From the NCBI GenBank assembly GCA_964610505.1, contig CAZSXU010000007.1, positions 3,594-67,593 of the forward strand: 64,000 nucleotides of DNA. Direction: 5' to 3'. The notes below the pieces were generated by a model. The model worked only from the letters and a program-made list of their open reading frames with translations, was not told the DNA's origin and did no database searches. Position 1 is the first letter of the stretch; each line of letters starts with the position of its first letter. The translations under genes were made by a program, and so were the position numbers. Source of the stretch: an uncultured bacterium. GTDB taxonomy: Bacteria > Arandabacterota > Arandabacteria > JAGLYR01. Below are positions 1 to 64,000 of the stretch, piece after piece.

Positions 1-321
1 ATCAATCCATCGCGGTCCGTGCGGGCGCGCCGGGGGCAGGTGGACCGGAATCGTCTTCGCGAGAACCGCTTGAATCAACTCGGCTACTACCTGGTGTTCG
101 CCGGGCACACCGACCGCGCAATCGACGTGTTCCGGGCCAACGTGATGTTCCATCCGGAGTCCTGGAACTGCTACGACAGTCTGGGTGAAGCTTACGCGTT
201 TCAGGGGGACATCGAGCAGTCGCTTGAATGCTACGAGAAGGCACTGGAATTGAATCCGGGGGATGAGAGAATCTCGCGGATCCTCGAAGAACTGAGGGAG
301 CATCTCAGAAAGGACGCCTAG
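1..321 (+). CDS. TPR repeat protein, C-terminal fragment (5' end lies outside the window)
   Basis: Open frame runs from position 1. TPR-like residues (LGEAYAFQGDIEQSLECYEKALELNP). Confidence 0.5.
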   Translation: MNPSRSVRARRGQVDRNRLRENRLNQLGYYLVFAGHTDRAIDVFRANVMFHPESWNCYDSLGEAYAFQGDIEQSLECYEKALELNPGDERISRILEELREHLRKDA

Positions 322-520
322 CATCGTGTGTTGGGTGGCCGTGGGGGTGGATCGATGTCCCTGTTGATGGTTCGCTCGGTGGATCGTGATCCCGCACTTG
401 GCAAGGGCCTGTACGTCTCTGTCTCCGTGAGATAACGGCAATGGGGGAGTCACTCTTGGGATTGAGCGCGCCACGTACTGAAAAGAACTTTACATTTACT
501 CCATCAAGGAGGTGGTCCCG

Positions 521-1354
521 GTGTTGTTCATTCTGAAGGCCCTGGTTGTATGTCTCATTTCGCTCGTCGTCGCGGCGTCGGACTGCTGTGAAACCCGCGC
601 CGATCGGGGCGGATGGGAAGTCCCGTCCGTGGAAGAGCTGGTTGACTGTCTCGAAAACGACCACGACCCGGCAGTCCGCCAGCGAGCGGCCTGGTGGTTG
701 GGGGAGCACGAGAAAAAGAGCGCCGTGCCTGCTCTCGTCGAAGCCCTTGGCGACAACTCGGTCGGAGTCCGTCTCGTAGCGGCCTGGGCTCTCGGCGAGA
801 TCAAGAACCGGCGGACAATCGATCCTCTGATCCGGAGTCTCCAGAAAGACCGCGACCCGTTCGTGCGCGAGATGGCGGCCCTGTCTCTTGGCGAAATCGA
901 GAGCAGGAAGGCCGTCGATGCGCTCAATGAGGCCGCCGATAAGGACGCGGATCTGCGCGAACCCGTGCGATGGGCCCTGGGTGAAATTGAAGGCTGGGGG
1001 GATCGTTCCGTGTGGGCAGGACCCATGCAATCTGTGGTGTACGAAAAGGGGACCCGAGGGCGAATCCATGGGGTTCAGGTCCAGGGGCTTGAATACTCAA
1101 GCGATTCTCATGATCCGATTGAGGACTTGCTGAAGGATCTCCGGGATGGAGACGCGGAGAAGCGCCGAGAGGTCGCGTTCATTCTGGGCCTCATCGGTGT
1201 GGCCGATGGCTTCGAATCGATCCGCGAAATAGAAGGGGTCGTGGACGGCCTGGCCGGAGCCCTTCGGGATCCAGCGCCCGAGGTCCGGGCGCGAGCGATT
1301 TGGTCGTTGGATGAGATCAACCCGTCTCGATCGAAGTACTGCGGCCGCCGGTAA
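521..1354 (+). CDS. HEAT-repeat (PBS-lyase type) protein with N-terminal signal/TM segment
   Basis: Repeated VR.RAAWALGEI / DP.VR..AA.SLGEI motifs. GTG start at 521 lies 8 nt after an AAGGAGG RBS. The ORF-track start is 512. Confidence 0.7.
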   Translation: MLFILKALVVCLISLVVAASDCCETRADRGGWEVPSVEELVDCLENDHDPAVRQRAAWWLGEHEKKSAVPALVEALGDNSVGVRLVAAWALGEIKNRRTIDPLIRSLQKDRDPFVREMAALSLGEIESRKAVDALNEAADKDADLREPVRWALGEIEGWGDRSVWAGPMQSVVYEKGTRGRIHGVQVQGLEYSSDSHDPIEDLLKDLRDGDAEKRREVAFILGLIGVADGFESIREIEGVVDGLAGALRDPAPEVRARAIWSLDEINPSRSKYCGRR

Positions 1355-1460
1355 TACGGGCGAAGATGGAGAAGCAGTTGAACACCTGGAACGGACCGCA
1401 CCGCGAAGCATGGCGCCCCTGTAGTGACACGGTGGTCCGCAGCTACAGGGGGAGTGCGTC

Positions 1461-3749
1461 ATGGGTATTCATTTGCGTCGATGTGTAAAATCTTTTTCGG
1501 TAGGGGGCCTCACCCTGTGTCTGCTCGGGTGGGGGTCGGAACAGGGGCCGACAAGCGCTCTCGGGCAGATCAGTGGGTCCTCTCATAATAGGGGAGAGGG
1601 GACAGTCGAGGCCCCCTACGTTATTCCGCAGACCGAAGAGAGAATCCGGATCGATGGCGTCCTGGACGACGCGCCCTGGCAACGCGCTCGGGTCCTGGAA
1701 CTCAACTACGAACAGGAACCGGGCGAGAACATCGCGCCTCCCGTTGAGACGGAGGTGCTGTTGATCTGCGATCGGCAGCATCTCTTCGCCGCATTTCGAT
1801 GCTACGATCCGGATCCCTCCGCCATCCGCGCGTACCTGCTCGATCGTGACCACCTCGGTGGACAGGACGACTGGGTAGAGATCGTTCTGGACACTTTCAA
1901 CGACGAGCGGCGGAGCTTCAATCTGTCCGTCAATCCTCTGGGCGTGCAGGACGATTACGTTGACACGGCCGGCGGAGGAGGAAGCTGGGACGGCATCTGG
2001 GACTCGGCAGGACGCGTCACCGATTGGGGCTATGCCGTGGAGATCGCCGTGCCCTTCAACCAGATCCGTTTCCAGCGAACTTCCGAGGAACAGGTGTGGG
2101 GGTTTGACGCCGTCCGGCACTATCCCCGGAGCCAGGAACATCGGATCGGCCTGTTCCCTCGGGACCGCAGCAACAACTGCTATCTGTGCCAGGCGGTGAA
2201 GATTCGCGGATTTGTCGGGGTTTCTCCCGGAAAGAACGTCGAAGTCAACCCATCCGTGACCACGGTGCGGACGGATGCGCGCGATGCTCTGCCCGATGGC
2301 CCGTTCCGGACGGGGGACCAGGACACGGATGTCGGGTTGACCGCGCGGTGGGGCTGGACGCCGAATCTCACCCTCACCTCAACACTGAATCCCGATTTCA
2401 GCCAGGTTGAGGCGGACGCGATGCAGCTCGACATCAATGAGCCCTTCGCACTGTATTACTCCGAACGACGCCCGTTCTTCACGGAGGGTTCGGATTTCTT
2501 TGGCACGCTCAAGACGGCGATCCATACCCGAACCGTGCGGGAGCCCTTGTGGGGGATGAAGCTCAGCGGGAAGGAAGGGTCTCACACGATCGGCGCGTAT
2601 GTCGTAGAAGACGATCGGACAAACCTGATTTTCCCGGGGAGTGAGAGTTCTGAAACCGCGTCGTTGGACATCGAATCGACGGCGTCCGTCTTTCGATACA
2701 AACGAGATATCGGCAGCCGCTACACGCTGGGTGCTCTCGCGACGAACCGTGAAGCCGGTGACTACGCGAACCACCTGGCCGGGGTCGACGGCAACTTCCT
2801 GCTGACGAACACGGATCAGATTCAGATCCAGATCCTGGGTTCGCGCACACAGTATCCCGGGGACGTCGCAATGGCTCACGGCCAGCGCACGGGCCGCTTT
2901 GACGGCGGATTCGTTGCCCTCGAGTACGATCACGAAAGCCGTGGGACGGGCTGGTGGCTGGACTACGATCAGGTCGACACCGGATTCCGGGCCGATCTGG
3001 GATTCATTCCGATGGTTGACTTCCGGAATGTCGAGGGCGGGATCCATCACAAGTGGTACGGCCCGGAGGGAGCCTGGTGGTATCGCTGTTGGCTGGGAAG
3101 CGAGGCCCACTACTACGAGGATCGCCGCGGCAGAGTTCTGGCGCGGGACGGTTCACTGTGGTTCTGCTACAGCGGGGCCCGTCAGTCCTGGCTGTCCCTC
3201 GAAGGTGGCCGGTCACGGGAAGCGTATGGAGACCTCGATTTCAATCTCACCTCCTACAGGGCGGATGGCGGATTCAGCCCCACGCGCCGGCTCCAGGTGA
3301 AACTCTACACACGCTTCGGCAACCGGATTGACTATGCAAACGGCCGCGTCGGCCGGCGAGTCTATGTCGAGCCCTGGATCCGCTACCACTTCGGACGACA
3401 CCTCAGTGTTGTCATGGATCTCACTTACGAGCGGTTGAATGTCGACGGGGGACGCCTCTACACGGCAAATGTCGGCGAGATCCGGGCCGTCTATCACATC
3501 AATGTGCGAACCTTCTTCCGGGCCATTCTTCAGTACCGCGACTACCAGTACAACCCGGGCCTGTATACGTTTGCCGTGGATCCAGAGGACCGGCGGTTCT
3601 TCACGGAGTTGCTGTTCTCGTACAAGATCAATCCGAGAACGGTCCTGTTCCTGGGGTATACCGACAATCACTACGGGACGCAGGATTACGGTCTGACGCA
3701 GAACGATCGGACGTTTTTCGCAAAACTGGGATACGCGTGGGTTCTGTAA
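1461..3749 (+). CDS. DUF5916 / carbohydrate-binding family 9-like outer-membrane protein
   Basis: 762 aa. N-terminal signal peptide, CBM9/DOMON-like segment (DGVLDDAPWQRA...DDWVEIVLDTFND) and a C-terminal beta-barrel-like end (LGYAWVL). Confidence 0.55.
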   Translation: MGIHLRRCVKSFSVGGLTLCLLGWGSEQGPTSALGQISGSSHNRGEGTVEAPYVIPQTEERIRIDGVLDDAPWQRARVLELNYEQEPGENIAPPVETEVLLICDRQHLFAAFRCYDPDPSAIRAYLLDRDHLGGQDDWVEIVLDTFNDERRSFNLSVNPLGVQDDYVDTAGGGGSWDGIWDSAGRVTDWGYAVEIAVPFNQIRFQRTSEEQVWGFDAVRHYPRSQEHRIGLFPRDRSNNCYLCQAVKIRGFVGVSPGKNVEVNPSVTTVRTDARDALPDGPFRTGDQDTDVGLTARWGWTPNLTLTSTLNPDFSQVEADAMQLDINEPFALYYSERRPFFTEGSDFFGTLKTAIHTRTVREPLWGMKLSGKEGSHTIGAYVVEDDRTNLIFPGSESSETASLDIESTASVFRYKRDIGSRYTLGALATNREAGDYANHLAGVDGNFLLTNTDQIQIQILGSRTQYPGDVAMAHGQRTGRFDGGFVALEYDHESRGTGWWLDYDQVDTGFRADLGFIPMVDFRNVEGGIHHKWYGPEGAWWYRCWLGSEAHYYEDRRGRVLARDGSLWFCYSGARQSWLSLEGGRSREAYGDLDFNLTSYRADGGFSPTRRLQVKLYTRFGNRIDYANGRVGRRVYVEPWIRYHFGRHLSVVMDLTYERLNVDGGRLYTANVGEIRAVYHINVRTFFRAILQYRDYQYNPGLYTFAVDPEDRRFFTELLFSYKINPRTVLFLGYTDNHYGTQDYGLTQNDRTFFAKLGYAWVL

Positions 3750-3876
3750 CTGCAGAGAATAGACAATAGAAAATGGACAATAGATCCCGGAGAAGAGCGT
3801 CGGGAGAACGCACAGACCTGATGTCGCCTTGTCGCCCGGTCCCCTTGCGGCCAGGTCGCCTGGTCGCCGTGTCGAG

Positions 3877-6012
3877 TTACTTGTCTATGCCCATCTGCCA
3901 GAGCGTGAAGGCGTAGTCCAGGGCGATCTCGCGAAGGTAGTCATAGCGCCCGGACGCACCCCCATGGCCGGCGCCCATGTTGACTACGAAGAGAAGCGGG
4001 TTCTCATCCGTCTTCAGCGCCCGCATCTTCGCCACGTATTTGGCCGGTTCCCAGTACATTACCTGGCTGTCATTGAAGGAGGTCTTCACCAACATCGCCG
4101 GATACGGCCCGGCTTTGAGATTCGTGTACGGGCAATACTGCCGGATATAGGTGTACTCGTCCTCAATGTTCGGATTCCCCCACTCCTCATACTCTCCCAC
4201 GGTAAGGGGGAGCGAGGCATCGAGCATGGTGTTCAGGACGTCCACAAAAGGGACGTCCGAAATGACAGCCCGAAAGAGATCCGGTCGCATGTTGACGATG
4301 GCTCCCATCAGGAGACCGCCCGCGCTGGCGCCCTCGACTACCAGACGGTCTTTCGCCGTGTATCCCTCATCGACCGTGTGCTCCGCCACGTCGATGAAGT
4401 CGGTGAACGTATTGATCTTGTGATCCATCCGCCCGTCGTCATGCCAGGTTTTGCCCATCTCACCGCCGCCCCGGATATGTGCGATGGCGTACGTGACGCC
4501 GCGATCAAGCAGACTCAGCCGCCTGGATCGGAAGCGAATAGAGTAGGGCCATCCATAGGCCCCGTACCCGGTGAGATACAGGGCACCTGTGCCGTCGTGC
4601 TTGGCCCCGCGCCTGTGGACCATCGAGATGGGGATGAGCGTGCCGTCCCGAGCCGTCGCGTATAGTCGTTTCGACACGTAGTCGTTCGGATCGTAGTCTC
4701 CGAGAACCTCGTCCTGCTTCAGGAGCTCACGGGCTCTCGAATCCATATCGTAGTCGAACACGGACTTCGGTGTGATCAGGGATTGATACTCGTAGCGGAG
4801 CGTCTTCGTGTCCCACTCGTAGTTGTCACCTGAATATGCGTTGTAGACGGGTTCGGGAAATGCCAGCCGATGCCAGTCTCCGGTGCGGAAGTCGGTGACC
4901 CGGAATTGAGGTAGACCGTTCTCACGTTCGTAGACGACGTAATGGTCTGTGAAGAGATCGAGGCCCTCCAGCATCACGTCGGCACGGTGGGGGATGATCT
5001 CCGTCCAGTTTTCTTCCTCCGGACGGTCGACCGGGAAGGACACGAGACGGAAATTCCGGCCCGTGTCGTTCACCAGCATGTAGAATCTCTCGTCGTGGTG
5101 GCCGAGGTTGCACTCCCGGTCCTGCTTGCGGGGCACAAGGACCCTCCAGTCACCTCTCGGCGTGGAGGCCGGCAGGGCGCGGACTTCCGTTGTTGTGAGG
5201 CTACCGACGTAGAGCAGGAGATAGTCTCTGCTTCGGGTGCGTGTGACGAAGATCCGGAAGAGCTCATCGGACTCCTCGTACAACAGATCGTCCTCCTCCA
5301 CTCCGAGTACGTGTCGCAGGAGCTGGTGCGGCCGTTTGGCAGGGTCTTCCGTGGTGTAGAAGAGGGTCTTGTTGTCGGAAGCCCAGACCACCGAGCGCAC
5401 CTTCTCGATCCGGTCGGGCAGAAGCCGTCCGGTACGGAGGTCCTTCACATGGAGCGTGTACTCGCGGAAACCGGTATTATCGGTGGTGTAGGCAAGGAGG
5501 TTTCCGTCGTCGCTGACTCGGTACCGGCCGATCGCCATGTATGTTTGCCCCTCGGCGAGCTCGTTCACATCCAGCGTGATCTGTTCGGGCGCGTCCAGGG
5601 ATCCTCGCTTGCGACAGTAGATCTCGTACTGCTTTCCCTCCTCGGTGCGGGTGTAATAGAAGTACTCCCCCATGCGGTAGGGAACCTCGAGATCCGTTTC
5701 CTTGATCCGTGAAAGCATCTCATCGTAGAGCGTCTCCTGGAAGTGCTTCGTGTGGGCCAGGATCTCCTCGGCGTACGCATTCTCGGCCTCGAGATAGGCC
5801 GCGACTTCCGGGTTCGTCTTTTCCCGCATCCAGAAATAGTCGTCCACACGCCGGTCGCCATGGATCGTGTCAACCTTGGGCACTTTCTTGGCAATCGGGG
5901 GAGCCGATTCGCAGAGGACCGGAGTGGCCGGAATCAGCTGAGCGCAGATCAGGATCACGAGGACAACCGGGAACAGAAGATGAGCGGACAGGTCTCTCCG
6001 GATACCGTGCAT
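3877..6012 (-). CDS. S9 family peptidase (prolyl oligopeptidase / oligopeptidase B-like), secreted
   Basis: GGSAGGLLMG catalytic-Ser motif. Signal peptide begins at MHGIRR, the Met at 6012, with a GGAGGA RBS. The ORF extends to 6108. Confidence 0.8.
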   Translation of the reverse strand: MHGIRRDLSAHLLFPVVLVILICAQLIPATPVLCESAPPIAKKVPKVDTIHGDRRVDDYFWMREKTNPEVAAYLEAENAYAEEILAHTKHFQETLYDEMLSRIKETDLEVPYRMGEYFYYTRTEEGKQYEIYCRKRGSLDAPEQITLDVNELAEGQTYMAIGRYRVSDDGNLLAYTTDNTGFREYTLHVKDLRTGRLLPDRIEKVRSVVWASDNKTLFYTTEDPAKRPHQLLRHVLGVEEDDLLYEESDELFRIFVTRTRSRDYLLLYVGSLTTTEVRALPASTPRGDWRVLVPRKQDRECNLGHHDERFYMLVNDTGRNFRLVSFPVDRPEEENWTEIIPHRADVMLEGLDLFTDHYVVYERENGLPQFRVTDFRTGDWHRLAFPEPVYNAYSGDNYEWDTKTLRYEYQSLITPKSVFDYDMDSRARELLKQDEVLGDYDPNDYVSKRLYATARDGTLIPISMVHRRGAKHDGTGALYLTGYGAYGWPYSIRFRSRRLSLLDRGVTYAIAHIRGGGEMGKTWHDDGRMDHKINTFTDFIDVAEHTVDEGYTAKDRLVVEGASAGGLLMGAIVNMRPDLFRAVISDVPFVDVLNTMLDASLPLTVGEYEEWGNPNIEDEYTYIRQYCPYTNLKAGPYPAMLVKTSFNDSQVMYWEPAKYVAKMRALKTDENPLLFVVNMGAGHGGASGRYDYLREIALDYAFTLWQMGIDK

Positions 6013-6271
6013 GGGCGGTTTCCTCCAGGCGTAGGACCAGCATCGAGTAGCGTGGGGTGGGAGCATGGAGACAGTGTACCTGAAGGGGTGAGGTCCGGAA
6101 AGGCCCAAGATGAAATTTCAGAGGGGGAAGTCGAGTCAGCGGCAAACCGAGGCCGGTTTTCGGGATGCAAAAGGATATTGACAGTTGATGCGTTGTCTGC
6201 TACCTTGCAAGATTAGTCGAATTGTGTGGGGTCGGGTGGAAATCGATGACCGGTGAAGGAGGATCCGTATC

Positions 6272-8359
6272 TTGAAGGACTACGAACCCAAGGACATTCG
6301 AAACGCAGTACTTGTTGGTCATAGCGGCGTTGGAAAAACGTCTATCCTGGATGCCATGCTCTACAGCGCCAAGATGTCGAACCGACTGGGGAAGGTGGAC
6401 GACGGCACGTCGCTTCTCGATTACGCACCGGACGAAATCGAGCGGAAGGTGACGATCAATCTCGCTCTTACGCACATGGAGTGGGCCGGCTGCAAGCTCA
6501 ACATCATCGATACGCCCGGGTACAGTGATTTCTACGGCGATACGCGCGCGGGAATTCGGGTTGCCGACGCTGCCGTGATCGTCGTTCGCGCCGACGGCGG
6601 CGTGGAGGTCGGCGCCGAGCTCAACTGGCAGCAGGTGGAGCGGAATGAGCATCCGGCGATGTTTGTGATCTCGCGAATGGACAAGGAGCAGGCCGACTTC
6701 GAGGCCGCCCTGAAGTCGATTCAGGACAGGATCTGTCCCCAGGCGGTGCCGATCTGCATCCCGTGGGGACAGGCGGAGAGCTTCGTGGGGGTCATCGACG
6801 TCCTGGCCAACAAGGCCTACCGCTACGGAGACAAGGATGACGGTTCCTTCACCGAAGAGGCCGTGCCCGAGGAATTCTCCGGCCGCGTCGAAAGCTATCG
6901 GGGCCAGGTGTACGACCGCGTCGCCGAATCCGACGATCAGCTTCTGGAGAAGTACCTCGAGTCGGGCGAGCTGTCCCTTGAGGAAGTGCTGGCGGGTCTG
7001 CGGGGAGCCGTGGTCCAGCGCACACTGTTTCCCGTGTATTGTGCGGCGGGAACGTCCAATCGGGGTGTTCGCCAGGTCATGGGCGGGATTGCGAAGCTTC
7101 TGCCCTCGCCCGTTGACCGGGCCCCGGTGATCGCGCACAAGCCCGGAAGCGAGGATCCAATCGAGCTGGAGCCCTCTTCGTCGGGACCGCTGGCCTGTTT
7201 CGTGTTCAAGACCATCTCCGAGCCCCACGTCGGAGAGTTATCTCTCTTCCGGGTCTACTCGGGAGCGTTCGAGACCGGAGTGGAGATCTACAACCATTCG
7301 AAGGGATCCTCGGAGAAGACCGGCCAGATTCACGCCGTGGTGGGTAAGGACAGGAAGGAAGTCAATAAGGTGGTCGCGGGGGATTTCGGAGCGGCGGTGA
7401 AGCTGAAGAATACGAAGACCGGAGATACTTTGGGTGTTCAGAGAACCCCCCTGTTGCTGGACGGTATTGATTTCCCGAAGCCCGTGATGGAGACGGCCAT
7501 TCGGGCCACGGCCAAGGGCGAGGAAGAAAAGATCGCCGGTGGTTTGGCCAGATTGCGGGAAGAGGATCCGACCTTCATGCTCACGGTGGATCCCGATCTC
7601 CACCAGACGATTATCGCCGGTCTCGGGGAGCTCCATCTCGAAGTGCTGACCAAGCGCCTTAAGGAACGGTTCGGCGTGGGTGTGGAATTGGTGAAACCCA
7701 GAATCCCGTTCCGGGAGACGGTCAAGGGATCGGCTCGAGTGCAGGGCAAGTACAAGAAGCAGACAGGCGGGCGGGGACAATACGGAGACGTCTGGCTCAA
7801 GCTCGAACCGCAGGCCCGGGGCGACGGCTATGAGTTTGTCAATGCCATCGTGGGCGGTGCGGTTCCCGGCAAGTTCATCCCCGCCGTCGAGAAGGGGCTC
7901 AACGAAGCCATCAAGACGGGTCCTCTCGCGGGATGCCCCGTTGTGGACCTCAAGATCACGCTGGATGACGGTTCGTACCACAACGTGGATTCATCGGAGA
8001 ACTCGTTCAAGGTGGCCGGTTCGATGGCTTTCCGCAAGGGATTCCAGGAAGCCCAACCTTTCCTGCTGGAACCCATCTATCGGGTGACGGTCCGCGTGCC
8101 CGAAGATTTCATGGGAGACGTGATGGGTGACCTGAGCAGCCGGCGAGGGAAGATCCAGGGAATGGACGCCGAGGGCAACTTCCAGGTAGTCCGGGCGCTG
8201 GTGCCGCTTGCCGAACTCTATCGCTACTCCACCCATCTGCGGTCGATGACCCAGGGCCGAGGTGTCCACGAGCAGGAATTCTCGCATTATGAGGAGCTGC
8301 CGAGGGAGCAGGCGGAGAAGGTGATTGAGGAACACAAGGCCGAGAAGGAAGCTGTCTAG
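6272..8359 (+). CDS. Elongation factor G family GTPase, divergent paralog
   Basis: 695 aa with five-domain EF-G architecture. TTG start after a GAAGGAGGA RBS. G1 motif reads GHSGVGKTS and G3 reads DTPGY instead of DTPGH. Confidence 0.8.
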   Translation: MKDYEPKDIRNAVLVGHSGVGKTSILDAMLYSAKMSNRLGKVDDGTSLLDYAPDEIERKVTINLALTHMEWAGCKLNIIDTPGYSDFYGDTRAGIRVADAAVIVVRADGGVEVGAELNWQQVERNEHPAMFVISRMDKEQADFEAALKSIQDRICPQAVPICIPWGQAESFVGVIDVLANKAYRYGDKDDGSFTEEAVPEEFSGRVESYRGQVYDRVAESDDQLLEKYLESGELSLEEVLAGLRGAVVQRTLFPVYCAAGTSNRGVRQVMGGIAKLLPSPVDRAPVIAHKPGSEDPIELEPSSSGPLACFVFKTISEPHVGELSLFRVYSGAFETGVEIYNHSKGSSEKTGQIHAVVGKDRKEVNKVVAGDFGAAVKLKNTKTGDTLGVQRTPLLLDGIDFPKPVMETAIRATAKGEEEKIAGGLARLREEDPTFMLTVDPDLHQTIIAGLGELHLEVLTKRLKERFGVGVELVKPRIPFRETVKGSARVQGKYKKQTGGRGQYGDVWLKLEPQARGDGYEFVNAIVGGAVPGKFIPAVEKGLNEAIKTGPLAGCPVVDLKITLDDGSYHNVDSSENSFKVAGSMAFRKGFQEAQPFLLEPIYRVTVRVPEDFMGDVMGDLSSRRGKIQGMDAEGNFQVVRALVPLAELYRYSTHLRSMTQGRGVHEQEFSHYEELPREQAEKVIEEHKAEKEAV

Positions 8360-8445
8360 TACGCTGTGAAGACGATCCATGATGCGCGCGGCATCTTAGT
8401 TCGAGATGCCGCGCGTGCTCTTATGCCCTGACGTCGAGGTTTTCA

Positions 8446-9360
8446 ATGCTGTCACTCTCCACCTGCTGGCGTGCGAAATCGGGACTGAGTGGAACCGACA
8501 TCGTCGATCTCTTTCGGAGCCGGGGTTTCCGGGAGATGGAGGTCGAGTACCGCCTGAATATGGCGCAGGTCAATGAGATCGAGCGAGCGGTGGAGGTGGG
8601 GAAGATTCGTGTGACCTCTCTCCATAACTATGTTCCGAGGATTCCGGGAGAGGGGCTCGCAACCGACGGCGGCGACCGGTTCCTGCTCTCCTCGCTGGTT
8701 GAGAGCGAGCGGACCGAAGCGGTCCGGAAGACGTGCAGGACCCTGGAGTGGGCCGAGCGGCTGGGTGCCGGAGCCGTGGTGCTTCATCTGGGGCGCGTGG
8801 AGGGCAGAGTGTCCCAGCGGCCTCTTCTTGACCTTTTTCGAGCGGGTCACGGAGCCTCGGACGAAGCGGACAACATTCGCAGGGACCTCATTGAACGGAG
8901 GGCCCGGGAGGCCGGGCCCTACGTTGCACAGGTGATGGAGAGCATCCGCGACATTGAGAAGCGTGCCGCGGACATGGGGCTGCGTATTGGCCTTGAGAAC
9001 CGCTACTACTACCGGCAGATCCCTTCGCCGGACGAGCTGAAGATGTTTCTTTCGGAGACGAATCCGGACGTCGTCGGCTACTGGCATGATGTGGGCCACG
9101 GGAAGGTGATGGAGGCCCTGGGACTCAGGGGAAACCTGGAGCACCTCGAGCAGTGCGGAGACCGCCTGATCGGCATCCACTTCCACGATATCACCGGCGT
9201 GGACGATCACTCCGCTCCGGGAACCGGCGAGTTCGATTTCGAGGTCCTCCGTCCGTGGCTTCGACCCGACGTGCTTCGAGTGATGGAACTCCATCCCCGC
9301 GTGACGGAGGAAGAGGTCGTTCGGGGCCGTGAATACCTCGAGTCGAGCGCGTTCGTCTGA
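8446..9360 (+). CDS. Sugar phosphate isomerase/epimerase (xylose-isomerase-like TIM barrel)
   Basis: AP-endonuclease-2 / TIM-barrel signature residues (HLG...GLEN...HD.GH...HFHD). Confidence 0.75.
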   Translation: MLSLSTCWRAKSGLSGTDIVDLFRSRGFREMEVEYRLNMAQVNEIERAVEVGKIRVTSLHNYVPRIPGEGLATDGGDRFLLSSLVESERTEAVRKTCRTLEWAERLGAGAVVLHLGRVEGRVSQRPLLDLFRAGHGASDEADNIRRDLIERRAREAGPYVAQVMESIRDIEKRAADMGLRIGLENRYYYRQIPSPDELKMFLSETNPDVVGYWHDVGHGKVMEALGLRGNLEHLEQCGDRLIGIHFHDITGVDDHSAPGTGEFDFEVLRPWLRPDVLRVMELHPRVTEEEVVRGREYLESSAFV

Positions 9361-9562
9361 TATTTGGGAGCGGGGCAGGGAACCGGATCCGACGGCGAGA
9401 GCGTGAGACGCCCGTGTAGCCAGACAGCGCCGGCACGTCACCGCCCGTCCGGGGTCTGTCGAAGGACACACCGCAGTTCGCCCGCCCCGCAATGTCATGC
9501 GGCCGGACGACACACGAGTCAGCGATTGCGGCCCCGGGGTCCTCGTGCCCGATCCTTTTCCC

Positions 9563-9591
9563 TTGCAGACCCCGGCCGTCCATGCTAGATT
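9563..9591 (+). promoter_or_regulatory. Candidate sigma70 promoter for the yebC-ruvCAB operon
   Basis: TTGCAG, 17-nt spacer, TAGATT. Lies 65 nt upstream of yebC. Confidence 0.3.
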
Positions 9592-9655
9592 CTGTAACTG
9601 GTGTAATGGCACTTGAGTCATCCACTTCCTTTGCTCCGAAGGAGAACGAGAGCGA

Positions 9656-10411
9656 ATGTCCGGTCATTCAAAATGGGCGACCATCAGGCGCAAGAAGGAG
9701 AGGGTCGACGCGGCCCGGGGGCGAATCTTCACCAAACTGATTCGCGAGCTCACCGTGGCGGCGAGGGCCGGTGGAGGGGATCCGGTCTCGAACATCCGTC
9801 TCAGAACCGCTATCCAGGCGGCCAAAGACGCCAACATGCCCCAGGCCAACATCGACAAGGCCATCAAGCGAGGAACGGGTGAACTCCCGGGGGTCAACTA
9901 TGAGGAAGGCACTCTGGAGGCCTACGCTCCGGGCGGCATTGCACTTCTGATCGAGATTCTGACCGACAACAGGAATCGAACAACCTCCGAAGTCCGGCAC
10001 ATCCTGACCAAGAACGGGGGGCGGATGGCGGACGCGGGAAGTGTCGCCTGGATGTTCAAACAGAGGGGCGTCATCACGATCGACAAGGGCAAGGTGGATG
10101 AGGAGACCGTGATGGACGCTGCCCTTGAATTCGGGGCGGATGATGTCGGCGGGGAAGCGAGTTTCTTCGAGGTGACCACGACGACGGCCGCTTTCGAGGG
10201 GGTCCGAGACGGGCTGAGGGAGAAAGGCATCGACTACGCCGAAGCGCAGCTGGTGAAGGTGCCCCAGAATACGGTCACGCTCGAGGAAAAGGACGCCGGA
10301 AAGGTCGTCAGAATCATCGGGGCCCTCGAGGAACATGACGACGTCCAGGACGTGTTTTCCAACTTCGATGCACCGCTCGACCTTATGGAACGCCTGATGT
10401 CCGAGGCATAG
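9656..10411 (+). CDS. yebC: YebC/PmpR family DNA-binding transcriptional regulator
   Basis: N-terminus MSGHSKWATIRRKK is family-diagnostic. Confidence 0.9.
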   Translation: MSGHSKWATIRRKKERVDAARGRIFTKLIRELTVAARAGGGDPVSNIRLRTAIQAAKDANMPQANIDKAIKRGTGELPGVNYEEGTLEAYAPGGIALLIEILTDNRNRTTSEVRHILTKNGGRMADAGSVAWMFKQRGVITIDKGKVDEETVMDAALEFGADDVGGEASFFEVTTTTAAFEGVRDGLREKGIDYAEAQLVKVPQNTVTLEEKDAGKVVRIIGALEEHDDVQDVFSNFDAPLDLMERLMSEA

Positions 10412-10443
10412 CCCTCCACTCGACAAGCGACAGGCGACGCGCG

Positions 10444-10977
10444 ATGAAGATCCTTGGACTCGACCCAGGTTCGATGGTGACGGGATACGGCGTCGTCGAG
10501 GTTGACGGCCCAAGAGTGACTTTCGTGACCGGCGGCGGGATTCGGCCTCGTGCGCGCGCGTTTCCTGAGCGCCTGACCCAGATTGCGGAGCGCCTGGCCG
10601 AAATACTCGTCCGCGAGAAGCCCGACGTCGTGGTGGTCGAAGATGTGTTCAATGCGAGGAACGTCAAGTCGGCCTTCAAGATCGCGCATGTCCGGGGAGC
10701 GCTTCTGCTGGTGTGTGCCCAGGCCGATGTGAGAATCGCCGAGTACTCGCCGGCGGAGATCAAGAAGGCAGTCGTAGGAAACGGCTCGGCGGCGAAGGAA
10801 CAGGTGCAGTTCATGGTCAAGCATCTGCTCGGGCTGGAGGAGGCACCGCCGGCGGACGAATCGGACGCCCTGGCTGCTGCGATTTGTCATTCGCAGCGGG
10901 TCGGAGTGAAGGGACAAACGGGCGAATCGGCGAGTGGGCGAGTGGGCGAGAAAGCCACAGAGTACCGTCTCCCCTGA
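10444..10977 (+). CDS. ruvC: Crossover junction endodeoxyribonuclease RuvC
   Basis: N-terminus ILGLDPGS..GYGVV and conserved acidic residues. Confidence 0.9.
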   Translation: MKILGLDPGSMVTGYGVVEVDGPRVTFVTGGGIRPRARAFPERLTQIAERLAEILVREKPDVVVVEDVFNARNVKSAFKIAHVRGALLLVCAQADVRIAEYSPAEIKKAVVGNGSAAKEQVQFMVKHLLGLEEAPPADESDALAAAICHSQRVGVKGQTGESASGRVGEKATEYRLP

Positions 10978-11007
10978 TCTGCAGGAGGGGATTCCCGTCC
11001 CCGGAGG

Positions 11008-11652
11008 TTGACGTTGATCTGGCGAGTAAGGGGCAAGATCCTTGACAAAGGCCCGTCGCACCTGGTGGTCGACGTGGGGGGAATCGGTTTCCTGGTTCAC
11101 ACGCCGGTGAGCTCCTTCGATCGCTTCGGCGGCGAGGGAGATGACGTGGATCTCCTCACGTATCTCCATGTTCGCGAAGACGCCATGGATCTGTACGGAT
11201 TCGCGGAGGAGGGCCAGCGGCGGCTCTTCCGAATGCTGCTCGCCGTGTCGGGTATCGGTCCCCGATCGGCTCTGGGAATTCTCTCGGGCATGGGCACCGA
11301 GGCGCTGCAGACGGCCATTCTGGGCGCCGATGTGGCGACGCTCACTCGGATTCCGGGCGTTGGTCGCAAGACCGCGCAGCGGATCGTCGTGGAACTGAAG
11401 GGTCCCCTGTCGGAGGGGCCCGGAGCCGGGCTGTTCGCCGCCGGTGGCGAGGACGACCGCCTGGGAGGCGCCGTGGAGGCCCTTGTGGCCCTGGGGTTCC
11501 GCAGATCGGAAGCGTACCGTTCTGCAGCCAATGTCATTCGGGGCGGTGCGGATGTGTCCCTGGAAGAGGTTGTGAAGCAGGTGCTTGCGGATTCCATGGC
11601 AAGACCCCACAGTAGCACCGCAGGGGAAGCCAAAACCGAGGTTGGGAAATGA
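11008..11652 (+). CDS. ruvA: Holliday junction branch migration protein RuvA
   Basis: [16 protein letters not shown] motif and HhH domain ([11 protein letters not shown]). Confidence 0.85.
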
Positions 11653-12671
11653 CGGAGCGTTCCAGAGTTACGGATCCCCATCCGGCTGCAGAGGAAGCCG
11701 AGCTCGATCTTACGCTTCGGCCTCGGCACCTGGATGAGTTCGTCGGCCAACCGCGCCTCAAGGAGAACTTGAGGATCTTCGTAGAAGCCGCCACGAAGCG
11801 CGGGGAGGCGCTGGATCACGTCCTGCTCTGCGGTCCCCCGGGTCTGGGCAAGACGACGCTGGCACACATCGTGGCGCGGGAGCTGGGAGTCGATATCACC
11901 TGCACGTCGGGTCCCGTTCTGGAAAGGCCGGCGGATCTGGCGGGAATGCTGACCAACCTGCCCCGGCGGGCCGTACTCTTCATCGATGAGATCCATCGTC
12001 TGAGCCATGTCATCGAGGAGTATCTGTATCCGGCGATGGAGGAGTTCGAACTGGACATTATGATCGATCGCGGTCCGGCCGCCCGCTCGGTCAAGCTCTC
12101 TCTTCAGAACTTCACCCTGATCGGCGCCACGACGCGCGCGGGCATGATTACCTCGCCGCTCCGGGCGCGGTTCGGGGTGCACTTCCGGCTCGGGTTCTAC
12201 GGTTCCGAGGACCTCTATCAGATTGTCCTGCGCTCAGCGCGCATTCTCGGTTTGGACGTGGACGAACACGGGGCGAGAGAAATCGCCCGCCGGTCGCGCG
12301 GTACACCCCGAATCGCCAATCGTCTCCTCCGAAGAGTTCGGGACTTCGCGGACGTCGAAGGAGACGGGCGGGTGACGCTTGACCTGGCGCGCTCGGCGCT
12401 GGATCGGCTGGACGTCGACGAGCAGGGTCTGGATCTGATGGACATGTCCATCCTCGAGACGATCGTCCATAAGTTCGGCGGAGGGCCGGTCGGCCTCAAC
12501 AGCCTTGCCGTGGCGGTTGGGGAAGAGGCCGATACCATCGAAGAGGTGTACGAGCCCTTCCTCGTCCAGGAGGGCTACATCCAGCGAACGGCCCGCGGTC
12601 GAGAAGCCACCGGGCGGGCGTATGAGCACCTGAAGGTCAAGGGCAAGGAGACGCAACCGAAGCTCTTCTAG
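11649..12671 (+). CDS. ruvB: Holliday junction DNA helicase RuvB
   Basis: Walker A motif [11 protein letters not shown] and RuvB C-terminus. The start overlaps the ruvA stop by 4 nt. Confidence 0.95.
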
Positions 12672-12680
12672 GTCCGCGCG

Positions 12681-12905
12681 ATGAACGGGCTCGTTTCACT
12701 GGGAAAGATCCTGATCGCCGTGGGAATTCTGTCGATTCTCCTCGGCGCGCTCTTGGTGTTGGGCAAGCATATTCCCTTTCTGGGACGACTGCCCGGAGAT
12801 TTTACATTCGAGAGGAAAGGCGTCCACGTATTTTTCCCCCTGGCGACCTGCCTCGTGATCAGTGTCGTTCTGACCGTTCTACTGAATTTGATATTCAGAC
12901 GATAG
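12681..12905 (+). CDS. DUF2905 family small membrane protein
   Basis: 74 aa with two TM helices and a GRLPGDF motif. Confidence 0.6.
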   Translation: MNGLVSLGKILIAVGILSILLGALLVLGKHIPFLGRLPGDFTFERKGVHVFFPLATCLVISVVLTVLLNLIFRR

Positions 12906-12925
12906 ATCGGCGCCTCGAGTGCCGA

Positions 12926-14008
12926 GTGGCCCGGAGGTCTCTTCTCCGCATGTCTGAAGCGGTTCCCGACAGTCTTCATCTTCGCGACTACGACTACTTT
13001 CTGCCGAAAGAGAAGGTTGCTCAATTCCCGCTCTCGAAGCGGGAGGCGTCCAGGCTACTGGTCCTCGACCGCGCATCCGGGGCCACCGAGCACCGGCGAT
13101 TCACGGACCTGGACTCGTATCTCTCCTCCGGAGATCTGCTGGTCGTCAATGAGACGAAGGTCATTCCTGCCCGGCTTTCCGGGATGAAGGTCGGCACGGG
13201 CGCCCGCCTGGAAGTGTTTCTTCTCCGGGATCTGGGAGACGATGGCTGGGAAACGCTCATCAAGCCACAGAGGCGCGTTCGAAGCGGCACAGACATAGAC
13301 CTCGGTGAGGGCGTCCGGGCGGTGGTGGAGGGGTGGGTGGGAGAAGGGAAGTTCCGGATCCGGATCGTTTCGGGTGGCCCGCTCGCCTCTGTGCTGGATG
13401 GGCTGGGCGAAGTGCCTCTTCCTCCCTACATTCGGAGGGATCCGGTGCCCGAGGACAGGGAGCGATACCAGACGGTCTTTGCCGCCGAGCCGGGCGCCGT
13501 GGCTGCGCCGACGGCCGGTCTTCATTTCACGCGGGAGCACCTCGACCGCCTGGTCGACGGGGGAGTGGGCATCGGAAGGATGACCCTTCACACAGGCCTT
13601 GGAACGTTTCGTCCTATCAAGAAGGAGGACGTGACCAAGCACCGGATGGAGGCGGAGTATTTCGAGGTCGGCGAGGTCCTGGTCCGCCGGATCGCCGAGT
13701 GTAAGGCGTCCGGCGGGAAGGTGATCGCAGTCGGGACGACGACCACTCGAGCTCTGGAATCGGCCGCCCGCTGGAACGGATCGGACACTCTCGCTGCGGC
13801 CGAGGGATGGACCGATCAGTTCATCTACCCGCCGTTTGAGTTCCGGGTCGTCGACTCGCTGGTCACGAATTTCCACCAGCCGAAATCGACGCTTCTGCTT
13901 CTGGTCTCCGCTTTTGCAGGGCGAGATCTCATCATGAAGGCGTACCGCGAGGCGCTGGAGAGGGACTATCGGTTCTTGAGCTACGGCGACGCGATGCTGA
14001 TACTGTAA
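12926..14008 (+). CDS. queA: tRNA preQ1(34) S-adenosylmethionine ribosyltransferase-isomerase
   Basis: DYDYFLP...VAQ.P N-terminus and conserved QueA core. Confidence 0.9.
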   Translation: MARRSLLRMSEAVPDSLHLRDYDYFLPKEKVAQFPLSKREASRLLVLDRASGATEHRRFTDLDSYLSSGDLLVVNETKVIPARLSGMKVGTGARLEVFLLRDLGDDGWETLIKPQRRVRSGTDIDLGEGVRAVVEGWVGEGKFRIRIVSGGPLASVLDGLGEVPLPPYIRRDPVPEDRERYQTVFAAEPGAVAAPTAGLHFTREHLDRLVDGGVGIGRMTLHTGLGTFRPIKKEDVTKHRMEAEYFEVGEVLVRRIAECKASGGKVIAVGTTTTRALESAARWNGSDTLAAAEGWTDQFIYPPFEFRVVDSLVTNFHQPKSTLLLLVSAFAGRDLIMKAYREALERDYRFLSYGDAMLIL

Positions 14009-14055
14009 GGGAGAGCGAGAGAGCGCGACGAATCACAAGACCCCCGTCTGCACCC

Positions 14056-14136
14056 CACGGTGCCGGCCACGGTGCTGGCCACGGCGCCGCCCACGGCACC
14101 GGCCACGGCGCCGCCCACGGCGCCGCCCACGGCGCA
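14056..14136. repeat. Tandem 12-nt repeat CACGG(T/C)GC(C/T)G(G/C)C, about 6.75 copies, in the queA-tgt intergenic region
   Basis: The period-12 repeat can be read directly in the sequence. Confidence 0.85.
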
Positions 14137-14186
14137 AGGCTCGGGCGGGGAACGGCAGAGGGCGGCCCATCCTGGAGGCGTGACGC

Positions 14187-15344
14187 TTGAACCTCGGACA
14201 TTCAGCCATACGCTTCGACATCGAGGCCGTTGATGAGCGGACCGGTGCGCGGGCCGGCAGGCTTCATACACCCCACGGGGTGGTGGAAACGCCGGTGTTT
14301 ATGCCCGTGGGGACGCAGGCGACGGTGAAGACGCTGGCGCCGGACGATCTCGACGCCGCCGGCGTATCGATGATCCTGGCCAACGCCTATCATCTCTATC
14401 TCCGGCCGGGAGCGGACTTGATGAGACGAGCGGGCGGGATCCACCGCTTCATGAGCTGGGGCGGGTCCGTTCTCACCGACAGCGGCGGCTTCCAGGTGTT
14501 CAGCATGGCGGACTTGAACCGGATCACGGATGAGGGGGTCCGTTTCCAATCTCATCTGGACGGTTCCGGCCATCTGTTCACCCCCGAGAGCGTGATGGCT
14601 CTGGAAATCGATCTGGGCGCCGACGTGATCATGTGCTTCGACCAGTGCACGTCCTACCCGTGCACGCACGCGTACGCCGAGGCCGCCACGGACCGGACCC
14701 TCCACTGGGCCCGGCGATGTGTCCGGACCTTCGACGAGTTGAAACGCAGGCCCGAAGAGGCGGATCGCCCCCAAGCGCTCTTCGGAATTGTCCAGGGAAG
14801 TACCTTCACCGATCTTCGCACGCGCTGTGCGCGGGAATTGGCGGAACTTGAGTTTCCCGGCTATGCGGTGGGGGGACTCTCCGTGGGCGAGCCGAAGTCG
14901 GCGATGGAGGAGATGCTGCATGTCAGTCTGGAGCCCCTGCCCGGGGAGAAGCCGAGATACCTGATGGGCGTCGGCTTCCCGGACGATCTGGTTATGGGCG
15001 TCTCTCTCGGAATCGACATGTTCGACTGCGTGATGCCGACGCGCAACGCCAGAAATGGAACCGTGTTCACCCGGAGGGGGAAGCTGGTAGTCAAGAACGC
15101 CGAGTACCAGACGGACTTCCGGCCCATTGACCCCGAGTGTGATTGCCCGGCATGCGGGGGATTCTCGCGGGCGTATCTGCGGCACCTGTTTCAGGCCGGA
15201 GAGATTCTGGGGCCGCGGTTGGCCACGCTCCACAGCGTCTTCTTCTATCAGTGGCTGATGCGCAAAATGCGACTGGCGATTTTGGAGAATCGATTCTATG
15301 ATTGGAAGCAAGAGTTTCTGGACCTGTACGCGAGGGGTTGGTAA
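14187..15344 (+). CDS. tgt: Queuine tRNA-ribosyltransferase
   Basis: Conserved Tgt core and the C-terminal Zn-site motif CDCPAC. Confidence 0.95.
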   Translation: MNLGHSAIRFDIEAVDERTGARAGRLHTPHGVVETPVFMPVGTQATVKTLAPDDLDAAGVSMILANAYHLYLRPGADLMRRAGGIHRFMSWGGSVLTDSGGFQVFSMADLNRITDEGVRFQSHLDGSGHLFTPESVMALEIDLGADVIMCFDQCTSYPCTHAYAEAATDRTLHWARRCVRTFDELKRRPEEADRPQALFGIVQGSTFTDLRTRCARELAELEFPGYAVGGLSVGEPKSAMEEMLHVSLEPLPGEKPRYLMGVGFPDDLVMGVSLGIDMFDCVMPTRNARNGTVFTRRGKLVVKNAEYQTDFRPIDPECDCPACGGFSRAYLRHLFQAGEILGPRLATLHSVFFYQWLMRKMRLAILENRFYDWKQEFLDLYARGW

Positions 15345-15420
15345 TCTGGTGAATCAGGGGAAGGCCGAACCTCTACGCAGGGGGTTGGTCGTCAGGTACG
15401 TGAGGGGAGGGCCGAGTCTC
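15327..15420. repeat. Imperfect tandem duplication (2 x 47 nt, about 74% identity) spanning the tgt stop codon
   Basis: TACGCGAGGGGTTGGTAATC...CCGAACCTC is followed by TACGCAGGGGGTTGGTCGTC...CCGAGTCTC. Confidence 0.7.
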
Positions 15421-15617
15421 CGAGTTCCGGAATCCTGGAGAATCGGCCGAGCGTGCGGGTCCGCCGGACGTGCGGGGGGAGCGGTGGGAAGCGACGCGAG
15501 GACTCCGGTGCTCGATCGCTCCCGTCGTGCGAACTCCCCGGGCCAGCGTGGTCACGCGCGGATGACGGGTGTTTCGCGGGATTCCGTTCAACGCGAATGA
15601 CGTGAGAGGAGTAAACC

Positions 15618-15935
15618 ATGTTTGGAATCGTGGGGTGGTGGGTTCTTCTGCAGGCAGGACAACGGCCGAGCGCTCTGGTGCAGATGCTGCCCATCGTGGC
15701 GATCCTGGTCATCTTCTACTTCTTGCTGATTCGGCCGAAGCAGAGGGAGCAGAAGGCGCACCAGAAGATGTTGACGCAGCTCGGCAAGGGGGATCGCGTT
15801 CTCACCTCGGGCGGGATCTTCGGTAGTGTGGTGGGATTGAAGGACGACCGCGTGGTGGTCAAAATAGCGGAAAACGTCAAGATCGAGTTGCTCAAATCAT
15901 CGGTTCTACGCAAATTGGAGGGAGAGGAGAGCTAG
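15618..15935 (+). CDS. yajC: Preprotein translocase subunit YajC
   Basis: 105 aa with a single TM and YajC-like sequence (LLIRPQQ...GGI.G.V). Confidence 0.85.
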   Translation: MFGIVGWWVLLQAGQRPSALVQMLPIVAILVIFYFLLIRPKQREQKAHQKMLTQLGKGDRVLTSGGIFGSVVGLKDDRVVVKIAENVKIELLKSSVLRKLEGEES

Positions 15936-15984
15936 AGACCCGCTCGGGCCCCAGTGCGGCCGGGCGATAAGGCGAGGCGCGAGC

Positions 15985-16494
15985 ATGGCGATTCTTCGAA
16001 TCAGAACGGTTGGTGATCCCGTACTGAGGGGCGAGGCAAAAAAGATTGAGAACATCTCGGGCGACACCATTGCGCTCGCGGAGTCCATGATGGAGACCAT
16101 GCGCGCCAATCGAGGGATCGGCCTTGCGGCCCCGCAGGTGGGTGAGCCGGTATCCCTCATCATCGTCCCGTCTTCAAAGGACTGGGAGGAGGCCACGCCA
16201 CTGGCCGTCGTCAATCCGGTTCTCAGCGGGCTCGAGGGAGCCGAGGTGGACCAGGAAGGGTGTCTCAGCGTTCCGGGCTTTTCGGAGAACGTCGAGCGCG
16301 CGGCGTGCTGCGTTCTCACCGGCCAGGATCTCAAGGGACACGACATTCGGATCGAGGCTGAAGAGCTCCTCGCCCGGGTGTTTCAACATGAGGTGGACCA
16401 TCTCAACGGCGTCCTCTATCTGGATCGGTTGTCTCCTCTCAAGCGGGACATGATCCTCCGGAAAATCGAACGGGAACGCAAGGAGCAGGAGTAG
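15985..16494 (+). CDS. def: Peptide deformylase
   Basis: GIGLAAPQVG, EGCLS and HE..HL motifs. Confidence 0.9.
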   Translation: MAILRIRTVGDPVLRGEAKKIENISGDTIALAESMMETMRANRGIGLAAPQVGEPVSLIIVPSSKDWEEATPLAVVNPVLSGLEGAEVDQEGCLSVPGFSENVERAACCVLTGQDLKGHDIRIEAEELLARVFQHEVDHLNGVLYLDRLSPLKRDMILRKIERERKEQE

Positions 16495-16548
16495 ATCCAG
16501 GGCGCGCCCCGAATGTTCCATCCCGCCAGTCGGAAGCAGGTCTGAGTC

Positions 16549-17508
16549 GTGGCCATCATTTTCGCAGGAACCCCGGAATTCGCCGTCCCCTCGCTCCGCG
16601 CGCTTCACGAGGCTGGGTTCTCCCCCGCTGCCGTGGTGACGCAGCTGGACCGGCCCCGGGGACGGGGACGAAAGGTGGAATCCTCTCCCGTAAAACAGGA
16701 AGCAGAGCGCCTTGGACTCCGTGTGGAGCAGCCGAAACGGTTCTCGAGCAAGCTGTTCCTTCCGGTTCTGGAGGAACTGAATCCCGAGCTTCTTGTGCTG
16801 GTCGCCTACGGCCAGATTCTGAAACCCCGTGCGCTGGCCCTTTTCGAGAAGGGTTGCATTAATCTCCATCCCTCTCGCCTCCCTGAACTCCGGGGAGCCG
16901 CTCCGCTCAACTGGACCATCATCAACGGCATGGCTCGGACGGGACTGACCACCTTCTATATGAACGACGCGATGGACGCGGGAGACGTCATCCTCCAGGA
17001 AGAGACCACCGTCGGGGAAAACGAAACGGCCGGTGACCTGGGGCAGCGCCTGGCGCGCGAGGGCGCCGATCTTCTGGTTCGAACGGTCCGTCAGGTCATG
17101 GCGGGCGTCGCGCCCCGCGTTTCCCAGGATGATGCCGCGGCCACCTTTGCTCCGAGGCTCCAGAAGTCGGATGGAGTCATCGCCTGGGGTGCCGGTGCGA
17201 CCTGCGTCCACGGGAAGATCATGGGCATGAATCCGTGGCCCGGAGCCATGACCGTTCGTAAAGGCCGGGCGCTCGCCCTGTGGCGCTCCCGCGTGCTGGA
17301 GCGCGACGGAGCCACCCCGCCGGGTGTGGTTCAGGGACTCGAAAGCGACGGGATCTCCGTGGGGTGCGGAAAAGGATCCGTCGTCGTGACCGAAGTGCAG
17401 GTTCCCGGCAAACGGCGCGTGTCCGCGGCGGCTTTCGCCAGGGGCTACCATGTGGAGAAGGGGGAGCGGTGGGGTGAGGAAGATGCCGCCTCGAGCCTGG
17501 AAGGGTAA
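16549..17508 (+). CDS. fmt: Methionyl-tRNA formyltransferase
   Basis: IIFAGTPEFAVPSL N-terminus and formyltransferase core. Confidence 0.9.
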   Translation: MAIIFAGTPEFAVPSLRALHEAGFSPAAVVTQLDRPRGRGRKVESSPVKQEAERLGLRVEQPKRFSSKLFLPVLEELNPELLVLVAYGQILKPRALALFEKGCINLHPSRLPELRGAAPLNWTIINGMARTGLTTFYMNDAMDAGDVILQEETTVGENETAGDLGQRLAREGADLLVRTVRQVMAGVAPRVSQDDAAATFAPRLQKSDGVIAWGAGATCVHGKIMGMNPWPGAMTVRKGRALALWRSRVLERDGATPPGVVQGLESDGISVGCGKGSVVVTEVQVPGKRRVSAAAFARGYHVEKGERWGEEDAASSLEG

Positions 17509-18877
17509 AGACGGCGGCCGGCGGGCCAGGCGGGCCGAGGCCCGAGCGAGCGTCCGTGGGCTGGCGCTGGAAGTCCTCTCCGCGGTCGAAGACGGCGCCT
17601 CGCTGGACCGGCTCGTGGCGGACCGACTCTCCGCTGCGTCTCTTGATATACGTGACCGCTCCCTCGGCACGCATCTCATCCAGGGTACGCTGCGGTTCAG
17701 GAAGTACCTGGACTGGGGGATCGCCCAGTACCTGAAGGGAAACCTTCACGATCTTCCGTCGCCCATTCGGAACACTCTACGACTGGCGTTCTATCAGTTA
17801 CTTTTCCTGGATCGGATTCCGGCGCGGGCGGTGGTAAACGAGCATGTGTCCCTGGCATCCGTGTTCGGCCATCGCGGAACCGCCGGACTCGTGAACGCCG
17901 TTCTACGGTCCTTCCTTCGGGCCGACCGGCACATCGCGATTCCCGAGACCGGGGATCCCGTCATACGAATCGCGATCGAGACCTCGCACCCGGAGTGGCT
18001 GGTCCGGCGGTGGGTGGGTCGATACGGTGAGGAGGAAGCCCGGCGGTTGGCGTCGGCGAACAACCGGATTCCGAAGCTGAGCGTTCGCGTGAATCAGCGG
18101 CGGACCACGCCTGAAGCACTCGCCGGAAAATTCGCCGATGTCGGCATCGATGTTACGCCCGGCCTGTACGGCGCCGGCACGCTCATTCTCGACCGGCCTT
18201 CCCGAGTCTCCGATCTCCCGGGTTTCGCGGAGGGTTGGTTCCAGGTGCAGGACGACAGCTCCGTACTGGTTGGACTGCTGGCGGCTCCGAAGAGCGGGGA
18301 ACGCGTGATCGACCTGTGTTCCGGGGTCGGGGGGAAGACTTCCCACCTGGCCGATCTGTCCGGCGGCCGTTCCACGGTGGTTGGTGTTGATCGAGCGATG
18401 TGGCGCCTACGGAAACTCCGCGAGAACTGCGACCGTCTGGGGCTTCACTCGGTGTTCGAGATATGCGGGGATGTGGCCCAGCCGTGCGTCCAACCTTCGG
18501 ACATCGTCGTACTGGATGCCCCGTGCTCGGGTACGGGCGTGCTGGCCCGAAGGGCGGATGCCCGGTGGAAACGCCGGGAGGAGGATGTGTTGCGACTGGC
18601 CCGCCTGCAGGAAACCTTGCTCAATGCGGCTTCCCCGCTTGTCAAAAGCGGTGGACACCTAGTATACAGTGTGTGCAGTCTGGAGCCGGAAGAGTGCGAG
18701 GACGTGGTTCGCGGATTCCTGAAGACCAACCCGGAGTTCGGGCTGCATCCGGCGGGTGAGCTTCTGCCGGAGGCCGTGGTCGATGGGGATGGGTGTTTGC
18801 GGACTCTTCCACACCGGCACGGGGTGGATGGAATCTTCGCGGCGAGAATGAGAAAGGTCGGTTCTCATATCCGATGA
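17483..18877 (+). CDS. rsmB: 16S rRNA (cytosine967-C5)-methyltransferase RsmB
   Basis: NusB-like N-domain plus a SAM MTase with DAPCSGTG and PC motifs. The start is uncertain; the ORF opens at 17450. Confidence 0.8.
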   Translation: MPPRAWKGKDGGRRARRAEARASVRGLALEVLSAVEDGASLDRLVADRLSAASLDIRDRSLGTHLIQGTLRFRKYLDWGIAQYLKGNLHDLPSPIRNTLRLAFYQLLFLDRIPARAVVNEHVSLASVFGHRGTAGLVNAVLRSFLRADRHIAIPETGDPVIRIAIETSHPEWLVRRWVGRYGEEEARRLASANNRIPKLSVRVNQRRTTPEALAGKFADVGIDVTPGLYGAGTLILDRPSRVSDLPGFAEGWFQVQDDSSVLVGLLAAPKSGERVIDLCSGVGGKTSHLADLSGGRSTVVGVDRAMWRLRKLRENCDRLGLHSVFEICGDVAQPCVQPSDIVVLDAPCSGTGVLARRADARWKRREEDVLRLARLQETLLNAASPLVKSGGHLVYSVCSLEPEECEDVVRGFLKTNPEFGLHPAGELLPEAVVDGDGCLRTLPHRHGVDGIFAARMRKVGSHIR

Positions 18878-19611
18878 GCATGCGCTCGGGTTGTCTTTGG
18901 TTTGTTCTTGTGGTCGCGGTGATCGGCTTGTCCTTCATCGGCGGCGTGGTGGCCTTCAACTTCATCATGGCGTATTCGGTGCGTCATGGCGAGGAGATCA
19001 CGGTCCCGCAGCTCAAGGGGTTGGCTTTCGACAAGGCCGAGTGCGTTGCCAAGGGCGCGAAGTTACGCCTTCGAAAAGAGGGGGAGCGCTTCAGCGCGAC
19101 CGTGCCGCCCGGCTTCGTTCTGGAGCAAAACCCGCGGGCCGCGCGGCGGGTGAAAGAAGGGCGGAGGATTTCCGTCATCGTGAGCGGGGGAACCGAAACC
19201 GTGGTGGTGCCGGAACTCGTGGGCCGGCCGGCCAGGCAGGCCGTGGTTCTTCTGGACGGAGCAGGACTGGAACTGGGGACGACGGCCGAGAGCCCTTCGC
19301 GTCGGGTGGAAGGAGGGGCCGTGATCGCGTGCAGTCCCGCTGCGGGGGCGGCGCTGGAGCGGGGAAGCCGGGTGGATCTGGTCGTGAGTCTGGCACCGGC
19401 TCCGATTCGGTTCATGATGCCCAATCTGGCGGGAATCGAAGCGAACCGGGCCCGCAAGTACCTGGAAGGACTGGGAACCGTGGTGCTCCGTTCCAGAGAG
19501 TATGGTCCTCGAGGGAGGAGCGGGCCCTGGAGAGTGGTCAGCCAGAGACCCACCTTCGGGCACATGGTGACCGAGGGGGATACGGTGAATCTGGTCGTGG
19601 GCGTGCAATAG
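18874..19611 (+). CDS. PASTA-domain membrane protein (N-terminal TM helix plus three PASTA repeats, no kinase domain)
   Basis: TM segment CLWFVLVVAVIGLSFIGGVVAF is followed by repeated PASTA-like units. The ATG overlaps the rsmB stop (ATGA). Confidence 0.75.
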   Translation: MSMRSGCLWFVLVVAVIGLSFIGGVVAFNFIMAYSVRHGEEITVPQLKGLAFDKAECVAKGAKLRLRKEGERFSATVPPGFVLEQNPRAARRVKEGRRISVIVSGGTETVVVPELVGRPARQAVVLLDGAGLELGTTAESPSRRVEGGAVIACSPAAGAALERGSRVDLVVSLAPAPIRFMMPNLAGIEANRARKYLEGLGTVVLRSREYGPRGRSGPWRVVSQRPTFGHMVTEGDTVNLVVGVQ

Positions 19612-19643
19612 GCAAAGCGGGAGACCTGAAAGGGGAGGGTGCC

Positions 19644-20315
19644 GTGATCGTACCGTCGTTGTTGTCGGCTGACTTTTCCCGACTCGAGTTGAGTCTCCGG
19701 GCCGTGGAGCGGACGGGCGTGGAGATGATCTCGCTGGACGTGATGGACGGGCATTTCGTTCCCAATCTGACGTTTGGCCCTCTTATCGTCTCGGCGGTTC
19801 GCAAACTGACGCACCTGCTCATTGAAAATCATCTGATGGTCGATGACCCGGTCCGTTACATCCCGGAGTTTGCCAAAGCGGGGGCCGACTATCTGACGTT
19901 TCACGCCGAAGCGGCTGAAGACGTGGGAGAGGCCGTCGACGCAGTGACGGCCGCGGGGAGTAAGGCGGGTGTTGCCTTGAGGCCCCAGACCGGGTTGGAA
20001 ACCGTCGAGGCTGTACTGGATCGGGTGGACCTGCTGGTGCTGATGACGGTCAACCCCGGGTTCGGGGGGCAGGAATTCATCGAGGACGTTCTACCGAAGA
20101 TCGAGAGAGCCGATGCGCTCAGAAACGAGAAGGGGCATCGTTACCTGATCATGATCGACGGAGGGATCAACGAACGCACGGTTCCTCTGGTGGTCTCGAG
20201 AGGAGCGGACCTTCTGGTGGCCGGATCGGCGGTGTTCGGAACCGGCGACATCGAGGCGGCCGTGGGCCGGCTCTCGGCGGCGGAAGAGGCCGCAAAGACG
20301 GCTGGACGGGGATAA
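19644..20315 (+). CDS. rpe: Ribulose-phosphate 3-epimerase
   Basis: SLLSADF...DVMDGHFVPN...MTVNPGFGGQ motifs. GTG start at 19644. The upstream part of ORF 18891 overlaps the PASTA gene in another frame and is not coding. Confidence 0.85.
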   Translation: MIVPSLLSADFSRLELSLRAVERTGVEMISLDVMDGHFVPNLTFGPLIVSAVRKLTHLLIENHLMVDDPVRYIPEFAKAGADYLTFHAEAAEDVGEAVDAVTAAGSKAGVALRPQTGLETVEAVLDRVDLLVLMTVNPGFGGQEFIEDVLPKIERADALRNEKGHRYLIMIDGGINERTVPLVVSRGADLLVAGSAVFGTGDIEAAVGRLSAAEEAAKTAGRG

Positions 20316-20508
20316 TCCGGGGTGCGGGTTTTGTGTTGCGGCAATGCCTCGGACCTGATAGAATCGGGGTTTTGGCAGTCGAATCCACCCTCCCGGGGGT
20401 GCTCGAAAGTGCCCTCGCGACGGCGGACTGCGCGCCGGGGGGGACTTCGGCCGGAATCCGGGAAGGGTTCCGGCGACTCCGCATGGTCACCCGTGCAAGT
20501 GGGAAACG

Positions 20509-21825
20509 ATGTTCGAGGATCTCAGCGAGAAACTGAATGAGGCGTTTCGAGGGTTCCTGGGAAGAGGCAAGCTCTCCGAGAAGAACATCGAGAGCGGTCT
20601 CCGCGAGGTCAGGCGATCGCTCCTGGAGGCGGACGTTCACTACAGGGTGGCCAAGGATTTCATCGCCTCGGTGAAAAGCCGGGCCGTCGGCCAGGAGGTT
20701 CTGAGCAGCCTGAAGCCCGGCCAACAGGTTGTGAAGATTGTCCACGAAGAGATGATCCGGCTGATGGGATCCGGGTTCGAAGACATTCGGCGTGCGTCGG
20801 CGCCGCCGACGGTGATCCTCCTCGTGGGACTTCAGGGCAGCGGCAAGACGACCCTGGCGGCTAAGCTGGCCCGGCGCATGCTGAAGGCCGGCCACCGGCC
20901 GTTGTTGGTGGCGGCCGACACGGCCCGGCCCGCGGCGGTCGAGCAAATCAAGATCCTCGCCGACGACATCGGGGTCAAGGTCTACGAGCAGGGAAGCGGG
21001 GTCGACCCGGTTCGGGTCGCAGCCGAAGGAGTCAAGGAAGCGGGGCGACTGGGTCTCCCCGTTGTGATCGTGGATTCCCGCGGGCGCTTGCACGTGGAGG
21101 AAGATCTCATGGAGGAGCTTCGCCGGACGAAGCATGAGATTTCTCCTCACGAGACGCTACTGGTGGTGGACGGAATGAGCGGCCAGGATGCCGCCAAGAT
21201 CGCCCACGCCTTTGCCGACGAGATCGGAATCGACGGGGTGGTCCTGACGAAGATGGATGGGGACGCCAGGGGCGGCGCCGCCCTCTCCGTCCGGGCCGTG
21301 AGCGGGAAGCCGATCAAGTTTCTCTCCGTGGGGGAGAAGGTGGAGCAGTTGGAGGCCTTCCACCCCGAGAGAATGGCCTCCCGAATCCTCGGGATGGGGG
21401 ATGTCCTGACCCTCGCCGAGAAGGCCCAGGAGGTGTTTGACCGATCGGAAGCCGAGAAGATGGAGCGAAAGCTTCGCGAGGCGAGTTTCACCCTGGAGGA
21501 CTTTCGCGATCAGCTCCGGCAGGTCAAGAAAATGGGATCGTTCGGTGATCTGGCCAAGATGGTCCCCGGGATGGGGCGGATCAAGGGGTTGGGAGAGCAG
21601 GAGCACCGGCTGGTTAAGATCGAAGCCATGATCAACTCCATGACGCCCGAAGAACGCGAGAACCCCCGGATCATCGATGGAAGCCGGCGGAAGCGAATCT
21701 CAAGGGGAAGCGGGACGCGAGTCGAAGACGTCAATCGCCTCCTCAAGGAATTCGAACAGATTCAGAAACTGATGAAGACCATGAAGAAGAGGGGCCCAAT
21801 GCGCATGCCGCTCACCTTCGGGTAG
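20509..21825 (+). CDS. ffh: Signal recognition particle protein Ffh
   Basis: N, G (GLQGSGKTT) and M domains are present. Confidence 0.95.
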   Translation: MFEDLSEKLNEAFRGFLGRGKLSEKNIESGLREVRRSLLEADVHYRVAKDFIASVKSRAVGQEVLSSLKPGQQVVKIVHEEMIRLMGSGFEDIRRASAPPTVILLVGLQGSGKTTLAAKLARRMLKAGHRPLLVAADTARPAAVEQIKILADDIGVKVYEQGSGVDPVRVAAEGVKEAGRLGLPVVIVDSRGRLHVEEDLMEELRRTKHEISPHETLLVVDGMSGQDAAKIAHAFADEIGIDGVVLTKMDGDARGGAALSVRAVSGKPIKFLSVGEKVEQLEAFHPERMASRILGMGDVLTLAEKAQEVFDRSEAEKMERKLREASFTLEDFRDQLRQVKKMGSFGDLAKMVPGMGRIKGLGEQEHRLVKIEAMINSMTPEERENPRIIDGSRRKRISRGSGTRVEDVNRLLKEFEQIQKLMKTMKKRGPMRMPLTFG

Positions 21826-21896
21826 AGCCATGCCGCGGGTCTCGAAAGGACGGCGGGATTCCGCCATCTCGGTACGACGAAGGAGGTGAGAGTTGC

Positions 21897-22196
21897 GTGG
21901 TCAGAATTAGGTTGTGGCGCGGTGGCAAGAAGAACCGTCCCAGTTATCGGGTGGTTGTCGTGGACAGCAAGAACCGTCGAGACGGCCGGGTGATCGAGAA
22001 CGTCGGGTACTATGACCCGCTGACGGATCCGGCGACGATTCGGCTTTCGATCGATCGAATCCATTCGTGGGTCGGCAAGGGAGCGCAAATGTCCGATTCG
22101 GTACGGTCGCTGATGAAGAAGGCGGAAACGCTTCCCCAGAGCCAGACAACGACTGCTCCCGAACCTGTATCTCCCCCGCCAAGTCCCGAGTCCTGA
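21897..22196 (+). CDS. rpsP: 30S ribosomal protein S16
   Basis: VRIRL.R.G.KK.P.YR.VV N-terminus. Confidence 0.9.
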   Translation: MVRIRLWRGGKKNRPSYRVVVVDSKNRRDGRVIENVGYYDPLTDPATIRLSIDRIHSWVGKGAQMSDSVRSLMKKAETLPQSQTTTAPEPVSPPPSPES

Positions 22197-22326
22197 GCGC
22201 CGGCGCGAGGATGAGGCGCTGCGTAGAAGGCCGATGGCGGAGGGGTGGGGCGTCCCGCGCCCGGTGTGCAGCGGAATGGATGGGCGGATGTCCCGGGCGC
22301 GTCTGTGGTTGGGGGAGTGACGAAGT

Positions 22327-22557
22327 ATGAGAGATCTCATCGAGTATATTGCGAAATCACTCGTCGAGGATGCTGAGCGAGTATCGGTAGAGCGGGTCGA
22401 AGGCGACAAGACGACAATCTACCAGCTGCGCGTATCACCCGAGGATCGGGGTCGCGTGATTGGTCGGCAGGGCCGTACGGCCCGTTCGATTCGAACCGTG
22501 TTGAACGCCGCCGCATCCAAGGTCGGCAAGCGCGTGATTCTGGAGATTGTCGAGTGA
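22327..22557 (+). CDS. KH-domain RNA-binding protein (YlqC/UPF0109 family)
   Basis: 76 aa with a GRVIGRQGRTA KH motif. Conserved position between rpsP and rimM. Confidence 0.8.
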   Translation: MRDLIEYIAKSLVEDAERVSVERVEGDKTTIYQLRVSPEDRGRVIGRQGRTARSIRTVLNAAASKVGKRVILEIVE

Positions 22558-22613
22558 GCCCGGCAGGCGCGTGATTCCGCGAGGGGTCAGATCGACGCCA
22601 TGGGGGTGCCCGG

Positions 22614-23129
22614 ATGGGCCCTGGCCGCAGTGTTACGGTGGGACACATCACGAAACCTCAGGGGTTGAAGGGGGAGGTTCGAGTTTCTCTCTTCGACGGA
22701 TCCGTGGATGTGTTCAGCCGACTCACACGGATGACGGCCGTCAAGCAGGGAGAACCTCTCCGGGTCGTAACCCTTGAGGCCGTGCGGACGCACGGACGCA
22801 CGGTGGTCGCCACATTCATTGAGGCGACCGACCGGGCCGCCGCCGAAAGTCTTGTGGGTTGCGATCTGGAAGTTCCGGAAGAGGATATCCCCCGGCTCCC
22901 CTCGGGTGAGTTCTACACCTACCAGCTGGAGGGGCTGGAGGTCGTTACGGAAACGGGCGAACCCTTGGGTACGGTGAAAGAAGTACTCGGCATGCCCGCC
23001 CATGACGTGTACGTGGTCCGGGACGGGACCCGGGAGGTGATGCTTCCCGCGACCGAGGAAGTGATCAAGGACATCGACCTGGAGAAGGGACGCGTCATCG
23101 TGCACCTTCTCGAAGGACTGTTGGACTGA
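22614..23129 (+). CDS. rimM: Ribosome maturation factor RimM
   Basis: GHI.KPQGLKGEV N-terminus and PRC barrel. Confidence 0.85.
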   Translation: MGPGRSVTVGHITKPQGLKGEVRVSLFDGSVDVFSRLTRMTAVKQGEPLRVVTLEAVRTHGRTVVATFIEATDRAAAESLVGCDLEVPEEDIPRLPSGEFYTYQLEGLEVVTETGEPLGTVKEVLGMPAHDVYVVRDGTREVMLPATEEVIKDIDLEKGRVIVHLLEGLLD

Positions 23130-23136
23130 GGCGCCC

Positions 23137-23889
23137 ATGCAGATCGACGTGGTGACGATATTCCCCGAGATCTTCGAGGGCTTCCTGACCCAGAGCATCC
23201 TCGGATCCGCCCAGGAGCGCGGGCTCGTGGATATCCGGCTCCATCCCCTTCGGTCTTTCGCCGACGGCAAGAGGCAGGACGTGGACGACTACCCCTTCGG
23301 GGGAGGGGCGGGAATGGTGATGAAACCCGAACCCATCATCCGCGCCGTAGAATATCTGCTGGAACAACGGGGCGAGGGTCGGGAGAACTCGAGAGTGATC
23401 CTGACCAGCGCCCAGGGGGCCCGCTACGATCAGGAAATGGCGAAACGGTTTGCCCGGGCGTCTCACCTGATTCTCATCGCGGGGCGCTACAAGGGGGTAG
23501 ACGAACGGGTGATCGAGGGATGGGTCACGGATGAAGTCTCGACCGGGGACTACGTGTTCTCGGGAGGAGAGATCCCGGTCATGGGGATCATCGACTCCGT
23601 GGTGAGGCTGCTGCCCGGCGTCGTGGGGAATTTCGAATCTGTTGAATCGGACTCATTTCATGATATAATCCTAGGCAGTCCCCACTATACACGACCGGCG
23701 GAGTTCCGGGGACGCTCCGTCCCGACCGTGCTTCTGTCGGGAAACCATGAAGAAATTAGGCTGTGGCGCCGCCGGGAAGCGCTCAGGCGTACCCTACGGC
23801 GAAGGCCGGATCTGATGGCGGCTGCGGGCCTGAGTGATGAGGATCGTCGCCTCATTCAAGAGATCCTCGCCGGAGAAGAAAACTCATAA
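23137..23889 (+). CDS. trmD: tRNA (guanine37-N1)-methyltransferase
   Basis: Conserved TrmD core (DDYPFGGGAGMVMKPEP). Confidence 0.95.
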   Translation: MQIDVVTIFPEIFEGFLTQSILGSAQERGLVDIRLHPLRSFADGKRQDVDDYPFGGGAGMVMKPEPIIRAVEYLLEQRGEGRENSRVILTSAQGARYDQEMAKRFARASHLILIAGRYKGVDERVIEGWVTDEVSTGDYVFSGGEIPVMGIIDSVVRLLPGVVGNFESVESDSFHDIILGSPHYTRPAEFRGRSVPTVLLSGNHEEIRLWRRREALRRTLRRRPDLMAAAGLSDEDRRLIQEILAGEENS

Positions 23890-23910
23890 CGCTGACGCAG
23901 GGGGAATACG

Positions 23911-24255
23911 ATGGGATTGCTTGAATCCGTGGACGCGAGAAACTCGGAGAAGGAGGTGCCCGACTTCAAGCCGGGCGATACGGTGAAAGTCCAGGTCCGA
24001 GTGGTAGAGGGCGAAAAGGAGAGGCTCCAGGCTTTCCAGGGAATCGTCATTCAACGCAAGGGGCAGGGTGCCAGGGAGACCTTCACCGTGCGGAGGGTTA
24101 CCGGGGGAATCGGCGTCGAGCGCGTCTTCGCGCTGCGTTCGCCGAATGTGTCCGGCATCCAGGTCTTGCGGCGCGGCCGGACCCGCCGGGCCAGACTCTT
24201 CTACTTGAGGGACCGCAAGGGAAAGGCGGCTCAGGTACCCGAGAAACGCTTCTAG
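23911..24255 (+). CDS. rplS: 50S ribosomal protein L19
   Basis: Conserved L19 sequence. Confidence 0.95.
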   Translation: MGLLESVDARNSEKEVPDFKPGDTVKVQVRVVEGEKERLQAFQGIVIQRKGQGARETFTVRRVTGGIGVERVFALRSPNVSGIQVLRRGRTRRARLFYLRDRKGKAAQVPEKRF

Positions 24256-24298
24256 CCCGCATGTCCAACCCGCTTTCTGAGCGGGTCCGCGGCCCGGC

Positions 24299-25204
24299 GT
24301 GGAGCGGGCCGAGGAGCCGCGCGTTTCCTTTGGTTTATGGAGTGGAACCGTCGAGGGTTCCCGCATCGCAAGGGCGGATGGAATGACGCTTTCCGAAGAC
24401 GCGTCGGCCGCGCTGGTGAGTGTGGCCCGGGCGCGGCGGACCCTGGTGAATCAGGACTGGAAGGCCGATGAGGCGCTTCTCCAGGCGCTCCTGACCGACG
24501 GCCGGACCGGGATCCGATCGCTGGGAGAGCGGGTGTTGGCTCGCCGGGCGGCACTCGAAGCAGAGGAAGGGCGCCTGCGGTGGATGGTTCGCCTGGAGCA
24601 GACGCACTGGGCGAGCGGGGTCGTCAACGTCGCGGGTGTGGATGAGGCGGGGCGAGGTCCGCTGGCCGGTCCCGTTGTCGCCGCCGCGGTTGTTCTTCGC
24701 CCCGATTCGAGGCTTCCCGGCGTCGACGATTCAAAGCGTGTACACCCTCGGCGGCGGGAGAGTCTGTTTCCTCTGATTCTCCAGGAGGCTCGAGCGGTGG
24801 GGGTGGGGGTGGTGCACCGCGACGAGATCGACCGCCGGAACATACGGGAAGCCAGTTTCCTGGCAATGCGAAAGGCCCTTGGGCGTCTGGCATACGAGCC
24901 GGATGTCGTTCTCGTCGATGGGGAGGCCATTCCCGGTCTCTCGTTTCGCCAGAAGGGAATTCCCAAGGGAGACCAGCAGTCTCTCTCCATCGCCGCCGCG
25001 TCCATCGTTGCCAAGGTTGTCCGGGATCGTATCATGACGGTTCTCGATCGGAAGTACCCGGGGTACGGGTTCGGGCGGCACAAGGGCTACGGAACGGTTC
25101 TGCACCGGGAGGCGATCGCCAGGCTGGGACTGTGTTCGATTCATCGGCGAACCTTCTGTCACGCGGCGACGTCCGTTCGGGGGCAACCGGATCCGTCAAG
25201 GTGA
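24299..25204 (+). CDS. rnhB: Ribonuclease HII with an N-terminal extension of about 100 aa
   Basis: RNase HII core begins at GVDEAGRGPLAGPVV. Alternative start at the Met at 24383. Confidence 0.85.
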   Translation: MERAEEPRVSFGLWSGTVEGSRIARADGMTLSEDASAALVSVARARRTLVNQDWKADEALLQALLTDGRTGIRSLGERVLARRAALEAEEGRLRWMVRLEQTHWASGVVNVAGVDEAGRGPLAGPVVAAAVVLRPDSRLPGVDDSKRVHPRRRESLFPLILQEARAVGVGVVHRDEIDRRNIREASFLAMRKALGRLAYEPDVVLVDGEAIPGLSFRQKGIPKGDQQSLSIAAASIVAKVVRDRIMTVLDRKYPGYGFGRHKGYGTVLHREAIARLGLCSIHRRTFCHAATSVRGQPDPSR

Positions 25205-25605
25205 GGATCGGAGGGACTCCGGTGGTCGGTTCTCACGAGTTCGGGCGGGAGGGGGAGCAGGCGGCCGTGCGGTATCTCGAGGCCAAGGGTTACCGCGTTT
25301 TGGATACGAATTACCGGTGGCACCGGGCTGAAATCGATGTCATTGCCAAGGACGGGAATCAGCTGGTATTCGTCGAGGTGAAGGCTCGGAAGGGGGACAG
25401 TTTCGGATCCCCCGAAGGCGCGGTCGACCGCAGGAAGCAAGACCAGATCGCGAAAGTCGCGGCCCATTACCTCCAGATGCACGGAATGGAGGAGACGGAC
25501 TGCCGTTTCGATGTTCTGGCCCTGAGGGAGACTCCCGGTTCGGGGAATCTGGTGATTGACCACTTCGAGGACGCCTTCTGGATTGAACGGCGCTTCATGC
25601 TGTAA
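25201..25605 (+). CDS. YraN family (UPF0102) endonuclease
   Basis: GE..A..YL...G..VL..N.R...EIDVIA..G..LVFVEVK motif. Probable GTG start overlaps the rnhB stop. The ORF opens at 25132. Confidence 0.75.
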   Translation: MRIGGTPVVGSHEFGREGEQAAVRYLEAKGYRVLDTNYRWHRAEIDVIAKDGNQLVFVEVKARKGDSFGSPEGAVDRRKQDQIAKVAAHYLQMHGMEETDCRFDVLALRETPGSGNLVIDHFEDAFWIERRFML

Positions 25606-25722
25606 CGCCGCGTTTCGCGGAGCGGGCATGCTGCCCGGCGTTTTTCGTACGGCCCGAGCATGCAGGGGTGGTGTGGGGAAGAGGCGCGGTGATGGGAGAT
25701 CCGGCATCGACCTGCGGGGGTC

Positions 25723-25851
25723 ATGTTGAAATTTCTCATTGTGATCGGGCTGGTGGTGCTGGTGGCCAACGCGCTGGTGGTCCTCATGGTGGGCGTGGTC
25801 ATGTTGGTGGATTGGGTCCGGGAACGCCAGCGCGTCCAGCGGAATCCGTGA
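25723..25851 (+). CDS. Candidate small membrane protein (42 aa, one TM helix, basic C-terminus); not in the ORF track
   Basis: Reads MLKFLIVIGLVVLVANALVVLMVGVVMLVDWVRERQRVQRNP*, preceded by a G-rich RBS. Hydrophobic, helix-like composition. Confidence 0.3.
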   Translation: MLKFLIVIGLVVLVANALVVLMVGVVMLVDWVRERQRVQRNP

Positions 25852-25893
25852 AATCCGCGAAGCATTTTCCATTAGGAAGGGGACGGGTCAAGA

Positions 25894-26772
25894 ATGAGAA
25901 TCGATCGACGGCGCGAGGGGAGTGGATACAAGGTCCTCACGGCACTCCTTCTGATGATGGCTATGGGCTCGGTGACTCTCTCCGCCGGTTGCGGCCGCGC
26001 GGAGAAGCACTTCAAAGCGGGCGAACATCTGGCTGCGGCCGGACAGTATGACGCGGCGATCCTTGAATACCGGAAGGCGATTCGGCAGGATCCCCGCCAT
26101 ACGCGTGCGCACAACGCGCTTGGAATCATTTACGGCGAACGGGGACTTCTGGACGCGGCGATCGCGGAGTTCCGGCACGCCGTGTTGTCCGATACGACCT
26201 ACGCGATGGCGCACTACAATCTGGGCAATGCGCTCAAGGCGAAGCACCAGTTTCAGGAGGCGCTCTTCAACTACCAACGGGCCTTACGCCTGGATCCGGA
26301 CCTGGCAATGGCCTACTACAGCATGGGCAATCTGTTCTTTGAGATCGGCGATCGTCCTCAGGCGATGGAATCCTACAGGAGGGCGCTGCAGCTCCAGCCG
26401 GACTACGTCGTGTGCTACCAGGCGATGGGTGACCTGCTGATTGTGGAGGAGATGATTGAAGAAGCTCTCGAGGCCCACCGAACAGCGGTGCGTCTGAGAC
26501 CCGATCATCCGCAGACCCTCGCGGGGCTGGCGACCGCGTTCATGGTGACTGGGTCACCGGATTCGGCCGTCCTGTACTACACTCAGGCCTTGACGATGGA
26601 CCCCGGGCTCGTGTTCGCCCGCATGAACCTGGGTGGACTGCTTATCGGCAGGGGTGACGCCGTGGGTGCCATCGAACAGTGGGAGCGGGTCCTGGATATC
26701 CAACCTACGGGCGCGTTGGCGGACTCGATACGGCTCAACATCGAACGAGCCCGGACGCAACTGGAGCGGTAG
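25894..26772 (+). CDS. TPR-repeat lipoprotein
   Basis: Lipobox LSAGC followed by multiple TPR units (AHNALG..Y..G, AHYNLGNAL, AYYSMGNLF). Confidence 0.75.
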   Translation: MRIDRRREGSGYKVLTALLLMMAMGSVTLSAGCGRAEKHFKAGEHLAAAGQYDAAILEYRKAIRQDPRHTRAHNALGIIYGERGLLDAAIAEFRHAVLSDTTYAMAHYNLGNALKAKHQFQEALFNYQRALRLDPDLAMAYYSMGNLFFEIGDRPQAMESYRRALQLQPDYVVCYQAMGDLLIVEEMIEEALEAHRTAVRLRPDHPQTLAGLATAFMVTGSPDSAVLYYTQALTMDPGLVFARMNLGGLLIGRGDAVGAIEQWERVLDIQPTGALADSIRLNIERARTQLER

Positions 26773-26875
26773 GCGCAACCATGGTATGGGGCAACGCGGT
26801 GACGCCAGGCCTTGGGGTCGTCCGCCCCCGTCCTCCGATCGAGCACTCCACAGCTCCGGGGTTCTGTACGTTCGA

Positions 26876-27505
26876 TTACTCCGGGACTCGTTCTTGAATC
26901 TCTATCCCGGCGATTCGATCCCCGCTCTCCAGTCGATCGACAACGTCCATTTCCCCGATGACTTCGCCGAAGATTGTATGCCGGCCGTCGAGCACGGGGA
27001 GATCGGCAAGGCAGATGAAGAACTGGGAACCGTTCGTGTCCACGCGGCCCTGATTGGCCATGGAGACCACGCCGCGCAGGTGCATTCGAGAACCGATCTC
27101 ATCGGCGAATAGGTAGCCGGGTCCGCCGCTCCCGGTTCCCGTCGGATCACCCGCCTGCGCTACGAATCCGGGAACGACTCGGTGGAATGTGAGACCGTTG
27201 TAGAACCCGAGGTTTGCGAGATGAATGAAGTTGGAGACGGTGTAGGGGGCCTCCTCTGCGAAGAGCGAAAGCGTCACGGTGCCCCGGTCGGTCCGTAGAT
27301 GTGCCTCATACGTCGTTCCCGTCTTGACGATCGGCCCGTCGAGGGGATCGACGACCGTCGGCCGGGACGCCCCCGGGTCCGTCTCGAAGCCGGAGGAGGT
27401 GTCCCGGGATCCCCGGTTCGATTCACAGCCCGACCCCGACAGCACACTGAGGAGCAACACCGCTGCCAGCGGACGGGCCCTGGCGTGCACCCAACGACGG
27501 ATCAT
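26876..27505 (-). CDS. Peptidyl-prolyl cis-trans isomerase, cyclophilin type, lipoprotein
   Basis: Cyclophilin motifs (FHRVVPGFVAQAGDP, MANQG) and lipobox SGSGC. Confidence 0.9.
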   Translation of the reverse strand: MIRRWVHARARPLAAVLLLSVLSGSGCESNRGSRDTSSGFETDPGASRPTVVDPLDGPIVKTGTTYEAHLRTDRGTVTLSLFAEEAPYTVSNFIHLANLGFYNGLTFHRVVPGFVAQAGDPTGTGSGGPGYLFADEIGSRMHLRGVVSMANQGRVDTNGSQFFICLADLPVLDGRHTIFGEVIGEMDVVDRLESGDRIAGIEIQERVPE

Positions 27506-28398
27506 CCTTGTCCCCCGCCTCTCTCCAGCAGATTCTCTGCAAGCTCGATCTCCCGCGCCAGCTCGGCCTCTGAAGACCCGGGAATCTCGAGGATCACAGG
27601 TCTTCTCCTCAGAAACGACGCGAGAGAATCGAGATCGACACTTCCCCTTCCAATCCCAAGATGATCCGTCTTGCCCTTCCGATCGTGGAGATGGAAGTGA
27701 TGAATCCTCGGTTCGGCCTCGCGAAGAAAACCCGCCAGGGAGCCGTAGGCCTCATAGGGCATGAGTCGCGACAGCCCAAAGGACCGAGACCACCATTGGT
27801 CAAGTCTCGGCAGGAGGCGGGATGCAACGCGGCGATGGTCCCATAGCCGTTGGTGCGCGTGCCCGACGTCTACACAGATGCGGGCGCCGTCTCCGTCAAT
27901 GGTCTCGACCACGTCCAGAAGGCGATCGAGCCGGACCAGGCACTCACCGTTTTCGATGCAGAACGTCATCCCGTGGCCGGCGGCCCTTTCCACCATCTCG
28001 GCGAACACGTCGATCCAGAGAGATCTCTCCACGCTCCAATCCCCTCCGTTGCATGAACCGCTTGCATGGGTCACCACGTAGGTCATCTCCATTCGCGCGG
28101 ACAACTCGATGGCCTCCTGAATCTGGCTGCGGGATTCCTCTCGAATTCCGGTGTTGGTCGCAATCGGATTGAGATCGAGGAAAGGAAGGTGTGCGCCTCG
28201 GATGGGAAATCGCTCGGCGAAGGACCGTACTCGTTCTTCGGGAACGTCCCAGGGCCACTTGCGAACCGGGCCGGGACGGACCTGCAGATTGATCTCGAAG
28301 GCGGTGAGGCCGAAGCGATCGGCCAGCCGCCCGTATGTCTCGAGGGCTTCCTCGAGGGTAAAGCCGTAGAACGCGCTGAGTGAGAGACCGAGATCCAT
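27502..28398 (-). CDS. Sugar phosphate isomerase/epimerase (TIM barrel)
   Basis: Xylose-isomerase-like TIM-barrel signature. Overlaps the ppi gene by 4 nt. Confidence 0.75.
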   Translation of the reverse strand: MDLGLSLSAFYGFTLEEALETYGRLADRFGLTAFEINLQVRPGPVRKWPWDVPEERVRSFAERFPIRGAHLPFLDLNPIATNTGIREESRSQIQEAIELSARMEMTYVVTHASGSCNGGDWSVERSLWIDVFAEMVERAAGHGMTFCIENGECLVRLDRLLDVVETIDGDGARICVDVGHAHQRLWDHRRVASRLLPRLDQWWSRSFGLSRLMPYEAYGSLAGFLREAEPRIHHFHLHDRKGKTDHLGIGRGSVDLDSLASFLRRRPVILEIPGSSEAELAREIELAENLLERGGGQG

Positions 28399-28725
28399 AG
28401 CGCGGGAGCGTAGCAGGTGAGGAAAGGGGTGTCAAGTTGGGACCACCCGGGGCTGGGGGTAGGGAGATGGCGGGAGTGGGAAATCGCGGGTCCACGCGAC
28501 ACGGCGCCTGGGCGATGCGGCCACGGAGACACAATCCTGACCTGGATCATGGATCATCCAGACTAGCCCTTGCATTCCTCGCGCGGACGGTGCACAGTGA
28601 AAAGCAATCGACGCGTGAGGTCGACGGTTGAATTGTGTGGCGGAACCCTATGGCACGGATGAGCGGTGAATCAACCGCGTACGGTCGGGGAACTACGCGC
28701 TCAGCAGACAACGAAAGGAGCGGCA

Positions 28726-29172
28726 ATGAACTTGAGGACCAAGATAGGAATCGTGATCTGCGACCGGTACCGACGCTGTGCTGGGGGGAAATGTCTCCGC
28801 GCGATGAGGAACAGGGAAGGTGCTTTTTCCACGTACACCGACACCGATCTGGAATTGGTCGGCTACACCACCTGCGATGGGTGTCCCGGCGGCAACATCG
28901 AGTACGCGGGCGACGAGATGGTGAAGAGCGGAGCGGAGGTGGTCCACCTGGCCACGGGCCTGGTCGTCGGCTACCCTCCCTGTCCGTACATTGACGTGTT
29001 CAAGACCTTCCTGGAGAAGCGATACGGGATCCGGGTCGTCGTGGGTACACACCCGATACCGGAAAAGTACCTGGATATGCACACGCAACTTGGAACCTGG
29101 GAAGATCCTGAGTGGAAGCCCCTCATCCAACCGACTCTGGCGGACGAGGCAACCCGTAGGGACTACGACTAA
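28726..29172 (+). CDS. CGGC-domain protein
   Basis: CDRYRRCAGGKC...CDGCPGG Cys motifs. ATG at 28726 lies 5 nt after an AAAGGAG RBS. Confidence 0.7.
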   Translation: MNLRTKIGIVICDRYRRCAGGKCLRAMRNREGAFSTYTDTDLELVGYTTCDGCPGGNIEYAGDEMVKSGAEVVHLATGLVVGYPPCPYIDVFKTFLEKRYGIRVVVGTHPIPEKYLDMHTQLGTWEDPEWKPLIQPTLADEATRRDYD

Positions 29173-29418
29173 CCCGGACGATGCACAAGTTCCGAAGCCG
29201 GGTGGGTGCATCGCCCGGGCTGAGAAGCAGAGAAATGGAGAAGCAGATGCCCGAAAACGGCATCCTGGTGTACCCAGGGCACAGTGGGGCGGTTGAGAAC
29301 GCCCTCTTCCTCCGCATGCGGAGAGGACATCGGGACTCAGCGCCTCGACGCGCTCGGGACAGGCTCAGGATGAACGGTTGAGAGGTTCTTTGGCGGCTCC
29401 CTGCTTCTCCGGGGGAAA

Positions 29419-29832
29419 CTATGCCTGTTTCGGCCGATACACGGCCGCGGCCACGGCACCCGCGATGATCATCTCCACAACACTCGCGATGAACCAGTAC
29501 ACCGCAAGGATGAACGGCAGCGGATACATTGCGTAGCTGCCGAAGGCCATCGGGAAGCCCATGAAGACGCCGATGTAGAGCCCGAACCGGATCCCCTCCG
29601 CGATGCCCCGGCCCTCGTAGCCCTTCGTGAAGATCAATACGAAGAAGATCGTGAAGATGAGCGTCCCGAGCCACATGAGCGGGAACAGCTTCTGCATCTC
29701 CGCGTCGGCGCGCCACAGATGGGAGACCTGATCGTAGAGATCTGCGAGGAGGACCATGTGGACGAGGGCATCAATGAGCATGTACGCCACGAAGACCACC
29801 AGCACCGAGAGCCAGAACCGCTTCACGTTCAT
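29419..29832 (-). CDS. DUF1761 family membrane protein
   Basis: 137 aa with four predicted TM helices. Start MNVKRF at 29832 with an AAGGAGGA RBS. The ORF extension to 30090 is rejected. Confidence 0.65.
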   Translation of the reverse strand: MNVKRFWLSVLVVFVAYMLIDALVHMVLLADLYDQVSHLWRADAEMQKLFPLMWLGTLIFTIFFVLIFTKGYEGRGIAEGIRFGLYIGVFMGFPMAFGSYAMYPLPFILAVYWFIASVVEMIIAGAVAAAVYRPKQA

Positions 29833-29982
29833 CGCGCTCCTCCTTTGCCGGAAACACTCCGGAACGGCGGGGTCCGGCTCGAACGGTAGTGCCGGCGTCC
29901 AAAGGAAGTCAAGCATGGAAAGAGATGTCGGAGGATCCTCGACCAGCCCCGATGGGGAGTATTCGGGATAGACCCTCAATTC

Positions 29983-30073
29983 CGAGTACGAGTTCGAGTA
30001 CGAAGTACGAGTACGGAAAGAGCGGCAGCATCGTACTCGTACTCGGCTTTTTTGCGGGACTCGTACTCGGGGA
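29983..30073. repeat. (GAGTAC)n hairpin element A: direct GAGTACGAG units plus an inverted CGTACTCGTACTCG arm
   Basis: GAGTACGAGTTCGAGTACGAAGTACGAGTACG, loop, GTACTCGTACTCG, GCTTTTTTG. Related to elements at 31824-31905 and 32384-32455. Confidence 0.85.
30001..30056 (+). terminator. Intrinsic-terminator-like hairpin (stem about 11-14 bp, 16-nt loop, followed by GCTTTTTTG) built from the TACGAG repeat
   Basis: Stem GTACGAGTACG pairs with CGTACTCGTAC, followed by a T6 run. Confidence 0.5.
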
Positions 30074-30083
30074 ACGACCGGTC

Positions 30084-30112
30084 TTGACAATCCCGCCGCT
30101 AGGCGCTATGCT
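30084..30112 (+). promoter_or_regulatory. Near-consensus sigma70 promoter upstream of comM
   Basis: TTGACA, 17-nt spacer, TATGCT. Leaves a 5' leader of about 160 nt before the ATG at 30276. Confidence 0.45.
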
Positions 30113-30275
30113 GAGTTCCGAGAGAAATGAAGGAAGGGGATGCAATGTCCCCGGGGTAGGGCCTTCCGGATTCATGATCCAAGCGACCGGCGGAATCGAA
30201 CGTTTTCGGCCTCATCGGACTCTGAGGCGTGGCCGGTGTGTGTCTTGTCGCTCGGGGTGGAAGGGGTGGGGATCG

Positions 30276-31808
30276 ATGCTGGCGAAGGTGACGAGTTGTG
30301 CCGTGCTGGGGGTGGATGCCTTCCTGGTGCAGGTGGAGGTGGATCTGGGGTCAGGACTGCCGTCCTACGCCACCGTGGGGCTTCCGACGGTCGCCGTGAA
30401 GGAATCCCGGGATCGGGTCTTTGCGGCGGTCAAGAACAGCGGGTACCGGTTCCCGGCCAAGCGGGTTACGGTGAACCTGGCGCCCGCGGACATTAAGAAA
30501 GAGGGGGCCGCTTTCGATCTGCCCATTGCGCTGGGTATTCTGGCGGCCACGGAACAGATCAAGGTGGACGGAATGGGCCCCACCGTCATTCTCGGCGAAT
30601 TGTCCTTGGATGGTTCCGTTCGCCCCGTGCGCGGCGTACTGCCGATGGCGATGGAAGCGGGTCAGCGGAAGGTGCGGAATTTCGTCGTTCCCAGCCCCAA
30701 CGCGCACGAGGCGGGGGTGGTGGAGAACATCGATGTTTATGCCGTGTCGACGCTGGAGGAGGCCATCTCCGTCTTGCAGGATCCCGACGGATACACCCCG
30801 CACCGGACGAGCCTCGACGAAAGTGTGGAGGACGGACCGGACGAGGTGAATTTCGCCGAGGTCAAGGGACAGGAGCACGCGAAGCGGGCTCTCGAGGTGG
30901 CCGCAGCGGGCGGACATAATATTTTGCTTATAGGTCCTCCCGGGTCCGGTAAGACGATGCTGGCCCGGCGACTGCCGACCGTCCTCCCGCCTCTCACTCG
31001 TGAGGAAGCCCTCGAGACCACCAAGATCCATTCCGTTGCCGGACTCCTCGCCGAAGGCGTGGCGCTCCTGCGAAACCGCCCCTTTCGATCCCCCCATCAC
31101 ACGATCAGCGATGCCGGTCTCATCGGAGGGGGGGCGTATCCGAGGCCGGGCGAAGTCAGCCTGGCCCACCGCGGTGTTCTGTTCCTTGACGAGCTTCCCG
31201 AGTTTCGAAGAAACGTGCTCGAAGTCCTCAGGCAGCCTCTCGAGGACGGATGCGTCACCATTTCGAGAGCCGCAATATCCCTCGACTTCCCGGCCAGCTT
31301 CATGCTTGCCGCCGCGATGAATCCCTGCCCGTGCGGATACCGGACCGATCGGAAGAACCAGTGCAGCTGCTCGCCCCTCGAGGTCGAGCGCTATCTCTCG
31401 AAGATCTCAGGACCGCTCCTGGATCGGATCGACATTCATATCGAAGTTCCCTCGGTCAGCTACCGCGAGCTGGCAAGCCGGGAGCCCGGGGAGACTTCGG
31501 CTGGCGTGCGGGAGCGGGTCGTTCGTGCCCGGGGAGTGCAGGCGGAGAGATTCCGGCGCCGCAAGCGTATCTTCTCCAATTCGATGATGGGCCCGAGAGA
31601 CATCCGCAACTGCTGCCTCCCCGATTCCGAAGGGGCCGCTCTCATCAAAATGGCGATTACCCAGCTCGGGCTTTCGGCCCGGGCGTATGATCGAATCCTC
31701 AAAGTGGCGCGGACCATTGCGGACCTTGAGGGGGCGGACTCCGTAACGTCGAGCCATGTTTCGGAAGCGATTCAGTATCGGAGTTTGGATCGGAAGCTGT
31801 GGTTGTAA
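30276..31808 (+). CDS. comM: YifB/ComM family Mg-chelatase-like AAA+ ATPase
   Basis: MLAKVTSCAVLGVDAFLVQVEVD N-terminus, Walker A motif GPPGSGKTMLARR and Mg-chelatase C-terminal domain. ORF 29889-30275 is treated as a spurious extension. Confidence 0.9.
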   Translation: MLAKVTSCAVLGVDAFLVQVEVDLGSGLPSYATVGLPTVAVKESRDRVFAAVKNSGYRFPAKRVTVNLAPADIKKEGAAFDLPIALGILAATEQIKVDGMGPTVILGELSLDGSVRPVRGVLPMAMEAGQRKVRNFVVPSPNAHEAGVVENIDVYAVSTLEEAISVLQDPDGYTPHRTSLDESVEDGPDEVNFAEVKGQEHAKRALEVAAAGGHNILLIGPPGSGKTMLARRLPTVLPPLTREEALETTKIHSVAGLLAEGVALLRNRPFRSPHHTISDAGLIGGGAYPRPGEVSLAHRGVLFLDELPEFRRNVLEVLRQPLEDGCVTISRAAISLDFPASFMLAAAMNPCPCGYRTDRKNQCSCSPLEVERYLSKISGPLLDRIDIHIEVPSVSYRELASREPGETSAGVRERVVRARGVQAERFRRRKRIFSNSMMGPRDIRNCCLPDSEGAALIKMAITQLGLSARAYDRILKVARTIADLEGADSVTSSHVSEAIQYRSLDRKLWL

Positions 31809-31823
31809 TGCGAGCACAAAAGA

Positions 31824-31905
31824 CGAGTACGAGTACGGGTACGAGTGCGAGTACGGAAGCAGGCCGAATCGTACTCGTACTCAGCGTGAGCGGTACTCGT
31901 ACTCG
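31824..31905. repeat. (GAGTAC)n hairpin element B, immediately 3' of comM
   Basis: Left arm CGAGTACGAGTACG..CGAGTACG, loop, right arm CGTACTCGTACTC AGCGTGAGCG GTACTCGTACTCG. A further direct unit lies at 31963-31984. Confidence 0.85.
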
Positions 31906-32020
31906 TTCTCGAAGGTTTGGGGTTTCACTCCGCGGGGGGGTATTCACTGAGAACCGCGAGGACGAGTACGAAGTACGAGTACGAACAGAAGAAAAGGATC
32001 GCACTCGAAAGGATTGAGTC

Positions 32021-32368
32021 TTGTTCGACCACGAGAAGCTCGACGTCTATCGCGTCAGCATGGATTTCGTGAAGTGGGCCTATCGCTTGTGCAACAGGCT
32101 CAAAGGCGCTGATCGCAATGCCCGCGACCAGCTTTTGCGTGCCTCACAGTCGATCCCCCTGAACATTGCCGAAGGCAACGGAAAGCTTCCCTCACCGGAC
32201 CGGCAACGGTTTCTGCGAATCGCACTGGGTTCCGCGCTAGAATGTGCTGCGATCATTGACGTTCTTGCAGTTGGCGAGGCTATCGAAGACACGACAGCGG
32301 CGAGGGGCAGAGCGCTTCTTGTGCGGGTCGTTGCCATGCTGACGAAAATGACATCGCCCTCCAAGTGA
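32021..32368 (+). CDS. Four-helix-bundle protein (23S rRNA intervening-sequence protein family, TIGR02436-like)
   Basis: 115 aa with the pattern ...YR....F..W...L...L.....R.Q..RA..SI..NIAEG.G.....D...FL.IA.GS..E characteristic of the family. Confidence 0.8.
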   Translation: MFDHEKLDVYRVSMDFVKWAYRLCNRLKGADRNARDQLLRASQSIPLNIAEGNGKLPSPDRQRFLRIALGSALECAAIIDVLAVGEAIEDTTAARGRALLVRVVAMLTKMTSPSK

Positions 32369-32383
32369 GCGTCGGGAAGGAGC

Positions 32384-32455
32384 CGAGTTCGAGTACGAGT
32401 AGGAGTGAGAAGCGGGGAATTATACTCGTACTCAGCGATAGCGGTACTCGTACTC
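32384..32455. repeat. (GAGTAC)n hairpin element C, immediately 3' of the four-helix-bundle gene
   Basis: CGAGTTCGAGTACGAGTA, loop, CTCGTACTC AGCGATAGCG GTACTCGTACTCG GGGTTT. Confidence 0.85.
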
Positions 32456-32745
32456 GGGGTTTAGGATTGTGTTCTGTCCTGCCTTCGAGGAAGAAGGCGG
32501 TTTCACCGAGCGGCTGTACCGGGTACGGAGCCGGAGGCGCGGCGAATGAAGGATCCGGGCACAGCCCAGCGCGTTCACTCCACCTGTCTGGTTTGTCCCA
32601 CGCTCGCGGGGTTTCCCCGCGACGCGATCGAGAGCCACATTACCGTCCTCCGAATAACGGCGCGTACTGCCAAGGATTCGACCCATACAGACTGTCCGGT
32701 AAGGCCTGAAATCTCCATCTGAATCTGTGCACTTGACTTCGTGTA

Positions 32746-33050
32746 GTGAAACCCGCATTCTTCCGGCATCCCAGTGACCGTCGGTGTTGGTCGGTGGGCG
32801 TCCGGTCGTTTGTGGTCCTGGCGATCTTCGGGCTTTGCGCATCCGCCGCCTCGCAGACGTTGAGTCGGTTCACTGACTACCCTGGGAATGACGGGTACTA
32901 GACTAGTGTGGCCCACTCCCCCGGGTGGTACGAGCCGGATTTCGATGACTCAGGTTGGGACCGGGCCGTGGAATCGGGGGACAGGGATCCACAAGCCCGC
33001 TTTGCGATGACAGGAGAAGACTACCGAGTGTTGCCGAGCGCCTTGAAGGA
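32746..33050 (+). pseudogene. Possible gene remnant: 51-codon signal-peptide ORF, then a frameshifted fragment with a glycoside-hydrolase-like motif (WYEPDFDDSGW)
   Basis: GTG at 32746 gives ...RSFVVLAIFGLCASAASQTL...*. The next frame reads SPGWYEPDFDDSGWDRAVESG and is then truncated by the ICMT gene start. Confidence 0.25.
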
Positions 33051-33550
33051 TGAACATGTTTGTTCTTATTCGTGCGATCAGCTACGCTGCGATCTTCATC
33101 AGCCTTCTGCTCATCTATGTCCCGGCCCGTCTTCTGTCCTGGTCGGGCATCGTCCGCCCTGCGACGATTGAAGTGCCGCAGGTTGCCGGGATGGTGATCG
33201 CGGCTGCCGGTGCCGTGGGCACCCTCTGGTGCGTCATCGGTTTTGTATCCGCCGGAAGAGGCACACCGGCGCCTTTTGATCCCCCTCGCCGGCTCGTGAT
33301 TCGAGGTCCCTACCGCTTCTTGCGGAATCCGATGTACCTGGGTGCAGGAATTGCCCTCGCCGGTGCCGCGCTCTTCTACGAGTCGCTGCACCTCTTGGGC
33401 TATACCGGTCTCTTATTCCTCGCAACGCACCTCTTCGTGGTAGGCTACGAAGAGCCCACTCTTCGGCGGACTTTCGGCCAAGAGTACGAAGACTATTGCC
33501 ACCACGTCGGACGCTGGTGGCCGAGATTCCACCAGCAGGATCCGGGTTAG
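33050..33550 (+). CDS. Isoprenylcysteine carboxyl methyltransferase (ICMT/PEMT) family membrane methyltransferase
   Basis: RGPYRFLRNPMYLGA...EEP.L...FG.EY..Y motif. Confidence 0.8.
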   Translation: MNMFVLIRAISYAAIFISLLLIYVPARLLSWSGIVRPATIEVPQVAGMVIAAAGAVGTLWCVIGFVSAGRGTPAPFDPPRRLVIRGPYRFLRNPMYLGAGIALAGAALFYESLHLLGYTGLLFLATHLFVVGYEEPTLRRTFGQEYEDYCHHVGRWWPRFHQQDPG

Positions 33551-33860
33551 AAATATCAAAGCCCACGGAAGTTTCAGGGGCAGCCTACGAAATGGGAACC
33601 CTTGATCTCCAGCACTGTTCAGCGACGCAAGCAGAGTTTCGTAGTCCGTCCCCGAGACTCCGTCCCCGAAACTCCGTGGATCGGAATCTGTGGTTCTAGA
33701 AAGTGCCTTTGGAAAGCCAGTTTCTGCTCGGTATCGGCGTCGGCAGATTTTCACCCCTTTTGAGAGTTGAGTTTCCAGGTGTCTTGGCTGTAGAATGACT
33801 CAGGCTCGTGCATGCAGGTGCACAACCAGGTGGTTGCCCTGGGTCCAAGTGGGAGTCCCA

Positions 33861-35426
33861 ATGACGAAGACCACGAATCGTGCCGTTCCACTCGCGCTGC
33901 TAACGCTGGGTTTCGCAGGGATCGCAGTTTTCGTCATCGCTACGGCACGCGGAATCGGGATTACTACCGATTCCACAGCCTACATTTGGGCCGCGCGGAG
34001 TCTCTCGCAGAGTCAAGGCTTGTCGTGTGGGCTGTCCGCAAGCGGGGAGCTGCTGCCGATGATCCACTACCCGCCCTTGTTCCCGGCCATCCTCGGTATC
34101 CTCGCGTATACAGGCATTGACCCACTGCACGGGGCCAGATGGCTGAACGCGTTCCTCTTCGGGGCCAACATTCTCCTCGTCGGCCTCGTGGTATGGCACC
34201 ACACGCGATCGAGGTGGATCTCGATCCTGGGTTCGTTCATCATGCTGACGTCCACCTTGATGCTCGGCCTCCATACGGTGGCCAAGACCGAGCCGCTGTT
34301 CTTCTTCTTCATTCTCTTGGGATGGCTGTTGCTCGCCGCGCATGCCGCCAATCCGAACCGAACCTTGCTGCTCCTGACCTCAATCGTCGCCGGGCTAGCG
34401 TTTCTCGCCAGGTTCCCGGGTCTGGCGCTCGTAGCCACCGGTATCGTGAGCATGATGTTCTGGAACAAAAGGCCGGTCCGTCAAAGGGTCGCGGATTCGG
34501 CTGTGTTCGTTGCGATCAGCTGTCTGCCGATGGCGTTGTGGTTAGCCAGAAATCTCCAGGTTTCAGGACAGGCGACGACTGTACAACTGGCATTCCATCC
34601 CGTCACTCTTCACCACCTTGATTCCGGCCTGACCGACATTTCGGACTGGCTGCTACCTGCGAGCGTGCCGACGAAAATCAGAATGATAGTCTTTCTGGTC
34701 GCGATCGGCGCGCTGCTTGGGGCGGGCGCGGTGCTGTGGTTCAGGAAACGGAAGCTGCACGAGAGTCGCTCCCTCAGAGAGGACCTCGGCGACATCAGCT
34801 GCATACTGGCGGCATTTGGGCTGTTCTATGGGTTGTTCGTGACCGCCGCCATTTCCTTCGGCTACGCGGATATCCCACTGAACGACCGGAACCTCTCCCC
34901 ACTGTTCATCTCGGGACTTCTACTTGTGTTATGCCTCGGACACCGTCTCTTGTATTCCACTGAGGGTCTGCTTGTCCCGAAACTTGGTGCTGCGGCGATT
35001 GGGATTGCACTTGCGATATCCTATCTTGTCGGGGAAGCCACGTGGGTCGCCCACACTCGGAAGGAGGGGCAGGGATTTACAGGCAGGGCGTGGCAGCAGT
35101 CGGAGGTGGTGGAAGCAGTGAGGGAACTCCCGCCGGATACTCCGATCTTCACAAATGCGGTGGGCGCGATCTACATCCTGACGGGCAAAGCAGCCAGGGA
35201 AGTCCCAGCCGCAGTGGTGCTGGCTACCGGGAGGCCTAACCCCGCCTACCGGTCCGAGTTGGCCGACGTGGAAGTGGAACTCAGGAACAAGGGTGGGGCG
35301 TTGGTGTATTTCCGTGACGAGGACAATGTACCGTATCCGCCTTCAGAAAGGGAACTCAAGGGACGATTGCCGCTGGAACTCCTCTCGAGCAGTCGTGGCG
35401 GGTCCGTCTACACGGTAGCACGCTAG
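33861..35426 (+). CDS. Glycosyltransferase family 39-like (ArnT/PMT-like) polytopic membrane protein
   Basis: About 520 aa and more than 10 TM helices. Aromatic/DS-rich first loop (ITTDSTAYIWAARSL). ATG at 33861; the ORF opens at 33795. Confidence 0.65.
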   Translation: MTKTTNRAVPLALLTLGFAGIAVFVIATARGIGITTDSTAYIWAARSLSQSQGLSCGLSASGELLPMIHYPPLFPAILGILAYTGIDPLHGARWLNAFLFGANILLVGLVVWHHTRSRWISILGSFIMLTSTLMLGLHTVAKTEPLFFFFILLGWLLLAAHAANPNRTLLLLTSIVAGLAFLARFPGLALVATGIVSMMFWNKRPVRQRVADSAVFVAISCLPMALWLARNLQVSGQATTVQLAFHPVTLHHLDSGLTDISDWLLPASVPTKIRMIVFLVAIGALLGAGAVLWFRKRKLHESRSLREDLGDISCILAAFGLFYGLFVTAAISFGYADIPLNDRNLSPLFISGLLLVLCLGHRLLYSTEGLLVPKLGAAAIGIALAISYLVGEATWVAHTRKEGQGFTGRAWQQSEVVEAVRELPPDTPIFTNAVGAIYILTGKAAREVPAAVVLATGRPNPAYRSELADVEVELRNKGGALVYFRDEDNVPYPPSERELKGRLPLELLSSSRGGSVYTVAR

Positions 35427-35653
35427 GCGTCTGTCGGAGAATGGCCTCTTGCCGTTGAGGATCCGGGACAGGATCCGAGATGCTGCTTTCGGTACCGGGT
35501 TCTTGGGGGATGTAGTCGGCTTCTGAGCTGACGGAACAGGTTGATAAGGCTGACTACGTCCCCCAGAGCCGCCGACGCCCGCTCCGCCGGCACCGGCATC
35601 CCGGAGAAAATGATTGGCCTGTTCCTCGCAACGCAAACTTGAGCCCGCGATTC

Positions 35654-36205
35654 TCAGGCATCCTTCCTGAACACGAAGAGGTTGTTCAATCCGAGTTGGA
35701 ACTTCTTCTTCCGTACCAGAGACAGGCCATGGCCCTCAAGACACGCCGGGGTCTTGTGAACGTCGAAACAATGATGCTCGCCCAGAGCCATTCCGTCGAT
35801 CATACGCAACGTTTTGAGTGCAGACAGGATCACGTCCACCGCCGGCGATGGGACGGTCACCAGCAGGTAACCGCCGGGCTTGAGGTGCTCTGAGCAATTT
35901 CGAGACAAGTTGCGCAATTGCTCGTCAGGCATGTGTTCCAGCACGGCCAGCAGAGTGATTGCGTCGAACGGCTCAGGAGCGGGCAGGACATCGGGGAAAT
36001 ACCCTTTCAGCAAGACGGCGCATTCCACGTGTTTCCGGCTGCTCGCGAGGACTGGATCAATCCCAACGCTTGGGCCCAGGCCGGGAATCTGGCGGAAGAG
36101 TGCGCCGTCTCCGCAGCCAACGTCCAGCACCCGTGCTCCCTTAGCGATGTAGGGCCTCGCTTCGGCGATCCGCCACCACTGAAGAAAGCGATCGAGCATC
36201 TTCAT
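35654..36205 (-). CDS. Class I SAM-dependent methyltransferase
   Basis: Motif I VLDVGCGDG. Overlaps the upstream GT2 gene by 4 nt, so the two are co-transcribed. Confidence 0.8.
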   Translation of the reverse strand: MKMLDRFLQWWRIAEARPYIAKGARVLDVGCGDGALFRQIPGLGPSVGIDPVLASSRKHVECAVLLKGYFPDVLPAPEPFDAITLLAVLEHMPDEQLRNLSRNCSEHLKPGGYLLVTVPSPAVDVILSALKTLRMIDGMALGEHHCFDVHKTPACLEGHGLSLVRKKKFQLGLNNLFVFRKDA

Positions 36206-37377
36206 CGGCGGCCCATCCCCAACAGACTGAGGAAGAAGCTGGACATGATGACTTGGAAACCCAGCGCCAGGACCATCCCGGATGGTATCAGTAACCGCAC
36301 GAGTTGGGCCGGGGCTAGGGGGCCGAACGAATGCTGGCCCCAGATCACCACGGCACGGCCGATTCCCCCCAGACCGCCCGCCATCATGATGGCGCCAATT
36401 GCCAGGCCAACCTCAAGCGTCACCGCGCGGAACGCTCTGTCGAACCGCGGATCGGGGGGCAACAATCCCTCGGTGATGGCGAATACCTTGCTGAGCACGG
36501 CGAAATTGGCGGCCTGGAAGCCCGACAGAATAGCAATGGCCGCAGCGAAGAGTGTATTCGCGTCGAAGGTGACTCCGCCAATGGCAATCGGGCCGCGCAG
36601 CAACAAGATGCCGACGGTTGTGCCGAGGAGCATCAGCAACAGCCCCGGATACAGGAATAGCCAGCGCGGGCTGTAGAGCAGCATGAAGCGCAGATGACGC
36701 CAGCCGTCGTGCCAGGACCGCAGGTGGGGAGGACGGGAACGCCCGTCGGGATGAAGCACCGTCGAAACCTCTGCTATCTTCATGCCCAGCAGCGTCGCCT
36801 TGATGACCATCTCGGAGGCAAACTCCATCCCCGTAGTCTGGAGGGCCATGCGTGTGAACGCCTCTCTGGAAAAGCCGCGCAGACCGCAATGGAAATCCTT
36901 GCACGGGGCCCTGAAGAACAGACGCCCAATCCCAGTCAGCACAGGATTGCCAAGGTAGCGATGCTTCCAAGGCATGGCCCCGGGCTCGACACCTCCCTTG
37001 AAGCGGTTTCCCATGACCAGATCGTACCCGGCACGCAACCTCTCAAGAAAGGGCGTCAGAGCGGAGAAATCATAGCTGTCGTCGGAATCCCCCATGATGA
37101 TGTACTTGCCCTGTGCGGCGCTGGCCGCGTAGAAGAGCGCCGCGCCGTATCCGCGGATCGGCACTTCGACCAGCCGAGCATTCAACGCGCGGGCGATGTC
37201 TTGGGAACCATCCGTCGAGCCGTTGTCACCAACAATGATCTCCCCGCGCACCTCGTGGTCCCGGAGCCAGTTCTGAGCCTTGCGAATGCACGTCCCCAGC
37301 GTCTCTGCTTCATTCAGGCAGGGCATGATGATGCTCAGCTCGAGCTCCGCTGTCTCTTGGCTGTGCGGCATTGCCAA
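36202..37377 (-). CDS. Glycosyltransferase family 2 (polyprenyl-phosphate sugar synthase / GtrB-ArnC-like) with a C-terminal TM domain
   Basis: SIIMPCLNE...GDNGSTDGS...DSDDSYD motifs, plus four C-terminal TM helices. Confidence 0.85.
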   Translation of the reverse strand: MAMPHSQETAELELSIIMPCLNEAETLGTCIRKAQNWLRDHEVRGEIIVGDNGSTDGSQDIARALNARLVEVPIRGYGAALFYAASAAQGKYIIMGDSDDSYDFSALTPFLERLRAGYDLVMGNRFKGGVEPGAMPWKHRYLGNPVLTGIGRLFFRAPCKDFHCGLRGFSREAFTRMALQTTGMEFASEMVIKATLLGMKIAEVSTVLHPDGRSRPPHLRSWHDGWRHLRFMLLYSPRWLFLYPGLLLMLLGTTVGILLLRGPIAIGGVTFDANTLFAAAIAILSGFQAANFAVLSKVFAITEGLLPPDPRFDRAFRAVTLEVGLAIGAIMMAGGLGGIGRAVVIWGQHSFGPLAPAQLVRLLIPSGMVLALGFQVIMSSFFLSLLGMGRR

Positions 37378-38301
37378 TCCTCCTAGGACCCTTCGTGAGC
37401 CTATGTCGGGCTGCTTCCCACATCAAGCGGGCGGCGGCCCGCGACCAGCAGATATCCGCCCCGGTCCCGCGGCCGACGTGCGTGTCCTGGCAGGTTGAGT
37501 CTGGGTCCGCGCCTCGGCGTCGTCGTCCTTCGGGTTTCTCTTCTCCCAAGACTGGAAGGCTTCGTACACCCCTCTGCGGTGACTGCCAGGTACAGCGGCA
37601 TCGCCTGTATCCTGTCCCTCGAGTGACCCCTGGCCCCGACGATCCCTGCGAAATAGAGGGTGCCCAGGACCAAGAAGAGGGTGTACAGCCTCCTCTGTCT
37701 GGAGTATGAGACCACCACGTATCCTTACGGAAACACATTCTCATTCTATATGAATACGCGTGGGTCGTAAAGCAGATTCGCCCCAATGAGCTACCCTAGG
37801 GAACCGGTCCAGTGGCTCTTACCCCGAAATGGACCTCTGACTCGCTCCGCTGCGAAAATCGTAGGGCGCAGTGTGACCTATGTCTTGGGGATGAACGTAA
37901 GCGAAGGGTCTCAGTCTGAGTCGTGGCGTGCCGTCTTGGGAGGCGGCCGAAGATCCCGATGCGTGGCGGAGCGAAACATAAACTCGATCTCGCCGTTTGG
38001 ACAGCGCACAGCCGGGGAATCTCGGCCGGCACGCGTCATCCCTCGAGACACGGTGATCCCGGCCTTCCGGCATCGCACTCTGCGCTCGGGGCGAACCGTA
38101 TCGGAACCTCCGGCCGCTGATGCCCGGTCGCCGTCGTTCCCTATGACCCACGCAACCTATTTATCCTTCCTCGGTCTACATAAATGAAGCCATAGCCGGA
38201 AGACCCGGGGCGATTCGGTTCTGGTCTGAGTGATGGGTCGAACAGCCTCCCCTCCGAAAGTACAGAACCCCTGTGAGCCAATCAGCCGAAAAGGAGACAT
38301 C

Positions 38302-39756
38302 ATGAAACGCTTGACTCTCACGTGGGCTCTAACGGTCTGTCTCGCCGCTTGCCATGTAGCATTCGCGGCGGGTGCCGAGGACGGGAAACGGCCGGCTTCC
38401 AAGAAGTTCGGGGAGTCTGTCTATCTGCTGGAAACATGGATCGAGTCGGTGCTCGATTTCGATCGCCTGCCGGGAATGTCCATCGCCGTCATCCACGATC
38501 AGGAGATTGTCTACACGAGAGGGTTCGGTTACGCGGATGTTGAGAGGGGCGTGAATGCGACGCCGAATACGCGCTACAGCATCTGCTCGATCTCCAAGCT
38601 GTTTACCAGTATTGCCATCATGCGGCTTCGCGATGAGGGGAAGCTGAGTCTGGATGATCCAGTGTCCAAACATCTACCCTGGTTTGCGCTGGAAACCGAG
38701 GATCCCAAGGCGCAGCCGCCGACGCTGGAGGATTTACTGCGGCACTCAAGCGGGCTGCCCTGCGAACCGGATTTGGCGACCTGGCCCGAATCCGATCTGC
38801 GCCGTCCGTCGCGCGAAGAACTCATCGAAGGAGTTTCGAAGCTGAAGGCGAGTTATCCCACCAACACGCAGTTCAACTACTCAAACCTGGGATTCTCTCT
38901 CCTCGGCGAGGTGGTGTCGGTGGTTTCAGGCATGGCGTATGAGGAATACGTGCACGAGAGCATCCTCGAGCCTCTTGGAATGGAGGCGACGACTCCGTAT
39001 CCACCCCGGAGTGTGCCGGGGAGGGAAGTGGCCGTCGGCTATGGGCGCTGGCCGCGAACGGGATCGCGCGCGGTAATATCACTTCCCGATGCACGGGCGA
39101 TGACTCCCGCAGGAGGTTTCGCCTCGACGGTGACGGACCTGGCGAAGTTTGCGATGTGGCAGTTCCGCGTCCTCGACGGGAAAGACGACGACGTCCTGGG
39201 CCAGGAAACGCTGGAGGAGATGCAGACCGTCCAGTGGCAGGATCCCGAGTGGGGCTACGGATTCACAGTCTGGTCCATGGGGGGCATGCACTTCGTCGGA
39301 CATCAGGGCGGCTGCCCTGGGTACAAGTCGCAGATCATCCTCTGCCCGGAAGAGAAGATCGCTGTGGTGGCGATGATCAACGCGACGGACGCGCCGCAGT
39401 TCACGCTAGTGTTGGAGACCTACAATATCATGGCGCCGGCTCTTAGGGCCTCGAGTAGCAGCGAGGAGGCGGACGAGTCGCAGGACTGGGCGAAATACAC
39501 CGGGTACTACACGGCCGACATGTCCTGGTCCGAGGCCGAGGTGGTGGTGTGGGACGGCGCCCTGTCGGTGATGTGGGTGCCGACGGGCAATCCTCTGGGC
39601 TCTCTGGTGAGATTGAAGCGCATCGAGGGAGGCATCTTCCGCCAGGTCGGAGGCGATGGGGCGCTTGGCAAGCACTACGTGTTCGGGACCGATGCCGAGA
39701 GCAACACCGTCTGCATGAAGTTCAATAACAACCTGCTCAGGAAGACGGTTCCCTGA
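38302..39756 (+). CDS. Secreted serine hydrolase, class C beta-lactamase / PBP-related family, with a C-terminal extra domain
   Basis: Signal peptide and S-x-x-K motif (CSISKLF). AAGGAG RBS before the ATG at 38302. Confidence 0.85.
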   Translation: MKRLTLTWALTVCLAACHVAFAAGAEDGKRPASKKFGESVYLLETWIESVLDFDRLPGMSIAVIHDQEIVYTRGFGYADVERGVNATPNTRYSICSISKLFTSIAIMRLRDEGKLSLDDPVSKHLPWFALETEDPKAQPPTLEDLLRHSSGLPCEPDLATWPESDLRRPSREELIEGVSKLKASYPTNTQFNYSNLGFSLLGEVVSVVSGMAYEEYVHESILEPLGMEATTPYPPRSVPGREVAVGYGRWPRTGSRAVISLPDARAMTPAGGFASTVTDLAKFAMWQFRVLDGKDDDVLGQETLEEMQTVQWQDPEWGYGFTVWSMGGMHFVGHQGGCPGYKSQIILCPEEKIAVVAMINATDAPQFTLVLETYNIMAPALRASSSSEEADESQDWAKYTGYYTADMSWSEAEVVVWDGALSVMWVPTGNPLGSLVRLKRIEGGIFRQVGGDGALGKHYVFGTDAESNTVCMKFNNNLLRKTVP

Positions 39757-39855
39757 GGTTGCGCCGGCCGGGGGAGAGTCCGCCGTCGCAGTCAGCCATT
39801 GTCACCGAATCCTCGAACGTGTACTATGTCCCGGGAAGCCAGCGTCTAGCAAGCG

Positions 39856-39883
39856 GCTGCGGCGGACGGCGGTCCGCCGCAGC
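39856..39883 (+). terminator. Perfect 12-bp GC hairpin (GCTGCGGCGGAC ggcg GTCCGCCGCAGC) 3' of the hydrolase gene; no U-tract
   Basis: Inverted repeat read directly from the sequence. Confidence 0.35.
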
Positions 39884-39921
39884 TCAGCCGGAGGGTCTCC
39901 GAAAGTCAACGAGAGGACGAT

Positions 39922-40737
39922 ATGCCCGGACTCAAGATGAAAGGTCTCGACAAGTTCATGAGTGTACTGATTTGTATTGTCTTCATCTCCTGTATCGGCG
40001 GCTGCGCAAGAGAACAACAGGAGCGTCATTTCTACTTCGTCCAGATTACCGACACCCATTTTGAAACCGGTGATAACATAGACAGATCGAAGAAGGCAGT
40101 GGAACTCATCAACGACTTGCCAATGAACATCCAGTGTGTGGTGCATACAGGCGACATAACTACGAACAGATTTGACGACAAGCAACTCTTAGACGTGTCC
40201 CTACCGATACTGGGGAAGATTGCCGCTCCAATCCACTTTGTGGCCGGTAATCATGATATTTTCCCTGAGAGACTGGAGTCATCGTGCAAGGCGTATGAAG
40301 AGATTTTTGGAGGATTGATTTCTCAGGCGGAATATGAGGATGTTGTATTCATATTTGTCTTCACAGAGCCGCTGAGAAAATCATTCACGATAGATGGCTA
40401 CCAACCCCTGGAGCAGCTCGAGGAGTATCTCAAGAAGGCAGATGGAAAACCTGTGATCGTGTTTCATCACGCCCCTTCGGTCGATAATTTCTATAACAAT
40501 GAGTTTCATGGAGGATGGGAGAATGAGATAAGGGAGAAATGGGTGAATCTGATCAATGGTTACAACGTCAAGGCGGTCATCGCCGGGCATTATCACAGAG
40601 ACGAACATCACTGGTTGGGAGATGTCCCGCTATATGTGTCGGCGCCGATTTCTGGATACTGGGGAAGGCAAGCAACGTTCAGGATATACGAGTACCACAA
40701 CGGTAGAATTGGATATAGAACTCAGTACATAGAATAG
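39922..40737 (+). CDS. Metallophosphoesterase (calcineurin-like) lipoprotein, compositionally foreign
   Basis: Lipobox ISCIGGC and the motifs DTHF...GD...GNHD. Roughly 45% GC against about 65% background, with AGA/ATA codon usage. Confidence 0.8.
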   Translation: MPGLKMKGLDKFMSVLICIVFISCIGGCAREQQERHFYFVQITDTHFETGDNIDRSKKAVELINDLPMNIQCVVHTGDITTNRFDDKQLLDVSLPILGKIAAPIHFVAGNHDIFPERLESSCKAYEEIFGGLISQAEYEDVVFIFVFTEPLRKSFTIDGYQPLEQLEEYLKKADGKPVIVFHHAPSVDNFYNNEFHGGWENEIREKWVNLINGYNVKAVIAGHYHRDEHHWLGDVPLYVSAPISGYWGRQATFRIYEYHNGRIGYRTQYIE

Positions 40738-40992
40738 AGGCCAGACCGTCTTGGGGATCGACTGCGAAACTCGGAGTTTACCTCGGAGTAGCTACATCCA
40801 TCGGTGACGCCTATCTCTTTGTCTGCGGCCGAGACTCCGGCCTTCTCTGAAGCCATCCAGTGCGGAAGCTTCGACGGGAGATCCTGGGGCCAGCGTGAAG
40901 TCGCTTGTCCGGCCTGCCCGACCGCCGAGATCGAGAGCAGCTCGAGTTCCCCGCTCAAATGGCCGATGGAGAGGAAGAGGAGGTGATCGGCC

Positions 40993-41526
40993 ATGAAGCG
41001 CGTTGAGGCCGTCCGGCCCGAATCGGTGTGTACGTTGAACGGAGGGTGGGTTCGAATCCTCGCCCTCGGCGCCCTGCTGCTCGTTTCGGGCTGTGCACCC
41101 GTTATAGACAATCTCCCCAAGAACGCTCCCAGGGGATACATCGAATGTCGCTGGCAGGGAAATCCGGGTTTTCCGCTGATGCTTTCGCTGTTTCCGGAGG
41201 GGAGGGACGCCGATCCCCTGGCCGTCTACCGCAGCGACGACAGGAGGGGCCGGGTTCGGTTCGCCGCTCGTCCGGGTGCTCATGTCTTGATCGTCTCCTC
41301 CATTGGGGACGCCGAGTTCCTCTCTACGATCGCCAAAGGGAGCAGACCCTTTGGCCCGCTCCCGGCCAACGAGAGAGAAGCGCTCGCTCTTCAGGTCTGG
41401 ACCGGAATGAAGACGGCCGTCGGCATTGACTTCGAGCGACAGGACAGCTGGTCTAACTGGGCGGGTCGTCCCATCGCCGGTAGCTACCTGATGACGCTCG
41501 CGGCCGAAAGACCGGTACCCAGATAA
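40993..41526 (+). CDS. Hypothetical lipoprotein
   Basis: Lipobox LLVSGC. No recognisable domain. Confidence 0.5.
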   Translation: MKRVEAVRPESVCTLNGGWVRILALGALLLVSGCAPVIDNLPKNAPRGYIECRWQGNPGFPLMLSLFPEGRDADPLAVYRSDDRRGRVRFAARPGAHVLIVSSIGDAEFLSTIAKGSRPFGPLPANEREALALQVWTGMKTAVGIDFERQDSWSNWAGRPIAGSYLMTLAAERPVPR

Positions 41527-41667
41527 CACCCCGAACCGCCGCGCACCCCTGTTTCGGCCCGATTTCTCCCCGCACACCCCATTCCGGGGTGATCATCGCT
41601 TTCGACCTCTGCCTGTGGGACTTCCCAACGGAACATCATCGCACGCATCCCGGGCCCTTGAATTGTC

Positions 41668-41696
41668 TTGACATGCACACGGCCCGGGACATATTG
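41668..41696 (+). promoter_or_regulatory. Candidate promoter for the BMC operon, with a downstream 8-bp inverted repeat (TGTGTGAA ... TTCACACA at 41717-41759)
   Basis: TTGACA, 16-17 nt spacer, CATATT. AT-rich patch in an otherwise GC-rich region. The inverted repeat may be an operator. Confidence 0.35.
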
Positions 41697-41774
41697 TGAA
41701 ATCCTGATATTGATTTTGTGTGAACCCGTATCACTCAGTCGCACATAGAGTTTCACACACGCGGGGAATCGAGA

Positions 41775-43178
41775 ATGACGGAGGCTCTCAACGTGCACCG
41801 TGTGGCCATCGGCGCCGATCATGGCGGTTTTCAACTCAAGGAGCAGCTGAAGGCGTATCTCAACTCCAAAGGGTATGGGCTTGAGGACTGCGGGACCTTC
41901 AGCGAGGAAGCGGTCGACTACCCGAAGATTGCCGCGGCCGTCGCCCGGCTGGTGGCCGAAGGGCGTTCGGAGCGCGGCATCATCATCGACGGCGCGGGGA
42001 TCGGTTCCTCCATGGTGGCCAACAAGGTGCCCGGCGTCCGGGCGGCCCTTTGCTATGATGTTTCCTCCGCGACGAACGCCCGAGAGCACAACGACGCCAA
42101 TGTTCTGACCCTGGGCGCACGAATGATCGGGATCGGCCTGGCCCAGCAGATCGTGGATGTTTTCCTGACGACCGACTGTGTGGAGGATCGCCACCGGCGC
42201 CGGGTAGCCATGATTGGGGAGGTCGAGAGCGGCCGTCCTCTGCCCGCCGCACCGGCAACTCCGACGGCGGAAGCGGGCGCCGGAGTTTCTGAGGGGGATC
42301 TGGATCGCATTGCCCGGGAAGTGGCCGCCATGCTCTCCACGGGGGCAGGCCTGTCTGCGGAATCAAAGGAGACCATTTGCGGGGAACTCGTCTGCGGTCT
42401 GTGCGCAGACTGCATCCAGAGGAATCCCGAAGCCGTTCGCGATCTGATCAACGATACGGGTGCCGACCGCATCAGCCTGGGTCCCGGCGGCGAGGGCGTT
42501 CCTAAGGATCTGGCCAAGTACATCGACCACACGCATCTCAAGCCGGATGCCACGGCTGAGCAAATCCGCAAGCTGTGTCGGGAGGCGGCCGAGTACGGAT
42601 TCGCCGCGGTTTGCGTCAATCCGAACTGGGTTCCCCTCTGCCGGGAGGAGCTGGCGGGAACCGGCGTGGCGGTTTGCACGGTGGTCGGGTTTCCGCTAGG
42701 CGCGCACCAACCGGAGGTCAAAGCCCTGGAAGCCCGGCGGGCGATTCGCGAGGGGGCCCGGGAAATCGATATGGTGATCAACATCGGGGCCCTGAAGGGT
42801 GGAGATCATGCCCTTGTCGAGAGGGACATTCGAACGGTGGCCGACGCGTGCCATGAAGGACGGGCGGTTCTCAAGGTAATTATCGAGACGGCCCTTCTCA
42901 CGGACGAGGAAAAGGTCCTGGCGTGCCGGCTGGCGAAAAAGGCCCGTGCCGACTACGTCAAGACCTCGACCGGATTCGCCGGCGCCGGCGCAACCGCACA
43001 CGACGTGTCGCTCATGAGCGGAGCCGTCAGGGGAACCAAGATGGGGGTGAAGGCCGCAGGAGGTATTGGTTCCGCGGCGGACGCCGAGAAGATGATCCAG
43101 GCGGGCGCGACGCGGATCGGCGCCAGCGCGGGAGTGAAGATCGTCAAGGAGTACAAGCAAGTCACGGTTTCCGAGTGA
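41775..43178 (+). CDS. Fusion protein: ribose-5-phosphate isomerase B (RpiB/LacAB) + linker + deoxyribose-phosphate aldolase (DeoC)
   Basis: N-terminal half [14 protein letters not shown]...[10 protein letters not shown] (RpiB). C-terminal half [13 protein letters not shown]...GFPLGA...KVIIET (DeoC with a Schiff-base Lys). The linker carries an amphipathic helix and a [12 protein letters not shown] motif. Confidence 0.85.
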
Positions 43179-43200
43179 ACGAACAGGTAGGGGAGAGCCC

Positions 43201-43821
43201 ATGGACCTGCGATCGTATGTGTTCCTCGACAGCATTCAACCCCAGTACGCCGCTTTCCTGGGAACGGTGGCGCAAGGATTCCTGCCCATCGCGAACATGG
43301 CGTCGCTCTACGTCGAGATCTCGCCGGGAATCGAGATCAATCGAATCACGGATATTGCGCTGAAATCCACGCGAGTGACGCCGGGGATGCAAGTGGTGGA
43401 GCGCCTCTACGGGTTGCTGGAAATTCACTCGGAATCGCAGGCGGACGTCCGGGAGGCCGGCCGGGCGATTCTTCAGGCGTTGAATCTCAAGGAAGAGGAT
43501 CGCTGGAAACCCAGGATTCTCTCCAGTCAAGTGGTCCGCCGGATGGATGATCATCAGACCCAGCTGATCAACCGGATGCGGCACGGGAATATGATCGTTC
43601 CCGGGGAGACGATGTACGTGATGGAAGTCGAGCCGGCCGCCTATGCCGCTCTGGCGGCGAATGAGGCGGAGAAGGCGGCCGAGATCAACATCCTTGAGGT
43701 TCGCGCGTTCGGCAGTTTCGGCCGCGTGTACCTCGGCGGTGAGGAGCGGGACATCGACGTCGGCTGGCGTGCGGCGGTCGGCGCAATCGAATCGGTAACC
43801 GGAAGGGTCGTGAAGAAGTAG
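43201..43821 (+). CDS. BMC shell protein, tandem-BMC-domain (BMC-T)
   Basis: Two BMC-like halves. The second is canonical ([39 protein letters not shown]). Confidence 0.7.
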
Positions 43822-43872
43822 AAGAGCAACGGGGCACGTTGAGAATCCACTATTCAAGGGAGGCAGTCGGCA

Positions 43873-44187
43873 ATGGCAGAAGCCCTTGGCATGATCGAGA
43901 CCCATAGCTATGCCGCCATGGTCGAAGCGGCGGACGCGATGGTGAAGGCGGCGAAGGTGGAGCTCGTTCATTATGAGAAGATCGGCGGGGGATACGTGAC
44001 GGCCATTATCCGAGGCGACGTGGCGGCCGTGAAGGCGGCCTGTGACGCCGGCCAGGCCAGTGCGTCCCGTGTCGGCGAGGTTGTCGCCGTTCATGTGATC
44101 GCGCGTCCGCATACGAACATCGATCTGGTGCTTCCGCTGGGCCGCCTCGACCAGGTTCGGGCGGAACTGAAGAAGACGACGAAGTAG
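43873..44187 (+). CDS. BMC shell hexamer protein (BMC-H, PduA/EutM-like)
   Basis: [29 protein letters not shown]...[19 protein letters not shown] is canonical BMC-H. Confidence 0.9.
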
Positions 44188-44281
44188 GCCGGTCGCGCCT
44201 GCTGGAGAAGACCGGCCGCGGGGGGAGAGGCGCGTTGAATTGCGCTGCGTCTCACCGACCCCGGAAGGTTGAGGAGTTGCC

Positions 44282-44569
44282 ATGGTTCTGGCCAAAGTGG
44301 TCGGCACGGTTGTCGCCTCGCGCAAAGAGAAGAGCACGGAAGGACTCCGCTTCATGGTCCTCGAGCAGATCGACCTCGACGGCAAGCCCTCGGGAGGGTT
44401 TGTCGTAGCGGCCGACGCCGTGGGGTCGGGTGTGGGTGAAATGGTGCTCTATGCCTCGGGAAGCTCGGCGCGGCAGACTGTAGCGACGGACAAACGTCCG
44501 TGCGACGCGGTGATCATGGCCATTGTCGACCAGTGGGAAGTCGGCGGCAAGACAAAGTACAAGAAGTAG
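44282..44569 (+). CDS. BMC vertex pentamer (BMC-P, EutN/CcmL/PduN family)
   Basis: [13 protein letters not shown]...[19 protein letters not shown] motif. Confidence 0.85.
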
Positions 44570-44738
44570 CCCGGACAATCCATGGAACCCTGCTGCGAGC
44601 AAGACAGGACGAGCCTGAACTGCGTTTCGGAAGCGATTTCGATCCTCGACGGAGCCGGGCTACGCAATCGGCGAAGTCCTATGTAGGCTTGGGGAGCTTC
44701 TGCCATAGGTAGTGTTGGGGTTTGGCGTTGGAGAATTC

Positions 44739-46184
44739 ATGTCTGTGACGTTGTCGGAAGGGCAGATTCGGGAGATCGCACGGCGGGTTGTGGAGTCGCT
44801 GGGAAGATCCGGTGCGCCGCCGACCGCCGCCGGGGCGGCCGCACCCGCGGGAGCCCTGGCCGAAGGCGTGTTTGCGGATGTCGATTCGGCCGCGCGCGCG
44901 GCCGCCGAAGCCCAGCGTTCGCTGGTGGCGATGACCATGTCCCAGCGGGACAAGATCGTTTCCCGAATTCGGCAGGTGATGCTGGATCATGCCGAGGCCC
45001 TGGCGGGTGAGGCTCTGGCGGAGACGGGGCTTGGTCGCCTGGACGACAAAACGGGAAAGAACCGGCTCGTTGCGGAGAAAACTCCGGGGACGGAAGCTCT
45101 TTATCCGACGGCCCGAAGCGGAGATCGAGGGCTGTCGTTGTTCGAACCGGCTCCCTACGGCGTCATCGGGGTCATCACGCCCGTAACCAATCCTACGTCG
45201 ACCATCATCTGCAACACGATCGGAATGGTGGCGGCGGGCAACGGCGTGGTCTTGAACGTCCATCCCTCGGCTAAGACGGTCTCGATCCGAACGGTGAACC
45301 TCATCAACCAGGCCATCCGGGAGGCCGGTGGGCCTTCCAACGTGGTTACCACTCTGGCCGAGCCGACGATCGAATCGGCCCAAGAGCTGATGAAGCATCC
45401 GGGCATCCGTCTCCTGGTCGTGACCGGCGGAGCCGCCGTCGTCAAGGTAGCGATGCAGAGCGGCAAGCGGGCGATCTGCGCGGGCCCCGGGAATCCTCCC
45501 GTGGTCGTGGATGAGACGGCGGATCCGGACCAGGCGGGCCGCGACATTGTCCGAGGCGCATCCTTCGACAACAACATCGTGTGTGTCTGCGAGAAAGAGA
45601 TTCTCGCCGTGGACTCCGTGGCCGACGCCCTCCTGAAATCCATAGGACGTCAGGGAGGGGTTGTCCTCACGGGGGTCCAGCTTCGCCAGATCGAGCGGGT
45701 GCTCTTCCCGCACGACAGGACGCCCGGAAGGCCGGCGGCGGTTGAGAAATCACTCATCGGCAGGGACGCGGGCGTCATCCTCTCCAAGATCGGAGTGAAC
45801 GCGGGGCCGCAAGTCCGGCTGGCCGTGGTGGAAACCGACGCCCAGCATCCTCTGGTGTGGACGGAACAGATGCTTCCCGTCATGCCTCTGGTGAGGGTGA
45901 GAAGCGCCGATGAGGGGATCGACCTGGCTCGGCGCGTCGAGCAGGGCATGAGGCACACGGCCGTGATGCACTCGAAGAATCTGGATCATCTGAGCCGGAT
46001 GGCCAAGGTGATGGACTGCAGCATCTTCGTGAAGAACGGCCCCGCAGTGGCGGGATTGGGTTTCGGGGGTGAGGGCTACTCATCCTTCTCCATCGCGTCG
46101 CCGACGGGAGAGGGGTTGACGGGCCCGAGGCAGTTCTCCAGGGAACGGCGGTGCGTTCTGGTCGATCACTTCAGGATCGTGTGA
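44739..46184 (+). CDS. Acylating aldehyde dehydrogenase (PduP/EutE-like) with an N-terminal encapsulation-peptide-like helix
   Basis: Aldehyde dehydrogenase family core. N-terminus MSVTLSEGQIREIARRVVESL followed by an Ala/Pro-rich linker. GGAG RBS before the ATG at 44739. Confidence 0.9.
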   Translation: MSVTLSEGQIREIARRVVESLGRSGAPPTAAGAAAPAGALAEGVFADVDSAARAAAEAQRSLVAMTMSQRDKIVSRIRQVMLDHAEALAGEALAETGLGRLDDKTGKNRLVAEKTPGTEALYPTARSGDRGLSLFEPAPYGVIGVITPVTNPTSTIICNTIGMVAAGNGVVLNVHPSAKTVSIRTVNLINQAIREAGGPSNVVTTLAEPTIESAQELMKHPGIRLLVVTGGAAVVKVAMQSGKRAICAGPGNPPVVVDETADPDQAGRDIVRGASFDNNIVCVCEKEILAVDSVADALLKSIGRQGGVVLTGVQLRQIERVLFPHDRTPGRPAAVEKSLIGRDAGVILSKIGVNAGPQVRLAVVETDAQHPLVWTEQMLPVMPLVRVRSADEGIDLARRVEQGMRHTAVMHSKNLDHLSRMAKVMDCSIFVKNGPAVAGLGFGGEGYSSFSIASPTGEGLTGPRQFSRERRCVLVDHFRIV

Positions 46185-46807
46185 TGGAACATCCAGCGCT
46201 TGCACTCGTGGAACTGAACAGTATCGCCGCCGGGGCCAGAACGGCGGACGCGATGGCCAAGAAGGCCCCCGTCGAGATCCTGCGTGTGGGGACAATTCAT
46301 CGCGGCAAGTACTTGATCCTGATCGAGGGTAGCGTAGGGGCGGTTGAGGAGTCCTTCGCCGAGGGTCTTCGGGTGGGGGGGGAATCCGTCGTCGATAAGG
46401 TCTTTCTGCCGGAGGTCGATCGGACGGTTCGGGACGCGCTTCTGGGGAATCGACAGACGGGCACGTACGATGCCTTGGGAGTGGTCGAGACCGCCAACGT
46501 GGCGGCCGTGATCGAAGCGGCCGATGGGGGGGTTAAGGGCGCCGACGTCAAGGTGATGGAAGTACGCCTGGGCGATGGGATGGGAGGCAAGGGTCTCGTT
46601 TTCTTCACGGGCAAGGTTCACGATGTAGAGGCCGCCGTGGACATCGCCGTCGAGCGAATCCGGGATCGGCAGACCTGGGTCCAGCAAACGGTCATCCCGA
46701 TTCTTCACGAAGACATGGCGCGGCAGGTGGCGGAATCGACTCGCTTCGGGCCGCGGCGGAGTTCGGGCGGCAGAGCAGCGAGACGGCGGGGCAGCGGAGC
46801 CGATTGA
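46184..46807 (+). CDS. BMC shell protein, tandem BMC domains (PduT-like BMC-T) with an Arg-rich C-terminal tail
   Basis: Two BMC domains (ALALVELNSIAAG..., ALGVVETANVAAVIEAAD...). The start overlaps the AldDH stop (TGATG). Confidence 0.8.
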   Translation: MEHPALALVELNSIAAGARTADAMAKKAPVEILRVGTIHRGKYLILIEGSVGAVEESFAEGLRVGGESVVDKVFLPEVDRTVRDALLGNRQTGTYDALGVVETANVAAVIEAADGGVKGADVKVMEVRLGDGMGGKGLVFFTGKVHDVEAAVDIAVERIRDRQTWVQQTVIPILHEDMARQVAESTRFGPRRSSGGRAARRRGSGAD

Positions 46808-46880
46808 GCGTGTGCACACTCTGCGGTCCCAGGATTGCCGCTCCGCGCTTCTGACGGATGGAACCGGAAGGTGGAATCGA

Positions 46881-47168
46881 ATGCGTCTGGGCCGGGTTAT
46901 TGGGACCGTCGTTCCCTGCGTTGTCTACGAAGGGCTAACGGGTGTTCCGATGCTCATCGTCACGCCGCTGGATAAACGGGGAAAGCCCAAGGGAACCCCC
47001 TTTGTGGCGGCGGATGCAACGCGCATGGCGGGCCCCGGTGAACTCATCTATTACGAAGCTTCTCGAGAAGCCGCCCTGGCGCTCGACCCGTGGTTCGTCC
47101 CTGTGGATCACGCGATCGTGGGCATCGTTGACGGTGTCGAGCGAGACGGCGTGGAGATCAAACCGTGA
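46881..47168 (+). CDS. BMC vertex pentamer (BMC-P), second copy
   Basis: MRLGRVIGTVV...LIVTPLD EutN/CcmL family. ATG at 46881. Confidence 0.8.
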   Translation: MRLGRVIGTVVPCVVYEGLTGVPMLIVTPLDKRGKPKGTPFVAADATRMAGPGELIYYEASREAALALDPWFVPVDHAIVGIVDGVERDGVEIKP

Positions 47169-47437
47169 TCCTCGGGATTGTCAAGGGGACCGTCTACTCG
47201 ACGATCAACCATCCCTTCTACGACAGCCGGCGACTGCTCCTGGTGGATCTCGTCAACCCGAACGGGAGCGAGACGGGAGGCTACCTCATCGCCATCGACT
47301 CGGTCGATGCAGGCGTAGGGGACCGCGTTCTCATGATCGACGAGGGGAATTCCGCTCGGCAGATCGTGGACGATCCGCAGGCTCCACTTCGGTCCATCAT
47401 CATCGGCATTGTGGACGACGTGCAGGTGTCGGCATGA
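47165..47437 (+). CDS. BMC vertex pentamer (BMC-P), third copy
   Basis: MILGIVKGTVYST...GGYLIAIDSVDAGVGDRVL. GTG start overlaps the previous stop. Confidence 0.8.
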   Translation: MILGIVKGTVYSTINHPFYDSRRLLLVDLVNPNGSETGGYLIAIDSVDAGVGDRVLMIDEGNSARQIVDDPQAPLRSIIIGIVDDVQVSA

Positions 47438-47598
47438 GCCTCGTTCGTTGGAACACCAGGGGCGCAGCCGCAGATTGCACAGACCTCACAGCCAAGGGGA
47501 TCTTTCCGGGATGCACTCCCGTGCGTCCCGGGAAGACCCGGTAGCCTTCGCACGTTCTGTGGAATCTGTGTCATCTGTGGTGGGGGGTTCGCCTTCTC

Positions 47599-48303
47599 AT
47601 GAATGCCGCTTGGCACCTCAGGAAAGAGATCGTCGAGTTCGGGCGCAGGGTCTATGAGAAGAATCTCGTGGCTGCGACGGACGGGAACATCAGTGTCCGC
47701 ATCCTGGGGGATCGGCTCCTCATTACGCCGTCGGGATTCTGTCTGGGGGAGCTCAAACCTGAAGACCTGGTCTATGCCGACTTTGAAGGGAGGACACTCT
47801 CCGGGCGAAACGCCCCCTCCAGCGAGCTCCCAATGCACATTGCGGCGTACGAGGAAAGACCCGACGTTCACGCCATCATCCACGCCCACCCACCGGTGAC
47901 CACGGCGTTCACCGTGGCCGGCTACAATCTGGCTCAATGCGTGATTCCGGAGGTTGTCCTGATCTTCGGATGTATCCCCACCACAGAGTATGCAACGCCG
48001 TCATCGGAAGAAGGCCCTCGAGTCATCCGGTCTCTCATCCGGAAGCACGACGCGCTGATTCTCGATCGGCATGGATCCCTTACGGCGGGTTGCAGCTTGC
48101 GGGAGGCGTATCACAAGCTGGAGAAGGTGGAACACTGTGCACAGGTGACCTTGGCCGCTCGCCAGCTGGGTAACGTCAAGACTCTGACGGCGGATCAGGT
48201 AGAGCGTCTCGAAGAGGTCCGGAAGAAGATGGGGCTCGGAAACGGGTCGTCCCTCTGCAATCTCTGCGGAACGTGCGGAAAGTCCGGCCCGGACGATTCC
48301 TGA
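47599..48303 (+). CDS. Class II aldolase/adducin family protein (fuculose-/rhamnulose-phosphate aldolase-like)
   Basis: ATDGNISVR...HAHPP Zn-binding motifs. Confidence 0.85.
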   Translation: MNAAWHLRKEIVEFGRRVYEKNLVAATDGNISVRILGDRLLITPSGFCLGELKPEDLVYADFEGRTLSGRNAPSSELPMHIAAYEERPDVHAIIHAHPPVTTAFTVAGYNLAQCVIPEVVLIFGCIPTTEYATPSSEEGPRVIRSLIRKHDALILDRHGSLTAGCSLREAYHKLEKVEHCAQVTLAARQLGNVKTLTADQVERLEEVRKKMGLGNGSSLCNLCGTCGKSGPDDS

Positions 48304-48361
48304 ACCCGCGTTACTGAAGAGGGCCGGGGACCCCACGGGGGCCCGGGCGACAAAGAAAACG

Positions 48362-48394
48362 GAGCGGCCCTTGCGGGCCGCTCTCGGTGTTTTA
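48362..48394. terminator. Bidirectional intrinsic terminator (9-bp GC stem GAGCGGCCC/GGGCCGCTC flanked by A-run and T-run) after the BMC operon
   Basis: AAAGAAAAC GGAGCGGCCC ttgc GGGCCGCTC TCGGTGTTTT. Confidence 0.6.
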
Positions 48395-48398
48395 GGGC

Positions 48399-48545
48399 CC
48401 CGCAGTGCCGTGAGTCAACCTCGCGAAAATCCGCGCGTCAAGGGAGTTGAAGTCGGCCCGCGAAACCGATCACGAACACTGCAGGGAAACGGGGCGAACC
48501 GTATTCAGTTGTGTCTCTGCAGGGACGCAATCCGTATGCCAGCCG
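48399..48545. repeat. Conserved 145-nt module, copy C (divergent, with indels relative to copies A and B)
   Basis: Shares GCGCGTCAAGG..TTGAAGTCGGCCC.CGAA...CACGAACACTGCAGGGAA...GCGAACC.TATTCA.TTGTG...CAGGG.CGC...TGCCAG with 51125-51270 and 61222-61365. Confidence 0.8.
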
Positions 48546-48913
48546 AAGGGACAATGTGCCGGGGCGCTCGTGTTCGCGGAAATGCATCCCCCGGGACTGG
48601 CACCGGACGGCTTCACGGGGTATTCTTTGCGGTGTGTGGCCTGGATTGACATGAGCTGAGAAGTAGATTCGCGCTCGCATGGAGGGACGCGCTTCGGAGG
48701 AACCGGCGTTTCCTCACTTCCGGGGAGGGGAATCCCCCAGAGAGATGCCCCATGTGGGTGAAATTCCGCAGGTGGAGTAAGCGGTCCCGGCTGAAGCGAG
48801 ATACACGTCGAGCCGGTCGGGGGGGCGCCGGCCACGGCGACTTGGAATGGTTCTCCTTCACCATCCCGCTATGGACCGGGCTTTCCCGGTTCTGAATCTG
48901 CGTCGCGGGCTTC

Positions 48914-50605
48914 TCAACCGGTCGTCCGATCCGGAACCTGAAGCTTGCCGCTCATCCGCACGGCAATCTCTTTGTGAGCGGCCACGCATTCGCCGAGGAT
49001 CCTCGTCGCCTCCGCCTCGGTTTCCCGGACGAACCGGGGATCGTCGATCCCCGGTAGGTTGATCTTCACGTTGTAGTAGGCGCCCTCTGCGGCTGCGCGC
49101 CCGACCGATGCCGCGACGCCGCCGTCGCTGACCGAGCTCTCCATGCCTTGATCGACGACCTTCCCGGCCAGCTCCATGACCGCGGGAACGCGCCTGAGAA
49201 TCGTGAGCGGCACGAGTGTAGCGTTCCGAGTGGCCTCTTGAATGGCCGCCTCTCGAGCCGCCTTCTCGTCGTCTGTCTTCTTGGGCAATCTCCGGGCCGC
49301 CATGAACTGGTTGAAGGCATGCGTGTCCTGGTTGACCAGGGAGAGGAACTCATCCTTGGCGGCCTGCGCCTCCTCTGCAATCGACGCCATCGCGCCTCGA
49401 AGCCGGACGTAGTCTTTGTTGCCGTGCGTGAGATGAGCCACCATCGACGTGAGCGAGGCGGCCAGCGACCCGGCGAGCGCGGCCACGGACCCTCCTCCGG
49501 GCGCGGGAGAATCCGTGGACAGCTCATCCATGAAATCGGAGACGGGCATCACCGTGAGGTTGACGTCGCCCGCGAACTGGTACTCGATGATCTTCTTCTG
49601 CGGTTCGAAAGGAGTGATCTCACTCATTCCCAGGGATCGCACGGCGATCTTGATCAACTCCTTCTCGGGCACGGCCGGGCACTTGCCCTGCTTGTCGAGG
49701 TAGTACCGTCCGGCCATGAGCATGGCCTCCTTGGGAATGAGGCCCACCAGCTCCGATCCCGTGACCCGCAGGCCGCGCTCGTTGGCTTGCCGGCAAACCT
49801 CTTCGAAGGCTGCGTGGGGCGGCGTCACGTGATAGTTGGTCAGGTTCATGGAGACCTGCGCCGTCTCGAAAGTGTCGAGATACCAGCCTCCGGCCTTGCA
49901 GAACTGGAGTGCGCCGGGGACCTTGACGGCTTTGCCGTCCTTGTCCCGGATGATCTTGCCGGCGCCGTCGCGCTTCGCCCGTCCCTGCTCCCGAATGCTC
50001 AGCGCGATGTCGCGCGCCAACCTCGGATCTCTCGTGTTGAGGTTGATGTTATAGGCAATCAGGAACTCCCGGGCGCCGATCACCGTTGCTCCCGAGCGGG
50101 CGTTGAACACGGGCTCTCCATAGTCCGGGGCCCAGTGAGGGTCCTTGAGTTTCTCCGCCAGCCCTTCGTATTCGCCCTGGCGGATGACGGCAAGGTTCTG
50201 CCGATCCGGCTTCTGCGCCGCGTTCTCATAAAGATAAACCGGAATGGACAGATGCTCGCTGACCCTTTCGGCCAGGCGGTGCGCCATTTCTATGCAGTCG
50301 TCCATGGTCACCCCGGTTACGGGAACGAACGGGCAGACGTCGGTAGCCCCCATGCGAGCGTGCTCGCCGTGATGCCTGCTCATGTCGATGAGCTCGGCGG
50401 CCTTCCGGATGGCGTTGAAAGCGGCATCGACGACGCCCTCCGGTGTGCCGATGAACGTAACCACCGTCCGGTGGGTGTCGGGGCCGGGATCGACGTCCAG
50501 CAGTTTGACCCCCGGCGTATCCGCAATGGGTTTCGTGACGGCGTCGATCACCGCTCGATCTCTGCCCTCGCTGAAATTCGGCACGCACTCGACCAGCTTC
50601 AACAT
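48914..50605 (-). CDS. ftcD: Glutamate formimidoyltransferase / formimidoyltetrahydrofolate cyclodeaminase (bifunctional FtcD-like)
   Basis: N-terminus MLKLVECVPNFSEGRD (formiminotransferase) plus a C-terminal cyclodeaminase domain. Start at 50605; the ORF-track extension to 50830 translates the repeat. Confidence 0.85.
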   Translation of the reverse strand: MLKLVECVPNFSEGRDRAVIDAVTKPIADTPGVKLLDVDPGPDTHRTVVTFIGTPEGVVDAAFNAIRKAAELIDMSRHHGEHARMGATDVCPFVPVTGVTMDDCIEMAHRLAERVSEHLSIPVYLYENAAQKPDRQNLAVIRQGEYEGLAEKLKDPHWAPDYGEPVFNARSGATVIGAREFLIAYNINLNTRDPRLARDIALSIREQGRAKRDGAGKIIRDKDGKAVKVPGALQFCKAGGWYLDTFETAQVSMNLTNYHVTPPHAAFEEVCRQANERGLRVTGSELVGLIPKEAMLMAGRYYLDKQGKCPAVPEKELIKIAVRSLGMSEITPFEPQKKIIEYQFAGDVNLTVMPVSDFMDELSTDSPAPGGGSVAALAGSLAASLTSMVAHLTHGNKDYVRLRGAMASIAEEAQAAKDEFLSLVNQDTHAFNQFMAARRLPKKTDDEKAAREAAIQEATRNATLVPLTILRRVPAVMELAGKVVDQGMESSVSDGGVAASVGRAAAEGAYYNVKINLPGIDDPRFVRETEAEATRILGECVAAHKEIAVRMSGKLQVPDRTTG

Positions 50606-50683
50606 GATGGAGATTACCCTCCTGTGCTCTGGAAAACGGCCGGCACGCAGGGAATTCCGAGGCCGGCGCAGGCTCTGCGGAAG

Positions 50684-51124
50684 GAAGAATAGCGCATTGG
50701 ACAAGAATAGACAATAGACAATGAATGGAAATAGAGAGGTCGGCGGGTTGATATAGAGAAGCGGAGAAGCGGACCGCATTGGAGGAGAATAGACAATAGA
50801 CCGAAATGGTGAAGTCGTCAGGTTCTCCACGACGCCTTTTTCCAGGATCTATTGTCTATTTTCTATTGTCTGCTTCACCATTTCTCTGGGGAACCTAAAC
50901 AGAAAATGGGAGCCAAGTGGCTCCCGAGGTCCGAGGGAAGCGAGGAGAGATTTGAGGATTGGAGGAGAATAGACAATAGACCGAAATGGTGAAGTCGTCA
51001 GGTTCTCCACGACGCCTTTTTCCAGGATCTATTGTCTATTTTCTATTGTCTGCTTCACCATTTCTCTGGGGAACCTAAACAAGAACAGGGAGCCTCATTG
51101 GCTCCCTGTTCTTGTTTAGGTTCC
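50684..51124. repeat. Complex intergenic repeat: AATAGAC iterons, a 180-bp unit in two tandem copies (50781-50960 and 50961-51140, 122 nt identical), and a truncated plus an intact long palindrome
   Basis: GGAGGAGAATAGACAATAGACCGAAATGGTGAAG...TCTATTGTCTATTTTCTATTGTCTGCTTCACCATTTC...GGAACCTAAACA is repeated. A related copy lies at 60952-61167. Confidence 0.85.
51070..51124. terminator. Perfect 25-bp-arm palindrome (GGAACCTAAACAAGAACAGGGAGCC tcatt GGCTCCCTGTTCTTGTTTAGGTTCC): GC stem with flanking A- and T-tracts, like a bidirectional terminator
   Basis: Read directly. The sister palindrome at 61168-61221 has different inner-arm bases that are perfectly compensated. Confidence 0.5.
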
Positions 51125-51270
51125 CCGCATGTGCCGTGTCAGAATTCGTGTCAAGCCTGCGCGTCAAGGTTTTTGAAGTCGGCCCACGAATCAGATTCAC
51201 GAACACTGCAGGGAAGTCGGGGGCGAACCATATTCAATTGTGCTCTCTACCTATTGCAGGGCGCGTGCCA
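51125..51270. repeat. Conserved 145-nt module, copy A
   Basis: Near-identical to 61222-61365 over about 120 nt. Not coding: copies differ by frame-breaking indels. Confidence 0.85.
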
Positions 51271-51553
51271 GGAATGCCGGCGTCCGGCCGTGAAGGCCGT
51301 TTGCGGTTTGGGTGAATTCCTCGTTCGCGTTTACAGAGAGAAGTCGGTCGTGAAATGGGCGATTCTTGACTTTCCTCAAACCTGTCGGAACGCCTTCCGG
51401 TGGGGCGCAGGACGCCATCTCCGGGGACGAACGGTATCCGCCGCCGGTGGGAAATGGAAAAAAGGCCCGGAAGAGCCGGGAAAGTGGGGGAGATGACCCG
51501 ACCGGCCACTCTCGGCTGCGAAACCCGCCTCGTGCCTGTTGCGTAGGAGGGCC

Positions 51554-52303
51554 ATGTCTGTTAGTGTGTTGCGCGGCGCGCAAGGAAAGGACGAATACGG
51601 CTTGATACGAACCGTGGATCTCTGCAGGTACTATGGGAGCGGCCCTCAGGAAGTACGGGCGGTGGATCGTGTGAATTTCGCCGTGGAGCAGGGTGGATTC
51701 CTGGGAATCGTGGGGGCCTCCGGATCGGGGAAGTCGACGCTTCTGAATCTCCTGGCGGGGCTGGACTCCCCGACGGCGGGCCGGGTCGAAATCGATGGCA
51801 CGGCGTTGAGCGATCTCACGCGAAGAAACCTTGCAGCCTACCGAGCACGCCGCGTCGGCATCGTTTTCCAGTCTTTCAATCTGATGCCCCATTACACGGC
51901 CGCGGAGAACGTGGAGCTGGCCCTCTACTTCACCGACATCGCCAAAGGGGAACGCCGCTCGCGCTCCCGCGACATCCTGGCCCGCCTGGGGCTCAGGGAT
52001 CGCCTGACGCATCGGCCCGCCGACCTTTCCGGCGGAGAGCAGCAGAGGGTGGCTCTTGCCCGCGCTCTGGTCAAGGAGCCTCACGTTCTCTTCGCGGACG
52101 AACCGACGGGGAACCTGGACCGGAAGAACTCCGAGGACATCGCCGGTCTTCTGACCGAGCTGAATGGGGAGGGGCTCACCATCGTCCTGGCCACCCACGA
52201 CCTCGATATGGCGCGTGTCTGCGCCCACCGCATGGTGCAGATGGAGTACGGGCGGTTGGCGGAAGGCACGGCCGATTCTCAAGGGCCGGGAGACCGTCGA
52301 TGA
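51554..52303 (+). CDS. ABC transporter ATP-binding protein (MacB/LolD type)
   Basis: Walker A GASGSGKST, signature LSGGEQQRVALARAL and Walker B. The start is uncertain; candidates are 51539, 51554 and 51602. Confidence 0.8.
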   Translation: MSVSVLRGAQGKDEYGLIRTVDLCRYYGSGPQEVRAVDRVNFAVEQGGFLGIVGASGSGKSTLLNLLAGLDSPTAGRVEIDGTALSDLTRRNLAAYRARRVGIVFQSFNLMPHYTAAENVELALYFTDIAKGERRSRSRDILARLGLRDRLTHRPADLSGGEQQRVALARALVKEPHVLFADEPTGNLDRKNSEDIAGLLTELNGEGLTIVLATHDLDMARVCAHRMVQMEYGRLAEGTADSQGPGDRR

Positions 52304-53763
52304 ACACGAGGGATCTTCTCTCCATCGCGATCGGCAGTCTTCAGCGGATGAAACTCCGGACTTTCCTCACGGTCTCCGGCGTCATCATCGCCATCGCTGC
52401 TTTCGTGGGCATGTTGTCCTTCGGCGCCGGCATGCAGCAGAGCATATCGAAAGATTTCGACGAGCTGGGACTCCTGTCCACGATCCAGGTCTTCTCCTCA
52501 AGCAACGGCGATGCGTCCGACTCCACCGCCGCTCGGATTCTCGACGATGAAACAGTCGGCCGTCTCGCACAGTTGCCGGGAGTCAACCTGGCGTATCCGC
52601 TCGATGCGTTCCAGGTCACGGTGTCCCTGGCGGACACGCAGGTGAACGTGAGTGCCCAGGCGCTCTCGGGTGCCGCGGCGGGAACGAAATTCTACTCGCG
52701 TCTGGCGGCCGGAACGCCGTTCACTTCCGACGATGCGCGTGAGGCCCTGGTCACGTCGCGGTTGCTCGAGCGGCTGGGACGCGTGGACCCGGATTCCCTG
52801 GTGGGGAAACCGGTGGTTGTTTCGGCCGAGATTGCCAGCCTGGACAGTGGTTTGGTTCACATGTTCCGCGACGCGGACCCCGAAGGCGCCCGACGGCTGA
52901 TGGACGTATTCCTTCCCGGACGCGGCGACCGGAGTGAGGCAAAGGAAATCCTGCAGGCCGAGATGACGAGCGCTCTTCAACGGTTCCTGAACGGTTACAT
53001 GAGAGCGAATGCGGTGGTGACGGACACGCTGATCGTGCGCGGTGTTCTGGATGACCGCATGGGCGGGCCCTGGAGAATTAAGCCGCTTCTGGTTCCGGTA
53101 AGAACAGCTCGACGACTCTCGCCGGGGGATTTTGGCAGCAGTCCTGCGAATCTCTTCGCCTACCTGAACAGCGGTGCGCGCATCGAGCTTGGTGGGGAAG
53201 AGGGGAGCAGGAACTACCCCCATGTGACGCTCAACCTTGATTCGCGTGCGGATCCGAATGTGGTGGCGGACACGCTCGAGGCAATGGGATTCCGCGTGTT
53301 CAGCTATGCCCGCGAGTTTCGCGAAATGCGGAAGTTCTTCCTCTTCTTCGACATGGCACTCGGGGTAGTGGGGTTCATTGCCCTCGTGATTGCCTCCCTT
53401 GGAATCGTCAACACTCTGGTCACCTCGATTGTGGAGCGCAGGCGCGAGATTGGTATTCTCAAATCGCTGGGCGCGGACGAGGGTTACATCCGGGTTCTCT
53501 TCCTTGTGGAATCCGGTACGATCGGCGCGCTGGGTTCCGGCATCGGGATTGTGTTCGGATGGCTGATCACGAGGGTCGCCTCGGTGGCCTCCCGGATCTA
53601 TCTGAATCGCCAGGGGCTCCCGGACATGGACCTCTTTGCCCTGCCGATCTGGCTGATCCTGGTCGGCTTTTTCTTCGGTCTGGGCGTCAGCATTGCGGCC
53701 GGCCTCTATCCGGCTGCTCGGGCCGCCGCAGTCGATCCTGTGGAAGCGCTTCGGAGTGACTAG
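52300..53763 (+). CDS. ABC transporter permease, FtsX/MacB-like (N-terminal TM, large periplasmic domain, three C-terminal TM helices)
   Basis: Topology and FtsX C-terminal motifs. Overlaps the ATPase stop, so the two are co-transcribed. Confidence 0.8.
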   Translation: MNTRDLLSIAIGSLQRMKLRTFLTVSGVIIAIAAFVGMLSFGAGMQQSISKDFDELGLLSTIQVFSSSNGDASDSTAARILDDETVGRLAQLPGVNLAYPLDAFQVTVSLADTQVNVSAQALSGAAAGTKFYSRLAAGTPFTSDDAREALVTSRLLERLGRVDPDSLVGKPVVVSAEIASLDSGLVHMFRDADPEGARRLMDVFLPGRGDRSEAKEILQAEMTSALQRFLNGYMRANAVVTDTLIVRGVLDDRMGGPWRIKPLLVPVRTARRLSPGDFGSSPANLFAYLNSGARIELGGEEGSRNYPHVTLNLDSRADPNVVADTLEAMGFRVFSYAREFREMRKFFLFFDMALGVVGFIALVIASLGIVNTLVTSIVERRREIGILKSLGADEGYIRVLFLVESGTIGALGSGIGIVFGWLITRVASVASRIYLNRQGLPDMDLFALPIWLILVGFFFGLGVSIAAGLYPAARAAAVDPVEALRSD

Positions 53764-53872
53764 AAGATAAGAGACGCAACGCACCAGAGCCCCGATTTGT
53801 TCTGTAATCGTATATGATTATAAGAGGTTAGGAGAGTGAGGGTTTTTTCAGCAATTCGATTTAATCAAATGC

Positions 53873-53901
53873 TTGACTTAATCAATCAATTGATTTATAC
53901 T
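53873..53901 (+). promoter_or_regulatory. Near-consensus sigma70 promoter with an embedded perfect 12-bp palindrome AATCAATTGATT (53884-53895): likely a TetR-family operator
   Basis: TTGACT, 17-nt spacer, TATACT. AT-rich island of about 100 bp directly upstream of the TetR gene and efflux operon. Confidence 0.5.
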
Positions 53902-53954
53902 GGGTGTGTGGGCGTGGATCAGTCAAGGTTGGCCGACCTGCAGGAGGCGGTTCG

Positions 53955-54677
53955 ATGAGCGGCACCCGGCCGGGTGGTCGCAGGCGTAAAGAAGATGAAC
54001 CCGGTGCATTCCGGCGTTTTCTTGAGGGAATCCCTTCTGATCTCGAGGCGCCCCCTTCCGGTAGTCCACCGGGCCGGATTCTCCGGTCCGCCCGGGCACT
54101 GTTCGCCCGTCACGGTTTCGATTCGACAAGCACGCGCGCGATCGCCGAAAAGGCCGGCGTCAATCAGGCGATGATCCATTACTACTTCGGAACCAAGGGG
54201 CGGCTGTATCGGCGAGTGATCTCGCTGGAGATCCTCGACGTCTTTCGCTCCATCTCCGGCGAACTCGAAACGGAAGATCCGCCGGACGCGATCGTGGTGC
54301 GGATTCCGTTGGAGATTATGGGCCAACTCCGCAGTGATCCCGTGCGGCGGAATCTCCTTCGGCGAGAGATCGGCCAGGGCTCGGAGCACGCAGGACAGGC
54401 GGTGATCGCCATGCGTGAGTATGGTCCGCGAGGGTTTCGGAGTTTGCTGACGGCTCTGCTGGAGGCCGGTCAACGTGAGGGTCGATTCCGGTCCCTTCCC
54501 GCGAATGCCGTTCTCCCGTTTCTGCTCAGTGTGGCCTATGGATCGATGATGCTGGAGCCGCTTTTCGAGGTCGTATTGGGCCGGAGTGTCGAGGAAGAAG
54601 ACGTCTGGAACGCGCGCGTGGAGACATTTGAGGCTCTTCTGCGACATGGGCTGCTGGTTGGGGAGAAGGAATCATGA
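53955..54677 (+). CDS. TetR/AcrR family transcriptional regulator
   Basis: N-terminal HTH (RALFARHGFDSTSTRAIAEKAGVNQAMIHYYF). AGGAGG RBS before the ATG at 53955. Confidence 0.85.
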   Translation: MSGTRPGGRRRKEDEPGAFRRFLEGIPSDLEAPPSGSPPGRILRSARALFARHGFDSTSTRAIAEKAGVNQAMIHYYFGTKGRLYRRVISLEILDVFRSISGELETEDPPDAIVVRIPLEIMGQLRSDPVRRNLLRREIGQGSEHAGQAVIAMREYGPRGFRSLLTALLEAGQREGRFRSLPANAVLPFLLSVAYGSMMLEPLFEVVLGRSVEEEDVWNARVETFEALLRHGLLVGEKES

Positions 54678-55996
54678 AAGACATCCGACACCTGAGGTGT
54701 CTCGGCGCCGTACTTCTGTGGTGCGTGGGGTGGGGGGTGGCCGCGGAGGACGGACGAGCCTCCGATGTCTGGACATTGGAGCGCTGTGAACGGGAGGCCC
54801 TGGTCAGGTCCCATGAAGTTGGGGTCGCCGCGTATCGTCTCCAGCAGGCGGAGGCAAGTGCCGACGAAGCCGAGGCCGTCCGGAGGCCGACGCTGTCGGC
54901 CTCCGGCGCCTACACGTACACGAGCGAGACGATGGAACTTGGTCTTCCCGCACTGGGGACGTTCAACCTTCCCACGATTCGTTTCGGTGACGGGAACGTA
55001 TACGACCTCGGCCTGGTCGCGAGCGTTCCCCTTTTCACGGGAGGCGCCCTTCGAAGCAGGGCGCAGGCGGAGCGGGCCGCGTCCCGGGCGGCGCGTCACG
55101 ATCTCGCCGCCGACAGCCTTCAGGTGGTACACGAGGTTCGAACCGCCTACTTCAGAGCCCTTGGGGCCAAGGCGCAGGCGGATGCAGCTCGCGTGGCGGA
55201 GGACCGTCTTCGCCGTCACGTCACAGATCTGGAAGCGGCAATCGAGATCGGTGCCGCGGCGGAAGAAGCTCGTATCCAGGCCCTCTCACGCCTCCGCCAG
55301 GGAGAGCAGAGGCGGTTGCAAGCCGACCTCGGGGCGTCGGTCGAAACGCTGAATCTCGGCAGACTCGTCGGTCGGCCGGGAGAGGAACCGGACCTGCTGG
55401 ACAACCTCAGGCGACCGCTCTTCCTGCACGAGCCGTTCGTGCGGGGAGACAGCGTCGATGGTCGGCCGGAGTTGGCGGCGTTTGACGAGCGAATTCAGCA
55501 GAGCGAGAGGTTGGCCGGGGCAGCGAGGGGGGCGTATTTCCCGACCCTCTCGGCGCAGTTGAGCTACCATCATGCCAAGCCCGGCGTGGATCTGATTGCC
55601 GACGAATGGATGCAATATGCAGCGGCGGGGATTGTCCTCTCGTGGCCGATCTGGGATTGGGGCGCCCGTGCTCAGCGGGTCCGCGGTGCGCGCGTTGCTG
55701 GTCGTGTCCTGGAGGAACAGAGGGCGCTATTGCACGACGCGCTGCGAAACAACCTGGCCGTCGCCCTATCCGCCCTGGCGTCGGCCCGGGAGCAGGCCGC
55801 GAAAGTGGGCGAACGCGCGGAACTCGAACGCCGCCGTCTGGAACTGGTAAAGGGGCGATACAAGAATGCGGCTGCCACGGAGAGCGAACGGCTCGACGCC
55901 GAAGATGATCTGGCCGCGGCAGAGATGGATCTCGCCGCCGCCACGGCGCACGTCCGGTTGGCCGAGGCGGATGTGTTGTACGCCCTTGGACAATAG
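54674..55996 (+). CDS. TolC family outer-membrane efflux protein
   Basis: Signal peptide and two TolC repeat halves. Overlaps the TetR stop. Confidence 0.85.
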   Translation: MKDIRHLRCLGAVLLWCVGWGVAAEDGRASDVWTLERCEREALVRSHEVGVAAYRLQQAEASADEAEAVRRPTLSASGAYTYTSETMELGLPALGTFNLPTIRFGDGNVYDLGLVASVPLFTGGALRSRAQAERAASRAARHDLAADSLQVVHEVRTAYFRALGAKAQADAARVAEDRLRRHVTDLEAAIEIGAAAEEARIQALSRLRQGEQRRLQADLGASVETLNLGRLVGRPGEEPDLLDNLRRPLFLHEPFVRGDSVDGRPELAAFDERIQQSERLAGAARGAYFPTLSAQLSYHHAKPGVDLIADEWMQYAAAGIVLSWPIWDWGARAQRVRGARVAGRVLEEQRALLHDALRNNLAVALSALASAREQAAKVGERAELERRRLELVKGRYKNAAATESERLDAEDDLAAAEMDLAAATAHVRLAEADVLYALGQ

Positions 55997-56039
55997 AGCG
56001 ATGGAGACGAATACAGGGAACGATCTTCTGGACCCATGA

Positions 56040-56969
56040 GTGATGGAGACGAAGATGATGCGCTTACACAGAGTGGGGGGGAGGACGATCTGCCGGTGGA
56101 TCGCTCTATTCCCCTTCGTGATTCTGGTGGCGATCGCCGGTTGCAGAAACGGGCGGAACGGTCCCAATCCGTCCGGAACCCTCGAAACCACCGAGATTGA
56201 TCTCGGTTCACCTCTGGGAGGCCGGGTTCTCGATGTTCGTCCTGGGCTGGGGGATCGTGTGTCGGTGGGGGATACACTGGTTCTCTTCGATGTGGAGCTG
56301 ATCGAGCTCCAGCGGGCGCAGGCCGAGGCCAATCGAAGGAGCATCGAGGTGCAGCGCGATCTGGCCGAGGAAGACCTTCGGCAGGCCGAGCGGAATCTCG
56401 ATCTGGCCGAGACCACTCTCCGTCGTCTCCAATCTCTCCTGGAGCAGGGAAGCACAACCGGGCAGCAGGTCGACGATCTCACGGCGAAGAGGGACGTGGC
56501 TGCGATCCAGGTGTCGGCCGCCAGACAACATCTCGGACTTTTCGAGGCCGAAGAGGCCAAGCTCGTTGCGGCGCTTGCCGTGTTCGATCGTCAGCTGGAA
56601 GACGGGATCCTGGTCTCTCCGGCATCGGGCACGGTCCTTGTCCGGGCCGTGGAGCCCGGGGAGATCGCCCTCCCCGGCGCAACGGCCCTCAGAATCGCGG
56701 ATCTGTCCGAACTGGAACTCCGGGTCTTCCTCTGCGAGGAGAACCTGGATCTTGTACACCTGGGTCAACGGATGCCCGTTCTGGTGGACGCGCTGGAGGG
56801 TGAGGCACTCGAGGGAACGGTGGCCTGGATCAGTGATGAAGCCGAATTCACACCGAAGAACGCACAGACACGAAACGCACGGGCCCAGCTGGTCTACGCC
56901 GTCAAACTCCGAGTTGGGAATCCTGACGGGCGTCTCCACATCGGGATGCCGGCCGAAATTCGGCTCTAA
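56040..56969 (+). CDS. HlyD-family periplasmic adaptor (membrane fusion protein)
   Basis: Lipobox/TM, coiled coil, and a C-terminal HIGMPAEI motif typical of YbhG/EmrA-type adaptors. Confidence 0.8.
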   Translation: MMETKMMRLHRVGGRTICRWIALFPFVILVAIAGCRNGRNGPNPSGTLETTEIDLGSPLGGRVLDVRPGLGDRVSVGDTLVLFDVELIELQRAQAEANRRSIEVQRDLAEEDLRQAERNLDLAETTLRRLQSLLEQGSTTGQQVDDLTAKRDVAAIQVSAARQHLGLFEAEEAKLVAALAVFDRQLEDGILVSPASGTVLVRAVEPGEIALPGATALRIADLSELELRVFLCEENLDLVHLGQRMPVLVDALEGEALEGTVAWISDEAEFTPKNAQTRNARAQLVYAVKLRVGNPDGRLHIGMPAEIRL

Positions 56970-56975
56970 CGCGCG

Positions 56976-57920
56976 GTGAAAACTATGGGCGAGGAACCCG
57001 CCGCCATTCGGTTTTCCAATCTGAAGAAGCGCTACGGCAACGTGAGGGCGCTGGACGGACTTGCGCTGGACGTTCGGCGTGGGGAGGTCTTCGGGCTTAT
57101 CGGACCCGACGGATCGGGGAAGACCACGGCGATGAGGATCGGGTGTGGCCTGGTTGTTCCGGACACCGGGTCCGCCGAGGTCGCCGGTTTCGATTGCGTC
57201 CGCCAATCCCGGGCGGTGAAAGAGCATCTGGGGTACATGCCGCAGCGCTTCAGCCTGTATCCGGATCTCACCGTATCGGAGAATCTCCGGTTCTTTGCGG
57301 ACATGTTTGAGGTCTCTGCAGCCGAACGTGTGAAGCGGCAGGCGGAGCTGATGGAATTCAGCGGTCTGGGGCCATTCTTGAATCGCCGAGCCGGCGCTCT
57401 CTCGGGAGGAATGAAACAGAAACTGGCACTGTGCTGTACGTTGATCCACACGCCCGACGTCCTGGTCCTCGACGAGCCCACGACGGGCGTGGATGTCGTC
57501 AGCCGGAGAGAGTTCTGGAACATCATCCGTGGACTTGCTTCGGACGGATTGGCCCTTCTTGTCAGCACGCCCTACATGGACGAGGCCATGCTTTTCGACC
57601 GCGTGGTTCTCATGCACCGGGGGCGCGCGATTGCCGAAGGGACTCCTCGGGCCGTGACGGAACGCTTTGAAAGGCGACTGCTGGAGATCAAGGGACCGGG
57701 GATCCGGGAAGCCCGAGAGCGGCTTCTGGCGGCGGACCTGCCGGCGGTCGAGGTGCACCGCTTCGGAGATCGACTGCATGTTGTGCATGATTCGGAGGAG
57801 CAGGAAGCGGCCCTCGCGCGCCATCTCTCGGGCATCAACGTTGGGGTCGCGCCCATCCGCCCGGATATCGAGGATGCCTTTGTGGGGCTCGTGAGTGCGG
57901 AGCGGGAGGCATCCGCATGA
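56976..57920 (+). CDS. ABC transporter ATP-binding protein (ABC-2 / YbhF-like, first copy)
   Basis: GPDGSGKTT, LSGGMKQKLAL, DEPTTGVD. Confidence 0.9.
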   Translation: MKTMGEEPAAIRFSNLKKRYGNVRALDGLALDVRRGEVFGLIGPDGSGKTTAMRIGCGLVVPDTGSAEVAGFDCVRQSRAVKEHLGYMPQRFSLYPDLTVSENLRFFADMFEVSAAERVKRQAELMEFSGLGPFLNRRAGALSGGMKQKLALCCTLIHTPDVLVLDEPTTGVDVVSRREFWNIIRGLASDGLALLVSTPYMDEAMLFDRVVLMHRGRAIAEGTPRAVTERFERRLLEIKGPGIREARERLLAADLPAVEVHRFGDRLHVVHDSEEQEAALARHLSGINVGVAPIRPDIEDAFVGLVSAEREASA

Positions 57921-58711
57921 ACGCCTTCGATGGACATGCGGCCGCCCCAGGATCGGACGCGTCTTCCGGGTGCGAGACGCACAATCCGGGGACGTGTGCC
58001 GTTCTGGCGGAGAATCTGACTCGCCGCTTCGGCGATTTCACGGCCGTCGATCACATCCAGCTGGCCGTGGAGAGGGGAGAGATCTTCGGATTTCTCGGCG
58101 CCAACGGGGCGGGGAAGACCACGGCCATCCGTATGTTCTGCGGTCTGCTACAGCCCACGGAGGGGGACGGGTGGGTGGACGGGATCTCCGTCCGCGAGAA
58201 CCCGGAGCGGATCAAACGTCGCATCGGATACATGAGTCAGAGGTTCAGCCTCTATGAGGACCTGACCGTTGAGGAGAATCTCTCGTTCAGCGGGGGCATC
58301 TACGGTCTGGGACGGCGTGCCATCGCCGAACGAGGGAGTGAATTGCTCGGGCGGCTCGGACTGGATGCCCACCGCCGCCGGATTACCGGTTCGCTTCCGC
58401 TGGGGTTCAAGCAGCGGTTAGCGCTCGGTTCGGCCGCACTTCATTCCCCCGGAATCCTGTTTCTCGACGAACCCACGGGCGGCGTCGACCCTCTGGCCCG
58501 GCGCCAGTTCTGGGACCTCATCTACGAACTGGCGGACGGCGGGACCACCGTTTTCGTGACGACGCACTACATGGACGAGGCCGAGTACTGCGGCCGCGTC
58601 TCCATCATGATCCAGGGGAAGATCATGGCGCTCGGTTCCCCGGAGGATCTTAAGCGGCAAACCGGAGCGAAGAGCATGCAGGACGTATTCCTCAGGGTGG
58701 TGGAAGGATGA
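57917..58711 (+). CDS. ABC transporter ATP-binding protein (ABC-2 / YbhF-like, second copy)
   Basis: GANGAGKTT, signature motif, DEPTGGVD. Confidence 0.9.
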   Translation: MNAFDGHAAAPGSDASSGCETHNPGTCAVLAENLTRRFGDFTAVDHIQLAVERGEIFGFLGANGAGKTTAIRMFCGLLQPTEGDGWVDGISVRENPERIKRRIGYMSQRFSLYEDLTVEENLSFSGGIYGLGRRAIAERGSELLGRLGLDAHRRRITGSLPLGFKQRLALGSAALHSPGILFLDEPTGGVDPLARRQFWDLIYELADGGTTVFVTTHYMDEAEYCGRVSIMIQGKIMALGSPEDLKRQTGAKSMQDVFLRVVEG

Positions 58712-59814
58712 AGCGCGTGCTGGCGGTGGCGCGCAAGGAAACGTATCACATTCTCCGTGATCCGCGGAGTCTCGCCGTGGCCGTGGTCATGCCCATAATG
58801 ATGGTATTGTTGTTTGGATACGCCATCAACATGGATCTGGCAAACGTACCGGTCGGGATTCTGGATCAGGACCGGAGTCCGGCGAGCGCCGATTTCATCA
58901 CGAGGATGACGTCCGGCGACTTCATTCTGGAGGTCGCGCGCCTGGGCGCCCGGGACGAAGTGGAACCCGGATTTCGCAGGGGATTGTTCCGGGCGGTGCT
59001 GGTGATTCCTCAAGGTTTCGGCGAACGCCTGGTGTCGGAACCACTGTCGGAGATCCAGATTCTCATCGACGGGGCGGATGCGACGACGGCGGCCGCCGTG
59101 GACAACTATCTCAAGGCCGTGGTGGGGATGGTGAATCTGGATCTCATGGTGAGGCAGGGGAACGCTCGATTCCGGTCTCAGGAACTCCGTTCCCGTGTCC
59201 TGTTCAATCCGGAACTCGAAAGCTCCCACTTCGTCGTCCCGGGTTTGGTGGCGGTGGTCCTGATCATGATCTGTGCGCTCCTGACCAGCATTGCGATCAC
59301 ACGGGAAAAAGAAACCGGGACGATGGAGCAGGTTCTCACGACACCGCTGGCTCCCCGTCAGCTGGTTCTCGGAAAGGTCCTGCCCTACCTCGTCATCGCG
59401 TCGGTGGACGCCGCGCTGGTTCTGGCCGTGGGTAACCTGATCTTCGGTGTGCCCATGCGGGGCTCCTGGTGGCTGCTGGCCGGGTACAGCCTGATCTATC
59501 TTCTCATCGCGCTGGCGCTGGGGCTGTTGATCTCCGCCGTTACGAAGACGCAGCGGGTGGCGATGATGATCGCGCTGGTGACCACTCTGCTCCCAACGCT
59601 GATCCTCTCCGGGTTCGTGTTTCCTCTGGCCAGCATGCCGCTTCCGTTGCGAATGATCGGCCGGATCATTCCAGCCACCTACTTTCTGGAAGTCATCCGG
59701 GGTATTATGTTGAAGGGGAGGATGTGGTTCCCCGTCCAGGGTGGGGTCATGCTGGGAATGGCGGTCCTTCTCCTGGGCATGGCGGGCCGGCGCTTTCGAA
59801 CGAGACTGGAGTAA
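58708..59814 (+). CDS. ABC-2 type transporter permease (YbhS/YbhR-like)
   Basis: Six TM helices. ABC-2 family N-terminus (KE..HILRDPRSL). Confidence 0.85.
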   Translation: MKRVLAVARKETYHILRDPRSLAVAVVMPIMMVLLFGYAINMDLANVPVGILDQDRSPASADFITRMTSGDFILEVARLGARDEVEPGFRRGLFRAVLVIPQGFGERLVSEPLSEIQILIDGADATTAAAVDNYLKAVVGMVNLDLMVRQGNARFRSQELRSRVLFNPELESSHFVVPGLVAVVLIMICALLTSIAITREKETGTMEQVLTTPLAPRQLVLGKVLPYLVIASVDAALVLAVGNLIFGVPMRGSWWLLAGYSLIYLLIALALGLLISAVTKTQRVAMMIALVTTLLPTLILSGFVFPLASMPLPLRMIGRIIPATYFLEVIRGIMLKGRMWFPVQGGVMLGMAVLLLGMAGRRFRTRLE

Positions 59815-59819
59815 ATCGC

Positions 59820-60950
59820 GTGGTCCGCTCGGTTCTCTATCTGGTGCAGAAGGAATTCCGGCAGGTCTTTCGCGACCGGACACTGCTTCGGGTGATTCTG
59901 ATTGTCCCGATCGTGCAGATCTTCGTTCTGGGATACGCGGCGAACACGGATCTCAAGAACGTCCGGCTCTCCGTACTGGATCAGGATTCGAGCCGCGACA
60001 GCCGCTCCCTGGCCGATGCATACTACGCCTCCGACGTGTTTATCCCGGGCCCGCGCGCGTCGTCCCCGGCGGAGCTCCAGAATCTTCTTCTGGAAGGACA
60101 AACGGATGTCGGGTTGTGGATTCCGAGGGGGTACGCAGCGACGTTGCTGACGAGTGACGCCGTCGCCGTCTCTATGACATTCAACGGTCAGAACAGCAGC
60201 GCCGCCGGCCGGAGTGTAGGCTACGCAAGCGAGATCGCCCTTCAGGAAGTCGGTCGGTACCTGGAGTCGGCGGCCCTCGCGCAACCCGACCTTGCACGCC
60301 GGGCCCGGCGGATTGAATCGTCCTCCCGCTTCTTCTATAACCCCGAACTGCGAAGCCAGCACTATATGGTGCCGGGGATCGTGGTCCTCCTGATCACGAT
60401 CATCTCCGCCCTGCTGACGGGCGTGGCGGTGGTGAGGGAGCGGGAGATCGGCACGTTGGAGCAGCTGATGGTGAGTCCTCTCACGCCCGGCCAGTTGATT
60501 GCGGGGAAGACCATCCCGTTTGCCCTCATTGCTTTCTTCGAGTTGACCTTCGCAACGACGGTAGCCGTGCTCTGGTTCAGGCTTCCCCTCGAAGGGTCCG
60601 TGCTGCTCCTCGGTGTTGCGGCCGCGATCTACCTGAATGTAACCCTGGGCGTTGGACTGCTGGCGTCCACGGTCTCGTCCACGCAGCAGCAGGCGATGTT
60701 CACGATGTGGTTCTTCCTGGTGTTCGGGATTCTGATGAGCGGATTCTTCTACCCGATTGAGAACATGCCGCGCGAAGTTCAGTGGCTGACCTACCTGAAT
60801 CCGCTGCGGTACATGATGAGTATGGTCCGCGGGATCTTCCTCCGAGGATCGGGCGTGGTGGATCTCGCACCCGACCTTGCCCGGCTGGCCATCATTGGAG
60901 TCGTGACCTTCGCCGGCGCGGCGCTGAGGTTCCAGAAGAGACTTGGGTAG
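59820..60950 (+). CDS. ABC-2 type transporter permease, second copy
   Basis: Paralog of the previous permease (LVQKEFRQVFRDRTLL). GTG start assumed at 59820. The upstream part of ORF 59469 overlaps the previous gene in another frame. Confidence 0.75.
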   Translation: MVRSVLYLVQKEFRQVFRDRTLLRVILIVPIVQIFVLGYAANTDLKNVRLSVLDQDSSRDSRSLADAYYASDVFIPGPRASSPAELQNLLLEGQTDVGLWIPRGYAATLLTSDAVAVSMTFNGQNSSAAGRSVGYASEIALQEVGRYLESAALAQPDLARRARRIESSSRFFYNPELRSQHYMVPGIVVLLITIISALLTGVAVVREREIGTLEQLMVSPLTPGQLIAGKTIPFALIAFFELTFATTVAVLWFRLPLEGSVLLLGVAAAIYLNVTLGVGLLASTVSSTQQQAMFTMWFFLVFGILMSGFFYPIENMPREVQWLTYLNPLRYMMSMVRGIFLRGSGVVDLAPDLARLAIIGVVTFAGAALRFQKRLG

Positions 60951-60951
60951 G

Positions 60952-61167
60952 GCATTGGACGAAAATAGACAATAGACAATAGACCGAAATGGTGAAGTCG
61001 TCAGGTTCTCCACGATGCCTTTTTCCAGGATCGGGGGGGACGTGGAAAGGACCCATTGCGATAGAGAAGCAGAGAAGCGGACCGAAACGGAAGGGGCTGA
61101 GTGGTTGTCCATGATGCGGTTGTCCGCATCTGTTTCTCTGTTTCTCGGCTTCTCCGTTTCTCTGCGG
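60952..61167. repeat. Complex intergenic repeat, right-hand copy (AATAGAC iterons x3, GAAATGGTGAAGTCGTCAGGTTCTCCACGATGCCTTTTTCC, GAGAAGC shuffled inverted motifs)
   Basis: Related to 50684-51124 and in the same orientation. Confidence 0.85.
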
Positions 61168-61221
61168 GGAACCTAAACAGAAAATGGGAGCCAAGTGGCT
61201 CCCATTTTCTGTTTAGGTTCC
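61168..61221. terminator. Perfect 25-bp-arm palindrome (GGAACCTAAACAGAAAATGGGAGCC aagt GGCTCCCATTTTCTGTTTAGGTTCC)
   Basis: Read directly from the sequence. Confidence 0.5.
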
Positions 61222-61365
61222 CCGCATGTGCCGTGTCAGAATTCGTGTCAAGCCTGCGCGTCAAGGTTTTTGAAGTCGGCCCACGAATCAGATTCACGAA
61301 CACTGCAGGGAAGTCGGGGGCGAACCATATTCAATTGTGATCTCCACCCATTGCAGGGCGCGTGC
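61222..61365. repeat. Conserved 145-nt module, copy B
   Basis: Near-identical to 51125-51270. Confidence 0.85.
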
Positions 61366-61673
61366 CAGAAGACGTGGGTCGGGAGAAAAAGTGAACGCGG
61401 TGCCATCCCGTGAATGTGAGTTCACAGGGAGACGCCCTGTAGGAGCGCGTGAGGGGCATTCGTGAGAGTCAGAAATGTCGAACGTAATGTGGCAAGACCG
61501 AGAGTTTGGAACCCAGCTACGGGCCGACAAGGGAGCGATCTGAGCCAACTCCCCCAGATCCTGTCTCGGAAGCGGGTCAGATCCCTCAATCGGGCACCGT
61601 TGTCTTCCCTGTAGGAGGGGATTCCTATCCCCGGTGCTTGAATCCGGTCCCGTCCGCTGGTAACGTCTGGCTG

Positions 61674-62195
61674 ATGAACGACTCCCACCACCTGGAGGTG
61701 ATGATGGCGAAATACTCGAGTCAATTCCCCGATCCCGTAACTCTGGTGACGGTCAGGACGGACAACGAGACCAATTTCATGACGGCCGGGTGGGCGTCCC
61801 CTGTCTCGTTTGATCCCCCGATTCTCATGGTGAGTATCGCCCCCGAGCGCCACACGCACAATCTCATCCTGGAAGCCGGGGAATTCGGCATCTCCATCCT
61901 GGCCGATGACCAGAGGAATCTGTCCACACTCGGCGGTACGACGAGCGGAAGGGACGTCGACAAGATTGCGGAAGGCAACGTGGCGACTGCCCCGGGCGAG
62001 AAGATCCGGGCCCCCCACGTCGCCGGAGCGCGCGCGTGGTTGGAGTGCAAACTGGTCTCGCACGAGACGGTCGGCGATCACACGGTGTTCTACGGTGAGG
62101 TTCTGAAGACCGTTGCGGACGAGGCGAAGTCGGCGCTCGTGTTGTTCAATCGGGTGTACTACGCGCTCGGGGAGAAGAGAGGAGTCTATCCGTAG
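61674..62195 (+). CDS. Flavin reductase family protein (FMN-binding split barrel)
   Basis: LVTV...NFMTAGWASPVSFDPP...HT motifs. Start at 61674 or 61701; the ORF opens at 61506 inside the repeat. Confidence 0.8.
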   Translation: MNDSHHLEVMMAKYSSQFPDPVTLVTVRTDNETNFMTAGWASPVSFDPPILMVSIAPERHTHNLILEAGEFGISILADDQRNLSTLGGTTSGRDVDKIAEGNVATAPGEKIRAPHVAGARAWLECKLVSHETVGDHTVFYGEVLKTVADEAKSALVLFNRVYYALGEKRGVYP

Positions 62196-62209
62196 GGAGT
62201 TGTTTTCCT

Positions 62210-62965
62210 CTAAGATGGGCCGTCTACGGATCCGGCCGGCCGTCTCGGCCCGGCGGCGATGTAGATGCAGTTCGTGTCCTTCTCGTCCACGAGGGGATTG
62301 AAGAACTCGACCTCGCAGGCCCTGACGCTGGAGAAGACGGACTGCAAGCGGTTGAGGAACTTCTCATCCGGCCGTTCGGCGGACCAGAGGGCGAACACGC
62401 CATCCGGCGCGACGTGAGCCACAAGGCGCCGGAGGCCCTCGGTTTCGTAGAAGGGCGCGTGGGAGGCACGGATCGGATGGCAAGGTGAATGGTCGATGTC
62501 GATGAGAATCCCGTGATAGGTCCGAGTCACGGGACCGGCTTTGACGCTTTCACCCGACGGCCCCACCATGTCAAAGAAGTCCGCCTGGACCAGGCGGCAC
62601 CGCGCGTCCGTCGTGAGTTCCATACCCAGAGGCACGATCTGCCGCCGGTGCCACGCGATCACCGGCTCCAGGTACTCCACCACGGTTACGGATCTGACGT
62701 TCGGAAAATCCAGGGCCGCTTTGGCCGTGTATCCCAATCCCAGCCCGCCCACGAGAACGTCCCACTCACCATCCGGCAGCTCCGCAAGCGCCAGCTTGGC
62801 CAGGGCGATCTCGGAATGATTGACGAGGCTGGACATGAGGAATTCCCCGTCCAGCCGGACCTCGTAGAACTCCGTCCCGCCTGGGGAAGGGGATCGCCTT
62901 CGCCACAGCGTCAGCTCGCCCAGATTTGTTCTACATCGGTCCAGTTCCTGAACGGTCGTCAACAT
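62210..62965 (-). CDS. Spermidine-synthase-like (polyamine aminopropyltransferase family) protein
   Basis: VLVGGLGLGYTAKAAL, VVEYLEPV..W and ILIDID motifs. Confidence 0.65.
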   Translation of the reverse strand: MLTTVQELDRCRTNLGELTLWRRRSPSPGGTEFYEVRLDGEFLMSSLVNHSEIALAKLALAELPDGEWDVLVGGLGLGYTAKAALDFPNVRSVTVVEYLEPVIAWHRRQIVPLGMELTTDARCRLVQADFFDMVGPSGESVKAGPVTRTYHGILIDIDHSPCHPIRASHAPFYETEGLRRLVAHVAPDGVFALWSAERPDEKFLNRLQSVFSSVRACEVEFFNPLVDEKDTNCIYIAAGPRRPAGSVDGPS

Positions 62966-63186
62966 CCCGCACCCCGCACTTCGGAAAGGCCGATCATGCA
63001 ACCTCTATCGTACTCGATCGGGATCCCTTCCGCTACCCCGATTCACGATGAAACCCGGGGTGCGTGTCGCGCCCCGGGCCACTACCGGCCTTGCTCACCC
63101 TCTCTCGATCGCCGCCGGGCGACGGGAAAAGAGACCGTGCGGCCCGTGGGCCCGAGCCGTATCGAAACATGGGTGAGAAGTATGGG

Positions 63187-64000
63187 CTACCTCGCGAACC
63201 AGTAGCTCAATTTGGCCAGGATCACATTCTCCGGCTCCGCGCGGAAAAGATGATCTCCTCTCAACGCGTTGTTGAACCGGTGGCCTGCATCAAGGGCGTC
63301 GCCGCGATTCTCGTCAATACACCGCCCCTGCTTCCAGACCAGATAGAAGGTGCTCCCGGGCCGATACTCCCAGCGCAGAACCGTGTTGAGATTGACGGAT
63401 GAGTAGCGGAAGTCGTAATCGTCGACGTCGAAATCCTCGGCCGTGTACGGCGTCCACTCGTCGGAGTCAGGCTTCGCCAGTTCCCGTGGGTTCCGGTAAT
63501 CTCCCACACTCAGGTACGGCTGGGCGTACAGCTCGAGTGAGAGGTGCCGGCTAAAGAGAAGGCTCCCGCGAAACGTGATGTCGACCGTTCGCTGGTCGAG
63601 CTCGCCGAACACCCAGCTCACGCCCCCGATCCCGCCCCCTGGGTTTGCGAAATTCTCGATATGCTGCGCGTCGTCCAACGTTTTATCGAATCCAATCTCG
63701 AGGTAGTAGATCATCGAGGGACACGCCAGCCACCGAGTCTCGAACCCGATGTACGTGCTCCGGGTTCCGGAACCTCTCCTCAGGTGGTTTCCAACGTGGG
63801 TCCACACGAGTGGTTTCCGCGTGTCCGTGTTAATCCCCCACCAGGTGAACATCTGGCCCGGGAGCTCGATCAGTGGGCCGCGGTGGTCCTCGTAGTCCTC
63901 GGTTGCCCAGCGATCCGTCTGCTTGGAGCGGACGTTAACCCCGAACCACCCTTCCCAGTAGTTACGGAACTTGCCCCAGCCGTCCCACTCCACCACGTTG
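63187..64000 (-). CDS. DUF5916-family outer-membrane protein, C-terminal part (gene continues beyond the window end)
   Basis: C-terminal beta-barrel end LSYWFAR. Compositionally similar to gene 1461-3749. The open frame runs to the window edge. Confidence 0.5.
   Translation of the reverse strand, partial: NVVEWDGWGKFRNYWEGWFGVNVRSKQTDRWATEDYEDHRGPLIELPGQMFTWWGINTDTRKPLVWTHVGNHLRRGSGTRSTYIGFETRWLACPSMIYYLEIGFDKTLDDAQHIENFANPGGGIGGVSWVFGELDQRTVDITFRGSLLFSRHLSLELYAQPYLSVGDYRNPRELAKPDSDEWTPYTAEDFDVDDYDFRYSSVNLNTVLRWEYRPGSTFYLVWKQGRCIDENRGDALDAGHRFNNALRGDHLFRAEPENVILAKLSYWFAR

Follow-up and report, generated by a model that had tools for sequence, protein, structure and literature searches.

A putative small RNA gene on both sides of an ABC-2 efflux gene cluster in an uncultured Candidatus Eisenbacteria bacterium

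Genes of the locus and layout of the flanking repeats

The 64-kb stretch of DNA that was analysed, hereafter called the window, contains a block of efflux genes located between a gene coding for glutamate formimidoyltransferase-cyclodeaminase (FTCD) and a flavin reductase gene (Table 1). The gene content given in a preliminary description, consisting of a MacB-like pair, a TetR regulator, a TolC-family protein and a core exporter of one HlyD-family adaptor, two ABC ATPases and two ABC-2 permeases, was confirmed with Pfam and NCBIfam models. The likeness to cecR-ybhGFSR of E. coli which had been pointed out there is apt, as the ATPases and permeases match models of the RbbA/DrrA-B type; the best model match of the adaptor was NF002939, 'secretion protein HlyD'. 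The regulator, adaptor, two ATPase domains and two ABC-2 permeases occur in the same order in both systems, but in the window the ATPases are encoded separately instead of being fused in a single protein, and the cluster includes the TolC-family gene and the upstream MacB-like ATPase/permease pair. Judged from these predicted proteins, the exporter is a YbhGFSR-like ABC-2 system of an ordinary kind.

The block is bracketed by two repeats, both of which carry AATAGAC iterons, a 65-nt segment, a long palindrome and a module of approximately 145 nt, at about the positions described earlier. The repeats are homologous and direct, as had been claimed, but their order is not the same throughout, one minor segment being rearranged (50748-50783 matches 61056-61091). 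The palindrome and module (51069-51271 and 61166-61368) share 90 % identity over 203 nt, a gapped alignment of 51046-51271 with 61142-61368 gave 91 % identity over 228 nt (E 3e-78), and one stretch of 152 nt is 98 % identical between the two repeats. In its first copy, the 65-nt segment (GAGAATAGACAATAGACCGAAATGGTGAAG...CCAGGATC) carries GAAATGGTGAAG as well as AATAGAC iterons, and a weak hairpin on the plus strand with CCTTTTTCC after it. The iteron AATAGACAATAGA (two mismatches or fewer) occurs 15 times in the window, compared with 0.22 expected. An extra iteron piece lies in inverted orientation at 3754-3809.

A 180-bp tandem duplication had been reported in the left repeat. The duplication is present and has a period of 180, but is not a clean tandem, because 32 nt of filler lie between its two copies. 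The ongoing repeat instability that had been proposed from it was not upheld, the duplication being identical in three other long assemblies (contigs L019-L021); its two copies have already diverged by 3-5 %. An assembly artefact was ruled out as the source of the repeats, since long contigs of other assemblies are 99.995-100 % identical through both of them.

Table 1 Positions of genes, repeats and predicted RNA elements in the window
Feature	Position	Strand	Remarks
Third-copy sRNA	48345-48514	-	Aldolase-side paralogue, outside efflux block; R1 142 bits
Third-copy terminator hairpin	48362-48383	-	Followed by CGTTTTCTTT
Third-copy promoter	48526-48541	-	Sigma-54 type, TGGCATACGGATTGC; window pattern scan
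FTCD	48914-50605	-	Pfam FTCD_N, FTCD, FTCD_C; conserved neighbour of the sRNA
Left repeat	50684-51271		Brackets efflux block
Left repeat, outer boundary	50693-50725		GCATTGGAC and AATAGAC iterons; counterpart 60951-60984
Left repeat, internal duplication	50778-51106		Copies 50778-50925 and 50958-51106, each ~149 nt, 95-97 % identical
65-nt segment	50785-50849, 50965-51029, 60968-61032		97-100 % mutual identity
Terminator remnant, right-copy type	50888-50925	-	Inside the 180-bp duplication; 5' extension of palindrome missing
Left palindrome/terminator	51068-51126	-	27-nt arms, 100 % complementary; GC hairpin core between A-tract and U-tract
Left-copy sRNA	51069-51243	-	FTCD-side, ancestral position; ~40-nt 5' tail, hairpin domain P1-P2-P3, terminator; R1 190 bits
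Left-copy promoter	51255-51270	-	Sigma-54 type -24/-12, TGGCACGCGCCCTGC; window pattern scan
Relic terminator	51464-51480	-	Upstream of left sRNA promoter; kept in species B and D
MacB-like pair	51554-53763	+	ABC ATPase 51554-52303; FtsX/MacB_PCD permease 52300-53763 (Pfam, NCBIfam)
TetR regulator	53955-54677	+	Pfam, NCBIfam
TolC-family outer membrane protein	54674-55996	+	Pfam, NCBIfam
Core exporter	56055-60950	+	HlyD-family adaptor, two ABC ATPases, two ABC-2 permeases (Pfam, NCBIfam)
Right repeat	60948-61368		Brackets efflux block
Plus-strand terminator-like hairpin	61113-61130	+	GATGCGGTTGTCCGCATC then TGTTTCTCTG
Right palindrome/terminator	61163-61226	-	31-nt arms, 100 % complementary
Right-copy sRNA	61167-61340	-	Species-specific duplicate, convergent with last ABC-2 gene; R1 193 bits
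Right-copy promoter	61352-61367	-	Sigma-54 type; window pattern scan
Flavin reductase	61704-62195	+	Right flank of the block

Predicted small RNA in the repeat core

The conserved core of the repeats, i.e. the palindrome and the 145-nt module, is probably a duplicated small RNA gene that stands alone and is encoded on the minus strand. This reading rests on synteny and sequence conservation, on covariation in the structure and on the constant positions of the promoter and terminator motifs. Every copy can be read, on the minus strand, as a predicted -24/-12 promoter of sigma-54 type, a conserved structured body of about 125 nt and then the palindrome as putative terminator. Searching the window with the covariance model R1 gave exactly three copies (142-193 bits). 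The third was a 78 % identical match to the module at 48388-48513, the whole copy including its promoter spanning 48345-48541; the right copy is present in other assemblies as well. The alignment has indels of lengths not divisible by three and lacks a conserved start codon, both signs of a non-coding sequence.

Transcription from the promoter (TGGCAC-N5-CTGC), which occupies the module's outer end, would start about 12 nt downstream, near 51244 in the left copy, and yield a product of approximately 165-185 nt. The predicted RNA consists of a single-stranded 5' tail of about 40 nt (ACAACUGAAUA.GGUUCGCCCCC), a hairpin domain of about 97 nt and the terminator. In the hairpin domain, the closing stem P1 would be followed by an 8x8 internal loop and then by stem P2, and the apex, which is almost invariant (GGCCGACUUCAA...CCUUGACGCGC), would hold a small hairpin, P3. 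The left copy of the window and the diverged copy B_2 of a related species gave the same architecture when folded as single sequences (minimum-energy z = -7.95 and -6.57, respectively).

The RNAalifold consensus contains 46 pairs, with 88.8 % of cells paired compared with 40-54 % when the partners were slid, and both partners have changed in 17 pairs, compared with 7.4 ± 1.9 after shuffling (0 of 500 shuffles reached the observed value), although these statistics are inflated, the nine sequences being related and the structure being taken from the same alignment. P1 is nearly invariant (covariation in 1 of 14 pairs), and most of the covariation lies in P2 and the terminator, whose helix has compensatory changes in 12 of 17 pairs across the copies. 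The RNA would most likely be a trans-acting regulator that uses its invariant tail or apex to pair with mRNAs or to bind a protein. A conserved target was looked for in the neighbouring genes and was not found.

Promoter and terminator elements

The pattern TGGCA[CT]-N5-[CTG]TGC had three matches in the window, both strands included, and six in 52 kb of sequence from the relatives, the chance expectation by our own estimate being approximately 0.7 per 128 kb scanned, with equal base frequencies assumed. All nine matches lie at an identical offset ahead of an RNA copy, with TGGCA and TGC kept in 9/9 copies and a variable spacer between them. Transcription of the RNA would depend on sigma-54. 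No upstream activator site shared by the nine promoters was found, nor was a sigma-54 activator (GAFTGA motif) or an rpoN gene present in the 64-kb window. The homology of the left and right copies ends 1-2 nt upstream of the right promoter, the right copy having been duplicated without the sequence upstream of it.

The palindrome is predicted to serve as the Rho-independent terminator of the small RNA, and could also stop transcription from the opposite direction, since its flanking A- and U-tracts are symmetric; that of the left copy is probably such a bidirectional intrinsic terminator. Like bidirectional terminators, the palindromes have a GC-rich hairpin with an A-tract upstream and a U-tract downstream, and they lie between convergent units (sRNA and aldolase gene, sRNA and ABC-2 gene). 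They differ in that the tracts are perfectly complementary, forming perfect palindromes of 27-31 bp for which termination is predicted. A minus-strand scan for hairpins followed by T-runs flagged the third copy and, at 50925-50908, the remnant inside the 180-bp duplication; the remnant shows 95 % complementarity to 61186-61223. Identity to the terminator of species B is 81 % for the right-copy terminator and 67 % for that of the left copy.

Conservation of the RNA in related species

Nine distinct copies of the RNA were found in five related Candidatus Eisenbacteria species (the window species, A, and species B-E), in two conserved positions, adjoining the FTCD gene and adjoining a microcompartment aldolase gene. 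Orthologues of the left copy occur on the FTCD side in species B-E, and those of the third copy on the aldolase side are B_2 and E_2. The module is the sole intergenic sequence that aligns between species; its identity between the window and contig L017/L023 is 81-82 %, and that of neighbouring genes is 70-77 %.

An origin of the repeats as a non-autonomous dispersed element of the MITE or REP type, with no RNA function, is extremely improbable. The iteron and 65-nt portion does have such a character, being dispersed, with the extra piece far to the left in the window, and specific to the window species (species B, C and D lack the 65-nt segment on the downstream side of the RNA), and intergenic micro-tandem hairpins are abundant in the genome. 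This explanation, however, fits only the parts of the repeats outside the core. The module lies at orthologous positions in five species, shows compensatory changes as well as conservation of promoter and terminator, lacks terminal inverted repeats and target-site duplications, and occurs as three copies only in 64 kb.

In species A, B, C and D a copy lies directly upstream of FTCD and is co-oriented with it, with 148-460 nt between terminator and start codon, an arrangement expected if the element were a cis-acting leader of FTCD with a sigma-54 promoter, a structure that senses a ligand or protein, and an attenuator terminator. We consider this very improbable. Five of the nine copies (A_right, A_third, B_2, E_1 and E_2) are convergent with the next gene and face its 3' end, which argues for the status of a stand-alone gene, and the four co-oriented cases represent one ancestral arrangement rather than independent ones. 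Furthermore, a sigma-70-like promoter, identified by eye as TTGACG-N17-TA(T/C)C(C/G)T, follows the sRNA terminator ahead of FTCD in species B, C and D, and none of the riboswitch families searched matched.

Comparison with known RNAs

In an Rfam search of the window and of the relatives' copies, the RNA belonged to no family, and the putative small RNA looks to be previously undescribed. The best match to its body, when hairpin matches to the palindrome alone are set aside, was 6S RNA (SsrS, RF00013), with 37.4, 37.4 and 32.4 bits for the window copies and 31.2 bits for D_1. These matches are all on the minus strand, independently of the promoter and terminator evidence for that strand, and both strands of the closing stem are near the 6S consensus (CCCUGCaGUGUUCGUGA ... 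ACGGCACaUGCGGGG). The order of stem, internal loop and stem and the predicted transcript length are also similar. FTCD produces 5,10-methenyl-THF. Genes for 6S RNA are commonly linked to ygfA, coding for 5-formyl-THF cyclo-ligase, which makes the same compound (PMC9130861, PMC7641849); the location of the RNA upstream of FTCD resembles this ssrS-ygfA linkage.

The RNA could be related to 6S RNA in a reduced form and bind RNA polymerase, having kept the closing stem, first internal loop and second stem, with a conserved 25-nt apex in place of the central bubble and terminal stem. If such an RNA were made from a sigma-54 promoter, sigma-54 activation would be linked to control of the polymerase. 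This relationship is nevertheless unlikely. Every score is below the gathering threshold of 46.4 bits, five of the nine copies have no match at E <= 0.1, and the 81-83 central model positions that are deleted correspond to the bubble and terminal stem needed for mimicry of an open promoter. Models of hairpin shape gave inflated E-values in this search, the palindrome alone matching miRNA families at 1e-8. A terminator of its own and multiple copies (up to three) are atypical of 6S RNA, from which the RNA also differs in its sigma-54 type promoter.

Sibling small RNAs in several copies transcribed from sigma-54 promoters are known, among them Qrr1-5 of Vibrio and GlmY/GlmZ of enterobacteria. 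The putative Eisenbacteria RNA resembles them as a short non-coding gene with a predicted -24/-12 promoter and intrinsic terminator at each copy. A genome likewise has several paralogues, whose functional cores are nearly identical, and local duplication gives rise to new copies. Gene duplication is the origin of sibling RNAs in the case of csrB copies in Vibrio (PMC6262261) and LhrC in Listeria (PMC4132741). The RNA predicted here from sequence has no sequence or Rfam relationship to Qrr, GlmY/GlmZ, csrB or LhrC, is larger (approximately 170 nt), has a long rod-like hairpin domain and comes from an uncultured phylum.

Origin of the bracketing repeats

The body of the right copy is 99 % identical to that of the left copy, compared with 80-85 % to the orthologues, so the right copy is a recent duplicate; no copy was found at the corresponding position in species B. 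The RNA family would be old in this clade, with one paralogue on the FTCD side and one on the aldolase side. In the window species, the FTCD-side gene, together with approximately 200 nt of downstream, species-specific, hairpin-forming sequence, would have been copied to a site just past the ABC-2 stop codon, directly after which the outer boundary of the right repeat begins, and two sibling copies would therefore bracket the efflux operon. The bracketing is thus likely to be a by-product of duplication of the RNA gene and not a mobile-element structure.

The repeats had earlier been regarded as direct repeats of about 400 bp that serve as recombination substrates and delimit a block which was acquired, and which could be excised as a circle or amplified. 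The 152 nt at 98 % identity would be sufficient in principle for homologous recombination, and breaks of short-read assemblies fall inside the repeats. The terminator remnant of right-copy type and the internal duplication, both within the left repeat, point to past exchange between the copies. Synteny, composition, gene content and public contigs nevertheless gave no support for such a unit, which is very unlikely. The core exporter is syntenic in species B (70-71 % DNA identity), where HlyD-ABC-ABC-ABC2-ABC2 lies between FTCD and flavin reductase with the left element only and a right spacer of 102 nt, so that relatives having the same genes without the flanking repeats were found in part. 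Gene content varies independently of the repeats: the MacB-like pair occurs only in the window species, being absent from species B and D, and the TetR and TolC genes are present in species D and absent from species B. In species D, the TetR-TolC-HlyD-ABC cluster is separated from the element by another gene. The left element is older than the split of the species, the third copy is outside the block, and the block and its flanks have equal GC content. No integrase or transposase, target-site duplication or terminal inverted repeat was found for the block, and no public contig carrying FTCD or flavin reductase joins the two genes.

Two further hairpins adjoin the duplicated RNA genes. The efflux operon possibly ends at the plus-strand hairpin between its last gene and the right palindrome, and the relic terminator upstream of the left promoter lies 3' of a GATase_4 gene in species D.

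The conserved core of the repeats as a candidate small RNA gene

The efflux block is bordered at both edges by repeats in direct orientation, and comparison of sequences within the window confirmed the four features they had been described as sharing, namely AATAGAC iterons, a 65-nt segment, a palindrome and a module. The palindrome and module of the left and right repeats are 90 % identical over 203 nt (91 % over 228 nt in a gapped alignment, E 3e-78). The left repeat has two copies of the 65-nt segment and the right repeat one, with 97-100 % identity, and the iteron pattern AATAGACAATAGA, allowing up to 2 mismatches, was matched 15 times in the window against 0.22 expected. Both palindromes are perfect, with arms of 27 and 31 nt. 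A third copy of the module, detected in a sensitive self-comparison, has 78 % identity, the same orientation and its own shorter hairpin. The repeats are not an assembly artefact: both regions are traversed with 99.995-100 % identity by independent assemblies of this organism. Three ends of shorter contigs fall within the repeats.

The conserved core of the repeats quite probably has the anatomy of a small RNA (sRNA) gene. Read on the minus strand, which is the strand of its best family matches in Rfam at relaxed thresholds, each module copy is laid out as a promoter, an RNA body and a terminator. The far end of the module carries the promoter, which is of the sigma-54 -24/-12 type, TGGCAC-N5-CTGC, or TGGCAT-N5-TTGC in the third copy. 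The pattern TGGCA[CT]N5[CTG]TGC has exactly three matches on the two strands of the window, all of them in front of a module. The motif is found at the same offset in all nine copies of the element identified in this and related organisms, and these are the sole pattern matches in 116 kb of sequence (the window and 52 kb of relatives). Every copy has the -24 GG and -12 GC elements at fixed spacing directly upstream of the RNA 5' end, the conserved RNA sequence starting about 12 nt downstream of the promoter. From this arrangement the element is predicted to be transcribed, and to be transcribed in a sigma-54 dependent manner. A sigma-70 promoter scan found no site in the left or right repeat region. 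The window contained none of the GAFTGA, RpoN-box, Hfq and CsrA hallmark motifs, and neither rpoN nor a sigma-54 activator gene was found in the sequence covered. Comparison of the nine promoters by the 9-mers they have in common gave no convincing upstream activator site; the sequence GAGGAATTC... at about -60 is common only to orthologous copies near the glutamate formimidoyltransferase-cyclodeaminase (FTCD) gene.

The palindrome corresponds to the terminator, a GC hairpin core followed by a T-run. The hairpin is present in all nine copies, its sequence varying between copies while the pairing is kept, and judged by its sequence it is probably bidirectional. On the minus strand a terminator scan flagged the hairpin of the third copy (GAGCGGCCC-GCAA-GGGCCGCTC, followed by CGTTTTCTTT) and a remnant within the left repeat. 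The full palindromes were absent from the scan output; it is suspected that they were missed because their A- and U-tracts pair together and lengthen the stem.

The element is structured and carries its own intrinsic terminator, and it is non-coding. A small protein had been considered, the left copy containing an ORF of 26 codons; this ORF has no start codon in the other copies and its frame is disrupted by indels. Since the nine-copy alignment contains indels of 1-2 nt and no conserved start codon, a coding role was excluded. No Rfam family was found in the window at gathering thresholds, and no tRNAs were found there.

Coordinates of the repeats, the candidate RNA genes and other features of the window (positions on related contigs are marked)
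Feature	Position	Strand or orientation	Remark
Left repeat	50684-51271	direct	left edge of efflux block
Right repeat	60948-61368	direct	right edge of efflux block
Palindrome and module, left	51069-51271		
Palindrome and module, right	61166-61368		
Third module copy	48388-48513	as left and right	2.7 kb left of the block
Right-copy-type terminator remnant	50888-50925		left region
Remnant flagged by terminator scan	50925-50908	minus	
Relic terminator-like hairpin	51464-51480	minus	upstream of left RNA promoter
Terminator-like hairpin	61113-61130	plus	
Ends of shorter contigs	50807, 61217, 61310		within repeats
Fragment of iteron and 65-nt region	3754-3809	inverted	
Dispersed iterons, part of 65-nt segment, octamer array	3754-3874	inverted	47 kb from block
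Micro-tandem arrays (6-8 nt)	10920-10950, 29220-29250, 29983-30045, 31823-31985, 32384-32456, 33645-33677, 47556-47580		intergenic
Tandem array (12 nt)	14042-14149		
33-nt motif	10979-11011, 61609-61641		
Similar GGGGA...TCCCC palindrome	48722-48745		upstream of third RNA copy
Microcompartment locus	~41775-48303		
Non-coding stretch	48545-48914		third-copy promoter to FTCD stop codon
Strain-variable segment	~39900-41660		
Variant segment in L020, L021	18947-21692 (related contig)		
Low-GC segment	40000-40999		
762-aa gene	1461-3749		part matched by paralogue, 1866-3724
Paralogue of 762-aa gene	1325-3183 (contig L018)		contig continues past right end of window
FTCD and two RNA copies, species E	1548-5700 (contig L031)		FTCD inverted

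Distribution in related species

Scanning a genome collection with the 18-mer CACGAACACTGCAGGGAA gave 17 matches, near the number expected by chance, of which only contig L017, from a Candidatus Eisenbacteria MAG, was truly related. The sole find of a metagenome scan with a two-part pattern was a contig of the same organism. Relatives were obtained from an FTCD protein search and contig look-ups, and are referred to as species B (L023-L025, including L017), C (L026-L029), D (L030) and E (L031-L032), the window organism being species A. Together the five species contain nine distinct copies of the element. Between A and B the element is 81-82 % identical and the flanking genes 70-77 %, and no other intergenic DNA could be aligned. 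FTCD loci with about 66 % protein identity, from Coatesbacteria and others including more distant phyla, had no copy detectable with R1, a covariance model built from the nine-copy alignment. Beside FTCD, at least, the family looks restricted to a narrow clade.

The copies fall into two positional groups. Those on the FTCD side lie upstream of FTCD and in the same orientation in species A-D, and converge with its 3' end in E. The others, in A, B and E, are located at the 3' end of an aldolase gene in a conserved microcompartment locus and are always convergent with it. RNA bodies are 74-85 % identical among FTCD-side copies and 64-74 % among aldolase-side copies, values which show two old lineages. 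The body of the right copy is 99 % identical to that of the left, which indicates a recent duplicate or one homogenised with the left copy.

A riboswitch or attenuator in the leader of FTCD would be expected always to lie upstream of the gene and in its orientation. Five of the nine copies instead face the 3' end of the next gene, and this reading is considered improbable. In B, C and D the sequence TTGACG-N17-TA(T/C)C(C/G)T was also recognised by eye between the terminator and FTCD. The convergent copies and this sequence fit a stand-alone RNA gene better than an FTCD leader.

The microcompartment locus encodes a DeoC/RpiB fusion, a CsoS1D-like protein, BMC-H, three EutN proteins, an aldehyde dehydrogenase and a class II aldolase, and is syntenic beside FTCD in A, B, C and E. 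About 370 nt between the third-copy promoter and the FTCD stop codon are non-coding in the window; in B, C and D this position is occupied by a gene for a glycosyltransferase-like protein (GT87/PMT_2) of ~540 amino acids. Relative to the two RNA copies that flank it, FTCD in species E points the opposite way from FTCD in A-D, and a rearrangement between or beside direct RNA copies may have occurred there.

Structure and covariation of the predicted RNA

Folding of the nine RNAs with RNAalifold gave an unpaired 5' tail of about 40 nt, a closing stem P1 of 14 pairs, an 8x8 internal loop, helices P2 and P3, and the terminator. P2 was treated in the pair count as two helices of 6 and 5 pairs, and P3 is a 4-bp apical hairpin within an almost invariant apex, GGCCGACUUCAA ... 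CCUUGACGCGC. Standard pairs occupied 88.8 % of the cells of the consensus structure, compared with 40-54 % when the partners were slid by 1-3 columns. Changes on both sides were observed for 17 pairs, against 7.4 ± 1.9 in shuffled alignments, none of 500 shuffles reaching 17. Covariation was found in 4 of 6 pairs of the outer P2 helix and in 12 of 17 terminator pairs, while P1 is almost invariant and so is supported mostly by conservation. Single-sequence folds of one window copy and of the diverged copy B_2 had the same architecture (z = -7.95 and -6.57), and with R1 the three copies of the window and the other six, and no more, were recovered.

The likely functional sites would be the unpaired tail, GGUUCGCCCCC, and the apex, both invariant, acting by base pairing or protein binding. 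With RNAduplex, tail and apex had no target common to species A and B among the start regions of neighbouring genes.

Comparison with 6S RNA and other small RNAs

6S RNA was the only family that matched the RNA body weakly but repeatedly. Four copies matched the 6S RNA model (RF00013) at 37.4, 37.4, 32.4 and 31.2 bits, below the gathering threshold of 46.4, and the remaining copies had no match at E ≤ 0.1. E-values of hairpin-shaped models are inflated here, the bare palindrome matching miRNA families at 1e-8. In the RF00013 alignment both strands of the closing stem are almost at consensus, and 81-83 central positions of the model are deleted. Correspondingly, the consensus fold contains only the 8x8 loop and a 25-nt apex, without the large central bubble and terminal stem-loop with which the 6S rod mimics an open promoter. 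On both score and architecture, membership of the 6S family was rejected.

The resemblance is nevertheless notable beside the position upstream of FTCD, and was treated as a lead. 6S genes are often linked to ygfA (PMC9130861), the product of which yields 5,10-methenyl-THF (PMC7641849); such linkage supports 6S identity but does not define it. The folate neighbour of the candidate sRNA is FTCD, not ygfA, although the cyclodeaminase of FTCD also makes 5,10-methenyl-THF. The RNA could be imagined as an offshoot of 6S which kept the closing stem, first loop and second stem, gained a new conserved apex, has up to three sibling genes read by sigma-54 polymerase and targets RNA polymerase or another protein instead of base pairing. 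The nearly consensus closing stem and perhaps the folate link speak for such an origin, the deleted centre and the scores against it, and it is considered improbable. If true, the conserved place in front of FTCD would echo the ssrS-ygfA linkage. The combination of sub-threshold 6S likeness and folate-gene linkage is unusual and may merit a specialist look.

In the preferred interpretation the copies would be sibling genes of one sRNA family, all having a promoter of the sigma-54 type and a probably bidirectional terminator. Qrr and GlmY/GlmZ are sigma-54-driven sibling sRNAs, and the element is of the same kind as these and as other duplicated sibling sRNAs, with no sequence relationship to any of them. 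Sibling sRNAs arising by duplication have been described (PMC6262261, PMC4132741). A literature search found nothing on sRNAs or sigma-54 in Eisenbacteria. The element is a candidate new sRNA family in the uncultured phylum Candidatus Eisenbacteria. Its promoter class is clear, its fold is supported and its single-stranded motifs are invariant, and the RNA, if confirmed, would open a first way into the sigma-54 regulons and the RNA regulation of this lineage.

The efflux block and its relation to the repeats

Pfam and NCBIfam confirmed the gene content of the block given in the preliminary description. The order is MacB-type ATPase, FtsX permease, TetR regulator, TolC-family protein, HlyD-family adaptor, two ABC ATPases and two ABC-2 permeases; to the left of the block lies a divergent FTCD and to the right a flavin reductase gene. 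The likeness to cecR-ybhGFSR was also borne out, an adaptor, two ABC ATPase domains, two ABC-2 permeases and a TetR regulator being found in one cluster; the exporter differs from YbhGFSR/CecR by its unfused ATPases, its own TolC and the added MacB-like pair.

It had been proposed that the repeats, which do bracket the block, could mediate its excision, amplification or acquisition as a unit. Recombination between them is physically possible, but the mobile-unit interpretation is not supported. Presence of the block does not follow the repeat boundaries in B and D. In species B the RNA and FTCD lie at one side and, at the other, HlyD-ABC-ABC-ABC2-ABC2 is separated from the flavin reductase gene by a spacer of 102 nt; this species lacks the right copy, the MacB pair, TetR and TolC. 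In D, TetR-TolC-HlyD-ABC is present with a GATase_4 gene between it and the RNA, and in C there are no efflux genes beside FTCD within the sequence covered. From these gene orders the exporter core is ancestral here and accessory genes come and go independently. A relic hairpin of terminator type (CCCGGCTCTTCCGGG, then CCTTTTTTCC), which has no gene to end in the window, is conserved in A, B and D; in D it follows GATase_4, which suggests loss of this gene in A and B.

The GC content of the block (0.58-0.67) matches that of its flanks (0.61-0.64), in disagreement with an atypical composition. The Pfam domains of the block are those of transport and regulator proteins only, with no mobility genes, and its boundaries have neither inverted ends nor a target-site duplication. 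Excised or amplified variants were likewise not seen among the contigs retrieved by look-up of FTCD and flavin reductase: their gene order is unchanged or they stop within a repeat, and in none are the two flanks joined.

The right repeat is part of a stretch of ~690 nt absent from B, comprising the RNA gene, about 200 nt downstream and about 270 nt of unique upstream sequence. This could be an insertion in A or a deletion in B, the only two species that cover the junction; insertion, or homogenisation at a later time, is favoured by the 99 % identity of the right-copy body with the left. The terminator of species B resembles the right terminator (81 %) more than the left one (67 %), and together with the right-copy-type remnant in the left region this indicates past sequence exchange between copies. 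The internal duplication of the left repeat was confirmed, with a period of 180 nt and two 149-nt units of 95-97 % identity separated by 32 nt of filler. It had been read as a sign of ongoing instability; the units have already diverged by 3-5 % and present-day assemblies are all identical. By these comparisons the exporter is an ordinary ABC-2 system, inherited vertically, and candidate sibling RNA genes merely happen to lie at its flanks, a caution that long direct repeats around a resistance-type operon need not indicate a mobile unit.

Other repeats and strain variation

Only species A has the iterons and the 65-nt segment, which do not occur after the RNA in B, C and D. A further, inverted fragment of this region lies in a convergent intergenic region, where dispersed iterons and part of the 65-nt segment are followed by an array of the octamer TGTCGCC(T). 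Micro-tandem arrays with units of 6-8 nt, such as CGAGTA/GTACTC and GGGCGAGT, occur in many intergenic regions, often as forward and reverse sets forming the arms of hairpins or terminators. They are apparently a habit of this genome, to which the iterons and the 65-nt segment seem to belong. There is also a tandem array of about 7 copies of a 12-nt unit, CCCACGGCGCCG, with 87 % matches. Within the 65-nt segment a weak hairpin on the plus strand precedes CCTTTTTCC, and a better plus-strand terminator-like hairpin lies in the right repeat; either could mark the end of the efflux operon. A pseudoknot formed by the interleaved iteron and GAAATGGTGAAG arms would be sterically implausible and was rejected.

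A 33-nt motif (CTGYAGGAGGGGATTCC..TCCCCGG..TTGA) is found at two sites, 85 % identical to each other, where it abuts a -35-like TTGA; one of the sites precedes the flavin reductase gene. The motif contains the palindrome GGGGA...TCCCC and may be a shared operator; a similar palindrome is located upstream of the third RNA copy.

Contigs L020 and L021 of the same species, 99.995 % identical to the window elsewhere, diverge from it to the left of position 41660, where a phage-type integrase and an HTH_17 gene replace a 177-aa ORF, a metallophosphatase gene and a beta-lactamase-family gene. GC content falls to 0.50 in this region, compared with about 0.62 around it. Contig L018, which extends past the right end of the window, carries a 65-69 % identical paralogue of the 762-aa gene near the left end.
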